Shown: positions 1 through 64,000 of the stretch, one piece after another
How the letters are laid out: each line of letters opens with the position of its first letter
How positions within the stretch are numbered: the first letter of the stretch is position 1
Source of the DNA: Candidatus Cloacimonadota bacterium
GTDB lineage: Bacteria > Cloacimonadota > Cloacimonadia > JGIOTU-2
Direction of reading: 5' to 3'
NCBI GenBank assembly: GCA_030613025.1
Contig: JAUWMT010000001.1
Location: 16,013 to 80,012, forward strand
Length of the DNA stretch: 64,000 bases
Notes under the pieces: generated by a model
What the model was told of the DNA's origin: nothing
Databases searched by the model: none
Seen by the model: only the letters and a program-made list of their open reading frames with translations
Program-made: the position numbers and the translations under genes

Positions 1-356
1 ACGGCGAAGATCAGTGTCCTCTTTTTTCTCCAGCAGACGCTTCTCTGCCCGTTCTTTTGCGCGCTCAGCTCTTTTTATATCAATGTCTTCAGGGCTCTCT
101 ATAGTCTCTGTGAAAACCCTTACCTTATCGACATCAACCATCACAAATCCATTCATTAAAGAATAGAGTTCCGGTTTATTGTTTTTATAAATTTTCAAGA
201 TGCCGGGTCTGACTGATGAGATAAATGGGGTGTGCCCGATCTGCACGCCGAAATCACCATCTGTTCCGGGTGCAACAATCTCGCTCACGTCATCTTCAAG
301 GAATATTCCTTTAGGAGTGACTATCTTCAAATGGAGTAATTGCGAATTATTAGCCA

Positions 357-357
<1 letters not shown>
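1..357 (-). CDS. atpC: ATP synthase F1 epsilon subunit. The gene is 3'-truncated at the window edge.
   Basis: The reverse-strand translation begins MANNSQLLHLKIVTPKGIFLEDDVSEIVAPGTDGDFGVQIGHTPFIS, which is typical of epsilon subunits. Its ATG at 355-357 overlaps the atpD stop in a TAATG arrangement, and it sits downstream of atpD in canonical operon order. Confidence 0.8.
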
Positions 358-2709
<2,352 letters not shown>

Positions 2710-2722
2710 AATTATCTTTCGC

Positions 2723-4411
2723 TTATGCTTCTTCGATTATTTCTTCTGCTATTACCTGATGTTCAAAGATGGTTTTCACCTTTTTGGATAATTCATGAAG
2801 CTGCTTTTCAACCTTTTCGGTCACACCTTCGGGCTTAATTAGTTCTTCCTGAAGCTTCTGATATTCTTTATCCATAATTTCGAAAAGCTCTGCCTGTACA
2901 TCCTGGATAATATCGACCGGTAGATCATCAAGATATCCTTCATAGCCCATAAAAATAATTGCTATCTGCTTAGCTACGGGAATTGGTTTATACTGTTCCT
3001 GTTTCAGGATTTCAACATATCGATATCCGCGATTGAGTTGATCCTGGGTATCTTTATCAAGTTCTGCGCCGAATTTTGCAAACGCTTCCAGTTCTCTGAA
3101 TTGTGCAAGTTCGATACGAAGTCTCCCTGCAACCTGCTTCATTGCTTTTATCTGTGCATTACCTCCAACCCTGGAAACCGAAAGAGCTGCATTGATCGCA
3201 GGACGCACGCCAGAGTAAAACAGCTTTGATTCAAGATATATCTGACCATCCGTAATTGAAATCACATTTGTAGGAATATATGCAGAAATATCGCTTGCCT
3301 GGGTTTCGATTATTGGTAACGCAGTGAGCGAGCCGCCTGTTTCCGGCAGCTTATACAGCTTATACTTATCTTCACCCAATTCTTTGAGATCTTTTTTTAG
3401 CTCTTCTGCACTCGATTTGATATGCAGCCGATATTCCTTTTTGTTCACGCCTTCTTTTGCACTCTTTTCATTTTTAGGTATAATAATATAAACCTCTTCA
3501 AGTTTAGATGCTCTCTCCAAAAGTCGTGAATGCAGATAGAATACATCTCCCGGATATGCTTCACGTCCGGGAGGTCTGCGAAGTAGGAGTGAAATCTGGC
3601 GATAGGCAACAGCATGTTTGGAAAGATCATCATAAACGACAAGAACGTGTTTTCCTCTATCGCGGAAATATTCGCCTATAGTTACACCGGAGTATGGAGC
3701 AATATATTGGATAGCAGCAGGATCAGATGCAGTTGCAGAAACAATTATCGTATAGTCCAGCGCACCGTGCTCTTTCAATGCCTCAACGACCTGGGCAACC
3801 GATGATCTCTTCTGACCAATTGCTACATAGATACAATAGACATTGGTATCTTTTTGATTTATTATCGTATCAACTGCAAGGGCTGTCTTTCCTGTTTGTC
3901 TGTCACCAATAATTAGTTCGCGCTGCCCGCGTCCAATTGGGATCATTGAATCGATCGCTTTCAGCCCGGACTGCAGCGGCTCTTTCACTGGTTGACGGGC
4001 AACCACACCGAGCGCTTTTCTTTCAACAGGCATGCTCAGCTTTGTTTTGATCGGCTCTTTTCCGTCAAGAGGTATTCCAAGCGGATTTACAATTCTTCCG
4101 AGCAACTCTTCGCCAACCGGAACCTGCACGATCTTCTTAGTCCGTTTGACAATATCACCTTCTTTGATCTTATCGCTCTCTCCAAGAATAATACAGCCGA
4201 CGTTATCCTCTTCCAGGTTCAGCGCCATACCGTATATTTCATCATTGAAAAGGACGAGTTCCGATGCCATGATATCCTGCAAGCCATATACACGTGCAAT
4301 ACCGTCACCGACTTCGATAACTCTGCCGACTTCGTCTATATCAACTTTATAGTTATACTTTTCAATCTTTTCTTTGATTATTCTACTGATTTCATCAGGT
4401 TGTATTTTCAT
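2723..4411 (-). CDS. atpA: ATP synthase F1 alpha subunit, carrying an internal insertion of about 38 aa
   Basis: The Walker A motif GDRQTGKT is present, together with the conserved stretches HSRLLERA and [13 protein letters not shown]. The protein is 562 aa against the usual ~505 aa. Confidence 0.93.
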
Positions 4412-4440
4412 AATACTCCTAAAATGATCTGCTTCATATA

Positions 4441-4971
4441 TTAAAACTTCCTTCTCATCGCTTCCAGATTATTTCTGATCGATGCATTGATCGCCAGTTC
4501 ATCATTGTATGCAAAAAAACCGCCTTTGATGTGCGGATCGATCTTATGCTGAAAAAGTACTTTCCCATCAACATATTTTGAAATAAAAATTTTAATGTTT
4601 TCAAGAGTTTTTTCATCAACCTCATGGGCAGTTACAAGTTCAAAATCGAAGATGCCAAGCTTCTGATGTATCTGTCTGATTATTTCCTTTAGAATGTATG
4701 ATATAAAGAAAATTCTTTCCTTCTCGACAAGTACATTCAGAAAATTATGCAGTATATCAGAAGCTTCGAGCTCTTCAGCAATAAGAGCAATAATTTCTTT
4801 TTTATGCTCATCTTCTACGATTGGTGAAACCAAAAATTCTTGAATCTTCGGTTCATCTTTCATAATGGTTTGCAAGGCAATGATCTCATTCTCAAGTTGT
4901 GGTAGATCTTCTTTCTTAATAAGCTCAAGAAGTGCTGATGAGTATCGTCTTGCAATGATATTCTTAATCAA
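4441..4971 (-). CDS. atpH: ATP synthase delta (OSCP) subunit
   Basis: A 176-aa protein that begins [12 protein letters not shown], in the style of OSCP subunits. It lies between the b and alpha genes. Confidence 0.8.
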
Positions 4972-5464
4972 CAGACGACTCCTTTTTGCTGCTCTCTTCT
5001 TTTATCATCTCGTTAATGAGATTAATGTCTTCATCTTCAGTAAGCTTCTTGCCGATCATCTTATCTGTCAACTCAATGACGAAGTCTCCGATCTGAGTTT
5101 GAATGCTTTCTTTTGCTTTATTCACTTCAACATCTATCACTTCCTGTGCTTCCTGAATTATCACATCTCGCTGCTCTGCTGCATCATGCAGAATTTGCTC
5201 ACCCTGAATTTTCGCAATTTTTTTCGATTCGTCTCGGATATCTCTGGCTTCTTCTTTTGCTTTTATGAGTAATTCTTTCTGCTTTTCAAGAATCTTTTCA
5301 GACTTGTCTTTATGCTCTTTTGCGCTTTTTAGGTCTTCTCGTATCTGAGATTCTCTCTTGTTTATATAATCCATAAGCGGCTTATATAAGAGCTTTTTCA
5401 TGATAATCAGCAAAATAATGAAATTCACGATTACCAGAATAAGCGTATAATCAATACTAACCAT
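4964..5464 (-). CDS. atpF: ATP synthase F0 b subunit
   Basis: An N-terminal transmembrane helix is followed by a long charged coiled coil. The protein is 166 aa and lies between the c and delta genes. Confidence 0.8.
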   Translation of the reverse strand: MVSIDYTLILVIVNFIILLIIMKKLLYKPLMDYINKRESQIREDLKSAKEHKDKSEKILEKQKELLIKAKEEARDIRDESKKIAKIQGEQILHDAAEQRDVIIQEAQEVIDVEVNKAKESIQTQIGDFVIELTDKMIGKKLTEDEDINLINEMIKEESSKKESSVD

Positions 5465-5503
5465 ACTTAAGACTCCTTCCCGATATTTCGGGAGTGCTTG
5501 TGC

Positions 5504-5743
5504 TTACACTGCGAAAATAAGTAACAGGGAAATGACCAGTGAATAAATACCTGTTGATTCTGACACTGCCTGACCTACAAGCATTGTTCTTGTGAGCAGT
5601 CCTGCGTTTTCCGGAGAACGTGCAATGCCTTCGCATGCCTTTCCTGCGGTAAAACCTTCACCGATTCCAGGTCCGATTGCACCGAATCCCATACAAATAC
5701 CAGCACCTAATAATGCTGCCGCTCTAATGATTTCACTTTCCAT
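5504..5743 (-). CDS. atpE: ATP synthase F0 c subunit (single hairpin), with a Na+-type site motif
   Basis: A 79-aa protein with a G-rich first helix GAIGPGIGEGFTAGKA and the loop ARSPE. The second helix reads GQAVSESTGIYSLV. That is almost identical to the Na+-binding c subunits of Propionigenium and Ilyobacter at the E/S/T...Y positions. Confidence 0.9.
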   Translation of the reverse strand: MESEIIRAAALLGAGICMGFGAIGPGIGEGFTAGKACEGIARSPENAGLLTRTMLVGQAVSESTGIYSLVISLLLIFAV

Positions 5744-5767
5744 GTATCCTCCTAATGGATCATAAAA

Positions 5768-6499
5768 TTATGCTACAAATAATAATAAAAATGCAATAAC
5801 TAATGCATATATCGATGTTGACTCTGACACTGCAGCGCCAACGAACATTGTTCTTACAAGTATTGATGACTGCTTTGGAAATCTACTGATACCGTCAACG
5901 GCTTTTCCTGCCACAATACCGATACCGAATCCAGGACCGAATGTGCCGAAACCCATTGCAAAAGCAGCACCGATAAAGGCAAATGATTTCACAATACTGT
6001 TCCCATCCGGTGTTGAATAAAGAAGAAGCATCGCAATAACCAAAGCAAAGATAGCTGACGTTTCTGAAAGCGCCTGCCCGATAAGCATATTTGCAGTCAG
6101 CACCTTTGACTCACGCGGCTGTCTGCCGATACCCTGGCACGCTTGCCCTCCTGCATAACCGATACCAAGACCTGTTCCCAAACTTCCTGCTCCCATCACA
6201 AGTCCTGCGCCGAATAAAGAAGCAATTCTCTGCCAACCCGCATCAGGAACTATAGAGCCGCCAAAAAGAAGAAGCATCGCAATTACAAGTGCGAAGATAG
6301 CTCCGGTCTCTGTAATTGCCTGTGCAATGAGCATTGTTCGGAGAAGTATATCGTTAGATTTCGGTTGCTTCATCATCGCGATATTCGCATTACCTGCAAT
6401 ATAACCTTCTCCTATACCAGCGCCTATTGACGAAATACCAACTGCAAGCCCTGCGCCAAGATATGCTGCAACGTGTACTAAGCTAAAAGTATCAAACAT
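5768..6499 (-). CDS. Fused triple-hairpin ATP synthase c subunit (three tandem c-subunit repeats in one polypeptide)
   Basis: The 243-aa protein consists of three consecutive c-subunit hairpins of about 80 aa each. Each hairpin has a GxGxGxG first helix, an RQP/RFP loop, and a second helix that carries the conserved Glu: TETGAIFALV, SETSAIFALV and SESTSIYALV. Confidence 0.85.
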   Translation of the reverse strand: MFDTFSLVHVAAYLGAGLAVGISSIGAGIGEGYIAGNANIAMMKQPKSNDILLRTMLIAQAITETGAIFALVIAMLLLFGGSIVPDAGWQRIASLFGAGLVMGAGSLGTGLGIGYAGGQACQGIGRQPRESKVLTANMLIGQALSETSAIFALVIAMLLLYSTPDGNSIVKSFAFIGAAFAMGFGTFGPGFGIGIVAGKAVDGISRFPKQSSILVRTMFVGAAVSESTSIYALVIAFLLLFVA

Positions 6500-6500
6500 A

Positions 6501-7331
6501 TTATTTTATTGCCACTGCCGTATAAGACAGCACAAGCATTGTGAACACAAATGCCTGCACCGTTCCGATGAACAAACCAAAAAACAGATTAAGACCAACC
6601 GGAATGAGAATAAAACGTGTAAGATTAGACACAACAAGTATGATGATCGCACCACCAAGAATATTTCCAAAAAGACGGAAGGAGAGAGAAATGCCCTTTG
6701 CAAGTTCACCAACGATATTAATGGGAAGCATAAAAGCGATCGGCTCTGCGTATTCTTTCAGATACAGTTTGATGCCTTTTTCTTTAATTGCCGAGTAATG
6801 AACGACAATAAGCGCCATAATCCCGAGCCCAAGTGGAACATTTAAATTTCTTGTTGGTTCAAGATTTCCCGGAATGGGGATCAAACCGACAATATTACAC
6901 AACCAGATAAAAACGAAAATCGTAAAAATATAAGGAGTAAAATATTTCTTTTTCTCTCCGACAGTTTCTATCACAAGACTGGAAAAGAAAGAGTATATCA
7001 TCTCGGCAACGATCTGCAATTTCCCTGGTATCAGGTGCATTTTCCGTCTGACGAGTGCTGCAAATAATATCAGGAAAAGATCAACGAAAAGAATAACGCG
7101 CAGGACACTCCAATTTATGGTAAATTTCCTAAAAAGTTTTATCATATGATATTGCTGAAATTCGTGATTTATCTGGTCTTGAATTGATTTTTCGCTTTCA
7201 ATATTTCGAATTACAAATTTACCTTCATCAAATCCGAATTGAAGCTCATGATTAAGTCCAATAGACAGAATCCCCTCAATAATGATTATTGCGAGAATGA
7301 TAAGTAGTGCTTTCTTGGACTTTTTTTTCAT
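6501..7331 (-). CDS. atpB: ATP synthase F0 a subunit
   Basis: The motif SLSFRLFGNILGG carries the essential Arg. The protein is polytopic, 276 aa, and sits in the operon position immediately upstream of the c genes. Confidence 0.9.
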   Translation of the reverse strand: MKKKSKKALLIILAIIIIEGILSIGLNHELQFGFDEGKFVIRNIESEKSIQDQINHEFQQYHMIKLFRKFTINWSVLRVILFVDLFLILFAALVRRKMHLIPGKLQIVAEMIYSFFSSLVIETVGEKKKYFTPYIFTIFVFIWLCNIVGLIPIPGNLEPTRNLNVPLGLGIMALIVVHYSAIKEKGIKLYLKEYAEPIAFMLPINIVGELAKGISLSFRLFGNILGGAIIILVVSNLTRFILIPVGLNLFFGLFIGTVQAFVFTMLVLSYTAVAIK

Positions 7332-7349
7332 ATAATAAATTTTAGATTA

Positions 7350-7733
7350 TTAAGATTCTTGATTATTTTTTCCTGCAAGAATACCATCGACGAGAACGAT
7401 AGCCGGAGCGATCAGCAAACCTGCAAGAAGAGAAAAAATATTTACTTCCAAAAATTTCACAAAAACGACTACAAAAACAACCAATATCAAATAGCGGATA
7501 TAGAAATTTTTGAAAACACTTAATTTCGCACCCGAGGGACTTAGTCCCACTCGATTTTCTGCACCCTTTGCCTGAAAATAAAAATTCAAACTTGAAAGAA
7601 TTGAACCAAGCAAATAGCCCAACCAAAGCTTCAAGTTTTGTGTGATAAGCAAAAGGGCTGGAATCTGTGTCAAGAAAATAACCCATAGAATATGATATAC
7701 ATATTTCCGAAAACTATTTGTCTGAATTTTCAT
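7350..7733 (-). CDS. atpI: AtpI-like small membrane protein (ATP synthase protein I)
   Basis: A 127-aa protein with about four transmembrane helices, directly upstream of atpB on the same strand. Confidence 0.5.
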   Translation of the reverse strand: MKIQTNSFRKYVYHILWVIFLTQIPALLLITQNLKLWLGYLLGSILSSLNFYFQAKGAENRVGLSPSGAKLSVFKNFYIRYLILVVFVVVFVKFLEVNIFSLLAGLLIAPAIVLVDGILAGKNNQES

Positions 7734-7950
7734 TTTTTTTGATAAGCTGGTAACATGAAAAGGCGCCGGAAACTACTCCACAAAAAATGCCGATTATTAT
7801 TGGAATTCCTCCAAGATTCCACTTTTTATCTATAAACAAACCGATAAAGAAAAAAATAAGAATGTTGATCACCATTGTGAGACCGAGCTGTGCTACAAGC
7901 CCGAGCCCTTCAAAAACCTCCTTATAATACCTCTTATTCTTCAACGACAT
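7714..7950 (-). CDS. atpZ: AtpZ-like small membrane protein (the family described as putative F0F1-ATPase subunit Ca2+/Mg2+ transporter)
   Basis: A 78-aa protein with two transmembrane helices and a GLGLVAQLGLTMV...GGIPIIIGIFCG pattern. It is the first gene of the atp operon. Confidence 0.45.
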   Translation of the reverse strand: MSLKNKRYYKEVFEGLGLVAQLGLTMVINILIFFFIGLFIDKKWNLGGIPIIIGIFCGVVSGAFSCYQLIKKNENSDK

Positions 7951-7955
7951 AGAGT

Positions 7956-8327
7956 TTATTTTTCTTTAGCTTTTTTGGTGCTTTTGGCAGTTTCGACCTG
8001 TTTGACACTACAATTCCCGCTAATCTGTGTTCCCGATTCCATAGAAAGGATCTTGGCAATAATGTCACCATTAATGAGCGCTGAACTTTTCAGTTCTAAT
8101 TTTTTTTCTATTGTGATATTCCCCTCAACCTTCCCGGAAATGATCGCTTCATCTGATTGAATGTCTGCTTTTATATTTGCCTTTTCTCCGATAAGTAAAA
8201 AGCCATCGCAGATTATCTTTCCATCTACTTCGCCATCAATACGAACACCGCCCTCAGAATGAATTTCTCCATTTAACTTCGTATATTCTCCAATAATAGT
8301 ATCCAGTTTATTTTCTCCGTTTTTCAC
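7956..8327 (-). CDS. Bactofilin (polymer-forming cytoskeletal protein)
   Basis: A 123-aa protein with a repetitive beta-helix signature (G.V.I.G.V.G.I..G). A Lys-rich tail is typical of bactofilins. Confidence 0.75.
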   Translation of the reverse strand: MKNGENKLDTIIGEYTKLNGEIHSEGGVRIDGEVDGKIICDGFLLIGEKANIKADIQSDEAIISGKVEGNITIEKKLELKSSALINGDIIAKILSMESGTQISGNCSVKQVETAKSTKKAKEK

Positions 8328-8340
8328 GAAAACCTCCGTC

Positions 8341-8997
8341 TCATTTTATTTTTGATTCCGGATTGATATTTTTATTATAATATAAAATTTCAAAGTGCAG
8401 ATGCGGAGCAGAACTTATGCCTGTATTTCCTACCTCTGCTATCTGCTCTCCCTTGCGCACAAAGCTTCCCACCCTCACGTTTATGTAGGAATTGTGGCCA
8501 TACCTTGTTTTATAACCATTCAGGTGATCCAACACCAAAATCTTCCCATAAATATCATCATTAAGAACAATTGTTTCAACCACTCCAGATGCCGCAGCAT
8601 AAACCGGTTCGCCAACTTTGCCTGCAAGGTCAATGCCGTAGTGATTCCTCTTTGGTAAATAGGGTTTTGTGAGTATCAGTTCAGCAAGTGGGCAGAAATT
8701 GGGGATATATTGCTGATAATTGACAAATTCTCTCATTGCATCATCAAGCTCTTTCTCGTGCAAATCAATATTATCCAAATCTTTTGAAGGAGTTACCGGT
8801 TTTTTTGTTGCTGTGGGCATTGACGCAATAACGTCTTCGAGTTGTTTGACCTTGAGATCCAAACCCTGCTTTTCCTGCTTCAAAATATCATTCTTTGAAG
8901 AAAGGTCGTTTATAAGATATAGCGATACGCCGATATACGACGCGACAACAATGATAATAATGACTGAAAGAAAAACTACTACTCTTCTATGTTTCAT
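8341..8997 (-). CDS. M23 family metallopeptidase (LytM domain) with an N-terminal transmembrane helix and coiled coil
   Basis: An N-terminal transmembrane helix and coiled coil are followed by a C-terminal domain with HxxxD-like and HLHFEI motifs (GHNSYINV ... SAPHLHFEILY). Confidence 0.8.
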   Translation of the reverse strand: MKHRRVVVFLSVIIIIVVASYIGVSLYLINDLSSKNDILKQEKQGLDLKVKQLEDVIASMPTATKKPVTPSKDLDNIDLHEKELDDAMREFVNYQQYIPNFCPLAELILTKPYLPKRNHYGIDLAGKVGEPVYAAASGVVETIVLNDDIYGKILVLDHLNGYKTRYGHNSYINVRVGSFVRKGEQIAEVGNTGISSAPHLHFEILYYNKNINPESKIK

Positions 8998-9824
8998 TTT
9001 GTTTGAAGTATCATATTGAGGATCTTTTCAAATTCATCCTCAGAATGGTAATAGATCTCAAATTTGCCTTTTTTATAGCCCTTTATTTTCACTCTTGTTC
9101 CAAACCTCTTCTCAAGGTCGTGTTCAAGAGCGACTAAATGGATATCCCTTCTTGCAGGTTTTTTCTCTTTATTAAAATTCTCAAACCGCTTTGATAACAT
9201 TTCTGCATTGTGTACGGAAATTTCGTGTTTCGCGATATATTTTGCGAAATCTATTTGCAGAGATTGGTCGACCTGTAGAATTGCACGAGCATGTCCGGCA
9301 GAAAGGATATCTTCTTTTATCATTTCAATAATCGGTTTCGGTAATTTTAAAATTCTTAATGCATTGGTTATCGCTACTCTGCTTTTACCGACAATGTATG
9401 CAATTTTCTCATGCGTGTATTTGAATTCATCCACAAACCGCTGATACGCCATTGCTTCATCAACAGCGTTGAGGTTCTCTCTTTGTATATTCTCCACAAG
9501 TGCGAGTATGAGCATTTCCTGATCTTTTGCTGTGCGAACTATTGCAGGCACCTTTGCAAATCCGGCTATTTGAGCAGCAGTTAATCGACGCTGACCGGCT
9601 ATGAGTTCATATTTATCTTTTCCTGCTTTTCGCACAATTATCGGCTGAATTATGCCATTTTCGGTTATTGAATCTGCCAGCTCCTGCAACTGTTTCTTAT
9701 TGATGGATTTTCTCGGCTGAAAGGGATTGAAAGATATATTTTCAATTGTTATCAGCTTTACGCCGGTTTTATCATCTTCATCAATTTGAACAAGTGCTTC
9801 CAAACCTTTTCCAAGTTTACTCAT
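8994..9824 (-). CDS. parB: Chromosome partitioning protein ParB
   Basis: Contains the ParB box GQRRLTAAQIAG, the N-terminal stretch ISFNPFQPRK, and an HTH. It overlaps parA by 4 nt. Confidence 0.9.
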   Translation of the reverse strand: MSKLGKGLEALVQIDEDDKTGVKLITIENISFNPFQPRKSINKKQLQELADSITENGIIQPIIVRKAGKDKYELIAGQRRLTAAQIAGFAKVPAIVRTAKDQEMLILALVENIQRENLNAVDEAMAYQRFVDEFKYTHEKIAYIVGKSRVAITNALRILKLPKPIIEMIKEDILSAGHARAILQVDQSLQIDFAKYIAKHEISVHNAEMLSKRFENFNKEKKPARRDIHLVALEHDLEKRFGTRVKIKGYKKGKFEIYYHSEDEFEKILNMILQTK

Positions 9825-10597
9825 GCGACTTCCTTTCCATCTTTTTTTAACACTTCCAGCGCAAGACGTAGATAATTTTGTGCTCCACGCGAACTTATAT
9901 CATAGGTCAAGATCGGCTTGCCATAACTCGGTGCTTCACTCAATTTCACATTACGGTCAATTATTGTATCAAAAACTATGTTCTTAAAATACCTTCGAAC
10001 TTCCTTTGCAACCTGCTCGGCTAAGATTGTTCTTCTATCATACATGGTAATAACAATTCCAAAAATGGACAGATCGGGATTTAGTTTCCTCTTGATAAGC
10101 TGAATTGTCTTGAGCAATTGGGCGATTCCCTCGAGCGCATAATATTCTGATTGGATCGGAATAAGCAGATCGTTGCTCGCGACCATTGCGTTCACAGTCA
10201 AAATATTCAGAGACGGTGGACAATCTATAATAATGTAATCAAATTTTCCATCAATATTTGAAAGCACTCTTTTCAACCGTTGCTCTTTCTTATCTGCTGT
10301 CAGGAGCTCCACTTCACAGCCAATGAGATCTATCGAAGATGGAATGATGCGCAGGTTGGCAATGCTTGTTTCATGTATTGAATCATAAACATTAGAATCT
10401 CCAAGCAAAAGATCGTATATCTGTCCATCGACGGAATGTTTATCTATTCCGATTCCGCTTGTGCAGTTTGCCTGCGGATCGAGGTCGATAAGCAGCACTT
10501 TTTGCCCGTATGACGCAAGAGAAGCAGCAAGATTAATAGCTGTTGTGGTCTTGCCGACGCCACCTTTTTGATTCGTGATCGCGAGTGCTTTAGCCAT
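9821..10597 (-). CDS. parA: Chromosome partitioning ATPase ParA
   Basis: Carries the deviant Walker A motif KGGVGKTTTAINLAA. The protein is 258 aa. Confidence 0.9.
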   Translation of the reverse strand: MAKALAITNQKGGVGKTTTAINLAASLASYGQKVLLIDLDPQANCTSGIGIDKHSVDGQIYDLLLGDSNVYDSIHETSIANLRIIPSSIDLIGCEVELLTADKKEQRLKRVLSNIDGKFDYIIIDCPPSLNILTVNAMVASNDLLIPIQSEYYALEGIAQLLKTIQLIKRKLNPDLSIFGIVITMYDRRTILAEQVAKEVRRYFKNIVFDTIIDRNVKLSEAPSYGKPILTYDISSRGAQNYLRLALEVLKKDGKEVA

Positions 10598-11231
10598 GTT
10601 TCTTTACTATTATTAAAGCTCTTTTGCCGAGCCCTGAATACTCTTTTCTGATTATTTCTGTTTTCTCACAATCCTTATACTGGTTAATCTTGTCAACTTC
10701 ATCATTATTAACCTTTGATTTATATAATATGAGTTTCCCCGAAGGTTTTAGAAGCTCAAATGCCTTCATGAAATATTCATCATTCATTTTCACTGCACGC
10801 ACAACAATGTAATCAAAACTACTGTGAAGAGTGCTGTTCAAGTCTTCAAATCGCGAGTGGATTATAGTCGTTCTTGACAGGTTAAGCTCCTGTTTTATCA
10901 ATCTAAGAAATAATACTTTCTTTCTGATTGATTCTATGCAGAATAATCCCATTGAAGGAAAAATTATTTTGAGAGGGATACCCGGGAATCCACCACCGCT
11001 TCCAAAATCCAGAACTCGAGAATTGCTAAAATCGAGAAAATCAGTAATAAGAATTGAATCAAGAAAATGTGTGAGCCAGATATTTTCAAGAGATCTTTCT
11101 GAAACCAGATTTATTTTTTTGTTTTTTTCTCGTAGGATTTTTTCATACAAAACAAACAAGTTGTAAGCACCGTCTGGAATGCTGTGCTGTTTCAGAAAGT
11201 CATAAAACTGTTTTGATTTATTTTGCATCAA
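10590..11231 (-). CDS. rsmG: 16S rRNA m7G527 methyltransferase RsmG (GidB)
   Basis: The SAM-binding motif LDFGSGGGFPGIPL is present. The protein is 213 aa and sits between mnmG and parA. Confidence 0.85.
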   Translation of the reverse strand: MMQNKSKQFYDFLKQHSIPDGAYNLFVLYEKILREKNKKINLVSERSLENIWLTHFLDSILITDFLDFSNSRVLDFGSGGGFPGIPLKIIFPSMGLFCIESIRKKVLFLRLIKQELNLSRTTIIHSRFEDLNSTLHSSFDYIVVRAVKMNDEYFMKAFELLKPSGKLILYKSKVNNDEVDKINQYKDCEKTEIIRKEYSGLGKRALIIVKKHG

Positions 11232-13047
11232 GAGTCTTTAGTTTTATAAGAAGTGCAGACACATCGGCAAAAGTTACCCCTGGTATTCGTGCTGCCTGTC
11301 CCACAGAAAGTGGCTTGACTTTTGTGAGCTTTTCTCTTGCTTCATAGGAAATAGTTTCAAATTCCATATAGTTAAAATCTGCTGGAATTGATTTATTCTC
11401 CAGATAATTAAATCGTTCTATTTCCTGCTTCTGGCGTTTAATATAACCCTCGTATTTTACTTCGAGAGATATCTTATCCTTGATCAGATCAGTAACATCA
11501 TTTCCAATTTTGTATCCAAACTTAGTCAGATCATCATAAGCAATTTCCGGTCTTCGAAGAATATCTATCATTTTGTATGCTTTGTCCGAATCTGTTTTTG
11601 CATTGGTCTTTTGAAGTTTTATTATTTCTCTATTTTTAATATTTAATGCTTCAGTAAATTTATTATATCTTTCATCGGCAATTAAACCTAAATCGTGTCC
11701 CAAAGGCATTAGGCGTTCATCTGCATTATCCTGCCGCAGGTGAAGGCGATACTCCGCACGTGCCGTGAACATTCGATAGGGTTCATCTACTCCTTTTGTG
11801 ACGAGGTCATCTATCAGCACTCCAATATAGGAATTATCTCTATGCATAACGATCGGTTCTTTTTTCATCACATAATTCACAGCATTGATACCTGCGATTA
11901 TACCCTGTGCTGCAGCTTCTTCGTAACCGGAAGTGCCGTTTATCTGACCTGCAAAAAAAAGCCCTTTTATCAACCTTGTTTCCAGACTATATTGAATATA
12001 TTCAGTTGGAATACTGTCATACTCGATCGCATATCCATAACGCATTAATTTCGCATTTTCAAGACCTTCAACAGAATGGATCATATCCAGCTGAACTTGC
12101 GGAGGAAAGCTTGTAGGCAGCCCGTTAGCGTACATTTCAAAGGTATTAAGTCCTTCGGGTTCTATAAACACTTGATGCCTATCCTTCTCCGGAAATTTCT
12201 TTATTTTATCTTCGATCGAAGGACAATACCTCGCACCAATTCCTGTGATATTTCCGCTGAACAAAGATGATTTTGTAATATTATCTGCAATGATTTTGTG
12301 GGTTCGTTTATTTGTATAAGTGAGAAAGCAACTCACATAATTTTTGGGTTCAATGTCAGTATAATATGAAAATTTTGGTGGTGGTTCATCGGGTTTTTGT
12401 TCTTCCAGTTTTACATAATCAAGTGAGCGAGAATCAAGGCGCGCAGGAGTTCCTGTTTTGAATCTTACCAATGGAAAACCGTGAGCTTTCAAAGAATCTG
12501 AAAGTTTTAAAGAAGCAAATTCACCTGCTCTTCCGGCAGAATATTTATTCTTGCCGATATGTATCGTTCCATTAAGAAATGTACCCGCAGCAATAATGAC
12601 AGTTTTGCCAAAATAAGTCTGTCCATACTGTGTCTTAACGCCTTTTATCTGCCCTTTTTGAACCAGAAGTTCTTCGACAAGGGCTTCTTTTATTTCAAGA
12701 TTTTCCTGATGCTCTACGACAGAACGCATTTCCAACTGATATTTCATTCTATCTGCTTGTGCACGAGGTGCCCATACAGCGGGACCTTTGCTCTTATTGA
12801 GCATCCTAAAATGTATTCCCGTTCTATCTATGACCTGTCCAATTGCGCCACCAAGTGCATCAACTTCACGTGTAAGATGCCCTTTTGCCAGACCTCCCAC
12901 TGCCGGATTGCAAGACATGCGCCCTATCGTTTCAAGCTTGATCATGAACATGAGCGTATCAGCACCAATTTTTGCTGCAGCCAGTGCAGCTTCACATCCT
13001 GCATGACCTGCGCCGACAACGATAACGTCATAGATTTTGGAGTGCAT
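11218..13047 (-). CDS. mnmG: tRNA uridine-5-carboxymethylaminomethyl synthesis enzyme MnmG (GidA)
   Basis: Has the FAD-binding N-terminus YDVIVVGAGHAGCEAALAAA. The protein is 609 aa, with conserved GidA blocks throughout. Confidence 0.93.
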   Translation of the reverse strand: MHSKIYDVIVVGAGHAGCEAALAAAKIGADTLMFMIKLETIGRMSCNPAVGGLAKGHLTREVDALGGAIGQVIDRTGIHFRMLNKSKGPAVWAPRAQADRMKYQLEMRSVVEHQENLEIKEALVEELLVQKGQIKGVKTQYGQTYFGKTVIIAAGTFLNGTIHIGKNKYSAGRAGEFASLKLSDSLKAHGFPLVRFKTGTPARLDSRSLDYVKLEEQKPDEPPPKFSYYTDIEPKNYVSCFLTYTNKRTHKIIADNITKSSLFSGNITGIGARYCPSIEDKIKKFPEKDRHQVFIEPEGLNTFEMYANGLPTSFPPQVQLDMIHSVEGLENAKLMRYGYAIEYDSIPTEYIQYSLETRLIKGLFFAGQINGTSGYEEAAAQGIIAGINAVNYVMKKEPIVMHRDNSYIGVLIDDLVTKGVDEPYRMFTARAEYRLHLRQDNADERLMPLGHDLGLIADERYNKFTEALNIKNREIIKLQKTNAKTDSDKAYKMIDILRRPEIAYDDLTKFGYKIGNDVTDLIKDKISLEVKYEGYIKRQKQEIERFNYLENKSIPADFNYMEFETISYEAREKLTKVKPLSVGQAARIPGVTFADVSALLIKLKTLDAK

Positions 13048-13226
13048 TGCTAATTTACTTCCTAATTTTCTGTGTAACGGAGTTTTTCAGTGCCCTGATT
13101 TTCGTCAACTATTATGAACAATGATTTTTCTTTTTTTCTCATCGTCATTTATGAGTAAAAGTAAAAAACTTGACGCAACAAATATTTATTTTCCTAAGTT
13201 CATTTATTGAAATTTGGTAAAAAATT

Positions 13227-14438
13227 ATGCTCAAAAGAATAGACACAGCTCAATCGGACGCACTTCTCAAGATTATACGGACAATTAATTCCCATCTTAA
13301 TCTTGATAAAGTGTTGGAATCTGTCATGGACGTGACCACACAGGCAATGCATGTTGAAGCATCTTCGTTAGTTCTGATCGATGAGGAAACGAACGATCTT
13401 CTATTCCATGTGACAGAAGGCGAAAAAGCAAAGATCATCAAAAAAATACGGATGAAAGCAGGTGAAGGTATTGTCGGATGGGTTATAAAAGAAGAAAAAG
13501 CGGTGCTCGTTAATGACGTGTCTAAAGACAAGCGCTTCTATAAAGCTGCTGATAAGAAAAGTGGCTTTATAACAAAATCAATACTCTGCGTTCCTATGTG
13601 CACTGCCGATAAATGCCTTGGAGCGATCGAGGTTATCAATAAGATGGATGGCAAAGATTTTGATGATGCAGATAGAATTTTTCTTGAAGCGATCTCTTCA
13701 CAGGCAGCCATTGCCATAGAAAATGCGAAACTCCACGATCGCATTGTAAAAAATGAACGGCTTGCCGCCATCGGGCAAACAGTCTCAGGACTTGCACATT
13801 GTATAAAAAACATACTAAACGGAGTCCAGGGCGGGTCTTATATTCTTGATCTTGGACTAAAGAAGGAAAATTTATCAAATGTTGGTAAGGGCTGGGGTAT
13901 CGTAAAAAAGAATAATGAATTCATCAAGGAACTCGTGCTTGACATGCTATCATATTCCAAAGAGCGAGAACCCGAATATGGAACTGTTGATGTGAACGAA
14001 CTTGTTAAAAGCGTCTGCGAACTTATGGAGCAAAAAGGTAAAGAAAAAAATGTTTCAATGCAATTTTTGCCGGAAGAATCTCTCAATGAAGTTGAGATCG
14101 ATGCTAAGGGAGTGAAACGTTGTGTTCTGAATCTCATTTCCAATGCCATCGATGCGTGTGAAGAAGTGGATAAATGCAATGTCGAGGTCTCAGTACAAAA
14201 TACAAGAGGTAAGATCTTCCGAATTCACGTTGCCGATTCCGGGGTTGGTATGTCGCCGGAAACGCAGACAAAACTATTCCAGGTTTTTTTCAGCACAAAG
14301 GGCTCAAAAGGCACAGGGCTTGGGCTTGCAGTTTCCTATAAGATCATAAAAGAGCATGGGGGAAATATTTCTGTTGACTCAGAAAAGGGGAAAGGTACAA
14401 AATTTACTATTACATTGCCAAAGAAAAGGAAAAAATAA
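13227..14438 (+). CDS. Cytoplasmic sensor histidine kinase containing a GAF domain
   Basis: An N-terminal GAF domain is followed by the H-box region LAAIGQTVSGLAHCIKN and a HATPase_c domain with the G-box GVGMSPE and GTGLGLAVS. No transmembrane helix is present. Confidence 0.85.
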   Translation: MLKRIDTAQSDALLKIIRTINSHLNLDKVLESVMDVTTQAMHVEASSLVLIDEETNDLLFHVTEGEKAKIIKKIRMKAGEGIVGWVIKEEKAVLVNDVSKDKRFYKAADKKSGFITKSILCVPMCTADKCLGAIEVINKMDGKDFDDADRIFLEAISSQAAIAIENAKLHDRIVKNERLAAIGQTVSGLAHCIKNILNGVQGGSYILDLGLKKENLSNVGKGWGIVKKNNEFIKELVLDMLSYSKEREPEYGTVDVNELVKSVCELMEQKGKEKNVSMQFLPEESLNEVEIDAKGVKRCVLNLISNAIDACEEVDKCNVEVSVQNTRGKIFRIHVADSGVGMSPETQTKLFQVFFSTKGSKGTGLGLAVSYKIIKEHGGNISVDSEKGKGTKFTITLPKKRKK

Positions 14439-14457
14439 ATAACGCCGGAGGTAAACA

Positions 14458-14856
14458 ATGGCAGATAATAAAAAGATACTTATAATTGATGACGAGCCGG
14501 ACGCAATTGCATTTTCAGAAGCAATGCTTTCTGAGCTTGGAGAATTTGAAATCGAGACTGCTATTAATGGTCTCGAAGGATTGCAGAAAGCCGAAGCGGT
14601 CAAGCCCGACCTGATCATTTTAGATGTGCAGATGCCTGTCATGAATGGTTTTCAAGTTTTTAAGGAACTTAAAAAAAATGATGTAACTGACACTATTCCC
14701 GTTATCATGCTTACCGGCATGGCAGCGACTACCGGACTTCGATATGATGCAAAAGACATGGGCATAACCCTTGGCTCCGAGCCCGAAGCTTATATCGATA
14801 AACCAGTTGAGCCAGAAGAGTTTCATAAAACCGTGAGCTCTATTCTCGGATTGTAA
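14458..14856 (+). CDS. Stand-alone response-regulator receiver (CheY-like)
   Basis: A 132-aa protein with the acidic pocket IIDDEPD, the phospho-acceptor aspartate in LIILDVQMP, and the motif YIDKP. Confidence 0.85.
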   Translation: MADNKKILIIDDEPDAIAFSEAMLSELGEFEIETAINGLEGLQKAEAVKPDLIILDVQMPVMNGFQVFKELKKNDVTDTIPVIMLTGMAATTGLRYDAKDMGITLGSEPEAYIDKPVEPEEFHKTVSSILGL

Positions 14857-14920
14857 TTAATTCATTGCTCATTTTATAATAAAAATCTTTGTATAAGCAT
14901 AAGAACTTTCTCATAATTTA

Positions 14921-17023
14921 ATGAAAAAGAAAAAACGAGGACTACAAAAGCAAATTTTAGCTCTCTATTTTTTGTTCACCTTTTCCCTTGTATTCATTCT
15001 GATCTTCAGCGTCTGGCAGCTTACCAAACTCGGTATTTCAGAATTTGAATATGAGAGAATTTCCCGCACGCTTACAAATCTAAAAACACTTCAGCTCGAT
15101 TATACAAACATGCTGAATAATTTTACCTCTGAAATCGCAACTACCCCTGATCTTATTACTTCAGCAGAAAATCAAGATGCTGTATCTATTCAATCAATAC
15201 TTAATTCCTATGATGATCATCCTCTCGCTAGCTACATGGCTCTCTTTGATGCAAATGGCACTATGCTTTATGGTGAATATTGGGAGCTTGTTGAATCTTT
15301 TCTGCCGGAAATGCTCTCTTTAGCAAAACAGAATACAACACAAGGTTTTTCTGCAAATTTTTCTAATAAGATATTCTATTTTGCCTACGCTCCGCTTTAT
15401 TCTGAAAACGATCAAGAGAAAACATTTTTAGGACTTTTTCTCAACGTAAGCCAGATCACTCCTTCTGAAATTGGAGCAGCTCGGGATCCTCAAATTTTTC
15501 TTTTGCCTTTTTCAGTGCCTCTCAATCCGGAGCAGGAGATCCTCAAGAAAATCATTCCCGAACTCGATAAAAAACTTCCCGCTGTATTAAAAACTAAAAA
15601 CCGTGAATCTGTTTTACGCTTAAATGCAGAAACTGCTGTTGGTCTTCTTATTAATTATAACATATTCGATGAGCCCGCTTCACTCACAGTGTATATTTAC
15701 GATCGAGAATTCAATAAATTCTCTCGCCAAAGCTTGCTCTTCTTTTTCCTTATTCTCCTAGCATCTACACTTGTTATCGTGAGTTTCCTTAGCAACTGGT
15801 TCAGTAGAAAAATAATGCGGCCAATAAAACAGATAAGTGAAAAAATGCAGAGGATTGAGAAAAACCCACTTGGTATTGAATATATTGAGGATGAATATGG
15901 CGGTGAGCTGAGCAATATGGTTTCTGCATTCAGCTCTATGAACAAAGCTCTTGTTGAATATCATAAATCTCTTCTGGAGTACAAAGTCCTTACTGATAAT
16001 ATTGATATTGGTGTACTGTGGATGGACTCAAAAATGAATATCCTTATTTGCAATCCAAGTGCAATGGACATTCTTGAACTCATATCCAATGATGAGATCA
16101 TCGGCAAGAATCTATCCGAATTTATCCGGTTAGATGAGGGTCTATTATCGATGGCTCATGAAGACAGCTTGACTCTTCCTCGACTCGAAATTAACTTTCC
16201 GGGGAAAAAGAAGTTCGTAAAATTCGTTATCCTGAATATTAAAGCTGTTGATGACACTATCGGCTTACGCATGGTTGCAACCATAACCGACATAACACAT
16301 GAAATAAATGAAAAAAGAGCCCGTGAAGCGCTTGAGATGGAAATCATAAAGAGTAACAAATTAGCTGAAATCGGAAGAAGGGTCGAGGGTGTGGTGCACA
16401 ATATGAACTCACCACTTAATTCAATTCTTGGGTATGCCCAGCTTGTAAAAAAAGAATATAAATACAATGACGATGTTGATAAGATAATTGATGCTGCAAA
16501 AAATATTTCACAATCCGTAAAAACTCTGTTACGAAAAGTGCAGCAGGACAATATTTCTATGATGCGCCCCATTGACATCAATCAGCTTATCGGGCAGGAA
16601 CTCGAGCTGTTGGAGCACAATCTTTTCTTTAAGCATTATGTTTTGTTAGAAAAAAATCTTTTTAAAGAACTCCCAACTGTGAAAGCGGTATATAGCGACA
16701 TTAGCCAGAGTTTTACTAACCTTGTAAATAATGCCATCGAGGCGATGCATGACAGCAAAGAACGAAATATCTGGGTACGTACATATCAAACTTCGGACTT
16801 TATCGCAATAGAAGTGCGCGATAGTGGAGAAGGTATTGAAGAGAAATATCAATCTAAGATATTTGAACCTTATTTTACATCGAAAAAGGGAAAAGAACAG
16901 GGCGGCTTTGGCCTTGGTCTTGCGATCTGTAAGAACATTGTCGAGCGTTATGGTGGTTATATTACCGTGCGCTCAGAACCGGATAAAGGAAGTACTTTTA
17001 CAATATTTCTTCCCTATGAATAA
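14921..17023 (+). CDS. Membrane sensor histidine kinase with a large extracytoplasmic domain and a PAS domain
   Basis: Two transmembrane helices flank a periplasmic domain of about 250 aa. This is followed by a PAS domain, the H-box VHNMNSPLNSILGYAQL, and a HATPase_c domain with the N and G boxes. Confidence 0.85.
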   Translation: MKKKKRGLQKQILALYFLFTFSLVFILIFSVWQLTKLGISEFEYERISRTLTNLKTLQLDYTNMLNNFTSEIATTPDLITSAENQDAVSIQSILNSYDDHPLASYMALFDANGTMLYGEYWELVESFLPEMLSLAKQNTTQGFSANFSNKIFYFAYAPLYSENDQEKTFLGLFLNVSQITPSEIGAARDPQIFLLPFSVPLNPEQEILKKIIPELDKKLPAVLKTKNRESVLRLNAETAVGLLINYNIFDEPASLTVYIYDREFNKFSRQSLLFFFLILLASTLVIVSFLSNWFSRKIMRPIKQISEKMQRIEKNPLGIEYIEDEYGGELSNMVSAFSSMNKALVEYHKSLLEYKVLTDNIDIGVLWMDSKMNILICNPSAMDILELISNDEIIGKNLSEFIRLDEGLLSMAHEDSLTLPRLEINFPGKKKFVKFVILNIKAVDDTIGLRMVATITDITHEINEKRAREALEMEIIKSNKLAEIGRRVEGVVHNMNSPLNSILGYAQLVKKEYKYNDDVDKIIDAAKNISQSVKTLLRKVQQDNISMMRPIDINQLIGQELELLEHNLFFKHYVLLEKNLFKELPTVKAVYSDISQSFTNLVNNAIEAMHDSKERNIWVRTYQTSDFIAIEVRDSGEGIEEKYQSKIFEPYFTSKKGKEQGGFGLGLAICKNIVERYGGYITVRSEPDKGSTFTIFLPYE

Positions 17024-17038
17024 AAGTGAAATTTAACT

Positions 17039-18463
17039 ATGAAAAATGATGAGATCCAGACAGAATTCTTCAAACAAAATGCCAAAATCCTCATAGTAGA
17101 TGACGAACAGGATACATTGGATATTTTCCGCCGTCACCTCGAAGATGAATATCATATCGACACAGCTCATTCTGCTGAAGAAGCACTTGAAAAGTTAGAG
17201 AACAACACCTATCATATTGCAATGACGGATATGGTTATGCCGGGAACAGACGGTATCGAGCTTCTGACACAGATAAAGAAACGCTTGCCCCATGTTGCCG
17301 TTGTTATGATAAGCGGAAAAGCTACCATCGGAATGGCTGTTGAAGCTATGAAAATCGGCGCTGAAGAATTTATAGAAAAACCGGTTGAAGATCTCGATCT
17401 GCTGAAGATCATCATAAAAAAAATCCTCAAAACCAAGTGGCAGCATGAGGAAATTAAGCGCCTTAGAAGTATTCTAGCTCAGGAATTTGACCGCACCCAG
17501 ATTATTGGCAACAGTCTTGCAATTCAAAAAGTCATGGAAAAAGTGAAGCGCATCGCCCATCTTGACACGACTATTCTTGTTACCGGTGAAACGGGAGTGG
17601 GCAAAGATCTTTTTGCCGATCTTATCTATCTTAATAGTAAAAGAAAAGCGCAAAAATTTGTAACAGTTAACTGTGGCGGATTACCAGAAAATCTTCTTGA
17701 AAGTATGCTTTTTGGTCATAAAAAGGGCTCGTTCACTGACGCTATAAGAGATAAAGTCGGCTATTTCCAGGAAGCAGACGGGGGTACGCTTTTCCTTGAT
17801 GAAATAACAGAAACCAACAAGACTTTTCAGGTAAAACTTCTGCGCGTTCTTGAGAAAGGTGTGGTCAGACCGGTCGGTGCTGATATGGATATTGAAGTTA
17901 ATGTGCGCATTATCACCTCAACAAATAAGGACATTGAAAAGGAAGTAAAAGATGGCAATTTCCGTCAGGATCTTTACTACCGCCTTAATGTCATTCATCT
18001 TCACATCCCACCTCTTCGCGAAAGAAGAGAGGATATTCCGCTTCTTACCAATGCATTTTTACGAGAGTTTAGAAAGAAATATGACAAATCAAACCTTGAA
18101 ATCTCTGATACTGTTATGTCCGTCCTTATCTCCCGGGAATGGGAAGGAAATATTCGTGAACTGAAAAATACAATCGAGCATGCGGTTGCAATGGCAACTC
18201 ATAATAAAATTGTGCTGGAAGATCTTCCGGGCAATATATATATGAAGCTTGGAGCTGTTGAGAATAAATTAAACAACCTGGTGAACTTATCTTTTTCTGA
18301 AGCGAAGGATACTTTTGAAAAGAATTATGTTGAAGAAATTCTGATAAAATGTAATGGTGATGTGACAAAAGCATCAGAACTTTCCGGTATTAAGCGTCCA
18401 AATCTCTACGAAAAATTTAACAAGCACAATATTGACGTGAACAAGTATAGAAATAATTCGTAA
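17039..18463 (+). CDS. Sigma-54-dependent response regulator (NtrC/PilR-type bacterial enhancer-binding protein)
   Basis: An N-terminal receiver domain (LIVDDEQD, with Asp in AMTDMVMPG) is followed by an AAA+ sigma-54 interaction domain with the Walker A motif GETGVGKD, the GAFTGA-like motif GHKKGSFTDA, and ESELFGHEKG-like residues. A C-terminal HTH is present. Confidence 0.9.
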   Translation: MKNDEIQTEFFKQNAKILIVDDEQDTLDIFRRHLEDEYHIDTAHSAEEALEKLENNTYHIAMTDMVMPGTDGIELLTQIKKRLPHVAVVMISGKATIGMAVEAMKIGAEEFIEKPVEDLDLLKIIIKKILKTKWQHEEIKRLRSILAQEFDRTQIIGNSLAIQKVMEKVKRIAHLDTTILVTGETGVGKDLFADLIYLNSKRKAQKFVTVNCGGLPENLLESMLFGHKKGSFTDAIRDKVGYFQEADGGTLFLDEITETNKTFQVKLLRVLEKGVVRPVGADMDIEVNVRIITSTNKDIEKEVKDGNFRQDLYYRLNVIHLHIPPLRERREDIPLLTNAFLREFRKKYDKSNLEISDTVMSVLISREWEGNIRELKNTIEHAVAMATHNKIVLEDLPGNIYMKLGAVENKLNNLVNLSFSEAKDTFEKNYVEEILIKCNGDVTKASELSGIKRPNLYEKFNKHNIDVNKYRNNS

Positions 18464-18550
18464 TCTCTTTTCCTCATGATAAAAAAGTACATCGGATACC
18501 AATAGAGCAAATGCCTGCATCCGTTCGAATAAAGCGTAACTGCGTTATGT

Positions 18551-18600
18551 TTTTATTACACCCTGTGGGTTTGTGTTATTTTTTTATTACACTCCGTGTT
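18551..18600 (+). promoter_or_regulatory. Tandem direct repeat (TTTTTATTACAC-YC-YGTG, two copies about 32 bp apart). This is a candidate upstream activator (enhancer) site for the adjacent enhancer-binding protein.
   Basis: The first copy TTTTATTACACCCTGTG lies at about 18551-18568 and the second copy TTTTTATTACACTCCGTG at about 18583-18600. They sit roughly 100-150 bp upstream of a -24/-12-like element. Confidence 0.4.
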
Positions 18601-18701
18601 GATTTCTCTAAATCCCTTATTCGTTAAATAATATAAAAATAAGCACAAAAATAGCGATAATTCTGATCATTACGAATATTTAAACAAATCATTTCAGTCT
18701 T

Positions 18702-18717
18702 TGGCACGATATTTGTA
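18702..18717 (+). promoter_or_regulatory. Candidate sigma-54 (-24/-12) promoter for the pilin-like gene
   Basis: The element reads TGGCAC-gatat-TTGT. It matches TGGCAC-N5-TTGC at the -24 GG and the correct spacing, but the -12 GC is replaced by GT. It lies about 70 nt upstream of the ATG at 18789. Confidence 0.4.
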
Positions 18718-18788
18718 TGTTAAATTGTAAATAGTTTCATAGACGTGAAATTCTTGTCTAGCGAAAATAATAAAACAAGGAGGTTCCC

Positions 18789-19190
18789 ATGGGAACTCAA
18801 CAAATTCTGCTCATTGTTTTGAGCGTAATTATCGTAGGTATCGCTGTGGCTGTTGGTATTACAATGTTTAATGCCCAGTCAGTGAATTCAAACCGCAATG
18901 CATGTATTGCTGACATGAACAACTTCGCTGCCAGTGCTCTTGCATTTTACAAAACCCCCACAAGTCATGGTGGTGCAGGTTCAACAATAGGAAATGTTGT
19001 GGATTCTACAGTTTGCAACTATATTGGTGTAGGTTATACTGCCCCTAATCAACTCAGTACTGATAATGGTACATACACTATTACATTGGCTGGCACCGTC
19101 CTTACTTTTACAGCTGCTGGAACTGAATCAGGTGTAACCCCTGTAACTACTGTTGATTTTAGTTCTAGTGCCATTGCAACTACACCATAA
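18789..19190 (+). CDS. Small pilin-like protein with an N-terminal hydrophobic helix. It is a putative major subunit of the downstream type IV filament system and has no canonical prepilin leader.
   Basis: The 133-aa protein starts MGTQQILLIVLSVIIVGIAVAVGITMF and continues into a Gly/Thr-rich, probably beta-stranded, C-terminus that contains 2 Cys. A strong ribosome-binding site AGGAGG precedes it. It is followed by an intrinsic terminator and sits directly upstream of pilC- and pilB-like genes. Confidence 0.5.
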   Translation: MGTQQILLIVLSVIIVGIAVAVGITMFNAQSVNSNRNACIADMNNFAASALAFYKTPTSHGGAGSTIGNVVDSTVCNYIGVGYTAPNQLSTDNGTYTITLAGTVLTFTAAGTESGVTPVTTVDFSSSAIATTP

Positions 19191-19224
19191 TAATTGCGTA
19201 CTACCTAAGTAATTTAAAAGGCAA

Positions 19225-19254
19225 ATATGGGAGGTTCGCACCTCCCATATTTTT
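19225..19254 (+). terminator. Rho-independent terminator
   Basis: A perfect 11-bp stem ATATGGGAGGT / ACCTCCCATAT with a 4-nt loop is followed by TTTTT. Confidence 0.8.
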
Positions 19255-19414
19255 CACCTTTTTTTCACCTAAAAGTCCACTGAACAAATATGAACCGGTG
19301 ATAAGTCAATTGTGAAATGACGTAAATTGTTTGAAACCTCATCCTAACCTTCTCCCAGTGAGGAGAAGGCAATATAAGGAATGTCAAAATTCAATTATCA
19401 CTTCCAATCTAAGC

Positions 19415-19446
19415 TTGACTTGACATTAGTATAGTTTTCATAGAAT
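19415..19446 (+). promoter_or_regulatory. Possible sigma-70-type promoter for the pilC-like gene
   Basis: An overlapping TTGACT/TTGACA lies at 19415-19425 and a TAGAAT at 19441-19446. The spacer is 15 nt, which is suboptimal. Confidence 0.25.
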
Positions 19447-19493
19447 AGATTAAGGAATTTTTGATAATCAATATTATTAGAAGTAAATAAAAA

Positions 19494-20846
19494 ATGCTCA
19501 AAGAATTTCGCTATACCGGAAACAATTCAGCCGGTAAACCCGTGCAAGGCGTTGTTCTTGCCAGTAACAAATCAAGCGCAAAAAAACTAATCCACGACAT
19601 AGAAAGCAAAGAAAGTATTTCTGTTAATAAAATTGATCAAAAGATTAATTTCAGATATAAAATAAAGCTGCCAAGCGGCAAAAAGGTAAAGGGAAAGCAA
19701 GCGGCTTTTTCCAAGCAGGAACTTTCACGGGCACTCTCCAATTTCGGATATGCCAATGCAAAGATCGAACCGGTCCTTTTTGATTTTCAATCGAAACCCT
19801 CATTTGCAAATATCCTGATGTTTGTGAACCTCAGTTCGTTTCTGCTTAAAGAAAAAATGACTTATGATAAGATCCTTCGTATGCTTGCAGATGAAGAGAC
19901 AAATCCAACGCTGAAAGCCACATTAAAGAAGATCGAAAGCGAACTCAAGAAAGGGAAGGAAGGAACAGAAGTTTTCAACCGATATGCAGATGTGTTCGGC
20001 AAGTTTCCTGCTTATATGCTTGGTCTTGCTACTAAAAGTGGAAATATGGCAGAAGTGTATGATGCTACATCCAAGTTTATGGAAAGGGATATGGAGTATA
20101 AGAAAAGTCTGCGTCAGGCACTGATGACGCCCATGTTCACAGTTATTGCGATGATAGCAGCAGTACTATACTATATTATTTCAATCTTCCCCAGCACTGC
20201 AGAACTTTTTATTAAATCCGGAATTGAGGTGCCCCCGCTGACTGCTGCAACCTTGCGGCTGAGTGATTTTTTTGGCGCTAACTGGTGGTGGATGGCGTTG
20301 ATGATCATAATACCAATTATTATTGTATTACTATGGTGGCGCACACCTGATGGGCGGGTTTGGCGTGATAGGATGATCATCAAACTGCCGATCATAGGAA
20401 AGCTTCTTCATAAATCAAGTATTGAAATTTTCTGCCGTGTTTTTGCGGCTATTTATTCCGGCTCCGAAAATAATATCGAGACTATCCAAGCTGCTGCAGA
20501 GGCATGCAGAAATGCACACATGGAAAAAAATATCAAAGAAATAACTATTCCCCTGATGTTGAAAGAAGGTATGTCCCTCGTGCCTGCGCTTGCTGCAGCA
20601 AAGGTGTTTAATCAGACAACTTTAAGCAGATTTAAAGCAGGTTCTGAAACCGGTAATGTACTCACTTCAGCTCAGCAAATCGCAAAATTTTATGAAAAAG
20701 AAACAACTTATAAAATGCAGAATTTAATTGCATCTATCCAAACACTCATTGGGGCATTTATAGGTATTGTCATAACTGCATTAACCATTGTTTCTGCGGA
20801 AGTCGCAACGGTTTCACCCAAAACACCCGGTATGCATGGTATCTAA
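19494..20846 (+). CDS. pilC: Type IV pilus / T2SS platform protein (PilC/GspF family)
   Basis: The N-terminal region FRYTGNNSAGKPVQGVVLASN is typical of PilC. Two T2SSF repeats are present, one around LLKEKMTYDKILRML and one around IFCRVFAAIYSGSENNIETI. There are three transmembrane helices and the protein is 450 aa. Confidence 0.8.
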   Translation: MLKEFRYTGNNSAGKPVQGVVLASNKSSAKKLIHDIESKESISVNKIDQKINFRYKIKLPSGKKVKGKQAAFSKQELSRALSNFGYANAKIEPVLFDFQSKPSFANILMFVNLSSFLLKEKMTYDKILRMLADEETNPTLKATLKKIESELKKGKEGTEVFNRYADVFGKFPAYMLGLATKSGNMAEVYDATSKFMERDMEYKKSLRQALMTPMFTVIAMIAAVLYYIISIFPSTAELFIKSGIEVPPLTAATLRLSDFFGANWWWMALMIIIPIIIVLLWWRTPDGRVWRDRMIIKLPIIGKLLHKSSIEIFCRVFAAIYSGSENNIETIQAAAEACRNAHMEKNIKEITIPLMLKEGMSLVPALAAAKVFNQTTLSRFKAGSETGNVLTSAQQIAKFYEKETTYKMQNLIASIQTLIGAFIGIVITALTIVSAEVATVSPKTPGMHGI

Positions 20847-20863
20847 GTAATCAAGGAAAATAT

Positions 20864-22648
20864 ATGTTAGGTAAATCACGCTTAGGAAAATCACTCGTTG
20901 ATAATGGAATCATTGATAAAGATATTCTTAACAAGGCGCTTATTATTCAGGCAGACGAGGACCCATACAATCCCAGAAGGTTAGAAGATATTCTTGTTAC
21001 GGACCTTAGGATCAAACATGATGATGTATACGGTCTTCTGGCTGATTTGTATGCTTTCAGAAAAGTTGATATTAATATAGATAAAATTGACCAAACACAA
21101 ATTGATCATACAAAAGATATACTTGCAAAATTTCCAGATGAACTGAAAAGAGAATTGCTCTATAAAAAGGTGCTTCCTTATCAGATTGCGCAAGGACGTC
21201 GATCAACACTCATCCTTCTTGCAGCTGACCCGACTGACAAAATTGTTGAGAAAATCCCACTCAATACTGAATTTAAAAAATATGAGGTTGCCTATTGTAA
21301 GCTCTCTACTATTGAAGAGCTTATCACGCTCATTGCTCCTCAAAAAAATGAATTCTTAGAACTCCTCAGCGAAGCCGGTGAGCAGATAGAGGAAGTAAAA
21401 GAAGAGGGCCAGGAAGAGAAAGTCGATGAATATGCTCTTGATGATGAGATCAATAAGAGCTTACTCGTCAATCTCTTTGAGGGTAGTCTTATTGAAGCTG
21501 TTAGAAAAGGCGCAAGTGACATTCATATCATACCATATAAACGCTCAAATGTAGACTTTTTATTCCGGGTGGATGGCAAACTTCATCAATGGCACCGACA
21601 GGAAAAAACCTCTCCTGAAGCCATTGCAGCAGTGGTAAAAGATAGGACAAACGGGATTGACAGATTTGAAAGAGATAATGCACAGGATGGTTTTGCACAG
21701 CGTATTGTTGATGGCTATTTGATCCGATTTCGTATTTCTGTTCTTCCAATTATCTCTGCTGAGTACGAACGCCGCTTTGAAAGTATCGTGATACGTGTAG
21801 TTGATGACAGAAATGTCATCACAGACCTTCAAAAATTGGGTCTTCAAAAACAAGCAGAATCAGATTTCTTAAAAGCAGTTAATAAATCAAAAGGCATTGT
21901 ACTTCTGACCGGTCCTACTGGAAGTGGTAAAAGCACGACCCTCATGGCTGCGCTTCATCATGTGATCGATCCTACTAGAAATGTGCTCACCTGCGAAGAC
22001 CCTGTCGAGTATGTTATCAAAGGAGCACGGCAATTGAAGATCGGAGCGAAGATGACCTTTGAGCAGGCAATTCGCTCAATCCTTCGTCATGATCCGGATA
22101 TTGTAATGGTTGGTGAGATTCGTGATAAGATCACCGCAGATGTAGCAGTAAAACTTGCAAATACCGGCCATTTAACTTTCTCTACACTACACACAAATGA
22201 TGCCCCAAGTGCGATATCCCGTTTATATAAAATGGGTGTTGAGACCTTCCTTCTTGCCTATGCAATGAATATTATTATTGCCCAGCGTCTTGTCAGAAAA
22301 CTCTGCCCCGAATGCAGGCGTCCACTTTCGCGAGACAAATACAAAGGAGCTCTCGAACTGGGTCTCACGGAACAAGATTTGAAAAAGGGGTTAGTATATG
22401 AAGCTGGTCCCGGCTGTAAAAAATGTATGGATGGTTATAAAGGACGCGTGAACATCTGCGAAGCTCTATATTTTACAGATGAGATCAGAAAAGCGATCAT
22501 GGAATCCGGTAAAGAAATCGACGAAGATAAAATCCGCAAAATTGCAGAAAGTCAAGGCATGCTTTCTCTTCATGATTCCGGACTGGATAGAATCCGCAAA
22601 GGACTTACCTCTGTTTCTGAGGTGTCCTATGCGACTTCTGAAGGATAA
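20864..22648 (+). CDS. pilB: Type IV pilus assembly ATPase (PilB/GspE family)
   Basis: An N-terminal GspE_N-like domain is followed by the Walker A motif LLTGPTGSGKSTTL, Asp and His boxes (VGEIRD), and the tetracysteine motif CPECRR...CKKCMDGY. The protein is 594 aa. Confidence 0.9.
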   Translation: MLGKSRLGKSLVDNGIIDKDILNKALIIQADEDPYNPRRLEDILVTDLRIKHDDVYGLLADLYAFRKVDINIDKIDQTQIDHTKDILAKFPDELKRELLYKKVLPYQIAQGRRSTLILLAADPTDKIVEKIPLNTEFKKYEVAYCKLSTIEELITLIAPQKNEFLELLSEAGEQIEEVKEEGQEEKVDEYALDDEINKSLLVNLFEGSLIEAVRKGASDIHIIPYKRSNVDFLFRVDGKLHQWHRQEKTSPEAIAAVVKDRTNGIDRFERDNAQDGFAQRIVDGYLIRFRISVLPIISAEYERRFESIVIRVVDDRNVITDLQKLGLQKQAESDFLKAVNKSKGIVLLTGPTGSGKSTTLMAALHHVIDPTRNVLTCEDPVEYVIKGARQLKIGAKMTFEQAIRSILRHDPDIVMVGEIRDKITADVAVKLANTGHLTFSTLHTNDAPSAISRLYKMGVETFLLAYAMNIIIAQRLVRKLCPECRRPLSRDKYKGALELGLTEQDLKKGLVYEAGPGCKKCMDGYKGRVNICEALYFTDEIRKAIMESGKEIDEDKIRKIAESQGMLSLHDSGLDRIRKGLTSVSEVSYATSEG

Positions 22649-22650
22649 TA

Positions 22651-23085
22651 ATGACATCCGGACAAATATTCCTCATTCTTCTTGCAATGATTCTGTTTTC
22701 AACCATCTATCTGACAACGTACAACAGTCTCTTTGATCAGGCGGATATTGCGTATAAAGGGATGTATCTTTTGAACGGACAGAAAATTACCGATAAATAT
22801 TTTCAGGAGATCGAAGCAAATATACTTGGAGAAATAGTATTGTTTGATTCATTGCAGCATATCTATAACGGTTTGTCAGACACCCTTACTGTCTCTGATA
22901 TAGTCTATAATATAAACATTTCTACAACTCCATGCACTCAAAGCGGTGCAGATACGACTACCGTAACACCTGAATTCATTCGAATAGATATAAGCATGTG
23001 GGCAATCCACCCCGGCGGAGACACGCTCTGGATAGGTATGCCCGAATTTCCGATAAGTAAAGTTTTTGTGGACCTGTATTATTAA
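22651..23085 (+). CDS. Minor pilin-like protein with an N-terminal hydrophobic helix
   Basis: The 144-aa protein starts MTSGQIFLILLAMILFSTIYL and is immediately downstream of pilB. Confidence 0.4.
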   Translation: MTSGQIFLILLAMILFSTIYLTTYNSLFDQADIAYKGMYLLNGQKITDKYFQEIEANILGEIVLFDSLQHIYNGLSDTLTVSDIVYNINISTTPCTQSGADTTTVTPEFIRIDISMWAIHPGGDTLWIGMPEFPISKVFVDLYY

Positions 23086-23087
23086 TT

Positions 23088-23642
23088 ATGATTACATTAT
23101 TAGAATCAATCGCCGCAACGATAATTGGTGGAATATTTATTCTCACCATGATCACCTCGATCATTAATATTCAAGCGGTTGGTGTGAATACAAGTCAGCA
23201 GATTCAGCTGGTAGAAATTTCCGAAGATGTGGTCTCTGTGATAGAAAGTTATCTTTCTCTTGTGGGTGCCGGCGTGGCAGATTCAGTTGATGCGATCATA
23301 TCTACTCAAGACACCTTATTCAGCTACTCCTATGCTGATAGCGTTGGAGGATCTCCACACGTTGTTAATATGACGCAAGAAAATATTAACGGAGCAAAAC
23401 AGCTCTCTGTGTACGTAGATGGTAGCGTAACTCCTGCTCTTGGTCCCTTTGAATTATCTGATTTTGGTATTCAGTTCACCTATTATGATATTAATGACAA
23501 TCCAAATCCGGCAGATTCTCTTGTACGTTATGTTCAAATGATTATGGAATTTGAATATGATACCTACCGAGAGGATATAGATAAAAGATTTATTCGTCAT
23601 CGAATTCGAATCTGGAAATATTTTAAGAATCTATATTTATAG
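23088..23642 (+). CDS. Minor pilin-like protein with a TLLE (T-L-I-E-like) N-terminus
   Basis: The 184-aa protein starts MITLLESIAATIIGGIFILTMI. A Glu at position +5 relative to Ile2 mimics the mature type IV pilin N-terminus F-T-L-I-E, but only Met precedes it. Confidence 0.45.
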   Translation: MITLLESIAATIIGGIFILTMITSIINIQAVGVNTSQQIQLVEISEDVVSVIESYLSLVGAGVADSVDAIISTQDTLFSYSYADSVGGSPHVVNMTQENINGAKQLSVYVDGSVTPALGPFELSDFGIQFTYYDINDNPNPADSLVRYVQMIMEFEYDTYREDIDKRFIRHRIRIWKYFKNLYL

Positions 23643-23725
23643 TAATATGTATTTATTAATAAAAGTATTGACAAAAAGGCAAATAAAATGTCTTTTGCTG
23701 GTAGAAAATATTTTTTGATTAGGGG

Positions 23726-25594
23726 GTGCCCATGGGCAAAGCAGTTTTGATAATGATAATACTCCTTGCCGTGATCGTCGTTGTGGCGACTGTAACTGTT
23801 TCAGTTGAAAGAAAGGCTGATGTTATTCCAGAAAAGCTCGCAGAGAATGAAGTACGATCCGACCTGATAAATCTTGGAGCTTATGCTCTCAAGTGGGGTA
23901 TTAAACAAGTCCGCAATGAAAATATCACCGAATCAAATTCATCCATTTTTGATGATGAAAGTAGTTCTTATCATTATGCATTTTTTGATGTTCCTGCTCT
24001 TGACGGAAGTATCGATATGATCACCTATGAATTTGGCGATACTCTGACTGTCGAAGGAGGTGGTGGTGAAGGAGAGGAAGAAGAAGAGGAGGAAGAAGGC
24101 GTTACAATACCATCTCTTGATATGGTTTTTGCAAATGGAGCAATTACTCTTACCGGCAGCGCGAGTATCAATGGAACAACAGGAACTAACTCCACTGTTG
24201 ATAACAGTGTTAATTTTGCATGGAGCACACAGGTTGATGGTGATTTTTATGTAGGACCCGGCGCTGATTATACAAGTGTGATCAACTCTGCTGGGTGGGG
24301 ACGTGTACCAGAGGATAACATTACGGGTACAATTTCTAATCTACCTGCAACGAGAACTTATCCTCTTCCCACTTATCCTAATTTCCCGGAACTAACCGAT
24401 CAAGGTTCTTTCAGTACACCATGGACTCCTTCAGGAGAATATCTTATTGATGATGACGGATATTATTCTTCAATAAGTGCCACAAGCAGCAGAACGATCA
24501 CGATCGATGTGGGATCCGGTACCAGAAGAATAGTTGTCGGAAGTCTTAGTGTTGGGCAAGGATATATTGAACTTCTGGGAACCGGCGATCTTATATTTTA
24601 TGTTGAAAATTCATTTTCCCTTACAGGAAGCAGTATTATCAATACCGGCGGTGATGCAAGCAAGGTTCATATGTACTACTCGGGTGCAACAGACCTGAAT
24701 TTCGCCGGTGCGACCGCATATAATGGTTCTATTTATATTGAAACTGCCAATATTCACATAGGTGGTTCGGGCGGTATTACTGGTCATATTATTTGTGGCG
24801 GCTCAACGGTTGACGTCACTGGTGCAGCAAATGCCTATGTGAGAGCACTGTATGCCCCAAACGCAGCAGCATCAATTACCGGCTCCGGAAGTATTAGCGG
24901 AATCCTTGTAGCAAACACCATTTCTGTTTCTGGCAGTGGAAATATAACTGCTGATAACAGCTGGGCAGATCCGGTACCCGACATCGAAGATGATGAAGAT
25001 GAAGAAGCTTCAGAAGTTGCTGGATTTTATACAGTCCAGCTTGACATCACGGCACTTGTAAGTGAAGATGAATATGGAAATGAAACGGATCATACAAGCT
25101 TCGCAACTGTTCTCTTCAGCTATTCCGGCGGTGAATCAGAAGAGGAAGAAGAAACTCCAGCCCTTTCAATGGAAGCAGATCTTCATATAAATCCCACAAA
25201 CAATTCTTCTAAACGTTTTCAGATGCAAACGCCAAGTGGGCAGATAGATAGAGGAACGCTCCTTTCGGGCGGTTCATCATATACATACTCTGGTTCTGCA
25301 ACAGAAATTAGACTACAACCAAAATCAGACGGAAGAACTATTACTGTAAATGGAAGCGACATAACCCTCGCCACAAGTACCGCTTATACAATAACCTCAG
25401 ACAGCATGACCGTAAATCTTAGAAACTCTCACGGACCTGGAAATGCAATGGGTCATTGGTGGATTGAAATAACCTGCACCGACCCGACAGTTTCACCAGA
25501 TCCGGGGCTTCCTGAACCTGAAGAGGAAGAACCGGAAGAAGAAATTGGAGAAATAACCTTAGAGGACATCGAAATCCTCTACTGGCAACCGTAA
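23726..25594 (+). CDS. Large pilin-like or tip-associated protein with poly-Glu tracts and Gly/Ser/Thr-rich beta-helix-like repeats
   Basis: The 622-aa protein has an N-terminal transmembrane helix MPMGKAVLIMIILLAVIVVVATV. It contains acidic runs (GGGGEGEEEEEEEEG, DIEDDEDEEASE, ESEEEEET, PEPEEEEPEEE) and a repetitive region (ITGSGSISGILVANTISVSGSGNITAD). A strong ribosome-binding site AGGGGGTG precedes it. Confidence 0.5.
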   Translation: MPMGKAVLIMIILLAVIVVVATVTVSVERKADVIPEKLAENEVRSDLINLGAYALKWGIKQVRNENITESNSSIFDDESSSYHYAFFDVPALDGSIDMITYEFGDTLTVEGGGGEGEEEEEEEEGVTIPSLDMVFANGAITLTGSASINGTTGTNSTVDNSVNFAWSTQVDGDFYVGPGADYTSVINSAGWGRVPEDNITGTISNLPATRTYPLPTYPNFPELTDQGSFSTPWTPSGEYLIDDDGYYSSISATSSRTITIDVGSGTRRIVVGSLSVGQGYIELLGTGDLIFYVENSFSLTGSSIINTGGDASKVHMYYSGATDLNFAGATAYNGSIYIETANIHIGGSGGITGHIICGGSTVDVTGAANAYVRALYAPNAAASITGSGSISGILVANTISVSGSGNITADNSWADPVPDIEDDEDEEASEVAGFYTVQLDITALVSEDEYGNETDHTSFATVLFSYSGGESEEEEETPALSMEADLHINPTNNSSKRFQMQTPSGQIDRGTLLSGGSSYTYSGSATEIRLQPKSDGRTITVNGSDITLATSTAYTITSDSMTVNLRNSHGPGNAMGHWWIEITCTDPTVSPDPGLPEPEEEEPEEEIGEITLEDIEILYWQP

Positions 25595-25598
25595 AATC

Positions 25599-26489
25599 AT
25601 GGGAAAAGCAATTCTTGTCATCTCTCTTTTGTTACTTACCGTCGTAGTAGGCATTGTCATCTCCAGCGGTAAACGTGGCGGTGACGTTCCGGAAATCATC
25701 ACTGATGATATTGCACAGATACAAGCACGCTCACTTTCAAATTATGCGCTTCAATATGGTATAAGACAGCTTCTGAAGGGAAATGTCACATTTGTAGACA
25801 GCACGCGCGGTACAATTAATAACTTTGCACCCCTCGATGTTTTAGATGGTACTATAGATAGTATTATTTATTCACCTGCTACCGATGGAACGATCCGTGT
25901 AGATTCTTATGTGAGTTATCTCGAGTTGGAATCTCTGGTTAGTCATCACGGTTATGCACGATTTGGTTTTTATACAGACGAGGGGGCGGTTCTTAGCATC
26001 ACCGCTGCAATTGTTACGGGTGGTTCAATAACTGTTAAAGCCCAAGCAGTTATTAGTGGTATAGTTGTTGAAGATTCCACCTTCGATTTTGCCGGTGTTT
26101 TCGGTATGACAGAACAAGAATTTAAGGATGAGTGTATCTCGCGGGGCTCGTATATTGAAACTCCTGCCAATAATGAACCAATGCCTGATAGTCTGACCTG
26201 GATGAATGACGATTTACGAGTCCAGAGTAACTGGTCAGGGGCAGGAATTCTCGTTGTGAATGGTGATTTTAATGCAACTGCTCAAATTACTTTTGACGGA
26301 ATACTGGTCGTTTTTGGCGAACTCACCATTGGGGCTCACTCTAATATCACCGGTGCTGTGTATGTGATAGGGGATGCAACAGTTGGTGCTCATGCTGTTA
26401 TTAGCTTCGATGCAGATGTTGTTTCGGACGCCTTTGATGCTCTTCCTATAAACATCTCTTTAGAAATAGCGGAGTGGAATGAAGGATAA
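25599..26489 (+). CDS. Paralogue of the preceding protein (pilin-like N-terminus, beta-helix-like C-terminus)
   Basis: The 296-aa protein starts MGKAILVISLLLLTVVVGIVISS, which resembles the MPMGKAVLIM... start of its neighbour. Its C-terminus ITGAVYVIGDATVGAHAVISFDADVV is similar to repeats in the neighbour. Confidence 0.5.
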   Translation: MGKAILVISLLLLTVVVGIVISSGKRGGDVPEIITDDIAQIQARSLSNYALQYGIRQLLKGNVTFVDSTRGTINNFAPLDVLDGTIDSIIYSPATDGTIRVDSYVSYLELESLVSHHGYARFGFYTDEGAVLSITAAIVTGGSITVKAQAVISGIVVEDSTFDFAGVFGMTEQEFKDECISRGSYIETPANNEPMPDSLTWMNDDLRVQSNWSGAGILVVNGDFNATAQITFDGILVVFGELTIGAHSNITGAVYVIGDATVGAHAVISFDADVVSDAFDALPINISLEIAEWNEG

Positions 26490-26514
26490 AAAATAAATAA
26501 ATAAGGATAAACTT

Positions 26515-27414
26515 ATGGAGCAAATTAGATTATTAGATTCGGAAAAATTGATGTTTTTCTGGTGGTTAAAAATTCGCTGGTTTATTGTGCTCATACTTTT
26601 TGCGATCGGCTTACTTCGCATTGGCATGGTTAGCCAAACTATTCCTGTAGTCGTTTTTGTTGGTGCATTCCTCGGTATAAGCGTTCTCAATATTCTTTTT
26701 CATCTTCAGATCATTACTTCCAATAATATTATCGGAGCTACTCAGATCGTGCTAGATATTATTTTTGGAACCATAGTTGTTCATCTTACTGGTGGACTTG
26801 ACAGCTCGTTCGTTTGGATTTACCTCGTTGCGGTTGTCACTGCGAGTTTATCGATCGAAAAAGCAGGTGGTTTTATTGCGGCTATGATCGGAGGTATGAG
26901 CTTGCTGGTGCTAATTTTAATGTATAACTTCGGCTGGCTTTTGCCCGTTAATGGTAATGTATATAATTCAGATGTTGCGATCCAGACGATCTTTCTTATA
27001 TCCTACACGGGATTGTTCACTGTAATTGCTTTCATCTCAAGCTATACCAGCAATATAGTTAGAAAGCTTTCACTTAAAGTGCTGGAAGCGAATGACAAGC
27101 TCAAGAACCAGGAAGATTATTTACTGGATAAGGAAAAAAAGATGGTTATCGATGAAAAGCAAATCAAGGATTATAAAGAAGTCGTGCAAGTTTCGTCAAA
27201 TCTTGCTGGAATCGACCATGATATCAATAATCCTCTAAGCATCATCTCGCTTTCTTTAAGCAGAGTAAAAAGAGCGGCAAGCGAATATAATGATGAAAAG
27301 CTTCACAAATCCAGCAATCAAATTACAGAAGCGATAAATAAGATCAATGGTATCCTCGTACGGCTGCAAGATTTGAAGCGGCTACCTCTGATCAAGCAGG
27401 CAAGAAAAAAATAA
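26515..27414 (+). CDS. Polytopic membrane protein with a C-terminal HisKA (dimerisation/phosphoacceptor) domain and no ATPase domain
   Basis: About 5-6 transmembrane helices are followed by a coiled coil and the H-box NLAGIDHDINNPLSIISLSLSRV. The ORF ends about 60 aa later, so no HATPase_c domain is present. Confidence 0.6.
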   Translation: MEQIRLLDSEKLMFFWWLKIRWFIVLILFAIGLLRIGMVSQTIPVVVFVGAFLGISVLNILFHLQIITSNNIIGATQIVLDIIFGTIVVHLTGGLDSSFVWIYLVAVVTASLSIEKAGGFIAAMIGGMSLLVLILMYNFGWLLPVNGNVYNSDVAIQTIFLISYTGLFTVIAFISSYTSNIVRKLSLKVLEANDKLKNQEDYLLDKEKKMVIDEKQIKDYKEVVQVSSNLAGIDHDINNPLSIISLSLSRVKRAASEYNDEKLHKSSNQITEAINKINGILVRLQDLKRLPLIKQARKK

Positions 27415-27432
27415 ATCTGTCAGGATATTTAT

Positions 27433-28284
27433 ATGCAAAAACACATTTTAATCATCGATGACGAGGAAAGCATCAGAGAGCTGTGTAAAGAATTTTTGGA
27501 AGAAGACGGCTATAAGGTCACTCTTGCTGTTGACGGTCAAGATGGTCTTGATAAAATGAACTATGATGACTTTGATCTCTACATGATTGATATGGTCATG
27601 CCCCGCCTGGATGGGCTGGAAACCATGAAGCGTATCAAGAAGAAGCAACCCCTTGCCGTGATCATCATCACTACAGGATTTTCCAGTATCGAAGGTGCGG
27701 TAAAAGCAGTTCATGCTGGTGCGTTTCAGTATCTTTCCAAACCCATCAATGCAGAAGAACTTCTCGAAGCAGTAAAAAAGGGGGTGCAATATGGAGAAGA
27801 TCTATACGGTCCTCTTCAAAAAGCCTTTGAACCCGGAACTGAAGGCACAAAAAATGAGCCGGCTATGCTGCATGGATTCACCAAAGAAGAGAAGGTTGAT
27901 TTTTTGGCAATTGGAAGGGCACGCAAATTTGAAGCCGGTCAAACTATTGCTCTTGATAACGAAAACTCTGATTCAATCGTGCTTGTAGAATCCGGTGAAG
28001 TATCCATCTGGCTAAGTAATAACACCGTTGACTATCTCCGAAAGAATGATTCCTGGGCAGAAGAAAACTTCATACTGGCAAATTCCGAATTCACTACTCT
28101 TCGATCCGAAACAGCATGTATGATACGTTTTTTCGAAAGAAAGAAGCTTCTTGACTTCTTCGCCTACAAGGGCGAGCGTCTGATGAAACGGTTCATGATC
28201 AACCTCATTAATTGTCTCTTTTCAAAATGGAGAAAATCCATTCAACGTATTGTCATGCTCAAGCTCGTAACCGGAGAAAAATAA
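27433..28284 (+). CDS. Response-regulator receiver domain fused to a cyclic-nucleotide-binding-like (cNMP/Crp-type) domain
   Basis: The receiver domain has ILIIDDEES, the acceptor aspartate in LYMIDMVMP, and YLSKPI. The C-terminal ~120 aa (FLAIGRARKFEAGQTIALDNENSDSIVLVESGEVSIW...) resemble a cNMP-binding beta-barrel. Confidence 0.6.
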   Translation: MQKHILIIDDEESIRELCKEFLEEDGYKVTLAVDGQDGLDKMNYDDFDLYMIDMVMPRLDGLETMKRIKKKQPLAVIIITTGFSSIEGAVKAVHAGAFQYLSKPINAEELLEAVKKGVQYGEDLYGPLQKAFEPGTEGTKNEPAMLHGFTKEEKVDFLAIGRARKFEAGQTIALDNENSDSIVLVESGEVSIWLSNNTVDYLRKNDSWAEENFILANSEFTTLRSETACMIRFFERKKLLDFFAYKGERLMKRFMINLINCLFSKWRKSIQRIVMLKLVTGEK

Positions 28285-28358
28285 TCTTTCTTCAAGATCA
28301 ATTTATTTATGATATTGAATATGATAATCAACAATAACAAAGCATAGGCAGGTCTGCT

Positions 28359-29573
28359 ATGGGTTTATCATTTACACCGGAATTGCTTGTTGGTTTACCC
28401 GAATACTTAACTGGAACAAACCGTTTCCAGAACATTAATAAAATCATAACCTACAATGCTGCGTGGCGTGAAGAAGCATACGAACATCTTCGTAAACTTC
28501 TCAAGTACATGCGGGAAATAGATGCTTCTGACCTTGATATTGGCGGTCCCGGCTCAAACAATAATGTGTGGTACAGAATTTACGGAACTAAATCGCCCAA
28601 CAAGGAGATGCCTCATTATAATAACGATGAGGTAACAGCGATCCTTCTCAGCGTGCTTTCCGATGACCAGAAAGTGCTTCTTTTTAAAGATAAAAACGTT
28701 GACCTTTCTGTCGGTATGGTTCTTGAAGAAGGAGAACGATCGAGCAGGTTCCGTAGCGATATCTATTATGAAAGCAATGTACTTGTAGGAAACTTCCGTA
28801 GGATCAATCAAAATCTCTTTAAAATTGAATCTCTTGGATTTCCACTACCGATCATGCAAAGAATGGATCTGCAATATGAAAAATCCGGGCTCATCCTCAT
28901 TACCGGTATTACCGGTTCGGGAAAGAGCAGCACTTTGGATTCTATTATAGACATGAACAATCATAATAATGATGCACATATTATAATTCTTGGCGCACCC
29001 ATTGAGTATGTTCATAAGTCTGATAGGTGTATTCTTCGTCACAGGGAGGTCGGTGAAGATGTGCTTTCCTTTAAGAATGGTGTTGTTCAAGCTTTACGGC
29101 AAGATCCCGACATTATAATTGTCGGCGAGATGAGAGAGCCGGACACCATCGCCAGAGTGCTGGAAGCAACAGACAGTGGACATAAAGCATTTTCAACTCT
29201 GCATACAAGCTCTGCTATTGATAGTATTCATAGAATTGTAGGTGAATTCCCGACAAGAGAACAGGAGCGAATTCGTCTTCGCCTTGCTGATACGCTCTCT
29301 GTCATTATTTCTCAAAAATTGGTCCCAAATATACAAGGCAAACGAAGTCTCGCAAAAGAAATTCTTTCTGTGACACCTTCTGTAAAAGCAGCAATCCGAA
29401 ATCAGAATATTAATGAGATATATCAGATGATCACTGAAGGAAAAAAATACGGCATGATAACACTCGAACAGGATCTTTTCAATCTGCATAAGAAAGGTGA
29501 AATCTCAAAAGAGGTTGCTATGAACTACTCTAATAATAGAAAAAGAATGCAGCAGCTTCTAACTTACTCATAA
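28359..29573 (+). CDS. pilT: Type IV pilus retraction ATPase (PilT/PilU family)
   Basis: Contains the Walker A motif LILITGITGSGKSSTL, the Asp box GEMRE, and the His box AFSTLHTSSA. The protein is 404 aa with an N-terminal extension of about 60 aa and no tetracysteine motif. Confidence 0.85.
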   Translation: MGLSFTPELLVGLPEYLTGTNRFQNINKIITYNAAWREEAYEHLRKLLKYMREIDASDLDIGGPGSNNNVWYRIYGTKSPNKEMPHYNNDEVTAILLSVLSDDQKVLLFKDKNVDLSVGMVLEEGERSSRFRSDIYYESNVLVGNFRRINQNLFKIESLGFPLPIMQRMDLQYEKSGLILITGITGSGKSSTLDSIIDMNNHNNDAHIIILGAPIEYVHKSDRCILRHREVGEDVLSFKNGVVQALRQDPDIIIVGEMREPDTIARVLEATDSGHKAFSTLHTSSAIDSIHRIVGEFPTREQERIRLRLADTLSVIISQKLVPNIQGKRSLAKEILSVTPSVKAAIRNQNINEIYQMITEGKKYGMITLEQDLFNLHKKGEISKEVAMNYSNNRKRMQQLLTYS

Positions 29574-29580
29574 TTATATA

Positions 29581-32421
29581 ATGAAAATAAGCAAAAAAGA
29601 AAAAACTGCACTTGGCATATTTCAAGATGGAATGACTATCAAGGTCGCCCAGCTTACGCTCGTCAACGGTAAGGTAAATCTCGCCGAGCTTACGGAAACG
29701 ACTCTCTCCCTTCCGCTTTTCCCTCATGATGAAACGCTTGTTGAGCCACAGGCAACTACTCCAACAGAACCTGAAGAAGCTGCTCCGATCCCTGACCTTG
29801 CAGACTTTGATGAAGATTTCAAGATACCCGATCTTGCAGAACTTGAAGAATCTGAGATCGAGCCAATAGCAGGAGCTGAACCTGTCATGACAAGTAGGCA
29901 GGAATTTCACAATCTTATCTCACAATTTCCTCTTGACTCATGCAAGATATCAATGAATGCTCCTGAAGAAAACATTTCATTCACACAGTTTGATGAAACT
30001 TTTGCCAGATCTCGCTCCCTCTCAAAAATAAAAAAACAATTACGTGATGAGATTCTTACAAAAGAAGATCTAAAAAACAAGAATTTTACTTTTGATTTTA
30101 TTAGAAACAAGGATAACTCGCTTCTTGCTTTTGTGGAAAGAGGAAAAAACGATATTATTCATGCGTTGCAGGATATAAATCCGCTTATTTCCAAAAAGAG
30201 ATTTTTCTACAGCTATGTTGAGCCAACTGAAATTTCTCTTATGAATCTTGTTCGCAATAATTACAATTTCTCTGATGAAGACTATGTTTTGATAATCTTT
30301 ATTGGCGTCGACACTAAATTCGGCATTGTGATGAAGGGAAATGATTTCGTGAAGAGCTTCCCCCTAATAGTACCGGATACTGACATCGAGCACATGCGAC
30401 AGGTTATATACTCCAAGATAATGCTTGAGCAGGATACTTCTAACGTGAATATCACAAGTAATATACTTTTTACAGGAGAAATGGCAAAAGATGACGATGT
30501 TGAGTATTTCCGCAGCAGGATCAATTCCGGTGCTAATATTTCCAGAATTACCCTTGATAAGCTCCATATTCCTCAGGCAAAAGAACAAGCTTTCACGCCT
30601 GAAAGAATCGCCGATTACTGTATTCCAATAGCACTTGCATGGAAATCTTTGGAAGGACGAAATAAAAACTTTTATCCCTGCAACCTTTTATCATCCCAAA
30701 TAATTGAAAGCCAGAAACCCTTCAAAATAGCGTGGCACGGCTTTATTATCATGACTGCGATATTTTATATTGCCTTTTCTGCTACTTTTAAAAATCTAAA
30801 CATCAGTAAAGAAATCATAGATGTAAATCGTAACAACAGCCAGGTTGAGCTCGAATTAAGACAAAACCGCACAATTGTAACAAAATTGCAGCAGGTTCAA
30901 AATGAGATCGAAGCACTACAAGTAAATCTCCAAAAAGTTGGTGGCTTAGTTGGTAATAAAAATCAATGGTACTATATATTGAATGTCATCTCAAATTCTT
31001 TTAAAGAGCATAAGGTCAGCTGGCTTAATACTCTGAACGGTCTGGATAATACCTTTAAGATAAGCGGCTTCACAACAAGAAAGCGAAACGTTATCCCATT
31101 CTCGAATCTCTTTCCCAATGGAATGATTGCGAAGATAACAGAAAACACAATACAAAATGTGAGCGTCTGGCAATATGACATTACATTCGGATATCCTGAT
31201 CCTCTTGAAATTGCAAAGCAGAAAAAAGAAGGTGAGCCGGGTATTGAATTCATCAAAGACAAAGAACAACTAAAATCGCCACGTGTTCAAATAGATAAGA
31301 TCAAACCTGCCAAAGAGAAGCAAGAAAAGCCGGCGATAAAAACTCAGGCAATTTCAAATAATGATAGAATTCGTTATCAACAAATCACCGATCTCTACTT
31401 TTCCGAGCAATATCAGCAAGCATATGATAAATTTAAACAGTTCCTTATTGAATTTCCAGATAGCAAATATACAAACAGTGCAAGTTACCTGATGGGTGAA
31501 TGTCTTTATCAAATGGATGATATCGATCAGGCAATTCTTGTTTTTAATAAGATCCTCGAGCAGAAAGGTCTGAAAACTCCTGATGCCCTTATGATGCTCG
31601 GTAATGCCTATGCCAAAAATCAAAATATTCCTCAGGCAAAGATCTATTGGAATAGAATTATCGCTGAATATCCTAATAATAGATTAGCACCCATTGCAAA
31701 AAATAAGATTAAATATCATACTCAAATTGCTCCTCAAACTCAAGAAAATAATACCGAGATGCTTTACGAACTCCAACTCTATGCTGACAGCAACTATGAT
31801 ACTGTTCTCAACGAACAAAATAAACTAAAGGTTTTAGGATATAACACTAAATTAATGCCTATGTCCACGAGTAACGGAATTATCTACATACTACGTATTG
31901 ATGACCTGTTCTCTCGAGACGACGCTCTTGCTCTTGGTGAAAAGATAAGTACTCAGCATAATGCATATCATGATTTCTTGATCACCGAGGCAATGCGCGC
32001 GCAAGAACCTGTTGATAAAAGCGTAGAAATCCCAAATATAAACGATAAGAAAAAGATCCAAAAAGAATACTCGGTTATACTTGATAAATATTTTTCAAAT
32101 GATTATCAGGGCGCCTATAACGGCTTCTATTCATTCACTAAGAAATACCCCGATAGTGAGCTTACTGCAAATGCTCAGTATTTCTTGGGAGAAACACAGT
32201 ATCAGATGGATAATATCCCTGAAGCAATTACTATTTTTGAATTTGTTGTTGAGCAGAATTCAGTCAAAACTCCTGATGCCTTGATGATGCTTGGCAATTC
32301 TCATGCCCAGCTCAAGGAAATTGATAAAGCTCTTTATTATTGGAATGAGTTGATGTCACGTTATCCAAAACATCGGCTTTCGGATATTGCTCAGCTCAAA
32401 GCAATTGAGATAAAGGATTGA
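29581..32421 (+). CDS. A 946-aa fusion. A PilM-like cytoplasmic domain is joined through a transmembrane helix to a PilN-like coiled coil and periplasmic domain, then to a TPR (YbgF/CpoB-like) module, a SPOR domain, and a second TPR module.
   Basis: The N-terminus ALGIFQDGMTIKVAQLTLVNGKVNLAEL resembles PilM and carries an acidic PDLA[DE]-repeat insertion. The transmembrane helix is IAWHGFIIMTAIFYIAFSATF, followed by a coiled coil. Two internally duplicated YbgF-like TPR blocks are present (KTPDALMMLGNAYAKNQ...EYPNNRLAPIA and KTPDALMMLGNSHAQLK...RYPKHRLSDIA). They flank a SPOR-like block, LYELQLYADSNYDTVLNEQNKLKVLGYNTKLMP. Confidence 0.6.
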   Translation: MKISKKEKTALGIFQDGMTIKVAQLTLVNGKVNLAELTETTLSLPLFPHDETLVEPQATTPTEPEEAAPIPDLADFDEDFKIPDLAELEESEIEPIAGAEPVMTSRQEFHNLISQFPLDSCKISMNAPEENISFTQFDETFARSRSLSKIKKQLRDEILTKEDLKNKNFTFDFIRNKDNSLLAFVERGKNDIIHALQDINPLISKKRFFYSYVEPTEISLMNLVRNNYNFSDEDYVLIIFIGVDTKFGIVMKGNDFVKSFPLIVPDTDIEHMRQVIYSKIMLEQDTSNVNITSNILFTGEMAKDDDVEYFRSRINSGANISRITLDKLHIPQAKEQAFTPERIADYCIPIALAWKSLEGRNKNFYPCNLLSSQIIESQKPFKIAWHGFIIMTAIFYIAFSATFKNLNISKEIIDVNRNNSQVELELRQNRTIVTKLQQVQNEIEALQVNLQKVGGLVGNKNQWYYILNVISNSFKEHKVSWLNTLNGLDNTFKISGFTTRKRNVIPFSNLFPNGMIAKITENTIQNVSVWQYDITFGYPDPLEIAKQKKEGEPGIEFIKDKEQLKSPRVQIDKIKPAKEKQEKPAIKTQAISNNDRIRYQQITDLYFSEQYQQAYDKFKQFLIEFPDSKYTNSASYLMGECLYQMDDIDQAILVFNKILEQKGLKTPDALMMLGNAYAKNQNIPQAKIYWNRIIAEYPNNRLAPIAKNKIKYHTQIAPQTQENNTEMLYELQLYADSNYDTVLNEQNKLKVLGYNTKLMPMSTSNGIIYILRIDDLFSRDDALALGEKISTQHNAYHDFLITEAMRAQEPVDKSVEIPNINDKKKIQKEYSVILDKYFSNDYQGAYNGFYSFTKKYPDSELTANAQYFLGETQYQMDNIPEAITIFEFVVEQNSVKTPDALMMLGNSHAQLKEIDKALYYWNELMSRYPKHRLSDIAQLKAIEIKD

Positions 32422-32425
32422 TGCC

Positions 32426-33301
32426 ATGCCTTATGCAATAAGAAACTCTATTGTTCTTGGTTTACTGCTTATCCTCGTATTTGTGGGAGGGCTGCTTTCA
32501 AATTCTCAATCTGTAAAGCGGCTTGAAAAGTACAAAACGGCATTGGTGAAAAACCAGAAAACACTCGCCCAGCTCAATAAAACTTATCCCGATCTTTGTA
32601 AAACGGACGAGATCATTGCATCATTAGATGACATGAAAAAAAAGGCACTTGAAGATTATAAAATAATTCTCAAAAATGACAATCCCAGCCAAACATATCA
32701 ATACCTCATTGACATAACCGAAACCTTTACTCCAGACTTTAATTTTGACTTTAAGGTCGCCCAGGTGGGCAAAAAGGGTGATCTTTCCTATAATTCATAT
32801 ACTTTGAATGGTTCGGGAAATGTTGAGTCGCTGCATTTCTTTATTTATCAGGTTGAATATCAGGCACCACTTTATATTATCGAATCCGTAAGAATTTCAG
32901 AAACATCAGTTGCTCTTAAAGATACAGTCGATTTTTCCATGAAGCTGATTGTATATTATGACCAACAAACCGGCACCTCAATTTCAGAAATTCCTTTCAG
33001 AAGTTTCAGTTACTCAAACCTGGTTTATAATCCCTTCTGCTCACAGATCCATGCACCGATAGATCGATCTGAGGAAGAAAAGTATATCAACATAAATACC
33101 GCTCTTATAATTGGTCTAACCCCGGATAAGATTTTCCTTCGGGACATTAATGGTATGATCGTAACCCTTGTCCCGGGTTCGAGAGTGGCATATGGATATC
33201 TTAACTATATTAACTGGAAACAGCAATGTGCTGTATTTAATATTAATCGAATTGGTATTACACAGGAAATCAAAATATATTTACAAGGAAATGAATTATG
33301 A
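32426..33301 (+). CDS. PilO/PilN-like bitopic inner-membrane protein
   Basis: The 291-aa protein has the N-terminal transmembrane helix SIVLGLLLILVFVGGLL followed by a coiled coil. It lies between the PilM/N-like gene and the secretin. Confidence 0.45.
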   Translation: MPYAIRNSIVLGLLLILVFVGGLLSNSQSVKRLEKYKTALVKNQKTLAQLNKTYPDLCKTDEIIASLDDMKKKALEDYKIILKNDNPSQTYQYLIDITETFTPDFNFDFKVAQVGKKGDLSYNSYTLNGSGNVESLHFFIYQVEYQAPLYIIESVRISETSVALKDTVDFSMKLIVYYDQQTGTSISEIPFRSFSYSNLVYNPFCSQIHAPIDRSEEEKYININTALIIGLTPDKIFLRDINGMIVTLVPGSRVAYGYLNYINWKQQCAVFNINRIGITQEIKIYLQGNEL

Positions 33302-34494
33302 AAAAAATAATTCTATTACTTTTAATTTCATCACTTTTCGCAGGTTCTTTATCCGCACAGTGGATCTATGAAGATTTTTCATATCAGGAACTGGTTTCCA
33401 TGACCCGCGACACACCTTTCCCGGAAGCGGTAAGGGCGCTCGAGATAATGTCCGCTCAGTTTGAAGGCAAAAAGATCATTAACATGAGTACTTTCCCCGG
33501 AGAGATCGGCGTTCCAATTAAAGAAGTGTACTGGAAGAATGCACTCTTTCTTATCATTAATTTCAATGATCTTGTGCTCGAAGACCTTCCCGGTTCATAT
33601 CTTATTACCGATGCGGCTGAAGCTATCGAAGAAGAATTAGAAAAGGATGCCGAGATAACGCCGGATACCAAACAAGTTAAAATAACTTCAATCTTTTTTA
33701 AAGCAGACAGGTCTGTACTGAAAAGCGTTGGTATTGACTGGTCCACTCTTATCAATGGCAAGGTCATTGCATCTATTAACTTCAAAGGTAGTGGTGTTGG
33801 ACAGGAGATTTTCAATGCTACTGCTGCCACAAAGTTAGAGTCTGGAGATATCTCAATTGATATTAATACACTCTTCAGCATTCTGGAATCTCATCAGAAA
33901 GGTGCTATTATTGCACGTCCATCCATTGTTGTTGTTTCCGGTAAAACAGGTCAGATCCAGGTTGGTCAGGATTTCTCTGTGAAAAAGAAAGATGATGCTG
34001 GTAATGTAACTGATGAATTCTTCCAGACTGGTGTCATCATGACAGTAACTCCTACGGTTGTCGAAAATGAAGATTTTGAAGCAATTCATCTTGAAGTAAG
34101 CGTACAAAAAAGTTCTGCTACTCCCGGCGAGCTTAGCACTATCATTAATAAAAGCGAATCTATTACAGAAGTTTTGCTTTATGACGGTGAAGAAACTGTT
34201 ATGGGTGGTTTATATGATACGGATGAAACGGTTACCCGCATTGGTATTCCCATTCTCAAGGATCTTCCATGGTGGGTTTTGGGCATACGCTACCTGACGG
34301 GCTCAAACAGGCATGAAACCAATGTTCGAGAAATGATTGTCATCATAAAAGCTGAAATTTCTAAACCTATCAACGAGCGAAAGAAAGAAGCACTTTCCAC
34401 ACAGCAGCAAATTGAAGAACATCGTCTTAAGAACCAGAATGCTAAAGACCTTTTTAAAAATGATGAGGAAGACAATGATACAAAGAATAAATAG
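33298..34494 (+). CDS. pilQ: Short secretin (GspD/PilQ family C-terminal domain)
   Basis: A signal peptide MKKIILLLLISSLFAGSLSAQ is followed by the secretin signature RIGIPILKDLPWWVLGIRYLTGSNRHETNVREMIVIIKAEI. The protein is only 398 aa. Confidence 0.75.
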   Translation: MKKIILLLLISSLFAGSLSAQWIYEDFSYQELVSMTRDTPFPEAVRALEIMSAQFEGKKIINMSTFPGEIGVPIKEVYWKNALFLIINFNDLVLEDLPGSYLITDAAEAIEEELEKDAEITPDTKQVKITSIFFKADRSVLKSVGIDWSTLINGKVIASINFKGSGVGQEIFNATAATKLESGDISIDINTLFSILESHQKGAIIARPSIVVVSGKTGQIQVGQDFSVKKKDDAGNVTDEFFQTGVIMTVTPTVVENEDFEAIHLEVSVQKSSATPGELSTIINKSESITEVLLYDGEETVMGGLYDTDETVTRIGIPILKDLPWWVLGIRYLTGSNRHETNVREMIVIIKAEISKPINERKKEALSTQQQIEEHRLKNQNAKDLFKNDEEDNDTKNK

Positions 34495-36304
34495 ATACGG
34501 TTTCCTTCTCTTACTTCTCTGCTGTGCAGGATTATTCTTTTTCCTTGTGAGCTGTGATCTTAAGCTCACAGATCCTGATCTTACCAATGCTCCCTCAAAC
34601 CTCAAATTAAAAAAATTGGATGACGGCAGAATCGAGATAACATGGACCTATCATATCCCAGATCATGCTGATTCTGATACGCTTTATTTTGTTATAGGCA
34701 AGAAGGTTGGTACTGGTAATTGGAATGATAATTATCAGTATATTTCAACACTGTACAATGCGTATCCTGATAACATACCTACTAATGACAGTCTTGTGTA
34801 TGCGTATAAGATAAAATTTTATAATAAAACATCCGACGAATCCTCCCCTTATTCTGAAGTAATTGCTTTCATGTCCCATCATTGTGATCCCAGCGACCTT
34901 ATTATCGAACAGAAAACCCAGACACAGGTTGAGGTAAGCTGGCAAGACCATTGCGTTGGCGAAGAGGGATATTATATCGATAAGAAAATCGGGACCGGTA
35001 GCTGGACAAGCAAATACAGAACTCTCAGTGCAAACGCAACATCTTTCACGGATGATGTAAATCTGTTTGAAGAAGTGTATTACCGAGTCAAAGCATTTGT
35101 GGGCACCACTACATCTAATTCAATAGAGCACTCAATTGTACCGACATTTTTAGCTCCTTCAAATCTCGCATTGCAGAAACTCGATCAAAATAAGATCAAG
35201 CTGACATGGCAGGATAACAGTGAAGGTGAGATCGGCTTCCATATCGATAAAAAGATCGGCAGCACCGACTGGGTCACCAGTTATGCTACTGTAGATAGCA
35301 ACACGGTTTCTTTTATTGATAACATCACAGAGCCCTGCGGAACGTTTTATTATAGAGTGAAAGCTTATTCCAGCACTTATACCTCTGCAAATAGTAATGA
35401 AGCACAGATAAATATTCGTCTCGATCTAATCGGTTCTGTCAATACGCCAGGGGTTGCTCAAGATATTATTACTTCCGGCTGGTACGCTTATGTTCCGGAT
35501 AATTATAATGGATTACAGGTCATATATTTTGGAAATCCCGAAAACCCGAATATCGTGCATACAATGTATGACTTTGAAGATCGAGTGCTCTCTGCCGATA
35601 TTGAAGACGATTTTATGTATGTAACCAGTCATAGCGGCAGCACTACTCCGGGAGTTATCACCTCTGTTGATATTACAAATCCACCTAATCCTCAAATATC
35701 AGGCAGCAGCTTGACATCAGGAATTCCCTATGATATCGAAGTGGTTGGAGATTTTGCCTATATTGCAGATGGGGATAATGGACTTACTATTTTCTTTATA
35801 TCAAATTCCACTCCCGATTTTGTAACAAACATAGCCACGGGCGGTCATGCACAGAGTATTTGTGTTGACGGCACAAATGCTTATGTTGCTCAGGGTTTGA
35901 ACGGAATTGCAATTTTTGATATTTCAGATCCCTACAATCCTACCTTAAGTACCACATACGCAACCACCGGTGCCAAAGATATTTTTGTTCAAAATAACTA
36001 TGCCTATATTGCAAACAGCGAGGATGGGCTTCTTGTTCTCGATGTCTCAAATCCTGTTTCTCCAATATTTGTTGCAGAGGTAGATACAGACGGTTTTGTA
36101 AACGGTGTTCATGCAAATGACACTTATATTTATATGACGGATTCGGAAAACGGATTAATAGTTGTTGATAACTCTTTAATTATAAGTCCCTTTATTCTTG
36201 GAAACTATGAAATGACTACAGAACCTTCTTCGTTAACCCTTGCCGGCAGTTATGCACTGCTGATCGATAACGAGGGCATGAAGATTGTTCAGGTAATCCC
36301 TTAA
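34475..36304 (+). CDS. Lipoprotein with three fibronectin type III-like repeats and a C-terminal LVIVD-repeat beta-propeller
   Basis: A lipobox FFFLVSC is present. Three repeats each have a W-anchored Fn3 pattern (IEITWTY, VEVSWQDH, IKLTWQDN). Repeated YAYVA-GLNGIAIFDISDPYNP, LLVLDVSNPVSP and GLIVVDNS motifs identify the LVIVD repeats. The start was moved from 34412 to the Met at 34475 so that the signal peptide is at the N-terminus. The gene still overlaps the secretin gene by 20 nt. Confidence 0.6.
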   Translation: MIQRINRYGFLLLLLCCAGLFFFLVSCDLKLTDPDLTNAPSNLKLKKLDDGRIEITWTYHIPDHADSDTLYFVIGKKVGTGNWNDNYQYISTLYNAYPDNIPTNDSLVYAYKIKFYNKTSDESSPYSEVIAFMSHHCDPSDLIIEQKTQTQVEVSWQDHCVGEEGYYIDKKIGTGSWTSKYRTLSANATSFTDDVNLFEEVYYRVKAFVGTTTSNSIEHSIVPTFLAPSNLALQKLDQNKIKLTWQDNSEGEIGFHIDKKIGSTDWVTSYATVDSNTVSFIDNITEPCGTFYYRVKAYSSTYTSANSNEAQINIRLDLIGSVNTPGVAQDIITSGWYAYVPDNYNGLQVIYFGNPENPNIVHTMYDFEDRVLSADIEDDFMYVTSHSGSTTPGVITSVDITNPPNPQISGSSLTSGIPYDIEVVGDFAYIADGDNGLTIFFISNSTPDFVTNIATGGHAQSICVDGTNAYVAQGLNGIAIFDISDPYNPTLSTTYATTGAKDIFVQNNYAYIANSEDGLLVLDVSNPVSPIFVAEVDTDGFVNGVHANDTYIYMTDSENGLIVVDNSLIISPFILGNYEMTTEPSSLTLAGSYALLIDNEGMKIVQVIP

Positions 36305-36340
36305 TTAAATGTTTAAAAAATATTCATGCAGGAGGATGCA

Positions 36341-39300
36341 ATGAAAAAAATAATATTTCTCATTAGTATGACCTTACTATTTACGTCTTTGCTTACAGCT
36401 CAAACACATATTCCGGCAGGTAATGTGAACGGCACATGGAATGTGGCTGGAAGTCCATACATCATCGATGGAGAGATCCAGATCATCTCCGGAGATCAGC
36501 TTACAATCGATCCCGGTGTAGCTGTTGAATTCTCAGGACATTACAAGTTCATTATCTACGGAAGATTGCTCGCAGAAGGTATAACCGGAAATACAATTAC
36601 CTTCTCAACTCAAACCCCCTTCACAGAATGGCATGGATTACGCTTCATTGACACGAACACAAATGGTCAGGACGGTTCAAAAATTGTGTATTGTGAAATC
36701 GAAGATGGAAAAGCAACTGGAACTTCTCCAGATTATAGGGGTGGTGGAATATATTGCCTTAATTCATCCGATATCCTCATTCAGAATTCAACGTTATCCA
36801 ATAATTCTGCTATCAGCAATGGTGGAGCGATTTACCTTTCAGAATCTGATGTGGTCTTGGATAATGTGATAATTACAGACAATACCGCAAGCGGAGCTGG
36901 TGGTGGGATTTATCTTTATGATTCTGATCCGGTTCTTAATGAAGTGATCATTTCTAATAATAGTGCTACTTATGATGGTGGTGGTATCAATTGCTACAAT
37001 TCTAATCCTACTTTCACATGGTCCCAGATCTATGGCAATACAACGCAATGGAATGGTGCCGGAATTTCATGTTACAATAATTCTGCTCCAATAATTCAAA
37101 ATTCCACATTTAGCAATAACCTTGCCTTTCAAAATGGCTCAGCTATTGCTGTTCTCTATAATTCTGATGTTACATTGCTGAATTGTATTATTTGGAATAA
37201 TGCAAGTAACGGCATCTACGTTGAAACAGCGAGCTCGATTATAGCAACCTACTCGGACATTATGAACGGCACTGGGCAAACCTACTTTGGAGAAGGATGT
37301 ATTGATGAAGATCCTCTCTTTGCTGATCCTGCAAATGAAGACTTCCAGATAACCTGGGCTAATTTCCCTACTCAGGACTCAACAAAATCCCCATGCATAA
37401 ACTCCGGCGATCCAGCTTCTCCTCCCGATCCGGATGGCACACGAGCTGATATGGGTGCACTGACATTCCTTCAATCTGGTATAAGTGGAATAATTACACT
37501 TCAAGGAGGAACTGGGAATGTACAGTATGTCGAAGTGAGTGCAGGTGGCGTTTCTGTTAACCCGGATGCTGCTGGAGAGTATCTTATTACTCTTGCACCC
37601 GGCACTTATACTGTTACTGCTACATTAGAAGGATATACGGCAGATCCTGTCACGGGTGTTATAGTTAATCCGGGACAGGTTACTACCGGTACCGATATAA
37701 CTCTAAATGAAATTTTACCCGGCGAGATTGTTGGTCAAGTTGATCTTGAAGGACTTGGAAATGTTCCTGAAGTCCAGATTACCGCTGGTGGAGAGAGTAC
37801 AAATCCGTATCCTGTTTATGATCCCTATTCTGGCATTTTGCTTTACTATGAATACATTCTCGAGCTACCTCAGGGTACTTATGATGTCACTGCAACAAAA
37901 GCAGGATATCAGGATTCCACAATCACTGATGTGGTGGTTGTTTCGGGACAGCAGACAACCGGTATAAATTTCCTCCTTCTACTCATAAAATATGATGGTT
38001 GGATCTCGGGGACAATTACACTTAAAGATGGTGCAGGTGATGTTACAAATGTTGAAGTAACTTCAGATACTGCTTCAGTTAATCCTGATGCTACTGGATA
38101 TTATGAGATACTTCTTGAAAATGGAACTTACGATGTGACAGCATCACTGGATGATTACACAACAGTTACTATCGAAAATGTAGAAGTAATTGCGAATGAT
38201 ACTACAATGGTAGATATCACACTTTTAAACTGGGAAGTTATTCCAGGAACCCAATATACAATGATGGCTTATGTTACTACTTCATTAGATGGTAAATATC
38301 TTACAAACACTGGAAGCAATCAATTCGCTGCCTTTGGTTCCGGAGGAACTTCTGATTGCCGTGGAATTGCAACCTGGAATGAGGGAAATTATAATTGTCC
38401 CCCATACTTTGGATGGGATGGTTATTATGACCTTGATGGATACTGGTATATAACCATTGTGAGTAATAATGACTCCGGAACAGATACTCTCAGCTTCAAG
38501 ATGTATGACACTGATACTGACAGTATTTATGATTGTTATGAAACGATTATCTTTGAAGATTGCACGGTCACACATTTCGATGTCATAGCACAGAATGAGG
38601 TAGATCAAGATTTTTCTCTTATTGCTGAGTGGAACTGGATTTCTTTTAATGCTCATCCTGAAGACACTTCTATCAACTCTGTTCTTGCACCCCTTGGAAG
38701 CAATGGCTTACAGATAAAGAATCAAACCCAATCAGCAAACTATATCGATCCTCCAGGAACGTGGGTAGGTACACTTACTAGTATTACTGATGGAGAAGGA
38801 TATCTTCTTAATATGTTGAATCCGGTTGATCCTTTTACTGTGACAGGATATCGAATAAATCCAGAAACACATCCGATACCATTGTATTATGCACCTGTGA
38901 ACTCGTACAACTGGAATTGGGTCGGGTATTATCCAACTGTAGAGCTCACGCTGTACGAAGCACTCGCGAGTCTAGGCAGTAATGTTAAGGCAATAAAGAC
39001 ACAGTCAAAATCTGCAGTGTATTATAACAGTACTTGGATTGGAGACCTTCTTACTATGCAACCCTGTGTGAGTTATAAGATCAACATGGGTTCGGCAGGC
39101 ACGCTTACATATCCAATTGCCGAATCTTCAAAAGATAATCCTCTCATTACTACAATCAGCAATCCAATTGGCTGGGAAGTCTTAACCGGTTGTGATAAGA
39201 ATATGATCGCAATAATCAATCTTATCAACATTGAGAATCCTTCTTCGATCTCGATTGGCGTCTTTGATGACAATGGAATTTGCCACTCAATAGGATCCTA

Positions 39301-39766
39301 TCAAAACGAGGTGTGGTATTTCACAATTGTAGGAACTGAATCTCAAGTCCTTCATTTCGAAGCAGTTGATAATGTATCTGGAAAATATCTCACATCTTAT
39401 CAGTCAATTAGCTTCGAAAATGACATTATACTTGGACACATGGCAGAGCCGCTTGAAATAAGTTTAGAAACGACTGCACACTCAAACCATGTTATTGAAC
39501 TTTATAGAAATCATCCGAATCCAGTCTATCTTTCAACATCGATACACTATTACATTCCAGAATCCTCTCATGTAGAACTTACTATTTACAATATTCTTGG
39601 TCAAAAGGTTAAGACGCTTATTTCTACCAAACAGGATGCAGGAGAATATGCGTTAACATGGAATGGCTTAGATGAGAACGGTAATCGTCTTTCAAGTGGA
39701 ATTTACTTCTATAAACTCACTGCAAATGCATCTTCCGTAGTTAAAAAGATGCTAATAATAAAATAA
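36341..39766 (+). CDS. Large secreted protein with parallel beta-helix repeats, three CarbopepD_reg-like domains and a T9SS C-terminal sorting domain
   Basis: The signal peptide is MKKIIFLISMTLLFTSLLTAQ. PbH1 repeats are present (NNSAISNGGAIYLSESD..., TDNTASGAGGGIYLYDSD...). CarbopepD_reg-like units are present (AGEYLITLAPGTYTVTATLEGY). The C-terminus ELTIYNILGQKVKTL...SGIYFYKL is a T9SS CTD. The start was set at the ATG that is 5 nt after a GGAGGA ribosome-binding site. Confidence 0.8.
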   Translation: MKKIIFLISMTLLFTSLLTAQTHIPAGNVNGTWNVAGSPYIIDGEIQIISGDQLTIDPGVAVEFSGHYKFIIYGRLLAEGITGNTITFSTQTPFTEWHGLRFIDTNTNGQDGSKIVYCEIEDGKATGTSPDYRGGGIYCLNSSDILIQNSTLSNNSAISNGGAIYLSESDVVLDNVIITDNTASGAGGGIYLYDSDPVLNEVIISNNSATYDGGGINCYNSNPTFTWSQIYGNTTQWNGAGISCYNNSAPIIQNSTFSNNLAFQNGSAIAVLYNSDVTLLNCIIWNNASNGIYVETASSIIATYSDIMNGTGQTYFGEGCIDEDPLFADPANEDFQITWANFPTQDSTKSPCINSGDPASPPDPDGTRADMGALTFLQSGISGIITLQGGTGNVQYVEVSAGGVSVNPDAAGEYLITLAPGTYTVTATLEGYTADPVTGVIVNPGQVTTGTDITLNEILPGEIVGQVDLEGLGNVPEVQITAGGESTNPYPVYDPYSGILLYYEYILELPQGTYDVTATKAGYQDSTITDVVVVSGQQTTGINFLLLLIKYDGWISGTITLKDGAGDVTNVEVTSDTASVNPDATGYYEILLENGTYDVTASLDDYTTVTIENVEVIANDTTMVDITLLNWEVIPGTQYTMMAYVTTSLDGKYLTNTGSNQFAAFGSGGTSDCRGIATWNEGNYNCPPYFGWDGYYDLDGYWYITIVSNNDSGTDTLSFKMYDTDTDSIYDCYETIIFEDCTVTHFDVIAQNEVDQDFSLIAEWNWISFNAHPEDTSINSVLAPLGSNGLQIKNQTQSANYIDPPGTWVGTLTSITDGEGYLLNMLNPVDPFTVTGYRINPETHPIPLYYAPVNSYNWNWVGYYPTVELTLYEALASLGSNVKAIKTQSKSAVYYNSTWIGDLLTMQPCVSYKINMGSAGTLTYPIAESSKDNPLITTISNPIGWEVLTGCDKNMIAIINLINIENPSSISIGVFDDNGICHSIGSYQNEVWYFTIVGTESQVLHFEAVDNVSGKYLTSYQSISFENDIILGHMAEPLEISLETTAHSNHVIELYRNHPNPVYLSTSIHYYIPESSHVELTIYNILGQKVKTLISTKQDAGEYALTWNGLDENGNRLSSGIYFYKLTANASSVVKKMLIIK

Positions 39767-39776
39767 ATAATACTTT

Positions 39777-39810
39777 GGGAAGGGAGCTAATGCTTCCTTC
39801 CCTCTTTTAT
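39777..39810 (+). terminator. Rho-independent terminator
   Basis: A stem GGGAAGGGA / TCCCTTCC(C) is followed by TCTTTTA, immediately after the stop of the 1141-aa gene. Confidence 0.6.
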
Positions 39811-39828
39811 AGAAATACAGGGACAACC

Positions 39829-40545
39829 ATGAAGAGAAAAAGCTTTATTTTACTATCAATTTTTGTTCTCTCGGTAACGACTCTTTTTTCTTCACCACCT
39901 GACTGGGAGCCAATTCAGGGCACTCAATATTCCATGGTTTTATTTGGAGAGATCTACCTCTATAGTGTAACATTTACCGGAACAGATAGTAGTAATATTG
40001 CTGCGGCTTTTGGTCCTGGCGGAGAATTGGATTGTCGATCTATTGGAGCATGGCAACCTGACAATCCCCCATATTGGGATGGATACTGGTATTTCACAAT
40101 AGTTGGTAACGATAATGGCGATCCAATTTCTTTTAAAATCTATAATTCGAATAACGACTCGGTTTATAATTGTAATGAAACAATAAACTTTGAAGATGGT
40201 ACAACAACTGGCAATCCTGTAAATCCTTATAATCTTACGGTGGGACAAATAAGTGTTAACTATCTTATTAGCGGGACATTAGGGGTTTCAACATACCCCA
40301 ATCCTTTCAGCCACACCATTACTTTTGACCTCTCTCAAATGCAAGAGCACTTATTGAATTTATCAATTTATGATATTAAGGGACGTCTTATTAGAAAATT
40401 TACTAATAACGACTTCAATGACTTATCTATTTTGAATTGGACAGGATTCGATTCAAAAGGTAAATCAATTTCACCCGGGATATATTTTTATAAAATAGAA
40501 ACGTCTAAAATTAATTCATTGGGAAAAATAATATATCTCCAATAA
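39829..40545 (+). CDS. Secreted protein with a T9SS C-terminal sorting domain. Its N-terminal domain is paralogous to an internal domain of the upstream large protein.
   Basis: The signal peptide is MKRKSFILLSIFVLSVTTLFS. The block QGTQYSMV...AAFGPGGELDCRSIGAW...YWDGYWYFTIVGNDNGDPISFKIYNSNNDSVYNCNETINFED aligns with the block GTQYTMMA...AAFGSGGTSDCRGIATW...YWYITIVSNNDSGTDTLSFKMYDTDTDSIYDCYETIIFED in the upstream protein. The CTD reads LSIYDIKGRLIRKF...GIYFYKI. Confidence 0.7.
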   Translation: MKRKSFILLSIFVLSVTTLFSSPPDWEPIQGTQYSMVLFGEIYLYSVTFTGTDSSNIAAAFGPGGELDCRSIGAWQPDNPPYWDGYWYFTIVGNDNGDPISFKIYNSNNDSVYNCNETINFEDGTTTGNPVNPYNLTVGQISVNYLISGTLGVSTYPNPFSHTITFDLSQMQEHLLNLSIYDIKGRLIRKFTNNDFNDLSILNWTGFDSKGKSISPGIYFYKIETSKINSLGKIIYLQ

Positions 40546-40596
40546 AAAAATATAATTATCATTGTGTTTTCATAATCTTTCGAATAAAGGATTTCA

Positions 40597-42174
40597 ATGA
40601 ATGAAATAGAAAAAACAACTCTCCTCAGTAAAGAAGAAGAATATCTCCAGCTTAAAAAAGCAGTAGAAACAATGAAATTAGGTGTTACTATTTCAAACAC
40701 AAAGGGTGAAATACTATACACTAATCCTGCAGATGCACATATGCATGGATGTGAACCCGATGAATTAATCGGCAAAGATGTTCGTATTTTTGCTACTACA
40801 AAGAAATTACAGCCATGGAAGATGGACCAAGTTATGGAATGGAAAGGTATGACAAGGGAAAGTAATAATATCACTCAGAATGAAAAGTCCTTTCCGGTTC
40901 GTCTTGTTTCAGATATAGTGAGAAATGCCGAGGGTTTTCCGATCGCTGTTGTTACCATATGTGAAGATATTACAGAATCCAAAAAACTTGAGCAAGAGTT
41001 AAAGGAAAGTGAAGAGAAACTTCGTCAAACACAAAAGATGGAAACTATAGGTCGTCTTGCCGGTGGAGTTGCGCACGATTTCAATAATCTCCTCACGGCA
41101 ATAAATGGACGCTGCGATCTTCTCCTTCGGAAATTGAATGAATCAGATCCGATGCATGGTGAGCTGAAAGAAATCCGCAAAGCCGGTGGCAGAGCGGCTT
41201 CATTGACTAAGCAACTTCTCACTTTCAGCAGGCAGCAAATAATCGAACCAAGTACCCTCAATCTAAATAAAGTAATTGAAGATGTTCGAGATATGCTTCA
41301 AAGATTGATTGGCGAGGACATAATTTTAAATACTGAGTTTGAGGATAATGTATTTATAAAAGCAGATAGTAATCAGATTGATCAGATCCTCATGAACCTT
41401 GCTGTGAATGCGAGAGATGCTATTCATAATGGTGGAAAACTTACAATTAAAACCTATTCTTATACTATTCATGACGGTGAAATTATTGGACACGTTGAAT
41501 CACTTAGTCCAGGGAATTATGCTGTCATTGACGTGACTGATACCGGTTCCGGGATGAATAAGGATACTATTTCTCGAATATTTGAGCCCTTCTTTACAAC
41601 AAAGAAAGTAGGCAAAGGTACTGGACTCGGTCTTGCAACTGTATATGGGATCATAAAGCAAAGTAATGGCGGAATCGAAGTTGACAGCCAAATTGGTAAA
41701 GGTACTACTTTCAGAATCTATTTTCCCCGAATTGAACCGGTTGAGGAAGAAGTCTTTGAGCATGAAAAAACAGAGATCACCCCAATTGAGTCAGCATCTG
41801 TAGATAAACAATATACTATTCTACTTGTCGAAGACCAGGAGATGGTTCGGGACCTCGTTACAGAAATTCTTGAATACGAGGGTTTCAAGGTTATTACCGC
41901 TTATAACGGCTTAAATGCACTTGAAGTCACAAAAGAGTATACAGATACAATCGACCTTATGCTTACTGATGTTATTATGCCGGAAATGAACGGAAGAGAA
42001 CTGGCTAAAAGAATAGAGGTCGAAAAGCCTGAACTCAAAATTATTTTCATGTCCGGCTATACCGGCGAAGAGATGCGAAATCGGGGTGTGCTCGAACCGG
42101 GGACTAATTTTATTCAAAAGCCCTTTACTCCTGATGCTTTAGTAGATAAAGTACGTGAAGTTCTTAACAGCTAA
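40597..42174 (+). CDS. Hybrid sensor histidine kinase (PAS, HisKA, HATPase_c and a C-terminal receiver domain)
   Basis: A PAS domain (ILYTNPADAHMHGCEPDELIGKDV) is followed by the H-box LAGGVAHDFNNLLTAI, a HATPase_c domain (DTGSGMNKDT; GTGLGLATV), and a receiver domain (ILLVEDQEMVRD...LMLTDVIMPEMNG...IFMSGY). Confidence 0.85.
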   Translation: MNEIEKTTLLSKEEEYLQLKKAVETMKLGVTISNTKGEILYTNPADAHMHGCEPDELIGKDVRIFATTKKLQPWKMDQVMEWKGMTRESNNITQNEKSFPVRLVSDIVRNAEGFPIAVVTICEDITESKKLEQELKESEEKLRQTQKMETIGRLAGGVAHDFNNLLTAINGRCDLLLRKLNESDPMHGELKEIRKAGGRAASLTKQLLTFSRQQIIEPSTLNLNKVIEDVRDMLQRLIGEDIILNTEFEDNVFIKADSNQIDQILMNLAVNARDAIHNGGKLTIKTYSYTIHDGEIIGHVESLSPGNYAVIDVTDTGSGMNKDTISRIFEPFFTTKKVGKGTGLGLATVYGIIKQSNGGIEVDSQIGKGTTFRIYFPRIEPVEEEVFEHEKTEITPIESASVDKQYTILLVEDQEMVRDLVTEILEYEGFKVITAYNGLNALEVTKEYTDTIDLMLTDVIMPEMNGRELAKRIEVEKPELKIIFMSGYTGEEMRNRGVLEPGTNFIQKPFTPDALVDKVREVLNS

Positions 42175-42179
42175 TTCAA

Positions 42180-43520
42180 TTATTTTCCTACACAAAATCT
42201 ATCAAATATAGAGTTAATAATATCCTCACTGCTGATTTTACCTATTATTTCCTCAAGATATTCACTCGCTTCATGGAGGTCAAATGCGATGAACTCAAGT
42301 CCCCTCTTGACTTCTGTCGTTTCTATTGCCTGATTGATTGCTTTCAAGCTTTTCTCTGCTGCGCTGAGCTGTCGCGAGTTAGTAATCAAACCACCAGTTA
42401 TATCAAATTTCTGTATATCAATATTTTTAATTATTTCTTGCTTGATCCGGTTTATTCCATTGCCCGTTTTGGCTGAAACGAGGATTGATTCTCCCACCAC
42501 TATTTCATTCTTTTCAATCAAATCCGATTTATTAAAAACAGAAATCAATTTTGTGTCTTTCAAACTCGGAATTGATGTTTCACGTGAAACAGTACAATCT
42601 TCAATCCACAAAATAAGATGTGCTTTCTTCAAAATCTTATATGCTTTTTCTATGCCAAATTGCTCAATTTCATCAGCCCTTTCTCTTAATCCCGCAGTAT
42701 CGAATACTTTTACCAGATAGCCCTCAAGGGCAATATTTTCTTCAATATAATCCCTTGTGGTTCCTGGAATTTCTGTCACTATCGCTCTTTCGTTCTCAAT
42801 TATTCTATTGAACACACTCGACTTTCCTGCATTTGGAGGACCTGCTATCACAACCCTATAACCATCATGCAGGATCATGCCCTCTTGTGCTGTGTTGACC
42901 AGTTTTCCAATCTTGCTTTTTATCTCTATGAGATCTTTTACGTATTCTTCTGATTTTTTATATTCTAATCCCTGATCGGAAAAATCTATATCCATTTCTA
43001 TCTCAGCTCTTATTGTAGAAATTTCATCGAGAATTAATTTAATGGCATGGTGCAGCTTTCCTTCCAGTTGAAATAGCGCTGATTCGAGAGAATGCTTTGT
43101 CGATGCCTGTATGAGGTCTATCACTGCCTCTGCTTCGGTCAGATCAATTTTCCCATTGAGGAATGCTCTTTTAGTGAATTCACCTTTTACTGCATGCCGA
43201 GCACCATTCTTCAGAATTGTCTGAAGTACTCGTTGGGTAACGAAGGAACCGCCGTGACAGCTTATTTCTAAAACATCCTCTCCCGTAAAACTATTTGGCT
43301 TTTTGAAAACCGACACAAGGACTTCGTCAATTAGTGCCTTCTCATCATAAATTTTCCCATAGTATATATGATGTGATCGCATTTCTTCTGGTTTTGTGCT
43401 GGTTGTGAATATTTTCTGCAAAACTTGTAGGCATTCGGATCCGCTTATTCTTATGATTGAAATTCCACCAATTCCAGGCGGTGTCGAAACAGCAGCTATT
43501 GTATCGTTGTGGCTTATCAT
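42180..43520 (-). CDS. mnmE: tRNA modification GTPase MnmE (TrmE)
   Basis: Contains the G1 motif GPPNAGKSS, the motif TEIPGTTRD, and the C-terminal CVGK. The protein is 446 aa. Confidence 0.9.
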   Translation of the reverse strand: MISHNDTIAAVSTPPGIGGISIIRISGSECLQVLQKIFTTSTKPEEMRSHHIYYGKIYDEKALIDEVLVSVFKKPNSFTGEDVLEISCHGGSFVTQRVLQTILKNGARHAVKGEFTKRAFLNGKIDLTEAEAVIDLIQASTKHSLESALFQLEGKLHHAIKLILDEISTIRAEIEMDIDFSDQGLEYKKSEEYVKDLIEIKSKIGKLVNTAQEGMILHDGYRVVIAGPPNAGKSSVFNRIIENERAIVTEIPGTTRDYIEENIALEGYLVKVFDTAGLRERADEIEQFGIEKAYKILKKAHLILWIEDCTVSRETSIPSLKDTKLISVFNKSDLIEKNEIVVGESILVSAKTGNGINRIKQEIIKNIDIQKFDITGGLITNSRQLSAAEKSLKAINQAIETTEVKRGLEFIAFDLHEASEYLEEIIGKISSEDIINSIFDRFCVGK

Positions 43521-45385
43521 AAATTAAGAATATGTGAATAAATATTTTTAGCAGTCAGTCCGATCTTCTCTCTTAATATATCCGCATTTCCATAGGTTAC
43601 AAATTCATCTGGAAGTCCAAAACGAGTGATATTAAACGAGAGATTCAATTCGTTGCAACTTTCTATAACTGCGGACCCAAATCCACCATAAAGTGCATTT
43701 TCCTCAATCGTAATAATGTTTTTAACTTTCTGCTCATGTAGATTCTTCAACATATCCGTATCAATAGGTTTAATGAACCGGGCATTTATAAGGAATGTGT
43801 TTATCTTTTTGTTCTTAAGCTTATTATAAACCTCAAACCCGATCTTGAAACTTGTTCCGGCGCAGATAATTGCTGTTTTTTCTCCTTTATAGATAACTTC
43901 CGCTCTACCCAAGCTAATTCTTTGTCTGTCAAAATCATATACATCTATCTGACCCCTTGGATAGCGGATAGCAATTGGTCCTTTTTGATATTTATTCATA
44001 AATAGAAGCATTCTCTCCAGTTCATCTCCATCTTTGGGAGCGATAATAACCATATTTGGGATGCAGTTCATATAAGAGATATCAAAAGCGCCATGGTGGG
44101 TCGGTCCGTCTTCGCCTACCAGCCCACTTCTATCTATTGCGAATTTCACAGGAAGCTTCTGCAGGGCAACATCATGAATTATCTGATCAAACGCTCGCTG
44201 TAGAAACGTAGAATAAATTGCCACATAGGGTTTCAAGCCCTCGGTAGCCATTCCCGCCGCAAAGGTTACAGCATGCTGCTCTGCAATACCCACGTCATAA
44301 AATCTATCTGGAAAGCTATTTCGGAATTCATTCAGACCTGTTCCATCGCACATTGCTGCAGTTATCGCAACTACATCTTGATCCTTTCGTGCTATCTCGG
44401 TCAGTGTATCCCCAAACACCTTAGAATACGAAGGTAATGGATGTTTAACACGTACTTTGTTGATCTCGCCGGTTATGTTGTTGAATGATGATATACCATG
44501 AAATTTTATCGCATCATTTTCGGCAAATTCATATCCCTTCCCCTTTTTCGTAATTACGTGTATAAGTACAGGTTCGCTAATATTATTTCGAACCTGTTTC
44601 AATATTTTTATTGTAGTCTGAAGATCATGTCCGTTGATCGGTCCTACATATCTGAAACCCAGATCCTCGAAGAGACTATTTGGTATGACCATATTGAGTA
44701 TGCTCTCTTCAAATCTGCGTGCACCTGTTATGATCTTGTTTCTTATAATTCTCGGTAGTGTCTGCACCATATCCCATACATCTTTTTTGATCCTGTTGTA
44801 ATGATGCCCTGAAAGCACATTTGCTAAATAATGATGCATTCCACCAACATTCTTTGATATTGACATGGAATTATCGTTCAGGATCACAATAATGTCTTTT
44901 TTCAAACCGCCAATATTATTAAGCCCTTCAAATGCTTCTCCGGCAGTTAGAGCACCGTCTCCTATTACTACGATTACTTTTTCTGGTCTTTTTTTGTGCT
45001 CTTTTGCTACAGAAATACCCAGCGCAGCAGAAAGCGATGTGCTGCTATGCCCCACTCCAAAAGCATCATACTTACTTTCATAGATTGAATTAAAACCACT
45101 TAAACCGCCGTATTGCCGCAAGTTCTCAAATGCTTCATTTCGTTCCGTTAATATTTTATATGCATAAGATTGATGGCCGACATCCCAGATAATTCTATTC
45201 TTGAGTGGATCAAATACATTTAAAAGAGCAACTGTAAGTTCGACAACCCCAAGACTCGGGGCAAGATGACCCCCTGTTTTTGACGTAACTTCAATAATTC
45301 TATGTCTTAAATCTTTGCATAGTTTTTTTAATTCAAGCAAATCCAACTTTTTTAGATCTTCTGGATTTTTCACTTTTTCTAACAT
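43517..45385 (-). CDS. dxs: 1-deoxy-D-xylulose-5-phosphate synthase
   Basis: The TPP-binding region GHSSTSLSAALG is present, together with GDGALTAGEAFEGLNN and transketolase-like C-terminal blocks. The protein is 622 aa. Confidence 0.9.
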   Translation of the reverse strand: MLEKVKNPEDLKKLDLLELKKLCKDLRHRIIEVTSKTGGHLAPSLGVVELTVALLNVFDPLKNRIIWDVGHQSYAYKILTERNEAFENLRQYGGLSGFNSIYESKYDAFGVGHSSTSLSAALGISVAKEHKKRPEKVIVVIGDGALTAGEAFEGLNNIGGLKKDIIVILNDNSMSISKNVGGMHHYLANVLSGHHYNRIKKDVWDMVQTLPRIIRNKIITGARRFEESILNMVIPNSLFEDLGFRYVGPINGHDLQTTIKILKQVRNNISEPVLIHVITKKGKGYEFAENDAIKFHGISSFNNITGEINKVRVKHPLPSYSKVFGDTLTEIARKDQDVVAITAAMCDGTGLNEFRNSFPDRFYDVGIAEQHAVTFAAGMATEGLKPYVAIYSTFLQRAFDQIIHDVALQKLPVKFAIDRSGLVGEDGPTHHGAFDISYMNCIPNMVIIAPKDGDELERMLLFMNKYQKGPIAIRYPRGQIDVYDFDRQRISLGRAEVIYKGEKTAIICAGTSFKIGFEVYNKLKNKKINTFLINARFIKPIDTDMLKNLHEQKVKNIITIEENALYGGFGSAVIESCNELNLSFNITRFGLPDEFVTYGNADILREKIGLTAKNIYSHILNL

Positions 45386-46011
45386 ATAACATCTCCATTC
45401 TTAACTGACTCAATAATTTGCCCGATCCACTGTAATATTTCTTCTCTACCGATCTTTGATTTTGAAGAAAATCCAATGATTTCGTGATGCGGCAATAATA
45501 AAAATTGATCTTTTAGCATCCTTATCTTTATTGCTGCTTGGGATTTGCTTAACTTGTCCGCTTTTGTGGGAACAAGCAATATTTCTTTTCCATGAGACAC
45601 GATCCATTCTTTTGCTTCAATATCTTTTTTATCGGCATCATGCCGTATATCCACTATCAATACTAACCCGCAAAGATTTTTTCTTTTTGAAATATAATTA
45701 TCGATTAGCGTTTTCCATGCCTGTTGCATCTTCTTAGGAATTTTTGCATAGCCATATCCGGGAAGATCAGCAAAGTTAAGTTTTCCTGTTTGTTCACCAT
45801 ATCGGTATGACACCTCGAAAATGTTTATCGTTCTGGTTTTACCGGGCTTCTTGCTTATTTGTGCGAGATTCTTTCTTTGAAGTAATGCATTGATTAGAGA
45901 CGATTTACCAACATTGGAACGACCAATGAATGCGATCTCCGGAAATTCACTTGGCGAAAGATCAGAAAACTTATATGCGCTCTCAACAAATCTGGAATCA
46001 AGAATTTTCAT
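45379..46011 (-). CDS. engB: Ribosome biogenesis GTP-binding protein YihA/EngB
   Basis: Contains the G1 motif GRSNVGKSSLINAL and the motif DLPGYGY. The ORF-track start at 46122 would overlap queD. The Met at 46011 gives a protein of about 211 aa, which fits the family. Confidence 0.75.
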   Translation of the reverse strand: MKILDSRFVESAYKFSDLSPSEFPEIAFIGRSNVGKSSLINALLQRKNLAQISKKPGKTRTINIFEVSYRYGEQTGKLNFADLPGYGYAKIPKKMQQAWKTLIDNYISKRKNLCGLVLIVDIRHDADKKDIEAKEWIVSHGKEILLVPTKADKLSKSQAAIKIRMLKDQFLLLPHHEIIGFSSKSKIGREEILQWIGQIIESVKNGDVIC

Positions 46012-46378
46012 GAGGTCTATAAATAACAGAATATTTTTCTGATTCGCATACTTCGATTTCACATACTGAAGTGCTCTCGTTATTAAAAACCAACTGAGCT
46101 TTTTGAAAAATCTTTTGTGCAATTATTTCAGAAGTTGGATTGCAATTGTTAAAGCACTCTAAACTATTAAGATTTTCATGGTCGAATTCTTGCAAAAGGT
46201 TGTTAAATTCCTTCTTCAATATCTTGAAATCAATAGTCATTCCAAGCTCATCAATTTTAGTACATCTAAGTGCAAGACGAACATTCCAGTTGTGTCCATG
46301 CACCTTTGCGCAGTCACCTTTATAGCCCACAAGATTATGGGCAGCGCTGAAATTACTTTTAATATTAATTATAAACAT
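45998..46378 (-). CDS. queD: 6-carboxy-5,6,7,8-tetrahydropterin synthase (QueD)
   Basis: Contains the zinc/catalytic motif CAKVHGHNWNV and a conserved Glu/His in the second half. The protein is 126 aa. Confidence 0.8.
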   Translation of the reverse strand: MFIINIKSNFSAAHNLVGYKGDCAKVHGHNWNVRLALRCTKIDELGMTIDFKILKKEFNNLLQEFDHENLNSLECFNNCNPTSEIIAQKIFQKAQLVFNNESTSVCEIEVCESEKYSVIYRPHENS

Positions 46379-46490
46379 TGCTACCTCAACATATAAGCTT
46401 ATTTATTTGTGCAATTTGTTGTCAAAATATTCTACACTTTCTTGACAGTAATGTCCACTTTTGAAGTCTGAGCACAGTCACGGAGGTACA

Positions 46491-47882
46491 ATGATAAAAA
46501 AATCAATAATTGAACGAGTCCTTCAAAAAGCACTCTCAAACGGAGCAGATTTTTCTGAACTTTTTTTGGAGGATTCAATCAGCTCTACTATTCAGTTACT
46601 CGACAGCAAAATAGTAAAGTCCATCAATGGAAATGATTACGGGGCTGGGATACGAGTTTTTTACGGGCATAAAGCGATCTATGCTTTTACAAATGATGTT
46701 TCAGAAAAGGGACTTCTAAAAGCAGCAGAAGCTGTAAACAAGGCACAGATTGGAGACAAATCTTTAGAAATCATCGATTTAACTGAAATATTATACGATT
46801 CTCCACACAAAATCCTCATTCCTTTTGACTCTGTTCCCCATCAGGATAAAATTGCATTAATTCATTTAATTGATTCTGCATCACGAAATTTCTCTGCTTA
46901 TATTTCACAGGTAAGTATTAATTATTTGGAAAAAGTCCAGCAAGTAATGATTGCAAATAGTGAAGGATTATTTACTCAAGATCAGAGAACTTATGCGCGT
47001 GTATATGTAAGCTCAATTGCACATAAGGACAACCAGATGCAGACGGGTTCAGAAGGTCCCGGGGCTCTGATGGGTTACGAATTCATCAATAATCTTAACC
47101 CTGAAGAACTCGGCAGAACAACAGCAGAAAGAGCTGTAAAAATGCTTCTCGCTGATTATGCTCCAAGTGGTAAATTTCCCATCATTATTGGAAATGCCTT
47201 TGGGGGAGTAATATTCCATGAGGCGTGCGGACATTCTCTTGAAACCACATCTGTTGCAAAGGGGGCTTCCGTATTTGCCGATAAGCTTGAGACACAAATT
47301 GCCAACTCGTGCCTTACTGCGATAGATGATGGAACAATTCCAAATAAATGGGGATCAAGTACAATCGATGATGAAGGGAGTCCCACTAAGAGAACTGTTC
47401 TGATAGATAAAGGTGTTCTCAAATCCTTCATGATCGACAAACTCGGTGGAATTAAAATTGGTATTCCATCCACTGGAAGCGGAAGAAGGCAATCATACAA
47501 ATTTGCACCGACATCTCGTATGAGAAATACCTACATCGATACAGGAACAGACACAATCGATGATATGATCTCTTCGATCAATTACGGAATTTATGCCAAA
47601 AAGATGGGCGGCGGTTCCGTGCAGCCAGGAACTGGTGATTTCAATTTCTCTGTAGGTGAAGGATACCTTATTGAAAACGGAAAGGTTTCAAAACCTGTTC
47701 GCGGTGCTACTTTGATTGGCAACGGTCGTGATATCTTAAAGAAGATAAGCATGATAAGCAATGATCTGGAAATGGCAGAAGGAATGTGCGGTTCTCAGAG
47801 CGGCAGTATCCCCACATGTGTTGGACAGCCAACTATCAAGGTTGATGAGATCGTTGTCGGTGGAAGGAAGAAAAATGCTTAA
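46491..47882 (+). CDS. tldD: TldD/PmbA (peptidase U62) family protein, TldD-like
   Basis: Conserved blocks are IIIGNAFGGVIFHEACGHSLE (HExxxH-like) and GDFNFSVGEGYLIENGK. The start was set at the ATG at 46491, which is preceded by a GGAGGT ribosome-binding site, not at the upstream ATG at 46461. Confidence 0.8.
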   Translation: MIKKSIIERVLQKALSNGADFSELFLEDSISSTIQLLDSKIVKSINGNDYGAGIRVFYGHKAIYAFTNDVSEKGLLKAAEAVNKAQIGDKSLEIIDLTEILYDSPHKILIPFDSVPHQDKIALIHLIDSASRNFSAYISQVSINYLEKVQQVMIANSEGLFTQDQRTYARVYVSSIAHKDNQMQTGSEGPGALMGYEFINNLNPEELGRTTAERAVKMLLADYAPSGKFPIIIGNAFGGVIFHEACGHSLETTSVAKGASVFADKLETQIANSCLTAIDDGTIPNKWGSSTIDDEGSPTKRTVLIDKGVLKSFMIDKLGGIKIGIPSTGSGRRQSYKFAPTSRMRNTYIDTGTDTIDDMISSINYGIYAKKMGGGSVQPGTGDFNFSVGEGYLIENGKVSKPVRGATLIGNGRDILKKISMISNDLEMAEGMCGSQSGSIPTCVGQPTIKVDEIVVGGRKKNA

Positions 47883-48060
47883 CCACGAAACACACGAAAT
47901 TAATAAAATAACGTTTAAAAAATATGTTCTCTTAAAACCCGTTTTCGTGTTTTTAGCCTACCCTGTTGGATTTGTTTTTTATTCGACTGGGGTGCTTTTC
48001 GCCTGCAACGGTGTAACGTAGTGAAGACGTGTAGTAAAAATATTATATGTAGGAGAAGTA

Positions 48061-49395
48061 ATGTTTGAAAAAGAATTTCAGCACATACAAGAACTTGCCA
48101 AAAAGCATGGCATACAGCATTATGATGTGTATCTTTCGAAATCTAAAGCATTTTCTGTAAAGATCTTCAGGCGGGATATTGACAGCTTTAATTATTCAGA
48201 TTCGATCGGACTTGGAATTAGAGTTGTTCTTGATGATATTACCGGCTATTCATACACAGAAAAACTAGATCGAGAATCGTTAGAATCAGCACTTCTCAAT
48301 GCAATTAAAAATGCAAAAATCGTTGATTTTAAAGAAAAAGTTGTTCTCGAAAACTATCCTTCGATCAATGAAGATCTCGACATTTACAATAAAGACCTTT
48401 TAGGAATTCCAGTTGAGGATAAGATCAAGAAGGCAAAGGAGCTTGAAAAAATTGCACTCGATTATGACAAAAGAATAGTCAATGTACCTCATGCGCTTAT
48501 TGGCGATAATGAATCTTTTTTTAAAATTGCAAACTCAAGCGGTTTGAACAAAGAATATTCCACAAATGCATGCTATGGTTTTTCTTTTTGTCTTGCAAAA
48601 GAAGGAGAGGAAACAAAGTCTGGCTACTTCGAAGCTCTATCTCGCGATTTTAATGATATCAAACCTCAGAATATAAGCAATGAAGCAGCCCAAAAAGCAC
48701 TTGAATTATTAGGCGCCAGAGAGATTAAGTCCGGTAACTATCCTATCCTTTTTAACAACGAAATGGCAGCTACTTTATTGAGCACTTTCTGGAGAATATT
48801 TTCAGCAAAAATCGTTCAGGAAGGTCAATCGCTTCTGAAGGGGCAACTCGGCAACAATATTACTCACTCCATCGTAAATATCATTGATGATGCACTGCTC
48901 AATAATGGTTATAATACTCGTCCTTTCGATGATGAGGGCTATCCTTCTCAAAAAACTGAACTGATTTCTGATGGTGTGCTGCAGTCTTTTCTTCATAACA
49001 CAATTACCGCTCTGAAGGACGACACAAATTCAACCGGTAATGCAAGCCGATCATATAAAAGTACAATAAATATTTCACCTTCGAATTTGTACATTAAGCC
49101 AGGTTTATCTTCCAAGAACGACCTTTATTCTAAATTTCCAAAATGCCTTGAAATCGTCCAATTGTCAGGCATGCACAGCGGATGCAATACAATATCCGGA
49201 GATTTTTCAATGGGTGCTCAGGGTTTTTATTGCGAAAACGGGCAAAGGAAATATCCTATTCACAACTTTACTGTTTCTGGAAATTTCCTCCAACTAATGA
49301 AGCAAATCGTTGGTATTGCTGCTGATCTAAAATTTAAGCTCTCTGCAATTGGAGCTCCTTCAATTCTAGTTGAAGATCTTTCGATCAGCGGATAA
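48061..49395 (+). CDS. pmbA: TldD/PmbA family protein, PmbA/TldE-like
   Basis: A 444-aa protein with the motif GDFSMGAQGFYCENGQ near the C-terminus. It is paired with the tldD-like gene. Confidence 0.75.
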   Translation: MFEKEFQHIQELAKKHGIQHYDVYLSKSKAFSVKIFRRDIDSFNYSDSIGLGIRVVLDDITGYSYTEKLDRESLESALLNAIKNAKIVDFKEKVVLENYPSINEDLDIYNKDLLGIPVEDKIKKAKELEKIALDYDKRIVNVPHALIGDNESFFKIANSSGLNKEYSTNACYGFSFCLAKEGEETKSGYFEALSRDFNDIKPQNISNEAAQKALELLGAREIKSGNYPILFNNEMAATLLSTFWRIFSAKIVQEGQSLLKGQLGNNITHSIVNIIDDALLNNGYNTRPFDDEGYPSQKTELISDGVLQSFLHNTITALKDDTNSTGNASRSYKSTINISPSNLYIKPGLSSKNDLYSKFPKCLEIVQLSGMHSGCNTISGDFSMGAQGFYCENGQRKYPIHNFTVSGNFLQLMKQIVGIAADLKFKLSAIGAPSILVEDLSISG

Positions 49396-49399
49396 TATT

Positions 49400-50185
49400 A
49401 TGCGAGTAGGATTTCTTCAATTCTATCCCGAACTGTTTCACGAGAAACAGAACCTCGATAAAATATCCTTGATGTTGCAGAATTGCAACACCGATCTTGT
49501 CGTTCTTCCCGAGCTTTGCACAAGTGGTTATTCATACGAATCCAAAGAAGAAATGGACCCCCTTTCATCAACAGGTAACGGCAGAATTCCTGAATTTTTC
49601 AAACATATTGCTGAATGTGAAGGGACCGCTCTTGTTGCTGGATTTCTTGAAAAAGATGGAGAGCTGTTCTATAATTCTCAAATTCTTGTTGACCCTTTTG
49701 GGAATCAGACAATCTATCGTAAAACCCATCTATTTCTGAACGAGAAGGATATTTTCGCTCCCGGAAATACGGGTTTTAAAGTGGCAAAATATAAGAATGC
49801 AGCTCTTGGGCTTATGGTATGTTTTGACTGGATATTTCCGGAATCTGCACGCACGCTGTCAGTTATGGGTGCGGACATATTGTGTCATTCTGCTAATCTC
49901 GTTTTACCTTTCTGCCAAAAAGCTATGGTCACTCGATCAATAGAAAATCATGTATATACCATAACCAGTAATCGGATCGGGTCTGAAAGAAATAGGGATC
50001 AAACACTTACTTTCACGGGAATGAGCCAGATAACTGATCCTCAGGGAAATATTATGGTTCAAGCAGATCAAACTGAAGAAGTGCTCATGTCAGTTGACAT
50101 TGATCCTGAAATTGCAAGAAATAAAATGATCACAGAAAAAAATCACCTGTTCGAGGATAGAAGAAAAGAATTTTACGATTTATAA
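49400..50185 (+). CDS. Carbon-nitrogen hydrolase (nitrilase superfamily)
   Basis: The N-terminus MRVGFLQF is followed by an LPEL-type Glu motif (VVLPELC) and a catalytic Cys region (LGLMVCFDWIFPE). The start was moved to 49400, 5 nt after the pmbA stop, which gives the canonical N-terminus. Confidence 0.7.
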   Translation: MRVGFLQFYPELFHEKQNLDKISLMLQNCNTDLVVLPELCTSGYSYESKEEMDPLSSTGNGRIPEFFKHIAECEGTALVAGFLEKDGELFYNSQILVDPFGNQTIYRKTHLFLNEKDIFAPGNTGFKVAKYKNAALGLMVCFDWIFPESARTLSVMGADILCHSANLVLPFCQKAMVTRSIENHVYTITSNRIGSERNRDQTLTFTGMSQITDPQGNIMVQADQTEEVLMSVDIDPEIARNKMITEKNHLFEDRRKEFYDL

Positions 50186-50292
50186 ATATTTCTTACATTA
50201 CTAAATACTTGTAATTCTAAGACGTCAAAAACTTGACACCAAATCAGGGCTCTCAGAATTGCACATTCTAAAGTACATCTGGAGGTTTAGCT

Positions 50293-50427
50293 GTGAAAAG
50301 AACGTTTCAGCCGCATAATAAACCGAAAAAAAGTTCTCATGGTTTTCGTAAAAGAATGAAAACCAAAGATGGTCGGGCGATATTAAAACGCCGCCGTGCA
50401 AAACGTCGTAAAAGACTTTCTATATAA
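50293..50427 (+). CDS. rpmH: 50S ribosomal protein L34
   Basis: A GTG start follows a GGAGGT ribosome-binding site. The translation is [44 protein letters not shown] (44 aa). It is not in the ORF track because it is under 60 aa. Confidence 0.9.
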
Positions 50428-50433
50428 TGAAGC

Positions 50434-50754
50434 GTGAAGAGAATTACTTCTCAGGCAGAATTTGATGCATTAAAGAAACATGGTAAACGTAAACGTGCTC
50501 CATATTTTGACATTGTTTCATGTGCTATCAATAAGGGCAATGATTTCGGTCTTGCCGTTATTGTTTCAAAAAAAATTGCAAATGCCGTGAAAAGAAATAA
50601 GATTAAGCGCTGGATTAAGAACTTTGCTCATATTCATAGTGATTTGTTTCGTATAAATTATGACTATCTCGTAATAACTAAACATGGTATTTATGAATTC
50701 GGTCGTGACAATATATATAACGAACTTGAAAAAGTTCTTGAAGAACGTGAATAA
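50434..50754 (+). CDS. rnpA: RNase P protein component
   Basis: A 106-aa basic protein with a GTG start, immediately downstream of rpmH. The blocks KRKRAPYFDIV...GLAVIVSKKIANAVKRNKIKR are typical of RnpA. Confidence 0.85.
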   Translation: MKRITSQAEFDALKKHGKRKRAPYFDIVSCAINKGNDFGLAVIVSKKIANAVKRNKIKRWIKNFAHIHSDLFRINYDYLVITKHGIYEFGRDNIYNELEKVLEERE

Positions 50755-50968
50755 AATCATAAATAGTTTTTTCATACTTTTGATAACAGTTTATCAGAAA
50801 ATTATCTCGCCAATTTTCCCTGACACATGCCGCTTTTATCCATCATGTTCCGCTTATGCCAAGAATGCATTTCATAAATATGGTTTTTTAAAAGCGATGT
50901 ACTTATCTTCCTGGCGCATACTTAGGTGCAATCCATGGTCAAGGGGAGGATATGATCCACTACTTTAA
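50747..50968 (+). CDS. yidD: Membrane protein insertion efficiency factor YidD
   Basis: The conserved block YQKIISPIFPDTCRFYPSCSAYA...NPWSRGGYDP is present. A GTG start at 50747 overlaps the rnpA stop and gives a protein of about 73 aa. Confidence 0.8.
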   Translation: MNKIINSFFILLITVYQKIISPIFPDTCRFYPSCSAYAKNAFHKYGFLKAMYLSSWRILRCNPWSRGGYDPLL

Positions 50969-50984
50969 AGGATAAATAAAATTT

Positions 50985-52616
50985 ATGGATAAAAAAACAA
51001 TTATTGCCCTCATCTTGATATTCGTCGTATTTTATTTGAGCAGCAAATTTATGTGGAAACAACCAGCACAACCTCAAACACAGCAATCCCCTACAAAAAG
51101 TTCTGAGCAGGTTGTAAAACCACCAAAACCCTATGTATCTCAAGACGAAAAAGAGATCGTGGTTGATGCTACTCCATTTGGGCTGCAATCCGACATACCG
51201 TTAAATGATGCAATAATCCTTGAGAATGAGGATGTAAAAATAATTCTTACAAATCGTGGTGGCAACATTAAACAGGTTGTTTTAAAAAATATAATAAATG
51301 AAACTCGCGAAAGTGCGGTGAATCTCTTTATCAAAGAAAAGGGCATGTTCAATACCGTGTTTTATACGAGCAGCGATACTATCGATTTCAGAAAACAGAA
51401 CCTTAAATGCACTTATGATGAGTTAACTGCTACTTTCTTTATAGAAAAAGACGGAAAAAGAATTTTTGAAAAGCAGTATTCCCTCGATAATAGTTATACG
51501 TTGAATATTGCCATAAAAGCAGATGAAATAGGTTTTATTGATGCTTATGATATTCAGCTCGATGCGGGTATCTACTATGATCAAAAAGGTGATAAGCGTT
51601 ACAAGACCTATATTGATGTAGTATCCTTTGTTGACAATAAGCTCGATAAGGTCACATTGAAAAAAGCATCCTCAGGTGCTTTTCAATACGGGAATATAAC
51701 CTGGACTGCGCTTAAATCAAAATATTTCATGGTTGCAACAATTCCTGAGCGAACAGTAAAACTACGAGAGATATATGCTTCTGCAGATAATAATGCAATT
51801 ATGGAAAATTTAAAAATCGAAGTAGGAAGAAATTCTATTGATCATTCATTCCAATTTTATTGCGGACCGGTTGATTATGACCGCTTGCGTGCTTTTAACA
51901 TTGGGCTGGAAGAAACAATGAATTTTGGCTGGAAGCCGCTTCGTCCTATCAGTAAATTGATCCTTAAACTATTAAAATTCATTTACTCCCTCATTCCAAA
52001 TTACGGTATTGCGATCATTATTCTCTCGACCATCATCAAATTCGTATTTTACCCTTTAACTCATAAAAGCTTCACCTCTGCGCAAAAAATGCAACAAGTA
52101 CAGCCGTACTTAAAAGAACTGCAAGCACAGCATAAAGGGAACCCCCAGAAGCTTCAGAAGGAAACCATGAAGCTTTATAAAGAGCATGGAGTCAGTCCGT
52201 TAGGTGGTTGCTTGCCACTGCTCATTCAGTTCCCATTTCTTTTTGCTTTATATCCTGTCCTCCAATCCACTATCGAGCTTCGTCATGCTGGCTTTATCTT
52301 CTGGCTGAAGGATCTTTCCATTCCGGATCCCTATTATATTTTGCCTATTCTCATGGGTATCACCATGTTCTTTCAGCAAAAGTTGATGACCCAGCAACCA
52401 ACTCCTAATATGGATGAAAAGCAACTTGCACAGCTCAAAACCCAGAAACTCATGATGTATGGCATGCCTGTTTTCTTCGTTTTCATTTTCAAATCTTTAC
52501 CTGCAGGACTTGTTCTTTACTGGTTTACATATAATATACTTTCTGTGATGGAGCAGCTTTCAATCCGAAAAAAAACTCAAGCACGTTCAAAAGAAATTAT
52601 AATCAATAAAAAATAA
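50985..52616 (+). CDS. yidC: Membrane protein insertase YidC
   Basis: A 543-aa protein with an N-terminal transmembrane helix, a large periplasmic domain, and the C-terminal 5-TM core GIAIIILSTIIKFVFYPLT...LPLLIQFPFLFALY. Confidence 0.9.
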   Translation: MDKKTIIALILIFVVFYLSSKFMWKQPAQPQTQQSPTKSSEQVVKPPKPYVSQDEKEIVVDATPFGLQSDIPLNDAIILENEDVKIILTNRGGNIKQVVLKNIINETRESAVNLFIKEKGMFNTVFYTSSDTIDFRKQNLKCTYDELTATFFIEKDGKRIFEKQYSLDNSYTLNIAIKADEIGFIDAYDIQLDAGIYYDQKGDKRYKTYIDVVSFVDNKLDKVTLKKASSGAFQYGNITWTALKSKYFMVATIPERTVKLREIYASADNNAIMENLKIEVGRNSIDHSFQFYCGPVDYDRLRAFNIGLEETMNFGWKPLRPISKLILKLLKFIYSLIPNYGIAIIILSTIIKFVFYPLTHKSFTSAQKMQQVQPYLKELQAQHKGNPQKLQKETMKLYKEHGVSPLGGCLPLLIQFPFLFALYPVLQSTIELRHAGFIFWLKDLSIPDPYYILPILMGITMFFQQKLMTQQPTPNMDEKQLAQLKTQKLMMYGMPVFFVFIFKSLPAGLVLYWFTYNILSVMEQLSIRKKTQARSKEIIINKK

Positions 52617-52629
52617 TAAAGTTTGAATA

Positions 52630-52897
52630 GGGTGTGCTAGGCGGGAAGCCAGCGGTGTCCTGTAACCTGCAATCCGCTATAGCAGGGCTGAATTCCAATC
52701 TGCGAGATTTGATGTCTGTCTGTTTGTTATGCAAGTGGTGTTGAGAGTCAAGTCTAACGCAATCGGGCTCTGCGAATCTTGTCAGGACCGGAAGGTAGCA
52801 GCAATAAGCAGTTCGTCTGATGTGCCGTTAGTAATCTTGGCTTGAGCTAACTACATAGTGCCTTTCAGAATAGAATTTCAATGTGCGGTGCACACCC
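52630..52897 (+). ncRNA. ffs: Signal recognition particle RNA (ffs), long form with an Alu-like domain
   Basis: The domain IV consensus GTCAGGACCGGAAGGTAGCAGCAATAAGCAG matches GUCAGGUCCGGAAGGAAGCAGCCAAGGCAG of the E. coli 4.5S RNA. A closing helix pairs GGGTGTGC with GCACACCC and is followed by a T-run. The region is GC-rich, non-coding, and about 268 nt long. Confidence 0.7.
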
Positions 52898-52960
52898 ATT
52901 TTTTTGCTATGAATAATAAAATTTCTACGGTTGAAATAAGATTACTTTTTTTGTTTTAAC

Positions 52961-53899
52961 ATGAAATATAAACATCTCTTTGGACCAGTTCCATCACGCC
53001 GGCTCGGCTTATCGCTTGGTATCGATCCTATTCCCTATAAAACCTGCTCCTTTGATTGTGTGTACTGCGAATGTGGAGCAACAACAAACCTTACAGCAGC
53101 ACGGAAGGAATATATTCCAGTTGATGAAATTATTTCAGAACTCGATTCCTTTCTCTCAAACAATCCAACACTTGATTATATTACCTTCTCAGGTTCGGGT
53201 GAGCCAACGCTGAATATTGGAATAGGAAGAATAATCTCATTTCTTAAAAAGAAATTTCCGCAATATAAGATCGCAGTGCTCACAAACAGTTCTCTTTTTT
53301 CCGATCCTGAAGTTCGCAAAGAATTATTACTTGCAGATGTGATAATGCCTTCTTTAGATGCTGTTTCTGAGAGTATCTTTCAAAAAATAAACAGACCTGT
53401 TAAGGGGATTAGAGCAGTTGATGTCATTCAAGGACTTATTAGCTTCCGCGAGGAGTTTCCAGGAAAAATTTGGCTCGAAATATTTATCATACCCGATATT
53501 AATGACACAGATGAAGAAATTGAAAAATTGTATGCTGTCCTGAGGAAAATCAATCCTGATCTGATCCAGTTGAACTCTCTTGACAGACCCGGCACAGAAA
53601 ATTGGGTCGTTCCTGCTGATGAAGAAATTCTCATTAAGATTAAGAACAGATTTACGGATTTACCAATTGTCACAATTAGTAACTACCAAAAAAGAGAGAC
53701 GGTTAAATCCTATAATTTTAAAATCGAAGATGCAATTCTTGCAACCATCTCACGGCGACCCTGTACTGCGGATGACCTTTCCGAAATTCTGGATATTCAT
53801 CTTGCTGAACTGAACAAATATCTTGATGCCTTACATGAAAAAGATATGATCGAAGCAGTGAAAAGACCTCGTGGACTGTTCTTCAGAGCAAAGGTATAG
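52961..53899 (+). CDS. Radical SAM domain protein
   Basis: Contains the CxxxCxxC motif CSFDCVYC about 30 aa from the N-terminus and a glycine-rich SAM motif FSGSGEPTL. The protein is 312 aa. Confidence 0.7.
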   Translation: MKYKHLFGPVPSRRLGLSLGIDPIPYKTCSFDCVYCECGATTNLTAARKEYIPVDEIISELDSFLSNNPTLDYITFSGSGEPTLNIGIGRIISFLKKKFPQYKIAVLTNSSLFSDPEVRKELLLADVIMPSLDAVSESIFQKINRPVKGIRAVDVIQGLISFREEFPGKIWLEIFIIPDINDTDEEIEKLYAVLRKINPDLIQLNSLDRPGTENWVVPADEEILIKIKNRFTDLPIVTISNYQKRETVKSYNFKIEDAILATISRRPCTADDLSEILDIHLAELNKYLDALHEKDMIEAVKRPRGLFFRAKV

Positions 53900-53900
53900 T

Positions 53901-55097
53901 ATGCCAATTCTGCTTATCTGGATTGGTTTCTTCTTTTCGCTGGCTATTATGATACTTATCGCGAGAAAGAACCTGTGGCTCGGCTTCATAATCGGTGCAC
54001 TGATATTAGGTTTTATCAATCTCAAACCTGTTGTTATCTTTCAGCAGATCAAAGGCACTATTCTAAACCCTTCAATACTATTACTGGGTATTGCAGTTAG
54101 CGTTATATCCCTCATCGGGGGTGTGTTGGAAGAATCTGGTTTAATGGAGGGATTGTTCAAAAATCTACGGCTGAAACGCAAGCTATTTCTGATTTTTGGA
54201 CCTGCATTTCTGGGAATGCTGCCTATGCCCGGCGGTGCACTTCTTTCTGCTCCTCTCGTTCTTAGAGCGGGTGACGATATTTCCGACAAGCAATATACTG
54301 CGATCAATGTATGGTTCCGCCATGCTTTGATACTGATCTACCCGCTCGGCGCACTGCTTGTTACAAGTAAGATGGCTGGCTTATATTTATACAAAGCCCT
54401 ATTGTATTTGATACCCGGCTTTCTTCTTATGATAGTTCTCGGTTTTATATTTTTATTGAAAGGGATCAAAGGCAATCTTCCCACACAAAAACATCTTAAT
54501 TATAAAGCTCTCTTTATACCAATCTGGATTATTATAGCAGCTCCGCTTACCCATCTTCTCTTGATGACCCTTTTTCCTGATATTCTTACAGAAATTCCTC
54601 TTATTATCGGTGTTTCTGTCAGTCTTGTCCTGGCTCTGCTTTTTGGAAAGATGAAACCTCTCGATCTGATTTCAGTTATCAAAAAAATGAAACCGCTCAA
54701 ATACTTCCTTATCATTATCGGAATGTTCCTTTTTCTAAACATTTTTAAGGCGTCGAATATTTCTGCGATAATTGCGGAGATAGCTATCTCAAAGAGCTTT
54801 ACTATTGTTGTGATCGCTGCATTCCTCGGTTTTGTAACTGGACGAGTTCAGATGCCTTTTGCTATCGCTCTCCCAATATTTTATTCTCGCTTCGGCACTG
54901 ATGCTATGTCCTACCTGCTTTTTGCAATTATGTTCTTCTCTACATATATGGGTTATATCGTTTCTCCTATACATCCATGTGTGTCGGTATCAATTGAATT
55001 TTTCGGGTCCAGTCTCAAGGGTTTTTACAAAAAATTATTTTGGCCTGTTTTTATTTCACTGGCAACTTCCTTCTTAGTTGCCATTTTATTTGTATAA
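53901..55097 (+). CDS. Polytopic integral membrane protein, possibly a transporter-like DUF family
   Basis: A protein of about 398 aa with at least 10 predicted transmembrane helices. The start was set at the ATG at 53901, which follows the radical SAM stop and is preceded by AAGGTA. Confidence 0.5.
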   Translation: MPILLIWIGFFFSLAIMILIARKNLWLGFIIGALILGFINLKPVVIFQQIKGTILNPSILLLGIAVSVISLIGGVLEESGLMEGLFKNLRLKRKLFLIFGPAFLGMLPMPGGALLSAPLVLRAGDDISDKQYTAINVWFRHALILIYPLGALLVTSKMAGLYLYKALLYLIPGFLLMIVLGFIFLLKGIKGNLPTQKHLNYKALFIPIWIIIAAPLTHLLLMTLFPDILTEIPLIIGVSVSLVLALLFGKMKPLDLISVIKKMKPLKYFLIIIGMFLFLNIFKASNISAIIAEIAISKSFTIVVIAAFLGFVTGRVQMPFAIALPIFYSRFGTDAMSYLLFAIMFFSTYMGYIVSPIHPCVSVSIEFFGSSLKGFYKKLFWPVFISLATSFLVAILFV

Positions 55098-55098
55098 G

Positions 55099-55536
55099 AT
55101 GAAACAAAAAATAATCGCAGTTATCGGTGGGAGTGAAGCTGATAAGCATTTCTATGATTTTGCGTATCAGGTTGGAAAACTCATTGCTGTCCATAGCTGC
55201 ATTATGATTTGCGGTGGGCTTGGCGGAGTTATGGAAGCTGCTGCAAAAGGTGCATACGAAAACGAAGGAATGACTATTGGAATTCTTCCCGGTTTTGAGA
55301 AAAAGGATGCTAATCCCTATATTTCCATACCTATTATTACTGGCTTATCAACTGCACGGAATGCAATTATTGCGAGAACCTGCGATATTGCAGTTGCTAT
55401 CGATGGCAAATATGGAACTCTTTCCGAAATTGCATATTGCCTTGATTTTGGTAAAACCGTCCTTGGTTATCAAACTCATAATATAGATAAAGTAATTCCA
55501 ATCAAGAAACCTGAAGATATCATCAAATACTTGTAG
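55099..55536 (+). CDS. LOG/TIGR00725-family Rossmann-fold protein
   Basis: Starts IIAVIGGSEAD and contains GGLGGVMEAAAKGA and ITGLSTARNAII...AIDGKYGTLSE. The start is the ATG 1 nt after the upstream stop. Confidence 0.6.
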   Translation: MKQKIIAVIGGSEADKHFYDFAYQVGKLIAVHSCIMICGGLGGVMEAAAKGAYENEGMTIGILPGFEKKDANPYISIPIITGLSTARNAIIARTCDIAVAIDGKYGTLSEIAYCLDFGKTVLGYQTHNIDKVIPIKKPEDIIKYL

Positions 55537-55959
55537 TCTTAAGACTAATATCTATTTGTAATTAGAAATTAGGCACTTAAAAAATGAAACTTACCAACAA
55601 GTTGTCGTGAAAATAAAGATTCTCGCAAAGACGCAAAGAACGCAAAGGAAAAATGAGAAATATTTTTTTTAAAAATCAATAACCAACACCTTTAGGTGTG
55701 GAAAGCTACTACCGTTTCACAGGAATGCTCGTTTACAAATTATATTTGGGAATGTTATTTTCTGAAAAGTTTTTCTTTGATTCTTTTTCTTTAACAATTG
55801 TGTTCCCAAATGTCCCGAATGCTTTCGGGAGGAACAAGAAGGAATTCCCTCATCATTGGATATTCCGTGCCTGCCGAGCCATAGCCTAAGCGACGGCTGG
55901 TCGGATATTGGATATTCATTTTAAACTTACCCACTTAATTCTTCAAAGAGCCAAGTAAT

Positions 55960-56973
55960 TTAGAAATTTGCTATTATTCCAATCCTGTGTGAATTTCCCA
56001 AATTCGTATGCGTGACAAGCGCATAATTTATCATGAACTGTCGATATCGAAATCCCAACCCTGCAGTAAAATGCTCTTCATATAAACCTGACCGGACTGA
56101 CAATATATTCTTGTAAGTAAATTCCACCCCGAGATTTTTTGAATACTCATAGACATCGCTCCAGTCAAATGCGAGTATCATTCTGGAATTGATGAAAGAC
56201 ATCGGTTGCTCAAGAGCTAACCCAAACCTTGGTGTTGTAATGATCTCGTCAACGTGCTTAGAGCGGGTATCCCAGGTGATCTTCGTTCCTCCAATATCTT
56301 GAAGATTAAAGGCAATTTTTATCTTACCAAGCCATGGAAGATCGGTCAGCATTCCAAGGTCACTGCGCACCATGAAGGATATATCTCCGCCCATTCCTGT
56401 ACCCATGTTTTCATATACATCACGTTTGATATATTTGAATACGCCGCCAATATAATAATCAATCGGCAGATCGAATAGTTCCCATCCGAGATTTACAATT
56501 CGCGAAAAATTCTTTGCAAAAGCAAATTCAAATAATTGGTCCGAGCTTGAAAAATACCCATCAGGAATACCGGTAAGCTGTAAATCTACATTTGATGAAC
56601 GAAGAAATACGTTTGAATTCTTGATCCAGTCCTCATCATACAATGGAATATTATCAACAGAAAGCTGTGTAAAGCTGATGCCGATCGTGGTACTCGCTGG
56701 CAGGGGAATGCAAAATGAGAAGAAATCATATGAAGCGAGATTATCAAAAAGGAAGGCATGCATGAATTCTGCTTCAATATCCGTAATTTGGGCAATTCCC
56801 GAAGCATTCCAATAAATCGCACTTCCATTATCTGCAACTGCGGAGAATGCACCACCCATTCCAAGAGGTCGGACGCCGCTTCCGAGCAGAATGAAATCGC
56901 CTGCATATCGTCCGGCATACAAGGACAACGGTAACAAAATAAGCAGAATAAGTATTACAGTTTTTTTCATCAT
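55960..56973 (-). CDS. Outer-membrane beta-barrel protein, PorV/PorP(SprF)-like T9SS component
   Basis: A signal peptide MMKKTVILILLILLPLSLYA is followed by alternating hydrophobic beta-strand patterns, and the C-terminus ends in Phe (IGIIANF). Its start overlaps the stop of the upstream C25-like gene by 4 nt. Confidence 0.5.
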   Translation of the reverse strand: MMKKTVILILLILLPLSLYAGRYAGDFILLGSGVRPLGMGGAFSAVADNGSAIYWNASGIAQITDIEAEFMHAFLFDNLASYDFFSFCIPLPASTTIGISFTQLSVDNIPLYDEDWIKNSNVFLRSSNVDLQLTGIPDGYFSSSDQLFEFAFAKNFSRIVNLGWELFDLPIDYYIGGVFKYIKRDVYENMGTGMGGDISFMVRSDLGMLTDLPWLGKIKIAFNLQDIGGTKITWDTRSKHVDEIITTPRFGLALEQPMSFINSRMILAFDWSDVYEYSKNLGVEFTYKNILSVRSGLYEEHFTAGLGFRYRQFMINYALVTHTNLGNSHRIGIIANF

Positions 56974-59900
56974 CGCAGAATCGCCATCTTTTTGATCTTC
57001 TCTATTCTTTTACTTCCCTTTTGGGCAATTATTTTATAGAAGTACACACCGTTTGCAAGTTTGCGCCCGTCGCGATCAACGCACTCCCACCCTCTAAACT
57101 CATGTGGATATTCGTGGTAGCCAACAGTTGTTCGCATGTCTTTGATCACATTCACCAATCGCCCTGAAACTGTGTATATCTCGATCTTTACTACATCAGC
57201 ATCGTCGGTGAGGGTGTAAGTGAATCGGGTTCTTCCTTCGTTGTTTGGATCAGTTGTTTCAAGGGAAATTGGATTCGGATAGTTCCCCATATTTATGATA
57301 TTAAATTCTTTTTGAACTGTGAAGTTCACAACCTTCTCATGATAATTTCCATTCACATCAGTTGCGGAAATAATCAGTGTATAAGAACCGGCATCAACAT
57401 CGATTTGATATTTTACAGGTATTGATGTTATAGTATTGGTTGATAAGGTATAATTAGTTACGGTTTCACCGTTCAGGAATATTCTTATCTTTTCTATATT
57501 AATGCCATTTTTATCCTGAATAATAAATGAGAACTGTGCATTGTTATCGACATAGCCACCGTTGGTAAACTCCTGCCCTTCTACATTAACATCAATAGAT
57601 GGTACGGTTGTATCATTATTATTGAACAAGCTATAAACGCCTGGCTTTGATATATAAGCATAAGCTACATTTTTATCCTGAAGGTTGGTATCGCCACCGA
57701 TCATGAACCAGCATTTAGTATTATCATTGTATCTATACAGCTTGAAATTGCCATGCTTTGCGAGCTCCTGTATAGCAATATCAATAATTGTATAATTGAA
57801 TAATAATGAGATGTCCTTTTTAAAGGTTTCCTGTTGCGCCAAACAGGATGAATCAAATGGTGCGATTTTATAACTCATGAGAGTACCGGACAATAACGGG
57901 ATCGCTTCTATATCAGGAAGAAGATTTGTGGTATCCAAAACTGCCGGTTGAATGTAAAACATTGCATCCTGATCGACTACGCCAGAAGCAAAAGATGCAA
58001 CAAGATTTGAATCAAGACTTGCATGAACAAGAGCAGTATTATGGGGAACGGTAAAGGTATTTATTTCAAAGCTTTTTGTGGAATAATTATTATAATAATT
58101 GAGTTCGAGATAGGATGTGTCAGGATTGGCATAAACAGTTAAGTTATACTGAGATGGAGGTAAAGTGCAGTTAAAGGAAATCTTTCCCCTGTCAAGAGCC
58201 CCGATCGCACTGGTAGTCGTTGAGTCAAGAATTGTTGAGCCGTTCTTGAGAATGACTTTCGTTGGAGGTGTTGGTAACTTTCCTATATTTAAAAGTTCTA
58301 TTTCAAAAACTGTTCCCGTAGCAGCAAAATTCATATTGTATGTTTCTATAGAAATATCTGGACCTGATATCTCAAATGATACTTCGTTTGAAATTGTGGT
58401 TCCCCCATCAGAAGTATGCACCTCGATATAATATTCAATGGTTGTTTCAGTATCAAATACCCCTACTGGCTCAATTGTTATATATCCAAGAGTGTCTCCC
58501 TCGGATTTATTCATAGGAGAATTATATTGATATTGAGGTGAGTTATATTTCCACCATATACAATTGACGGAATCAATCCCGGCTTTATCATACGCCTTTG
58601 ATGAAATGAAAACAGAATCTCCAATTGCAGGTATTTCCGGTATTGACTGCATATGAAACACTGCTGCTTTTCCAACGCTGAACTCAGTATATCCAACATA
58701 ATCCGAATAAGAATCATAGCCGTAGGTTCTTACTATACGCGTAAACTCGGATGAAGTTTCCAGAGTGTCAATTACATATTCGTAACCCGATGGAGTATAG
58801 GATTCTCTCTCAATATTATTCAGTTCGACCTGAACAAACTCTTCCGGATTATAAGGATTTCGAATTAGATCTTCTTCATCGGTAACATAATATGAAATTC
58901 TATTGAGCGTTGAACCTTCATTATCAATAAATACAGAAACAGTATCACCTTTTATGAATTGATAGCTGTCAAGAGTTGTCTCAAGCTCTTGAACGGGCAG
59001 TACAATATCGATTGCAGGGTCACCCATATAATTGAATGAGCGCAAAAATACAAGACGAGCGGTATCCCAGTATTTGAGTGCATATTCAGTTTTTGCGATA
59101 TTGCATATTGTCGCAATATTTCTCTCATCATACGTAAAAATGCTCTGCAGGAAGAATGCGCCAAGATATTCGTCCTTATAGAGAAATCCCTTGCCTGCCC
59201 CTCCGAAGAAACCAATTGCTCCTTTGCCGGCTTCCAGCACAAAAGCTTCCGCAAGGCAACTTATGCCCGGATATTCAAAGTTAGAAGTATAACAGGTCAA
59301 GCTGCTGATTATCGGATAGTTATCATTAAAAAGCGTTGAGATATTTCCCAAATTCATAAGATTAAGATCAGACCAGACCTGTCCCCCGCCGTGACCCATA
59401 AATTGAATGAAAGCCGTTCCGTCATCGATATAATCTTGAATATCCGTTGTGCTGCCCCAGTATGGATCATCGTGATCTGCCTGTGCATAAATGCGTGAAA
59501 CACGAAAACTTTTGGGAATGTAATTCTTGTTCAAGCGTTGACTCTGATCTTCAAATACTCCCGAGCCACCGGCAATGAGCATCAGGTGATTTCGCCAGTT
59601 ATCATTGAAATTCGGTTGTGTATTATACTGGATCGTTTTCGCAAAAACTGGGAGTATCTGCTCTGTTTCCCAGATCGGGATTCTGCCTATTGCAAGGTCC
59701 GGAAGCTCGTCATCTCCAACTATTGCCACAAACCAGTTATCATCAACTGTCGCTCCTACATGGTAAGACCAGCTCATATGGGTGGGTACAATACTGTATT
59801 CTTTTCTGGGTGAACTTGGTCTCTCGTCATAGCAGCCATCACCGAGCAGAAGAACATATTGTGGAGCCGGTTCCTGCCAATTATTATATGCGTAGGAAAT

Positions 59901-61895
59901 GAGATCTTTGACCGCCTGATCGGAGCAAAGTCCATAATTAAATTCATCGTAAATTGCTTCTGTGGAAACGGTTTTGACGATTAATCCTTTTTCATCATAC
60001 CAATGTGCAGCAAAATCATACAAAATGTCCTCTTCGAGAAATTCTCGCTTGGATATCACGATATAATCTGCCTGTTCACCAGGATTTCTGATATTGCTTG
60101 GATAATCCGGAAGCACTTCTTTCGGGATCAGTTTTTGTGAATTACTTACTGCTATATACTTGGTGTTGTTATCCAAAACCTGATCTTGAAATATAAGTAA
60201 ATAAGGAGCGCCCCCTTCAGGTAGTCCGGACTCAATACTCAGATTTTCAAACTTGCTTACTCCAATTTTATATACATCTATATGAGGAACTGTAAATTCA
60301 TTGATCTCGAATTGCATCAAGCCGGGTGAAAAGGAGGTGGGTTTGTTGAATTCCAGCATATCCTCGTGAGCAATACAATCGCGCCAATAATTGATATCAA
60401 TATAATCCAAAAGAATTCGATCGTAGGAGGCTTCGGTATCGCCGGGAAGGGAAATATAAATTTGGTTACTCCCATTATTCAGCCTATCATTGCTCATCGT
60501 GCCGGTCATGACCTTTTCATCCTGCCCGTACCAGTACTCCGAGCCGATCTGTGAAGAATTTATGTATGACAACGCATGATGCTCGCCTGTATTTTCATCA
60601 CTTGCATAGGTTTCGCCAAAGAAACAAATTTTTACGTCAGCGCTTCTCGCATTGCTTTGAAGGGGATTGTAAAGCTTGATCGTAAAATTCGTCATATTTG
60701 GCGCGCTGATCTGCTGCCAGAACCACAGATCTTCCCGAACCTGCGTGACCTGACTCAATTTCGAGTATATACTTTGATTTTCGAAATGGACATTCGTATC
60801 AAAATTATATATTTTTCGATAACTATATGGGTCCGTTTCGTACAAACCGCCATCCTCGATTGCAAGGCGTGTGCCGAGTGTTCCTTCATCATAGCTCAAG
60901 AAATATACATTTTCCCAGGAAAAGGGGTTATAAAAACAGTCCTCTCCATGGTGGATGTCTGCGTAGAATTCAAAATAATCTCCCTCATCAAAGGATTCAT
61001 CGTCCTGACCATAAAAATAAATTGGAACCTGCTCTCCCAGGTTATGAAGCTGCAAATATTTCGGATTGATCTCATCAATTTGAAGAAGTACATCATACTC
61101 GGTTTCGAGAGAATCTATCCAGGTCTGCAAAGTATCCTTGAGAAAATCATAAGTGATCTTGTATATTCCTTCTTCATCGATCATGAACTTGAATTGCGAT
61201 ATTTCCGTCTCGTTCTGCCTTTTGTAAGATGCCGATTCCGGCTCCTTCTCTTTGCGCCAGTACTTTGAGAACTCATCATTGACGATCATCTTATCTGCAA
61301 ATCCATCTAAATAATTCGCACTTCCGCTGTAGCCCTTAGTCTTATCACCCTTAATATGAATTTGAACTACCAGATCGGTATAGAGCTTTGCTGTTTTTTG
61401 TGCGTGGTTATATTGAATCGGAAAAATACGAAATGACCCAAGATACCTATTCCCAATATAGCCAACTGCCTGAGTTTCTACGATATTTTCCGGATAATAA
61501 TCCCTTGTTGGAAAATCAATAACCTGCCGGGAAGGATCAGGAACTAAAATACCTTCATCTTTATATGGATGGTTGATCGGTATAGAAACTCCTGACAGAA
61601 GTATGAATTGCTGTGAAATAATACTCGCACTTACTTTGCCTTCGGTAGGAATTCCAATATTTTCTGAGAGAAAAGGCAGCTCCGGCAAACCCTCTGTATT
61701 TATGAAAAATGTTTCCAAATCGGGCAAAGACAGATTCTGTGTGGTTTTATCTGACGTTTTAGGAATGTGGTACTCGTCGATCTTCAGGTGAACCTGAATA
61801 TAATCTTCGGTAACTTTTTCTATTTCAAAGCTATTTGTTCCCCATAATGAGGACACAAAAAAGCAAAACAGAATTACTGTAAAAACCTTCTTCAT
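56970..61895 (-). CDS. Very large C25 (gingipain-like) cysteine peptidase with a T9SS C-terminal domain, PorU-like
   Basis: The C25 catalytic dyad context is present, with FMGHGGGQVWSD (His) and ISSLTCYTSNF (Cys). The C-terminal CTD reads VKIEIYTVSGRLV...GVYFYKII. The start was set at the Met at 61895 because the signal peptide MKKVFTVILFCFFVSSLWG begins there. The ORF-track start at 62021 would overlap purD. Confidence 0.65.
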   Translation of the reverse strand: MKKVFTVILFCFFVSSLWGTNSFEIEKVTEDYIQVHLKIDEYHIPKTSDKTTQNLSLPDLETFFINTEGLPELPFLSENIGIPTEGKVSASIISQQFILLSGVSIPINHPYKDEGILVPDPSRQVIDFPTRDYYPENIVETQAVGYIGNRYLGSFRIFPIQYNHAQKTAKLYTDLVVQIHIKGDKTKGYSGSANYLDGFADKMIVNDEFSKYWRKEKEPESASYKRQNETEISQFKFMIDEEGIYKITYDFLKDTLQTWIDSLETEYDVLLQIDEINPKYLQLHNLGEQVPIYFYGQDDESFDEGDYFEFYADIHHGEDCFYNPFSWENVYFLSYDEGTLGTRLAIEDGGLYETDPYSYRKIYNFDTNVHFENQSIYSKLSQVTQVREDLWFWQQISAPNMTNFTIKLYNPLQSNARSADVKICFFGETYASDENTGEHHALSYINSSQIGSEYWYGQDEKVMTGTMSNDRLNNGSNQIYISLPGDTEASYDRILLDYIDINYWRDCIAHEDMLEFNKPTSFSPGLMQFEINEFTVPHIDVYKIGVSKFENLSIESGLPEGGAPYLLIFQDQVLDNNTKYIAVSNSQKLIPKEVLPDYPSNIRNPGEQADYIVISKREFLEEDILYDFAAHWYDEKGLIVKTVSTEAIYDEFNYGLCSDQAVKDLISYAYNNWQEPAPQYVLLLGDGCYDERPSSPRKEYSIVPTHMSWSYHVGATVDDNWFVAIVGDDELPDLAIGRIPIWETEQILPVFAKTIQYNTQPNFNDNWRNHLMLIAGGSGVFEDQSQRLNKNYIPKSFRVSRIYAQADHDDPYWGSTTDIQDYIDDGTAFIQFMGHGGGQVWSDLNLMNLGNISTLFNDNYPIISSLTCYTSNFEYPGISCLAEAFVLEAGKGAIGFFGGAGKGFLYKDEYLGAFFLQSIFTYDERNIATICNIAKTEYALKYWDTARLVFLRSFNYMGDPAIDIVLPVQELETTLDSYQFIKGDTVSVFIDNEGSTLNRISYYVTDEEDLIRNPYNPEEFVQVELNNIERESYTPSGYEYVIDTLETSSEFTRIVRTYGYDSYSDYVGYTEFSVGKAAVFHMQSIPEIPAIGDSVFISSKAYDKAGIDSVNCIWWKYNSPQYQYNSPMNKSEGDTLGYITIEPVGVFDTETTIEYYIEVHTSDGGTTISNEVSFEISGPDISIETYNMNFAATGTVFEIELLNIGKLPTPPTKVILKNGSTILDSTTTSAIGALDRGKISFNCTLPPSQYNLTVYANPDTSYLELNYYNNYSTKSFEINTFTVPHNTALVHASLDSNLVASFASGVVDQDAMFYIQPAVLDTTNLLPDIEAIPLLSGTLMSYKIAPFDSSCLAQQETFKKDISLLFNYTIIDIAIQELAKHGNFKLYRYNDNTKCWFMIGGDTNLQDKNVAYAYISKPGVYSLFNNNDTTVPSIDVNVEGQEFTNGGYVDNNAQFSFIIQDKNGINIEKIRIFLNGETVTNYTLSTNTITSIPVKYQIDVDAGSYTLIISATDVNGNYHEKVVNFTVQKEFNIINMGNYPNPISLETTDPNNEGRTRFTYTLTDDADVVKIEIYTVSGRLVNVIKDMRTTVGYHEYPHEFRGWECVDRDGRKLANGVYFYKIIAQKGSKRIEKIKKMAILR

Positions 61896-61911
61896 CGAAG
61901 AACTACTTTTC

Positions 61912-63171
61912 TCATAACCTGCGTATTCCCTTTTGGGCGATGTCAGTTCTGTAATAACTGTTCGTAAAGGATACTTTTTCAACTTCTTTATACACCTTTT
62001 CCTGCGCATCCCGAAGATCATTTCCCAAAGCTGTCAGGGATAACACTCTACCTCCGTTTGTGAGCAATGTATCTTTCTCTTTTTTTACTCCAGCAAAGAA
62101 TACTAATGTATCATCAGAAACCTTATCAAGTCCTTTGATCGGAAATCCTTTTTCATAAGCGCTCGGGTAACCGCCTGAGGCAATGACCACATTCACGGCA
62201 CTCTTATTTTTCCACTTCAAATCAACCTCATTGATGCTTTCATTTAGGATAGCTTCACACACATTAATGAGATCATTGTCAAGAAGTGGAAGAATTACTT
62301 GCGTTTCCGGGTCACCCAAACGGCAGTTAAATTCCAAAACCTGCGGACCTTTTTCTGTAAGCATAACACCTGCATAAAGGATTCCCTTGAAGGTTCGCCG
62401 TTCTTTTCGCATCCCCTTCAAGGTTGGAGCAATGACCTTTTGGTCGATCTGCTTCTTTAGATCTTTTGTGAAAAGTGCAGGCGCGTATGCTCCCATGCCG
62501 CCGGTGTTTGGTCCCTGGTCGCCATTTAGAAGCTGCTTATGATCCTGGGATAAAATCGTAGATACGAAATTTATTCCGTCTGTAAAAGCAAAGAGCGAAG
62601 CTTCTTCACCCCGAAGACATTCTTCGATCACAATCTGTGATCCCGCGTCACCGAAAATTCTGTAGTTTATAATATGATTGAGAATCATTTCTGCTTCTGT
62701 ATAATTATCACATATGAAAACCCCCTTGCCGGCAGCCAGCCCATCAACTTTTATAACAAGCGGGAAATCTTTTTTCAGGATATAGGTCAAGGCAGGTACT
62801 ATCTCATCAAAAATCTGGAAATCTGCAGTTGGGATATGATATTTCTTCATGAATGTTTTTGCAAAAACCTTGCTGCCCTCTATTTCGGCAGCCAGTTTAG
62901 AAGGTCCGATCACTGCGAGGTTTGCTTTCAAGAATTCATCGGCAAGTCCTTCTGCAAGGGGTTGTTCCGGACCGATAATAGTAAACCGGATCCCTTCGGA
63001 TTTTACAAACCTGATAAGTTCTTCTGCATCATGTAGCTGGATGAGTTGGGCAACATTTTCCATGCCGGGATTTCCCGGTGCAACAAAGACCTTTTCGACC
63101 TTTTGACTTTGTGCACATTTCCATGCGATGGCATGCTCTCTGCCGCCGCTTCCTACAATTAAAACCTTCAT
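61912..63171 (-). CDS. purD: Phosphoribosylamine--glycine ligase
   Basis: The N-terminus MKVLIVGSGGREHAIAWK is followed by ATP-grasp blocks. The protein is 419 aa. Confidence 0.9.
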   Translation of the reverse strand: MKVLIVGSGGREHAIAWKCAQSQKVEKVFVAPGNPGMENVAQLIQLHDAEELIRFVKSEGIRFTIIGPEQPLAEGLADEFLKANLAVIGPSKLAAEIEGSKVFAKTFMKKYHIPTADFQIFDEIVPALTYILKKDFPLVIKVDGLAAGKGVFICDNYTEAEMILNHIINYRIFGDAGSQIVIEECLRGEEASLFAFTDGINFVSTILSQDHKQLLNGDQGPNTGGMGAYAPALFTKDLKKQIDQKVIAPTLKGMRKERRTFKGILYAGVMLTEKGPQVLEFNCRLGDPETQVILPLLDNDLINVCEAILNESINEVDLKWKNKSAVNVVIASGGYPSAYEKGFPIKGLDKVSDDTLVFFAGVKKEKDTLLTNGGRVLSLTALGNDLRDAQEKVYKEVEKVSFTNSYYRTDIAQKGIRRL

Positions 63172-63175
63172 TTAA

Positions 63176-64000
63176 TTACAACTTTATCTGCACTCCGAAA
63201 CTGTACGTTGTCTTTGTTTCATCATCGTCAGTTATCTTGCCATCACCGTTTAGGTCAACATAATAAACTTTGTAATCCCAGACAAGAAGGGTTACTGGCG
63301 TGATCTCATAGCCGATCTGGGCTTCAATAACTGCATTCGGGCTTTTCCATGTAGTGAATTTTTCTACCTGTGTTTGTGAATATCGAGCATAAGCATAATC
63401 CAATCCGGGAATAAAGGTCTTTTTCAATCTGACTTCACCAAGTATTGATTTTCCCATGTCATAATCTTTTCCATGAATATCTTCGTATGCAACAGTAATA
63501 TCAATGATGTTAAAGAAATGAGAAACGAGTTGTCCGCGCCATCCCTGAGATTTATTGATGCCCTTTAGTGTACTACGCTTGGTTACAATAGAATCTCCGA
63601 CTACCAAAGCACGCTCGTTATTATAGAGATAGTTAAAGAAGTTCGATTCGAAATCTTCACCAAAGAAACGATAATCCATTGTAGCATCAAAGATGAGAAA
63701 TTTTGCACCAAATCCCGGGAACACAGCACCTGTGCCGTAATCCAGTATCTTGGCTGCTTCTGCATAATGATACAGCTTGAATAGTTTTGTGTTCACAAGC
63801 GGAAGTGTGTAATCAGCACCGATAATTGTGACGCTTTCTTTCTTACCTAATTTATAAACATTCTTAAGATATTCATACAGATTATTCCAGCCCTGATTAA
63901 TATCGATCTCATTATTATTATCTGCATCGAGGTCGATTATACCGCTTCCTGTATCCAGGGAGTCCTCATTCGCAGGATCGGGCCAGCCATCACCATCTGT
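63176..64000 (-). CDS. Hypothetical protein, possibly outer-membrane or secreted. It is 5'-truncated at the window edge.
   Basis: The reading frame stays open upstream of the track's Met as far as position 64000 (…TDGDGWPDPANEDSLDTG…). The C-terminus YSFGVQIKL is beta-strand-like. Confidence 0.4.
   Translation of the reverse strand, partial: TDGDGWPDPANEDSLDTGSGIIDLDADNNNEIDINQGWNNLYEYLKNVYKLGKKESVTIIGADYTLPLVNTKLFKLYHYAEAAKILDYGTGAVFPGFGAKFLIFDATMDYRFFGEDFESNFFNYLYNNERALVVGDSIVTKRSTLKGINKSQGWRGQLVSHFFNIIDITVAYEDIHGKDYDMGKSILGEVRLKKTFIPGLDYAYARYSQTQVEKFTTWKSPNAVIEAQIGYEITPVTLLVWDYKVYYVDLNGDGKITDDDETKTTYSFGVQIKL

Follow-up and report, generated by a model that had tools for sequence, protein, structure and literature searches.

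A PilS/RegB-like membrane protein without a CA domain, paired with a REC-CNB response regulator between pilB and pilT in Cloacimonadota

The window analysed here, 64,000 nucleotides of contig JAUWMT010000001.1 from a Candidatus Cloacimonadota bacterium, carries a type IV pilus gene cluster with a two-gene module between pilB and pilT (Table 1). Both open reading frames of this module (26515-27414 and 27433-28284) were recovered exactly where the initial annotation had placed them; they encode a 299-aa membrane protein and a 283-aa response regulator. Four pilin-like ORFs, one of which carries DUF7305, intervene on the pilB side, and the number of such ORFs differs among genomes, down to zero in two loci (L018, L025). 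Scans for sigma70 promoters and terminators around the module gave matches no commoner than in shuffled sequence, and the terminator scan returned none between the two module genes and pilT. The cluster further encodes complete histidine kinases, an NtrC-type activator and a candidate major pilin, which has the same first 30 residues in distant Cloacimonadota and lacks the canonical Glu5. An intergenic sigma54-type element, TGGCACGATATTTGT, lies 73 nt upstream of the ATG of this pilin gene.

Table 1 Features of the pilus gene cluster and of the two-gene module, in window coordinates.
Feature	Coordinates	Strand	Evidence
GAF histidine kinase (403 aa) and single-domain receiver (132 aa)	13227..14856	+	
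HK700, complete sensor kinase HAMP-PAS-HisKA-HATPase_c, candidate phosphodonor	14921..17023	+	
NtrC-type sigma54 activator, PilR-like	17039..18463	+	Response_reg, Sigma54_activat, HTH_8
Sigma54-type -24/-12 element TGGCACGATATTTGT	18702..18716	+	one mismatch to TGGCAC-N5-TTGC
Candidate major pilin	18789..19190	+	position and size
pilB, pilus extension ATPase	20864..22648	+	T2SSE 332 bits, TIGR02538 type_IV_pilB 405 bits
Four pilin-like ORFs (144, 184, 622, 296 aa)	22651..26489	+	N-terminal hydrophobic segment in each
CA-less PilS/RegB-type membrane DHp protein, 299 aa	26515..27414	+	ORF, Pfam, homologs, AlphaFold
Six-helix transmembrane sensor domain, aa 9-178	26539..27048	+	AlphaFold, invariant columns, 6TM_PilS match
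Signalling helix, aa 179-225, TM6 to DHp	27049..27189	+	one predicted helix 154-231
DHp (HisKA) helical hairpin, aa 226-290	27190..27384	+	HisKA match 230-290; predicted helices alpha1 233-258, alpha2 261-288
H-box DHDINNPL	27214..27237	+	His235 = codon 27217-27219; conservation in 121 sequences
Response regulator: REC, CNB-like domain and C-terminal helix, 283 aa	27433..28284	+	
Receiver domain, aa 1-120; acceptor D53 = codon 27589-27591	27433..27792	+	Response_reg 105.7 bits
Cyclic-nucleotide-binding-fold beta-barrel, aa 150-246	27880..28170	+	cNMP_binding 30.9 bits
Degenerate phosphate-binding cassette, aa 209-227	28057..28113	+	PKG alignments, column counts in 121 sequences
Basic amphipathic C-terminal helix, aa 248-283, highly conserved	28174..28284	+	invariant residues, predicted helix
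pilT, pilus retraction ATPase	28359..29573	+	TIGR01420 pilT_fam 315.7 bits
Hybrid kinase PAS-HisKA-HATPase_c-REC, far cluster end	40597..42174	+	

The 299-aa protein had been described as a membrane protein with a genuine H-box and no catalytic domain, and its anatomy agrees with this description. An AlphaFold model (pLDDT 74) places six transmembrane helices at residues 9-36, 42-63, 71-91, 100-114, 119-138 and 154-178, the last of which runs on as a single helix into DHp alpha1, followed by alpha2. The model contains no globular domain C-terminal to alpha2, and the chain stops 64 residues past His235. Pfam matches of the window protein fell just under the respective cut-offs for both 6TM_PilS (PF25323; 23.9 bits, residues 40-174, cut-off 27) and HisKA (26.5 bits, cut-off 26.9), and its orthologs score above both (28.1-37.2 and 31.6-32.6 bits, respectively). 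Precomputed annotation assigns PF25323 to nearly every homolog. A PDB fold search with the model gave a best E of 0.33; the likeness it showed to other signalling proteins with six TM helices, 8wcn and 7yzk among them, was weak and uninformative.

In order to see which of these features are constrained, residues were counted across 121 Cloacimonadota sequences. His235, Asn238 (H+3) and Asn239 (H+4) are each present in all 121, and the H+1 position is Asp236 in 117 and acidic in 118; the H-[D/E]-x-x-N phosphatase motif (as defined in PMC7005713) is intact. Members of a second clade, labelled KSB1/Calditrichota, keep the histidine in 61 of 63 cases, and one of the two that have lost it (P0449) still carries the H+4 Asn. 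The transmembrane domain of the family is marked by a TM1 arginine that never varies (R21) and by the motif VHLTGGxxSxFxWIYL. Such strong conservation indicates purifying selection.

Searches for the missing catalytic domain, which in autophosphorylating kinases bears N, G1, F and G2 boxes, were negative throughout. Neither Pfam nor NCBIfam yielded a HATPase_c match in the 299-aa protein at E<=1, and tblastn with six CA domains (E<=10) detected no CA-like sequence in any frame of positions 26000-29000, the CA domains of the window lying solely at about 14.0-14.4, 16.6-17.0 and 41.3-41.8 kb. Just 18 nt separate the stop of the gene from the next ATG. The initial annotation had raised the prospect that a HATPase_c domain in an alternative frame would reveal a pseudogene or a sequencing error; none was found, and the short form is a trait of the whole family. 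About 120 Cloacimonadota homolog clusters (275-318 aa) and about 60 KSB1/Calditrichota-labelled clusters (216-341 aa, the shortest being likely fragments) all lack HATPase_c, the latter ending 69-97 residues past the histidine. When 1.84 billion representatives were searched with a profile, scores fell sharply from the short family, at 118 bits or more, to full-length kinases of 440-590 aa, at no more than 74 bits. Since homologs reach E-values down to 1e-180, these features do not reflect chance. That the ORF is a pseudogene, frameshift or assembly error of an ordinary PilS-like kinase, for which nothing speaks except the odd architecture, can be discounted almost completely: about 180 independent clusters, drawn from many assemblies and from two phyla, share its length and stop position, the next gene follows after 18 nt, no frame holds CA-like sequence, and the residues are under purifying selection. 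Loss of the CA domain is ancient and under strong constraint, and the protein is best read as the descendant of a PilS/RegB-type six-TM sensor kinase that permanently lost this domain. Without it the protein cannot autophosphorylate on its own, as had been proposed.

The adjacent gene encodes a receiver with an intact active site fused to a cyclic-nucleotide-binding (CNB) fold, in line with its earlier description. D9, D10, D53, T81 and K103 of the receiver are present in all 121 sequences, and the cNMP_binding match of the regulator exceeds the Pfam cut-off of 27.5. A Foldseek search with the whole regulator was dominated by receivers (rmsd 1.2-1.9, TMt 0.9 against solved structures), so the identity of the CNB domain was taken from a profile search confined to the C-terminal domain, which matched the CNB domains of PKG (E 3e-20), PKA RI-alpha (1.5e-6) and CRP (6e-3). 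The alpha-beta-alpha pattern of the predicted model agrees with this assignment. Compared with the other receivers of the cluster, that of the regulator is 35% identical to the NtrC-like, 32% to the hybrid and 29% to the CheY-like one, with no clear nearest partner.

The Crp-like nucleotide-binding domain of the initial annotation stood as a fold, whereas the suggested coupling to a cyclic nucleotide became doubtful. In canonical CNB domains the phosphate-binding cassette follows the pattern Gly-Glu ... Arg-[ST]-Ala, its Arg touching the cyclic phosphate. In the cassette alignment, the 'RSAT' of PKG falls on a variable 'EFTT/stst' of the regulator family, and the position of the canonical phosphate-binding Arg (column 219) holds Arg in 0/121 sequences and Thr or Ser in 84. 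The cassette Glu is kept (E210, 119/121), and L223, R224 (120/121) and E226 are invariant or nearly so. By our reading of the sequences, R224, five residues downstream of the cassette-Arg column, would be the counterpart of CRP R87 and not the cassette Arg. Because the canonical Arg is absent from all 121 sequences, binding of cAMP or cGMP is doubtful, and the domain probably does not bind either in the canonical manner. CRP/FNR transcription factors, moreover, have a C-terminal HTH, which is absent from the regulator; no HTH family matched it at E<=1, and it has no DNA-binding domain. Instead, the protein ends about 35 residues past the barrel in a single helix (predicted at 248-280, with low confidence past residue 266), in which F254, I256, N257, N260, W266, R267, K268, R272, I273, M275, L276, K277 and L278 are invariant.

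The pairing of the two genes is strict. They are adjacent in 45/45 species-representative loci (median gap 17 nt) and overlap in L002 and L005, and this, together with the complete kinases in the cluster, makes the earlier label 'orphan' misleading. The proposed link to pilus assembly and retraction genes was borne out, with pilB upstream of the module in 34/34 loci and pilT after the regulator in 41/44. KSB1-type genomes of the second clade retain the pair with the gene order swapped, and in one KSB1 locus (L057) the CA-less protein is instead accompanied by three CheY-like receivers. A membrane sensor and regulator conserved as a pair in two uncultured phyla therefore represent a real module, with a presumed role in pilus control, and not a broken gene. 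As a separate observation, positions of the DHp-receiver interface vary only along the main clade split, so that covariation between them would mirror phylogeny and not coupling.

Comparison with known systems places the 299-aa protein close to PilS of Pseudomonas aeruginosa, with which it has in common the PF25323 six-TM domain, a HisKA-type DHp bearing an H-x-x-x-N motif, and a gene position among those for a type IV pilus. Unlike PilS, it has neither PAS nor CA domain, and its partner is a REC-CNB-fold protein and not an NtrC-type PilR. The NtrC-type regulator of the cluster pairs with HK700, which is of the HAMP and PAS and not of the six-TM type, again in contrast to PilS-PilR. RegB/PrrB/ActS kinases likewise have six TM helices joined directly to the DHp with no PAS domain; the corresponding NCBIfam model (NF033792) gave 25.7 bits over residues 13-285, far under its cut-off of 350. 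A GGxx(S/N)xF signature between TM3 and TM4 (GGLDSSF in the window protein, GGxxS[SP]F in the family) has some likeness to the quinone-site motif GGXXNPF of RegB (PMC3000548). Differences from this group are the missing CA domain, a partner that is not of the RegA type and a host from an anaerobic fermenter lineage.

By its domain content, the protein belongs, in variant form, to the 'HisKA, no HATPase' proteins already known (the 'possible incomplete histidine kinases' of P2CS), which likewise combine a sensor and a HisKA-type DHp with conserved His and have no recognisable HATPase; phosphoacceptor, phosphotransfer and phosphatase roles have been proposed for this class (PMC5847659). Its described members are mainly cytoplasmic PAS/GAF sensors of Archaeoglobi and Methanomicrobia, with neither a conserved functional context nor experimental characterisation (PMC5847659), whereas the present family has a six-TM sensor and a fixed context of pilB, partner regulator and pilT in two bacterial phyla. 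On the regulator side, PilG/PilH-type and Rre6-type receivers are similar in acting on PilB or PilT as regulators without DNA-binding output. These receive their signal from the CheA-type kinases that belong to chemosensory arrays, whereas the present regulator has a CNB fold and a CA-less HisKA partner.

Of the roles named in the initial annotation, phosphatase, phosphotransfer intermediate and partner of another kinase are all live alternatives. Since the protein cannot autophosphorylate, we propose, tentatively and as the reading we lean towards, that, under the control of a membrane signal, it works as a phosphatase of the adjacent regulator or as a sink for its phosphoryl group, the regulator in turn acting on the pilus machinery. 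The DHp dimer would dock the receiver of the regulator and, by means of the H-[D/E]-x-x-N motif, which is intact, strip Asp53 of its phosphoryl group or take that group up reversibly. Indeed, HK853 deprived of its CA domain retains phosphatase activity in vitro (PMC7005713). The six-TM domain would gate this activity; in the model an unbroken helix appears to link it to the DHp, an arrangement also seen in regulated kinases, which would favour a gated phosphatase. The signal would most plausibly be the inner-membrane pilin pool, as in PilS, whose six TM segments bind PilA and thereby promote phosphatase activity on PilR (10.1101/323923); this phosphatase mode of PilS serves as our functional model. 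Alternatively, a quinone/redox or lipid cue may be sensed, as in RegB. The TM domain of the family and the pilin N-terminus are both extremely conserved. Because the candidate pilin lacks Glu5, the charge contact of PilS with PilA is not simply transferable to the TM1 Arg, invariant though this residue is.

The regulator would receive its phosphate either from HK700 or the GAF/hybrid kinase, CA-bearing members of the cluster, or from a small-molecule donor. Because it has no DNA-binding domain, the regulator is presumed to act post-translationally and, in its phosphorylated state, may act on PilB, PilT or the platform via its CNB-fold domain and C-terminal helix. A direct effect on PilB or PilT is suggested by gene position, which also makes the module a plausible extension/retraction switch; there is a parallel in Synechocystis, where a phosphomimetic variant of the PilG-type regulator Rre6 binds PilT2 (PMC7656254). 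Transcription of the pilin would be run separately by HK700 and the NtrC-like regulator via the sigma54 promoter. The loss of the histidine in two second-clade members, with the H+4 Asn kept in P0449, fits a role that does not strictly require phospho-His. Some points weigh against this reading, among them the low DHp identity to HK700 and a receiver with no clear nearest partner (see above and below). In HisKA kinases, the CA domain with ADP stimulates full phosphatase activity (PMC7005713), and a bare DHp may thus be a weak phosphatase. Furthermore, the near-invariant His235 and acidic H+1 exceed what a pure phosphatase needs and point to phospho-His chemistry, either in a relay or by trans-phosphorylation.

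A relay role, in which the 299-aa protein would be a membrane-anchored, six-TM-gated histidine phosphotransferase in a four-step phosphorelay, akin to Spo0B or ChpT, is possible although on the unlikely side. Spo0B of Bacillus and ChpT of Caulobacter are dimeric DHp-type four-helix bundles that cannot autophosphorylate and whose His shuttles phosphate between receivers, which shows that such bundles can be phosphotransferases (PMC3433190); the 299-aa protein seems similar in its predicted DHp-type hairpin, its putatively phosphorylatable His and its lack of ATP use. Galperin et al. raised the same option for 'HisKA, no HATPase' proteins (PMC5847659). The composition of the cluster is compatible with a relay: it has two kinases with CA domains and three proteins with receivers alongside a single DHp-only protein, with an additional hybrid kinase at its far end, the REC-CNB regulator has no dedicated kinase, and no Hpt domain was found among the window ORFs of at least 120 aa. 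The upstream context of other loci was read from the flanks of the genome scan, and all loci that reach far enough upstream of HK700 show a preceding kinase with a REC end or a next-gene receiver. In five of them (L008, L018, L025, L050, L053), a hybrid kinase ending in REC takes the position held by the GAF kinase and receiver in the window. The suggested route from the REC of the hybrid kinase, or from the GAF kinase and receiver, via His235 to Asp53 of the regulator is likewise rather unlikely, while still worth considering. Several observations stand against a relay. Spo0B and ChpT are soluble and sensor-less and have a degenerate CA-like alpha/beta domain, whereas the 299-aa protein is membrane-anchored, ends after the DHp and carries a dedicated sensor domain, which is atypical of a pure phosphotransferase. 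The His is lost in two second-clade members, L057 has its three CheY-like receivers, the Hpt scan covered the window alone, and the GAF kinase and receiver are 28-37% identical to the hybrid kinases elsewhere, that is, weakly orthologous.

Relay and phosphatase activities may also be combined. In this speculative scheme, which we think unlikely as a whole, the CA-less DHp would be a bidirectional phosphoryl valve between the hybrid kinase and a motor-binding REC-CNB regulator, gated by the six-TM domain as it reads the pilin pool or membrane state, so that the balance of extension and retraction would be set post-translationally.

Less probable still is a split or heteromeric kinase, in which another CA domain, such as that of HK700, would phosphorylate His235 in trans, or in which a RetS-GacS-like heterodimer would modulate a full kinase. 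An acidic residue at H+1 is the residue needed for autophosphorylation, and it is conserved in the 299-aa family, whereas all HK700 orthologs have Asn at this position within an H-box, VHN[MLI]NSPLN, that is conserved in 13 loci. The H-boxes of the two proteins are of a similar kind (H-x-[IM]-N-[NS]-P-L), and both are membrane proteins of one cluster, HK700 being syntenic in other loci. Split CheA-type kinases are known in pilus control (Hik36/Hik43; PMC7656254). Close paralogy with the DHps of the cluster kinases, which would have hinted at heterodimers, was rejected: the DHp of the 299-aa protein is 28% identical to that of HK700 over 58 aa (pairwise E 0.004) and has no similarity to that of the GAF kinase, and there is thus no hint of a shared dimer interface. 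HK700 is moreover equipped with a complete, His-bearing DHp and with the neighbouring NtrC-like regulator as its cognate partner, and two loci (L088, L090) lack any CA-bearing kinase in the 10 kb that precede the module.

It appears very improbable that the protein is a pseudokinase or scaffold in the manner of RocA, which would perform no phosphoryl chemistry and whose TM and DHp regions would bind and modulate another kinase or the pilus platform. RocA, an accessory to CovS in group A Streptococcus, also consists of six TM helices and a DHp, is not a kinase and modulates a two-component pathway; its His is dispensable and a CA-less form complements if overexpressed (PMC7028121). The loss of His in 2 of 63 second-clade members is consistent with such a role. 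In contrast to the present family, RocA has a less constrained H-box, retains its CA domain in degenerate form and lacks a cognate receiver next to it. The (nearly) invariant D-H-D-x-N-N-P-L of the 121 sequences would be hard to explain without catalysis, and the strict pairing with a receiver protein of intact active site likewise speaks against a mere scaffold.

Databases flag proteins that have a phospho-histidine domain and no ATPase as 'incomplete kinases', and in the literature searched we found none with an assigned function. The 299-aa family offers a clean test case, with an obvious partner regulator, a defined process in the type IV pilus and proteins small enough for direct biochemistry. 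Whether gated phosphatase, membrane phosphotransferase or kinase subunit, a mechanism for this protein would provide one for a whole class of mis-annotated 'histidine kinases'. If the combined valve scheme were true, it would give the 'HisKA without HATPase' class its first assigned function and define a membrane-anchored analogue of Spo0B and ChpT. The regulator, in turn, suggests that a receiver can take on a CNB fold as its output even where the canonical cyclic-nucleotide contacts are missing. Anaerobic digesters and anoxic waters harbour Cloacimonadota in abundance, and settling the role of the 299-aa protein would reveal how pili are controlled in this phylum and in KSB1/Calditrichota.

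The two open reading frames that the initial annotation had placed between pilB and pilT were recovered at exactly the positions claimed. The first encodes a 299-aa protein with six transmembrane (TM) helices and a HisKA domain but no catalytic ATP-binding (CA) domain (HATPase_c), hereafter the CA-less DHp protein, and the second a receiver protein with a cyclic-nucleotide-binding (CNB) fold, the REC-CNB regulator. Pfam comparison of the CA-less DHp protein returned 6TM_PilS (residues 40-174, 23.9 bits), HisKA (residues 230-290, 26.5 bits) and no other match; both scores fall slightly under the respective cut-offs (27 and 26.9), which its orthologs exceed (28.1-37.2 and 31.6-32.6 bits). The only NCBIfam match, a weak one to ActS/PrrB/RegB, aligned residues 13-285 with positions 1-259 of the 423-position profile, spanning the TM domain and DHp and nothing past the DHp. 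The AlphaFold model (pLDDT 74) contained six TM helices, DHp helices alpha1 (233-258) and alpha2 (261-288) and no globular domain after alpha2, and TM6 formed one unbroken helix (154-231) leading into alpha1, so that a conserved membrane sensor is joined to the DHp by a continuous helix. Translation ends 64 residues past His235, and 18 nt separate the stop from the next ATG. The H-box is strongly constrained: across the Cloacimonadota alignment (n=121), D234, H235, N238, N239, L241 and R21 in TM1 were invariant, and D236 was present in 117 sequences.

Positions of the module and of other features in the window and in homologous loci
Feature	Position	Strand	Remark
ATP synthase c-subunit ORF	5768-6499	-	243 aa; atp operon 357-7733
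Bactofilin, M23 peptidase, ParB, ParA, GidB, MnmG	7956-13047	-	
GAF kinase and 132-aa receiver	13227-14856		
HK700, complete kinase	14921-17023		
NtrC-like regulator	17039-18463		
Two direct repeats, TTTTTATTACAC(C/T)C(T/C)GTG	near 18550 and 18582		ahead of sigma54-type element (region 18547-18716)
Sigma54-type -24/-12 element, TGGCACGATATTTGT	18702-18716		73 nt upstream of pilin ATG
Candidate major pilin	18789-19190		begins MGTQQILLIVLSVIIVGIAVAVGITMFNAQ; L002 3486-3911; L005 3375-3836; L008 4021-4428
PilB	20864-22648		
Pilin-like protein	23726-25594		622 aa
CA-less DHp protein	26515-27414	+	299 aa
His235 codon, within H-box DHDINNPL	27217-27219	+	
REC-CNB regulator	27433-28284	+	283 aa
PilM/N/O-position protein	29581-32421		946 aa
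Surface proteins; C25 peptidase	34412-40545 and 56970-62021 (-)		peptidase 1683 aa
Further hybrid kinase	40597-42174		
Three tandem receivers (L057)	936-2189		133, 118, 129 aa

The initial annotation had raised the possibility that a frameshift conceals a HATPase_c domain in an alternative frame. Six CA domains, three each from kinases of the window and from full-length PilS/RegB-like relatives, served as tblastn queries (E<=10). They matched nothing in any reading frame of the interval 26000-29000, and the only CA domains located in the window were those of three complete kinases at about 14, 17 and 41 kb. The best 120 of 165 homolog clusters from a 5.8-billion-protein collection measured 275-318 aa (median 302; 53-100% identity), and wherever the source name of these 120 gives a taxon, it was Cloacimonadota every time. 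Searching 1.84 billion representatives with a profile yielded 20 matches below 1e-30, all of at most 324 aa, after which scores fell abruptly from at least 118 bits to at most 74 bits, where ordinary kinases of 440-590 aa start. In a second clade, comprising 64 clusters whose taxon labels, if any, read KSB1 or Calditrichaeota, the proteins end 69-97 residues past the His, and none of the 64 carries HATPase_c; lengths run from 216 to 341 aa, the shortest being likely fragments. A truncated gene was rejected on the lack of a CA domain in any nearby frame and on the short length and conserved residues across homolog clusters. The CA-less DHp protein is not capable of autophosphorylation, and the alignments indicate a family under purifying selection, the missing catalytic domain being its defining trait. 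Asn replaces the phospho-acceptor His in two of 63 KSB1/Calditrichota-type homologs, P0437 (QNELNDPL), which sits on a 950-kb contig, and P0449 (RNQLINPL).

The Cloacimonadota clusters follow a conserved order: a kinase with a terminal or following receiver, HK700 (HAMP-PAS-HisKA-HATPase_c), an NtrC-type activator, pilin, pilC, pilB, 0-4 pilin-like genes, the CA-less DHp protein, the REC-CNB regulator, pilT, a TPR-fused PilMNO-position protein and the secretin. The window most closely resembles Candidatus Celaenobacter antarcticus (87% identity for the 299-aa protein). Among species-representative genome loci, the regulator directly follows the DHp gene in 45/45 (median gap 17 nt), with overlapping genes in L002 and L005, while pilB lies upstream in 34/34 and pilT after the pair in 41/44. 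Second-clade loci (L007, L088, L089, L090) show the order pilB, regulator, DHp protein, pilT, and their regulators share the C-terminal domain (32% identity full length; hhalign probability 97%). This conserved pairing and synteny thus identify the module as an old, fixed part of the pilus clusters in both lineages, in which the DHp gene is tied to that of a receiver protein whose active site is intact and which has no output domain for DNA binding.

Variant arrangements were also observed. In candidate division KSB1 bacterium 4484_87 (L057), three tandem single-domain receivers between pilB and the CA-less DHp gene replace the regulator, and a divergent Cloacimonadota subclade (L008, L049, L053, L058; 37-41% identity for near-full-length matches) retains the pair with no pilT between regulator and TPR protein.

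The regulator matched Response_reg (105.7 bits) and cNMP_binding (30.9 bits, cut-off 27.5), and receiver residues D9, D10, D53, T81 and K103 were invariant in 121/121 sequences. With a profile of its C-terminal half, CNB domains were matched in PKG (four domains, summed E 3e-20), in PKA RI-alpha (1.5e-6) and in CRP (6e-3), and the model showed the helix, beta-barrel, helix order expected for CNB, ending in a long, very conserved basic helix (248-280). The 'Crp-like nucleotide-binding' assignment therefore holds in part: Pfam, profile and model confirm the CNB fold, but the protein has no HTH and is therefore not a Crp-type transcription factor. In every alignment, the 'G-E' of the phosphate-binding cassette falls on 'GEE' of the family ('AEE' in the window's subclade) and 'R-S-A-T' on a variable stretch ('EFTT' in the window). 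The cassette Glu is kept in 119/121 sequences and the Arg-equivalent column holds no Arg (0/121), which makes canonical cAMP/cGMP binding doubtful. The invariant R224, five residues past that column and within strand beta7 of the model, by our reading of the sequences aligns with CRP R87. The domain more probably binds some other ligand or serves purely in protein interaction.

Upstream of the pilin, the sigma54-type element makes a PilS-PilR-type transcriptional role of HK700 and the NtrC-like protein plausible, and the direct repeats could be binding sites for this activator. The CA-less DHp protein and the REC-CNB regulator would then add a second layer, outside transcription. The first 30 residues of the candidate major pilin are identical across genomes whose other cluster proteins share only 53-75% identity; it lacks the canonical Gly/Phe...Glu5 prepilin motif, and no prepilin peptidase was seen within the window. 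Residues 6-60 of PilB weakly match an MshE-type c-di-GMP-binding motif (NF053729, 20.7 bits, cut-off 38). The large pilin-like protein combines a hydrophobic N-terminus, several poly-Glu runs and DUF7305, and measures 288-401 aa in other genomes. The PilM/N/O-position protein has two TPR blocks and is ~700 aa in most other Cloacimonadota, suggesting an internal TPR-region duplication in the window's lineage. Large surface proteins bearing sorting domains for type IX secretion (LVIVD repeats; beta-helix/CarboxypepD_reg/Por_Secre_tail) directly follow the secretin gene, with a C25 gingipain-like peptidase further on. Three ATP-synt_C matches in the c-subunit ORF of an otherwise ordinary F-type operon suggest a fused, multi-hairpin subunit, and the bactofilin-to-MnmG gene set with a turn of cumulative GC skew at ~12-16 kb suggests proximity to the replication origin.

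How might a DHp without a CA domain act? Our preferred, still tentative reading is a signal-gated phosphatase or phosphoryl sink. The H-[D/E]-x-x-[T/N] motif of HisKA-type phosphatases is preserved, an HK853 construct without its CA domain reportedly kept phosphatase activity in vitro (PMC7005713), and pilin bound to the PilS TM segments induces phosphatase mode (10.1101/323923). A sensor domain would also suit a regulated enzyme better than a passive shuttle, and the loss of the His in two second-clade members, one still with the H+4 Asn, may point the same way. Stimulation of phosphatase activity by the CA domain and ADP in model kinases (PMC7005713) weakens this reading, and the near-invariant His and H+1 acid suggest real phospho-His chemistry, which counts against it. 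Gene position and precedent suggest the pilus machinery as the regulator's target; phosphomimetic Rre6 binds PilT2 (PMC7656254).

The main rival, a Spo0B/ChpT-like relay, is possible if rather unlikely. Alongside this single DHp, the cluster encodes three receiver proteins and two kinases with a CA domain, which leaves the regulator lacking a dedicated kinase; ahead of HK700 there is always, where the sequence extends far enough, either a hybrid kinase or a kinase and free receiver, a further hybrid kinase is encoded downstream, and no window ORF of at least 120 aa contains an Hpt domain. Unlike Spo0B and ChpT, however, the CA-less DHp protein is membrane-bound and has no pseudo-CA domain. Phosphorylation in trans by another kinase, or heterodimerisation with one, is improbable, gaining no support from DHp similarity to the cluster kinases. 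A curious observation beside it is that HK700 and all its orthologs (13 loci) have the H-box VHN[MLI]NSPLN, with Asn at H+1 instead of the usual acidic residue, whereas the CA-less protein keeps Asp. A RocA-like pseudokinase fits poorly with the invariant H-box and is less probable still.

Under the phosphatase reading, the protein resembles a PilS barred from kinase mode. PilS is the closest characterised relative of its membrane domain, but the CA-less DHp protein has neither PAS nor CA domain nor a PilR-type partner and thus does not qualify as a PilS. It fits the 'HisKA, no HATPase' class ('possible incomplete histidine kinases'), described mainly in archaea, for which Galperin et al. speculated on the same three roles, phosphoacceptor, phosphotransfer and phosphatase (PMC5847659). 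The family is not categorically new. Our literature search found no paper on a bacterial, pilus-linked, six-TM CA-less family or its REC-CNB partner. The family provides an unusually clean, conserved and testable case of a protein class for which that search found no assigned function, and the module would represent a layer in the control of type IV pili that has not been described before.

Follow-up and report, generated by a model that had tools for sequence, protein, structure and literature searches.

A type IV pilus alignment protein of Candidatus Cloacimonadota joins PilM-like and PilN-like parts to a TPR-SPOR-TPR periplasmic tail

The window, 64,000 nucleotides of a Candidatus Cloacimonadota contig, carries a type IV pilus cluster that comprises a sensor kinase and sigma-54 activator, a pilin-like ORF, PilC, PilB, small transmembrane ORFs, PilT, a gene for a 946-aa protein with PilM-like, PilN-like and tail regions (here the PilMN gene), a 291-aa partner and a secretin. 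PilC, PilB, PilT and the secretin share one plus-strand cluster with the PilMN gene. The small transmembrane ORFs are candidate minor pilins that have no family match. Within the operon the order is PilT, the PilMN gene, a bitopic protein of ~290 aa and a 398-aa secretin (Table 1). This four-gene core, with a short secretin, is conserved in more than 80 loci across five phyla, namely Cloacimonadota, Bacteroidota, Ignavibacteriota, Neomarinimicrobiota and KSB1. PilT adjoins the PilMN gene in all of the related loci, and the ~290-aa bitopic protein always lies between the PilMN gene and the secretin.

Table 1. Coordinates of the PilMN gene, its encoded regions and the adjoining operon genes, numbered within the window
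Feature	Position	Strand	Residues	Evidence or character
PilT-family retraction ATPase	28359..29573	+		TIGR01420 315.7 bits, T2SSE also matches; 8-nt gap upstream of PilMN gene
PilMN gene, whole	29581..32421	+	1-946	ATG start, 946 codons, no stop codons or frame breaks inside
PilM-like cytoplasmic actin-fold (ASKHA) domain	29581..30705	+	1-375	AF2 model and Foldseek
Disordered acidic insert with IPDLAD and IPDLAE	29728..29880	+	50-100	Motif positions, charge, pLDDT <50
Single transmembrane helix	30721..30792	+	381-404	Hydropathy, continuous model helix, invariant alignment columns
PilN-like periplasmic coiled-coil helix	30793..30948	+	405-456	One model helix across aa 381-456
Ferredoxin-like periplasmic domain (PilN/PilO/GspL type)	30967..31200	+	463-540	Alpha-beta-beta / alpha-beta-beta
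Lys/Glu-rich linker	31201..31347	+	541-589	12 K, 8 D/E; pLDDT low at aa 550-560
TPR block 1, YbgF/CpoB type	31348..31713	+	590-711	Pfam TPR families match
SPOR domain (~77 aa), between the TPR blocks	31759..31989	+	727-803	Fold and orthologue Pfam matches
TPR block 2, YbgF/CpoB type, paralogue of block 1	32038..32418	+	820-946	46% identity to block 1
291-aa bitopic partner	32426..33301	+		N-terminal TM, coiled coil, then alpha/beta and C-terminal beta-rich parts
Short secretin, 398 aa	33298..34494	+		Pfam Secretin 6.5e-28; TIGR02515 PilQ 83.9 bits

The PilMN gene encodes a single multidomain polypeptide, as a preliminary description of the sequence had claimed. The reading frame is unbroken, and more than 20 independent metagenome or MAG assemblies contain full-length orthologues of 925-965 aa, 38-89% identical, that keep the TPR-SPOR-TPR order. 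In five GTDB species-representative genomes, a gene for 950-954 aa occupies the same position. The start codon is backed by a conserved N-terminus, MK..K.EK.A.GIFQDG, in the alignment of relatives. Conservation of the whole architecture in many independent assemblies led to the rejection of a merge introduced by assembly or annotation. The gene is genuine and conserved in its lineage, a variation on a known design and neither an artefact nor a new type of system.

The cytoplasmic domain has the fold of PilM. Its AF2 model has a mean pLDDT of 80, and a Foldseek search of the PDB with the model of aa 1-560 returns PilM for all ten of the best matches (E 3e-12 to 1e-9; TM 0.56-0.65, normalised to target). 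The leading PilM structures come from P. aeruginosa, M. xanthus and T. thermophilus; FtsA ranks next, and the cytoplasmic domain of GspL after it (E 3e-5). Pfam searches yield no PilM_2 match, either with the whole protein (E<=1) or with aa 1-380 (E<=10), an NCBIfam scan of the 946-aa protein gives no sequence-level PilM match, and a 22-sequence profile of the domain finds nothing among PDB sequences at E<=10. The PilM-like assignment, also made in the preliminary description, rests on fold and context. GspL-type families are likewise not listed in the Pfam or NCBIfam scans of the protein. Despite the GspL-like architecture and fold, the presence of PilT and the PilM-first fold ranking point to a pilus system.

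Read by eye, the motifs at the nucleotide-binding positions of the PilM family are GI(F/x)xDG and (Y/F)(V/I)G here and G(I/L)(D/E)IG and DIG in PilM. G12, G17, K21 and G299 are conserved in the family alignment of the domain. Because it appears by eye to lack the acidic residues that belong to the actin-fold phosphate-1 and phosphate-2 motifs, the domain may not bind ATP in the PilM manner. The acidic insert described earlier is present, with PDLAD at aa 71 and PDLAE at aa 83. Residues 46-105 include 18 D/E and 1 K/R, and a variable acidic segment occupies the same place in all relatives.

The most conserved motif of the family, PIALAWK..N...Q K.FKIAWHG, falls just before the transmembrane helix, which corresponds to the only hydrophobic segment of the protein (aa ~381-404 by hydropathy) and agrees with the single helix first described. 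Hydropathy and DSSP of the model together recover the bitopic topology of PilN, with a transmembrane helix, a coiled coil and a periplasmic alpha-beta-beta unit repeated twice (H463-475, E480-487, E491-498, H501-508, E515-524, E527-537). The sequence evidence for the PilN-like part is weak. The family profile matches M. xanthus PilN 3jc8_Na (E 0.0056, profile positions 400-500), the Amuc_1101 PilM-like family matches aa 376-501 (E 8.8e-4), and Pfam PilN (PF05137) is matched by 12 of the 41 relatives scanned (best E 6.8e-4) and not by the window protein itself.

The YbgF-type assignment of the TPR blocks is strongly supported. The TIGR02795 tol_pal_ybgF model collects 160 bits summed over two stretches (cutoff 90.1), the best being aa 827-938 in block 2, and the best PDB matches of the family profile are CpoB 6g5s (2e-19) and YbgF 2xev (7.6e-14). 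Internal alignment confirms that the two blocks are paralogous (BLASTP E 2e-38). TPR1 copies are closer to one another than to TPR2 copies (59% and 57% versus 43% identity), a pattern that implies an old duplication kept under selection. Among single-TPR forms, 51 are nearer block 2 and 35 nearer block 1, so that the ancestral block is ambiguous.

The SPOR domain proposed between the TPR blocks stands by its fold and by its orthologues, while the window copy itself lies below Pfam detection (no PF05036 match even at E<=10). Residues 727-803 adopt a beta-alpha-beta-beta-alpha-beta, RNP-like fold closest to solved SPOR domains. Orthologues pass the PF05036 cutoff of 21, with 25.8 bits for one that is 77% identical (P0006) and 28.1 bits for another (P0060), and KSB1 relatives reach 56 bits. 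A 13-sequence profile of the region gave only chance matches to PDB sequences, which made the fold comparison necessary, and a home-made SPOR HMM did not reach the KSB1 SPOR domains in five rounds of iteration, so Pfam was used instead. The conserved Gln of beta-1 (YELQLY) is retained in the window copy. Two other positions deviate: I770 (codon ATA) replaces an Arg found in 20 of 21 other aligned TPR-SPOR-TPR homologues, and L800 (codon TTG) replaces a nearly invariant Trp. Each of the two codons departs from the consensus by one G-to-T change. From our own reading of the SPOR consensus, we take the Arg position to be that of FtsN R285, reported to be important for septal binding. These substitutions and the failure of the Pfam SPOR model suggest that the SPOR domain may be weakened in this genome. 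A relative with ~92-95% DNA identity (locus L005; also proteins P0002 and P0005) has lost the domain through an exact, in-frame deletion of 270 nt.

The tail is conserved and modular across a family whose PilM-PilN core counts 1155 cluster representatives. Its members have no tail, TPR, SPOR+TPR, TPR-SPOR-TPR, TPR-TPR or, in KSB1, one or two SPOR domains; the TPR-containing forms occur in Cloacimonadota. Most members carry TPR without SPOR or SPOR without TPR. Pfam SPOR is present in 23 of 41 other extended members and AMIN in one, the named ones coming from KSB1, which indicates that wall-binding modules were attached to the core repeatedly. The coupling of pilus and wall modules was initially called unusual, and this holds in part: PilM-PilN fusion is the standard state of this machine throughout the FCB group, while in Cloacimonadota and KSB1 a tail with TPR and/or SPOR is the rule.

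The 291-aa partner and the secretin bear on what the tail might replace. The C-terminal part of the partner looks PilP-like by eye only. Weak, scattered PilO or T2SSM_b matches occur in 3 of 32 of its orthologues in Pfam, and profiles built from 4 and from 32 orthologues have no PDB match. The suggestion that the tail substitutes for a missing PilP is not supported, the conserved ~290-aa bitopic protein being the likelier candidate for a PilO/PilP equivalent. The secretin gene overlaps the partner gene by 4 nt at its start. No AMIN or other peptidoglycan-binding domain was detected in its product, and Pfam at E<=5 finds nothing in it besides Secretin. A short secretin that lacks AMIN keeps plausible the companion suggestion that the tail replaces a long PilQ N-domain or localises the machine. 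The same suggestion is weakened by the close relative without SPOR and by the Bacteroidota and Ignavibacteriota, where orthologues that have no tail go with secretins just as short (369-452 aa); the absence of a secretin domain therefore does not by itself account for the tail. No separate YbgF-like TPR or SPOR gene was found near the tail-less operons of these two phyla among plus-strand ORFs scanned with narrow home-made HMMs.

At a probability of roughly 60%, the gene product is an inner-membrane alignment or platform subunit of an FCB-group type IV pilus machine whose tail tethers or positions the platform at the wall. PilM (cytoplasmic) and PilN (transmembrane helix, coiled coil and ferredoxin-like domain) are made as one bitopic polypeptide, to which the Cloacimonadota lineage has added a modular tail, in this protein a flexible K/E-rich linker, a TPR block, the SPOR domain and another TPR block that stems from an ancient duplication. 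The cytoplasmic domain would dock the PilB/PilT/PilC motor, and the PilN-like part would pair with the downstream ~290-aa bitopic protein. The tail is expected to extend to the peptidoglycan layer, where SPOR might bind glycan strands, with a preference for the peptide-free ('denuded') strands of septa and poles. The TPR blocks could bind a protein partner, whether the periplasmic domains of the secretin, the ~290-aa partner or a division protein of Tol or PBP type. As a net effect, the inner-membrane platform would be tethered and/or positioned under a secretin that has no wall-binding domain of its own. By analogy with the AMIN domains of PilQ or the SPOR-like domain of Legionella LspD, the tail most likely serves as an accessory that anchors the inner-membrane platform to peptidoglycan or targets it to division sites. 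To judge from the sequences, the tail appears dispensable, since SPOR was lost precisely in a close relative and is substituted at two near-invariant positions in the window copy. As an accessory, it would then refine the machine without being essential to it.

Division coupling, as opposed to force-bearing anchoring, is an unlikely main function of the tail. The TPR blocks and SPOR would form a CpoB/Tol-like device that binds TolA- or PBP-like division-site proteins together with septal glycan and pre-installs platforms at the septum, the site of the future poles; the platform would lead and the secretin would follow. Characterised members of both the CpoB/YbgF and SPOR families act at the division site, but the CpoB likeness here is confined to the TPR part, and the full-length CpoB model NF008068 reaches 64.9 bits against a cutoff of 383. 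P. aeruginosa offers a precedent in which a peptidoglycan-binding domain brings type IV pilus components to future division sites (PMC5285504). The window ORFs that were scanned include no Tol or Pal family, however, and most family members carry TPR or SPOR alone, so joint action of the two is not required. A doubtful, if conceivable, reading is that envelope integration in Cloacimonadota and KSB1 is inverted relative to Pseudomonas and Myxococcus. In place of the secretin, the PilMN platform would sense the wall by its SPOR domain and the division machinery by its CpoB-like TPRs. It would then nucleate assembly at the septum and recruit the minimal secretin later, in an 'inside-out', platform-led pathway of assembly and positioning.

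It is decidedly improbable that the tail serves as a built-in secretin assembly factor. In the manner of pilotins and other assembly factors (PilF/PilW/Tgl, TadD), the TPR blocks would bind secretin monomers and aid their passage across the wall and their assembly, with SPOR merely holding this chaperone at the wall. The secretin is minimal, and no recognisable pilotin gene was found among the cluster ORFs scanned, yet tail-less lineages assemble the same kind of secretin. The tail is tethered to the inner membrane, whereas the pilotins known so far are lipoproteins of the outer membrane. The TPR blocks are also similar to assembly lipoproteins of that membrane of the BamD/YfiO type, but their nearest relatives are YbgF/CpoB and not PilF/PilW. 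GspB/OutB provides the precedent of an inner-membrane-anchored secretin scaffold that also binds peptidoglycan (PMC9239104).

It is scarcely credible that the gene is a merge of separate pilMN, ybgF-like and SPOR genes, or that the tail is functionless baggage being lost: the precise SPOR deletion and the two altered SPOR residues fit decay, but more than 20 independent assemblies, at identities as low as 38%, share the continuous architecture and conserve both TPR blocks well, the TPR1 and TPR2 identities mark an old duplication under selection, and the frame is free of stops and breaks.

If the tail does tether or position the platform, the wall-anchoring and positioning function that other type IV pilus machines assign to secretin AMIN domains or LysM accessories could instead sit on the inner-membrane alignment subunit, to which SPOR, TPR and occasionally AMIN have been attached repeatedly in the FCB group. 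Natural variants, with no tail, TPR, SPOR+TPR, TPR-SPOR-TPR or a recent clean SPOR deletion, form a ready deletion series for the function of the tail. Orthologues are named in their source records 'tetratricopeptide repeat protein', 'TolA-binding protein', 'tol-pal system protein YbgF', 'SPOR domain-containing protein', 'FtsB' or 'hypothetical', with PilN used for one only. The PilM-PilN core of the FCB-type pilus operon is thus largely missed in those records, a gap that matters when genomes of Cloacimonadota, KSB1, Ignavibacteriota and Chitinophagales are scored for pili.

Among the closest known systems are PilM and PilN of the type IVa pilus alignment subcomplex (5EOU/5EOX of P. aeruginosa, 3JC8 of M. 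xanthus, 2YCH of T. thermophilus). The cytoplasmic fold is nearest to PilM, the transmembrane helix, coiled coil and ferredoxin-like part are PilN-like, and the gene is encoded beside PilT, PilB, PilC and the secretin. Unlike that pair, the window protein is one chain, has no detectable sequence similarity to PilM, carries a 50-residue disordered acidic insert and nucleotide-binding motifs that look degenerate by eye, and adds a periplasmic TPR-SPOR-TPR tail of ~400 aa. A PilM-PilN fusion occurs in Clostridioides difficile (PMC6916266). Both that fusion and GspL of type II secretion systems share with the window protein an actin-like cytoplasmic domain, one transmembrane helix and a periplasmic ferredoxin-like domain in one polypeptide. 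In contrast to GspL, the protein has no Pfam GspL match and scores far better with PilM structures, and no TPR or SPOR modules are reported on GspL or the C. difficile fusion in the literature searched. Amuc_1101 of Akkermansia stands for a further family of long, PilM-like pilus proteins that span the membrane and lie outside the Proteobacteria, with a weak match over the transmembrane helix and coiled coil; membership in that family was rejected at 18 bits against a cutoff of 650.

CpoB consists of a signal peptide, a trimeric coiled coil and one TPR domain in ~260 aa. The TPR blocks together exceed the TIGR02795 cutoff, and 6g5s and 2xev are their best PDB sequence matches, but they are C-terminal parts of a 946-aa membrane protein that has no N-terminal trimerising coiled coil, is not a stand-alone periplasmic protein and does not lie in a tol-pal operon. 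Filing the protein under YbgF/CpoB was therefore rejected: the TPR domain alone matches, and organisation and context do not.

In Pseudomonas and Myxococcus, the platform is tethered or positioned by the AMIN domains of PilQ, by TsaP and by FimV, the peptidoglycan-binding modules of TsaP and FimV being LysM domains. PilQ AMIN domains bind peptidoglycan and recruit PilMNOP to division sites, and AMIN, SPOR and LysM all recognise denuded peptidoglycan (PMC5285504). The type II secretin LspD of Legionella bears an N-terminal SPOR-like domain, and the secretin is held to both inner membrane and peptidoglycan by GspB/OutB (PMC9239104). The window protein shares with PilQ, TsaP, FimV, LspD and the C-terminal extension of GspB/OutB a wall-binding module within an envelope-spanning pilus or secretion machine. 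In those systems the module belongs to the secretin or to a separate accessory protein, whereas here it is part of the inner-membrane PilMN subunit, between two TPR blocks.

Fold and domain comparisons identify the parts of the PilMN chain. The gene is an unbroken 946-codon ORF with an ATG start. Its product carries PDLAD at aa 71 and PDLAE at aa 83 within an acidic stretch (aa 46-105; 18 D/E against 1 K/R), and its sole hydrophobic segment lies at aa ~381-404. Together with the paralogy of the two C-terminal blocks, these checks therefore bear out the coordinates and features of the preliminary description. No PilM model of Pfam or NCBIfam matches the N-terminal domain, even at permissive thresholds, and no PDB sequence is matched by a profile of 22 domain sequences. 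AlphaFold2 modelling of aa 1-560, with 33 homologues as input, gives a mean pLDDT of 80, with disorder only in the acidic insert (aa 50-100) and at the two ends. When this model is compared with the PDB by Foldseek, the ten best matches are PilM of P. aeruginosa, M. xanthus, and T. thermophilus (E 3e-12 to 1e-9, probability 1.00), followed by FtsA and, lower down, by the GspL/EpsL cytoplasmic domain. The modelled fold thus supports the proposed PilM-type actin-like domain; sequence matches do not. By eye, the phosphate-1 and phosphate-2 acidic residues of the actin fold are absent from the family alignment, which reads GI-F/x-x-DG and Y/F-V/I-G against the expected G-I/L-D/E-I-G and D-I-G; loss of ATP binding by the PilM-like domain is possible.

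In the same model, one unbroken helix (aa 381-456) forms the transmembrane (TM) segment and coiled coil, followed by an alpha-beta-beta/alpha-beta-beta domain (aa 463-537), the periplasmic fold of PilN, PilO, GspL, and GspM. Sequence evidence for this PilN-like part, though weak, is consistent: M. xanthus PilN (3jc8) is matched by the family profile (E 0.0056), the Amuc_1101 PilM-like family matches aa 376-501 (E 8.8e-4), and Pfam PilN is matched in 12 of 41 distant relatives.

The two C-terminal blocks (block 1, aa ~590-711; block 2, aa ~820-946) share 46% identity (BLASTP E 2e-38), which marks them as clear paralogues. The region matches many Pfam TPR families, and its assignment to the YbgF/CpoB type holds: TIGR02795 (tol_pal_ybgF) reaches 160 bits, summed over two stretches (cutoff 90.1), and the best PDB matches of the family profile are CpoB 6g5s (2e-19) and YbgF 2xev (7.6e-14). 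Within the TPR-SPOR-TPR clade, mean identity is 59% among block 1 copies and 57% among block 2 copies but 43% between the blocks, so the duplication is old and both copies have been retained. The protein is not CpoB itself, as the full-length CpoB model gives 64.9 bits, below its cutoff of 383. Among ORFs scanned in the window, no tol-pal genes were found near the PilMN gene.

The domain between the blocks is supported as SPOR by its relatives and its modelled fold. Although Pfam SPOR does not detect the window copy, the gathering score of 21 is passed by a 77%-identical orthologue (P0006, 25.8 bits) and by a more distant homologue (P0060, 28.1 bits). An AlphaFold2 model of aa 699-835 shows a beta-alpha-beta-beta-alpha-beta domain with core pLDDT >90, and its best Foldseek matches are the SPOR domains of DedD and RlpA. 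The Pfam miss is probably due to two changes at near-invariant positions: I770 (codon ATA, window 31888-31890) is R in 20/21 other aligned TPR-SPOR-TPR homologues, and L800 (codon TTG, window 31978-31980) replaces a W conserved in 90% or more of them. Each codon differs from its consensus (AGA and TGG, respectively) by a single G-to-T difference; these could be real changes under relaxed constraint or sequencing or assembly errors. In the nearest species representative (L005, Cloacimonadota isolate NIOZ-UU3; 92-95% DNA identity around the PilMN gene), an in-frame deletion of exactly 270 nt, equivalent to window 31777-32046 (aa 733-822), removes SPOR and leaves an 856-aa TPR-TPR protein (L005:5597-8167). 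The SPOR-less form recurs in protein clusters P0002 (8 members) and P0005. Within the tail, SPOR is less stable than the TPR blocks, and this loss, with the two substitutions of the window copy, suggests relaxed constraint on SPOR in this sub-lineage.

Similar fusions are present in other genomes. A word-indexed search found 73 homologues, and all with an organism name are Cloacimonadota. Classed with domain HMMs made from the window protein, they comprise the core alone (522-570 aa), core plus TPR (~700 aa, the commonest class), core plus SPOR and TPR (751-780 aa), core plus two TPR blocks (854-856 aa), and the full TPR-SPOR-TPR order (925-965 aa; 25 clusters). An exhaustive HMMER search of cluster representatives with a tail-free core profile extends the family to 1155 representatives at E<=0.001 (343 at E<=1e-30); the best 150 of the 1155 span 246-1001 aa, the shortest being fragments. 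Among 41 extended members without the Cloacimonadota-type TPR, Pfam SPOR is found in 23 (best E 3.8e-15; two copies in some) and AMIN in one. SPOR-bearing members with an organism name come from candidate division KSB1, under the annotation 'SPOR domain-containing protein'; P0073 (L003:1634-4093), P0085, P0094, P0129, and other KSB1 proteins join the PilMN core to one or two SPOR domains with no YbgF-type TPR. Attachment of TPR, SPOR, or AMIN to the periplasmic end of PilMN is recurrent, and SPOR in the KSB1-type relatives and AMIN in one member indicate that different wall-binding modules have been joined to this subunit independently.

Scanning GTDB species representatives gave 80 loci. Cloacimonadota genes are tailed (686-954 aa), a single Neomarinimicrobiota gene encodes 716 aa, and Bacteroidota (largely Chitinophagales) and Ignavibacteriota genes encode the core only (515-550 aa). 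Membership in the pilus operon is conserved: all loci that extend far enough to show it have the order PilT, PilMN, a ~290-300-aa protein, and a short secretin (369-452 aa). In the FCB group the machine therefore normally has PilM and PilN fused, and the tail is a modular, lineage-specific addition. The PilM-PilN fusion is not unusual in itself, and the preliminary description of the coupling as unusual holds only in part.

The PilMN gene lies within a type IV pilus cluster, and its spacings (8, 5, and -4 nt) suggest one transcription and translation unit with its neighbours.

Features of the pilus cluster and adjacent genes (window positions)
Feature	Position	Strand	Context
Sensor kinase and sigma-54 activator		+	Pilus cluster
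133-aa pilin-like ORF	18789-19190	+	3' of sigma-54 activator, 5' of PilC
PilC, PilB		+	After 133-aa ORF
Small TM-bearing ORFs		+	Without family match
DUF7305 protein, 622 aa	23726-25594	+	After small TM-bearing ORFs
PilS-like kinase fragment		+	Pilus cluster
Response regulator with cNMP-binding domain	27433-28284	+	Directly 5' of PilT
PilT		+	Consecutive with the next three genes
PilMN gene	29581-32421	+	After PilT
291-aa bitopic protein	32426-33301	+	TM, coiled coil, alpha/beta part, C-terminal beta-rich part
Secretin, 398 aa	33298-34494	+	Start overlaps 291-aa gene by 4 nt
LVIVD-repeat, then T9SS-sorted proteins	34412-40545	+	After secretin

The 133-aa ORF has a hydrophobic N-terminus (MGTQQILLIVLSVIIVGIAVAVG...) and no Pfam match, and inspection by eye shows no canonical G/F-x-x-x-E leader of type IV prepilins; it is a candidate for an atypical major pilin in this FCB-type system, and the small TM-bearing ORFs may be minor pilins. 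The DUF7305 protein has a TM segment at its N-terminus and several poly-Glu tracts (EEEEEEEE), and it could be associated with the pilus as a tip or adhesin-like component. The cNMP-binding response regulator occupies its position in most Cloacimonadota loci and is absent from Bacteroidota and Ignavibacteriota loci, a hint of lineage-specific cNMP control of retraction. In most closer Cloacimonadota loci (L001, L005-L027), the gene after the secretin encodes an LVIVD-repeat protein. In the window and in L001, the only related locus with gene calls reaching beyond the LVIVD-repeat gene, this protein is followed by large beta-helix/CarboxypepD_reg proteins bearing T9SS C-terminal sorting domains. 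This arrangement suggests a conserved tie of the pilus operon to surface proteins. Outside the cluster, the window holds chromosomal housekeeping genes (ATP synthase, MnmG, MnmE, DXS, YidC, PurD).

The idea that the PilMN protein substitutes for a missing PilP finds no support. In all related loci, from five phyla, the gene for the 291-aa protein separates the PilMN gene from that of the secretin; the protein is probably the PilO/PilP equivalent, a candidate with no convincing match in Pfam, NCBIfam, or PDB. The secretin is unusually short, and a scan to E<=5 finds the Secretin domain alone, with no N0 or Secretin_N and no AMIN or other wall-binding domain.

PilM and GspL engage the motors of their machines, and the cytoplasmic domain of PilMN would likewise engage the PilB/PilT/PilC motor. 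The PilN-like part may pair with the 291-aa protein encoded 3' of it. The K/E-rich linker would give the tail reach to the wall, where SPOR would bind glycan strands and the TPR blocks a protein partner. What the tail does we infer entirely. Because the secretins of tail-less relatives are equally short and SPOR can be lost, we read the tail as an accessory device for anchoring or positioning, not as a stand-in for an essential missing part. The tail variants, which live in uncultured lineages, offer a natural domain-deletion series for asking how pilus machines become anchored and positioned.

Public records name PilMN homologues after their tails, and full-text literature searches on pilus subjects found no account of a PilMN protein with SPOR or YbgF-type TPR modules. 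Close parallels have been published. A PilM-PilN fusion of the same one-chain design is known in C. difficile (PMC6916266). AMIN, SPOR, and LysM have all been described as readers of denuded glycan, and in P. aeruginosa PilQ binds peptidoglycan through its AMIN domains, which are required for recruitment of PilMNOP to future division sites (PMC5285504). A SPOR-like domain is present in LspD, the Legionella T2SS secretin, and GspB/OutB links the secretin to both inner membrane and wall (PMC9239104). Whereas PilQ and LspD carry the wall-binding module on the secretin, here it sits on the inner-membrane PilMN platform, flanked by CpoB-like TPRs. Tailed PilMN is real and conserved, and has gone unremarked until now. 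It is a variant on two themes already known, namely the PilM-PilN/GspL-type fusion and the wall-binding modules of type IV filament machines, and does not constitute a system of a new kind.
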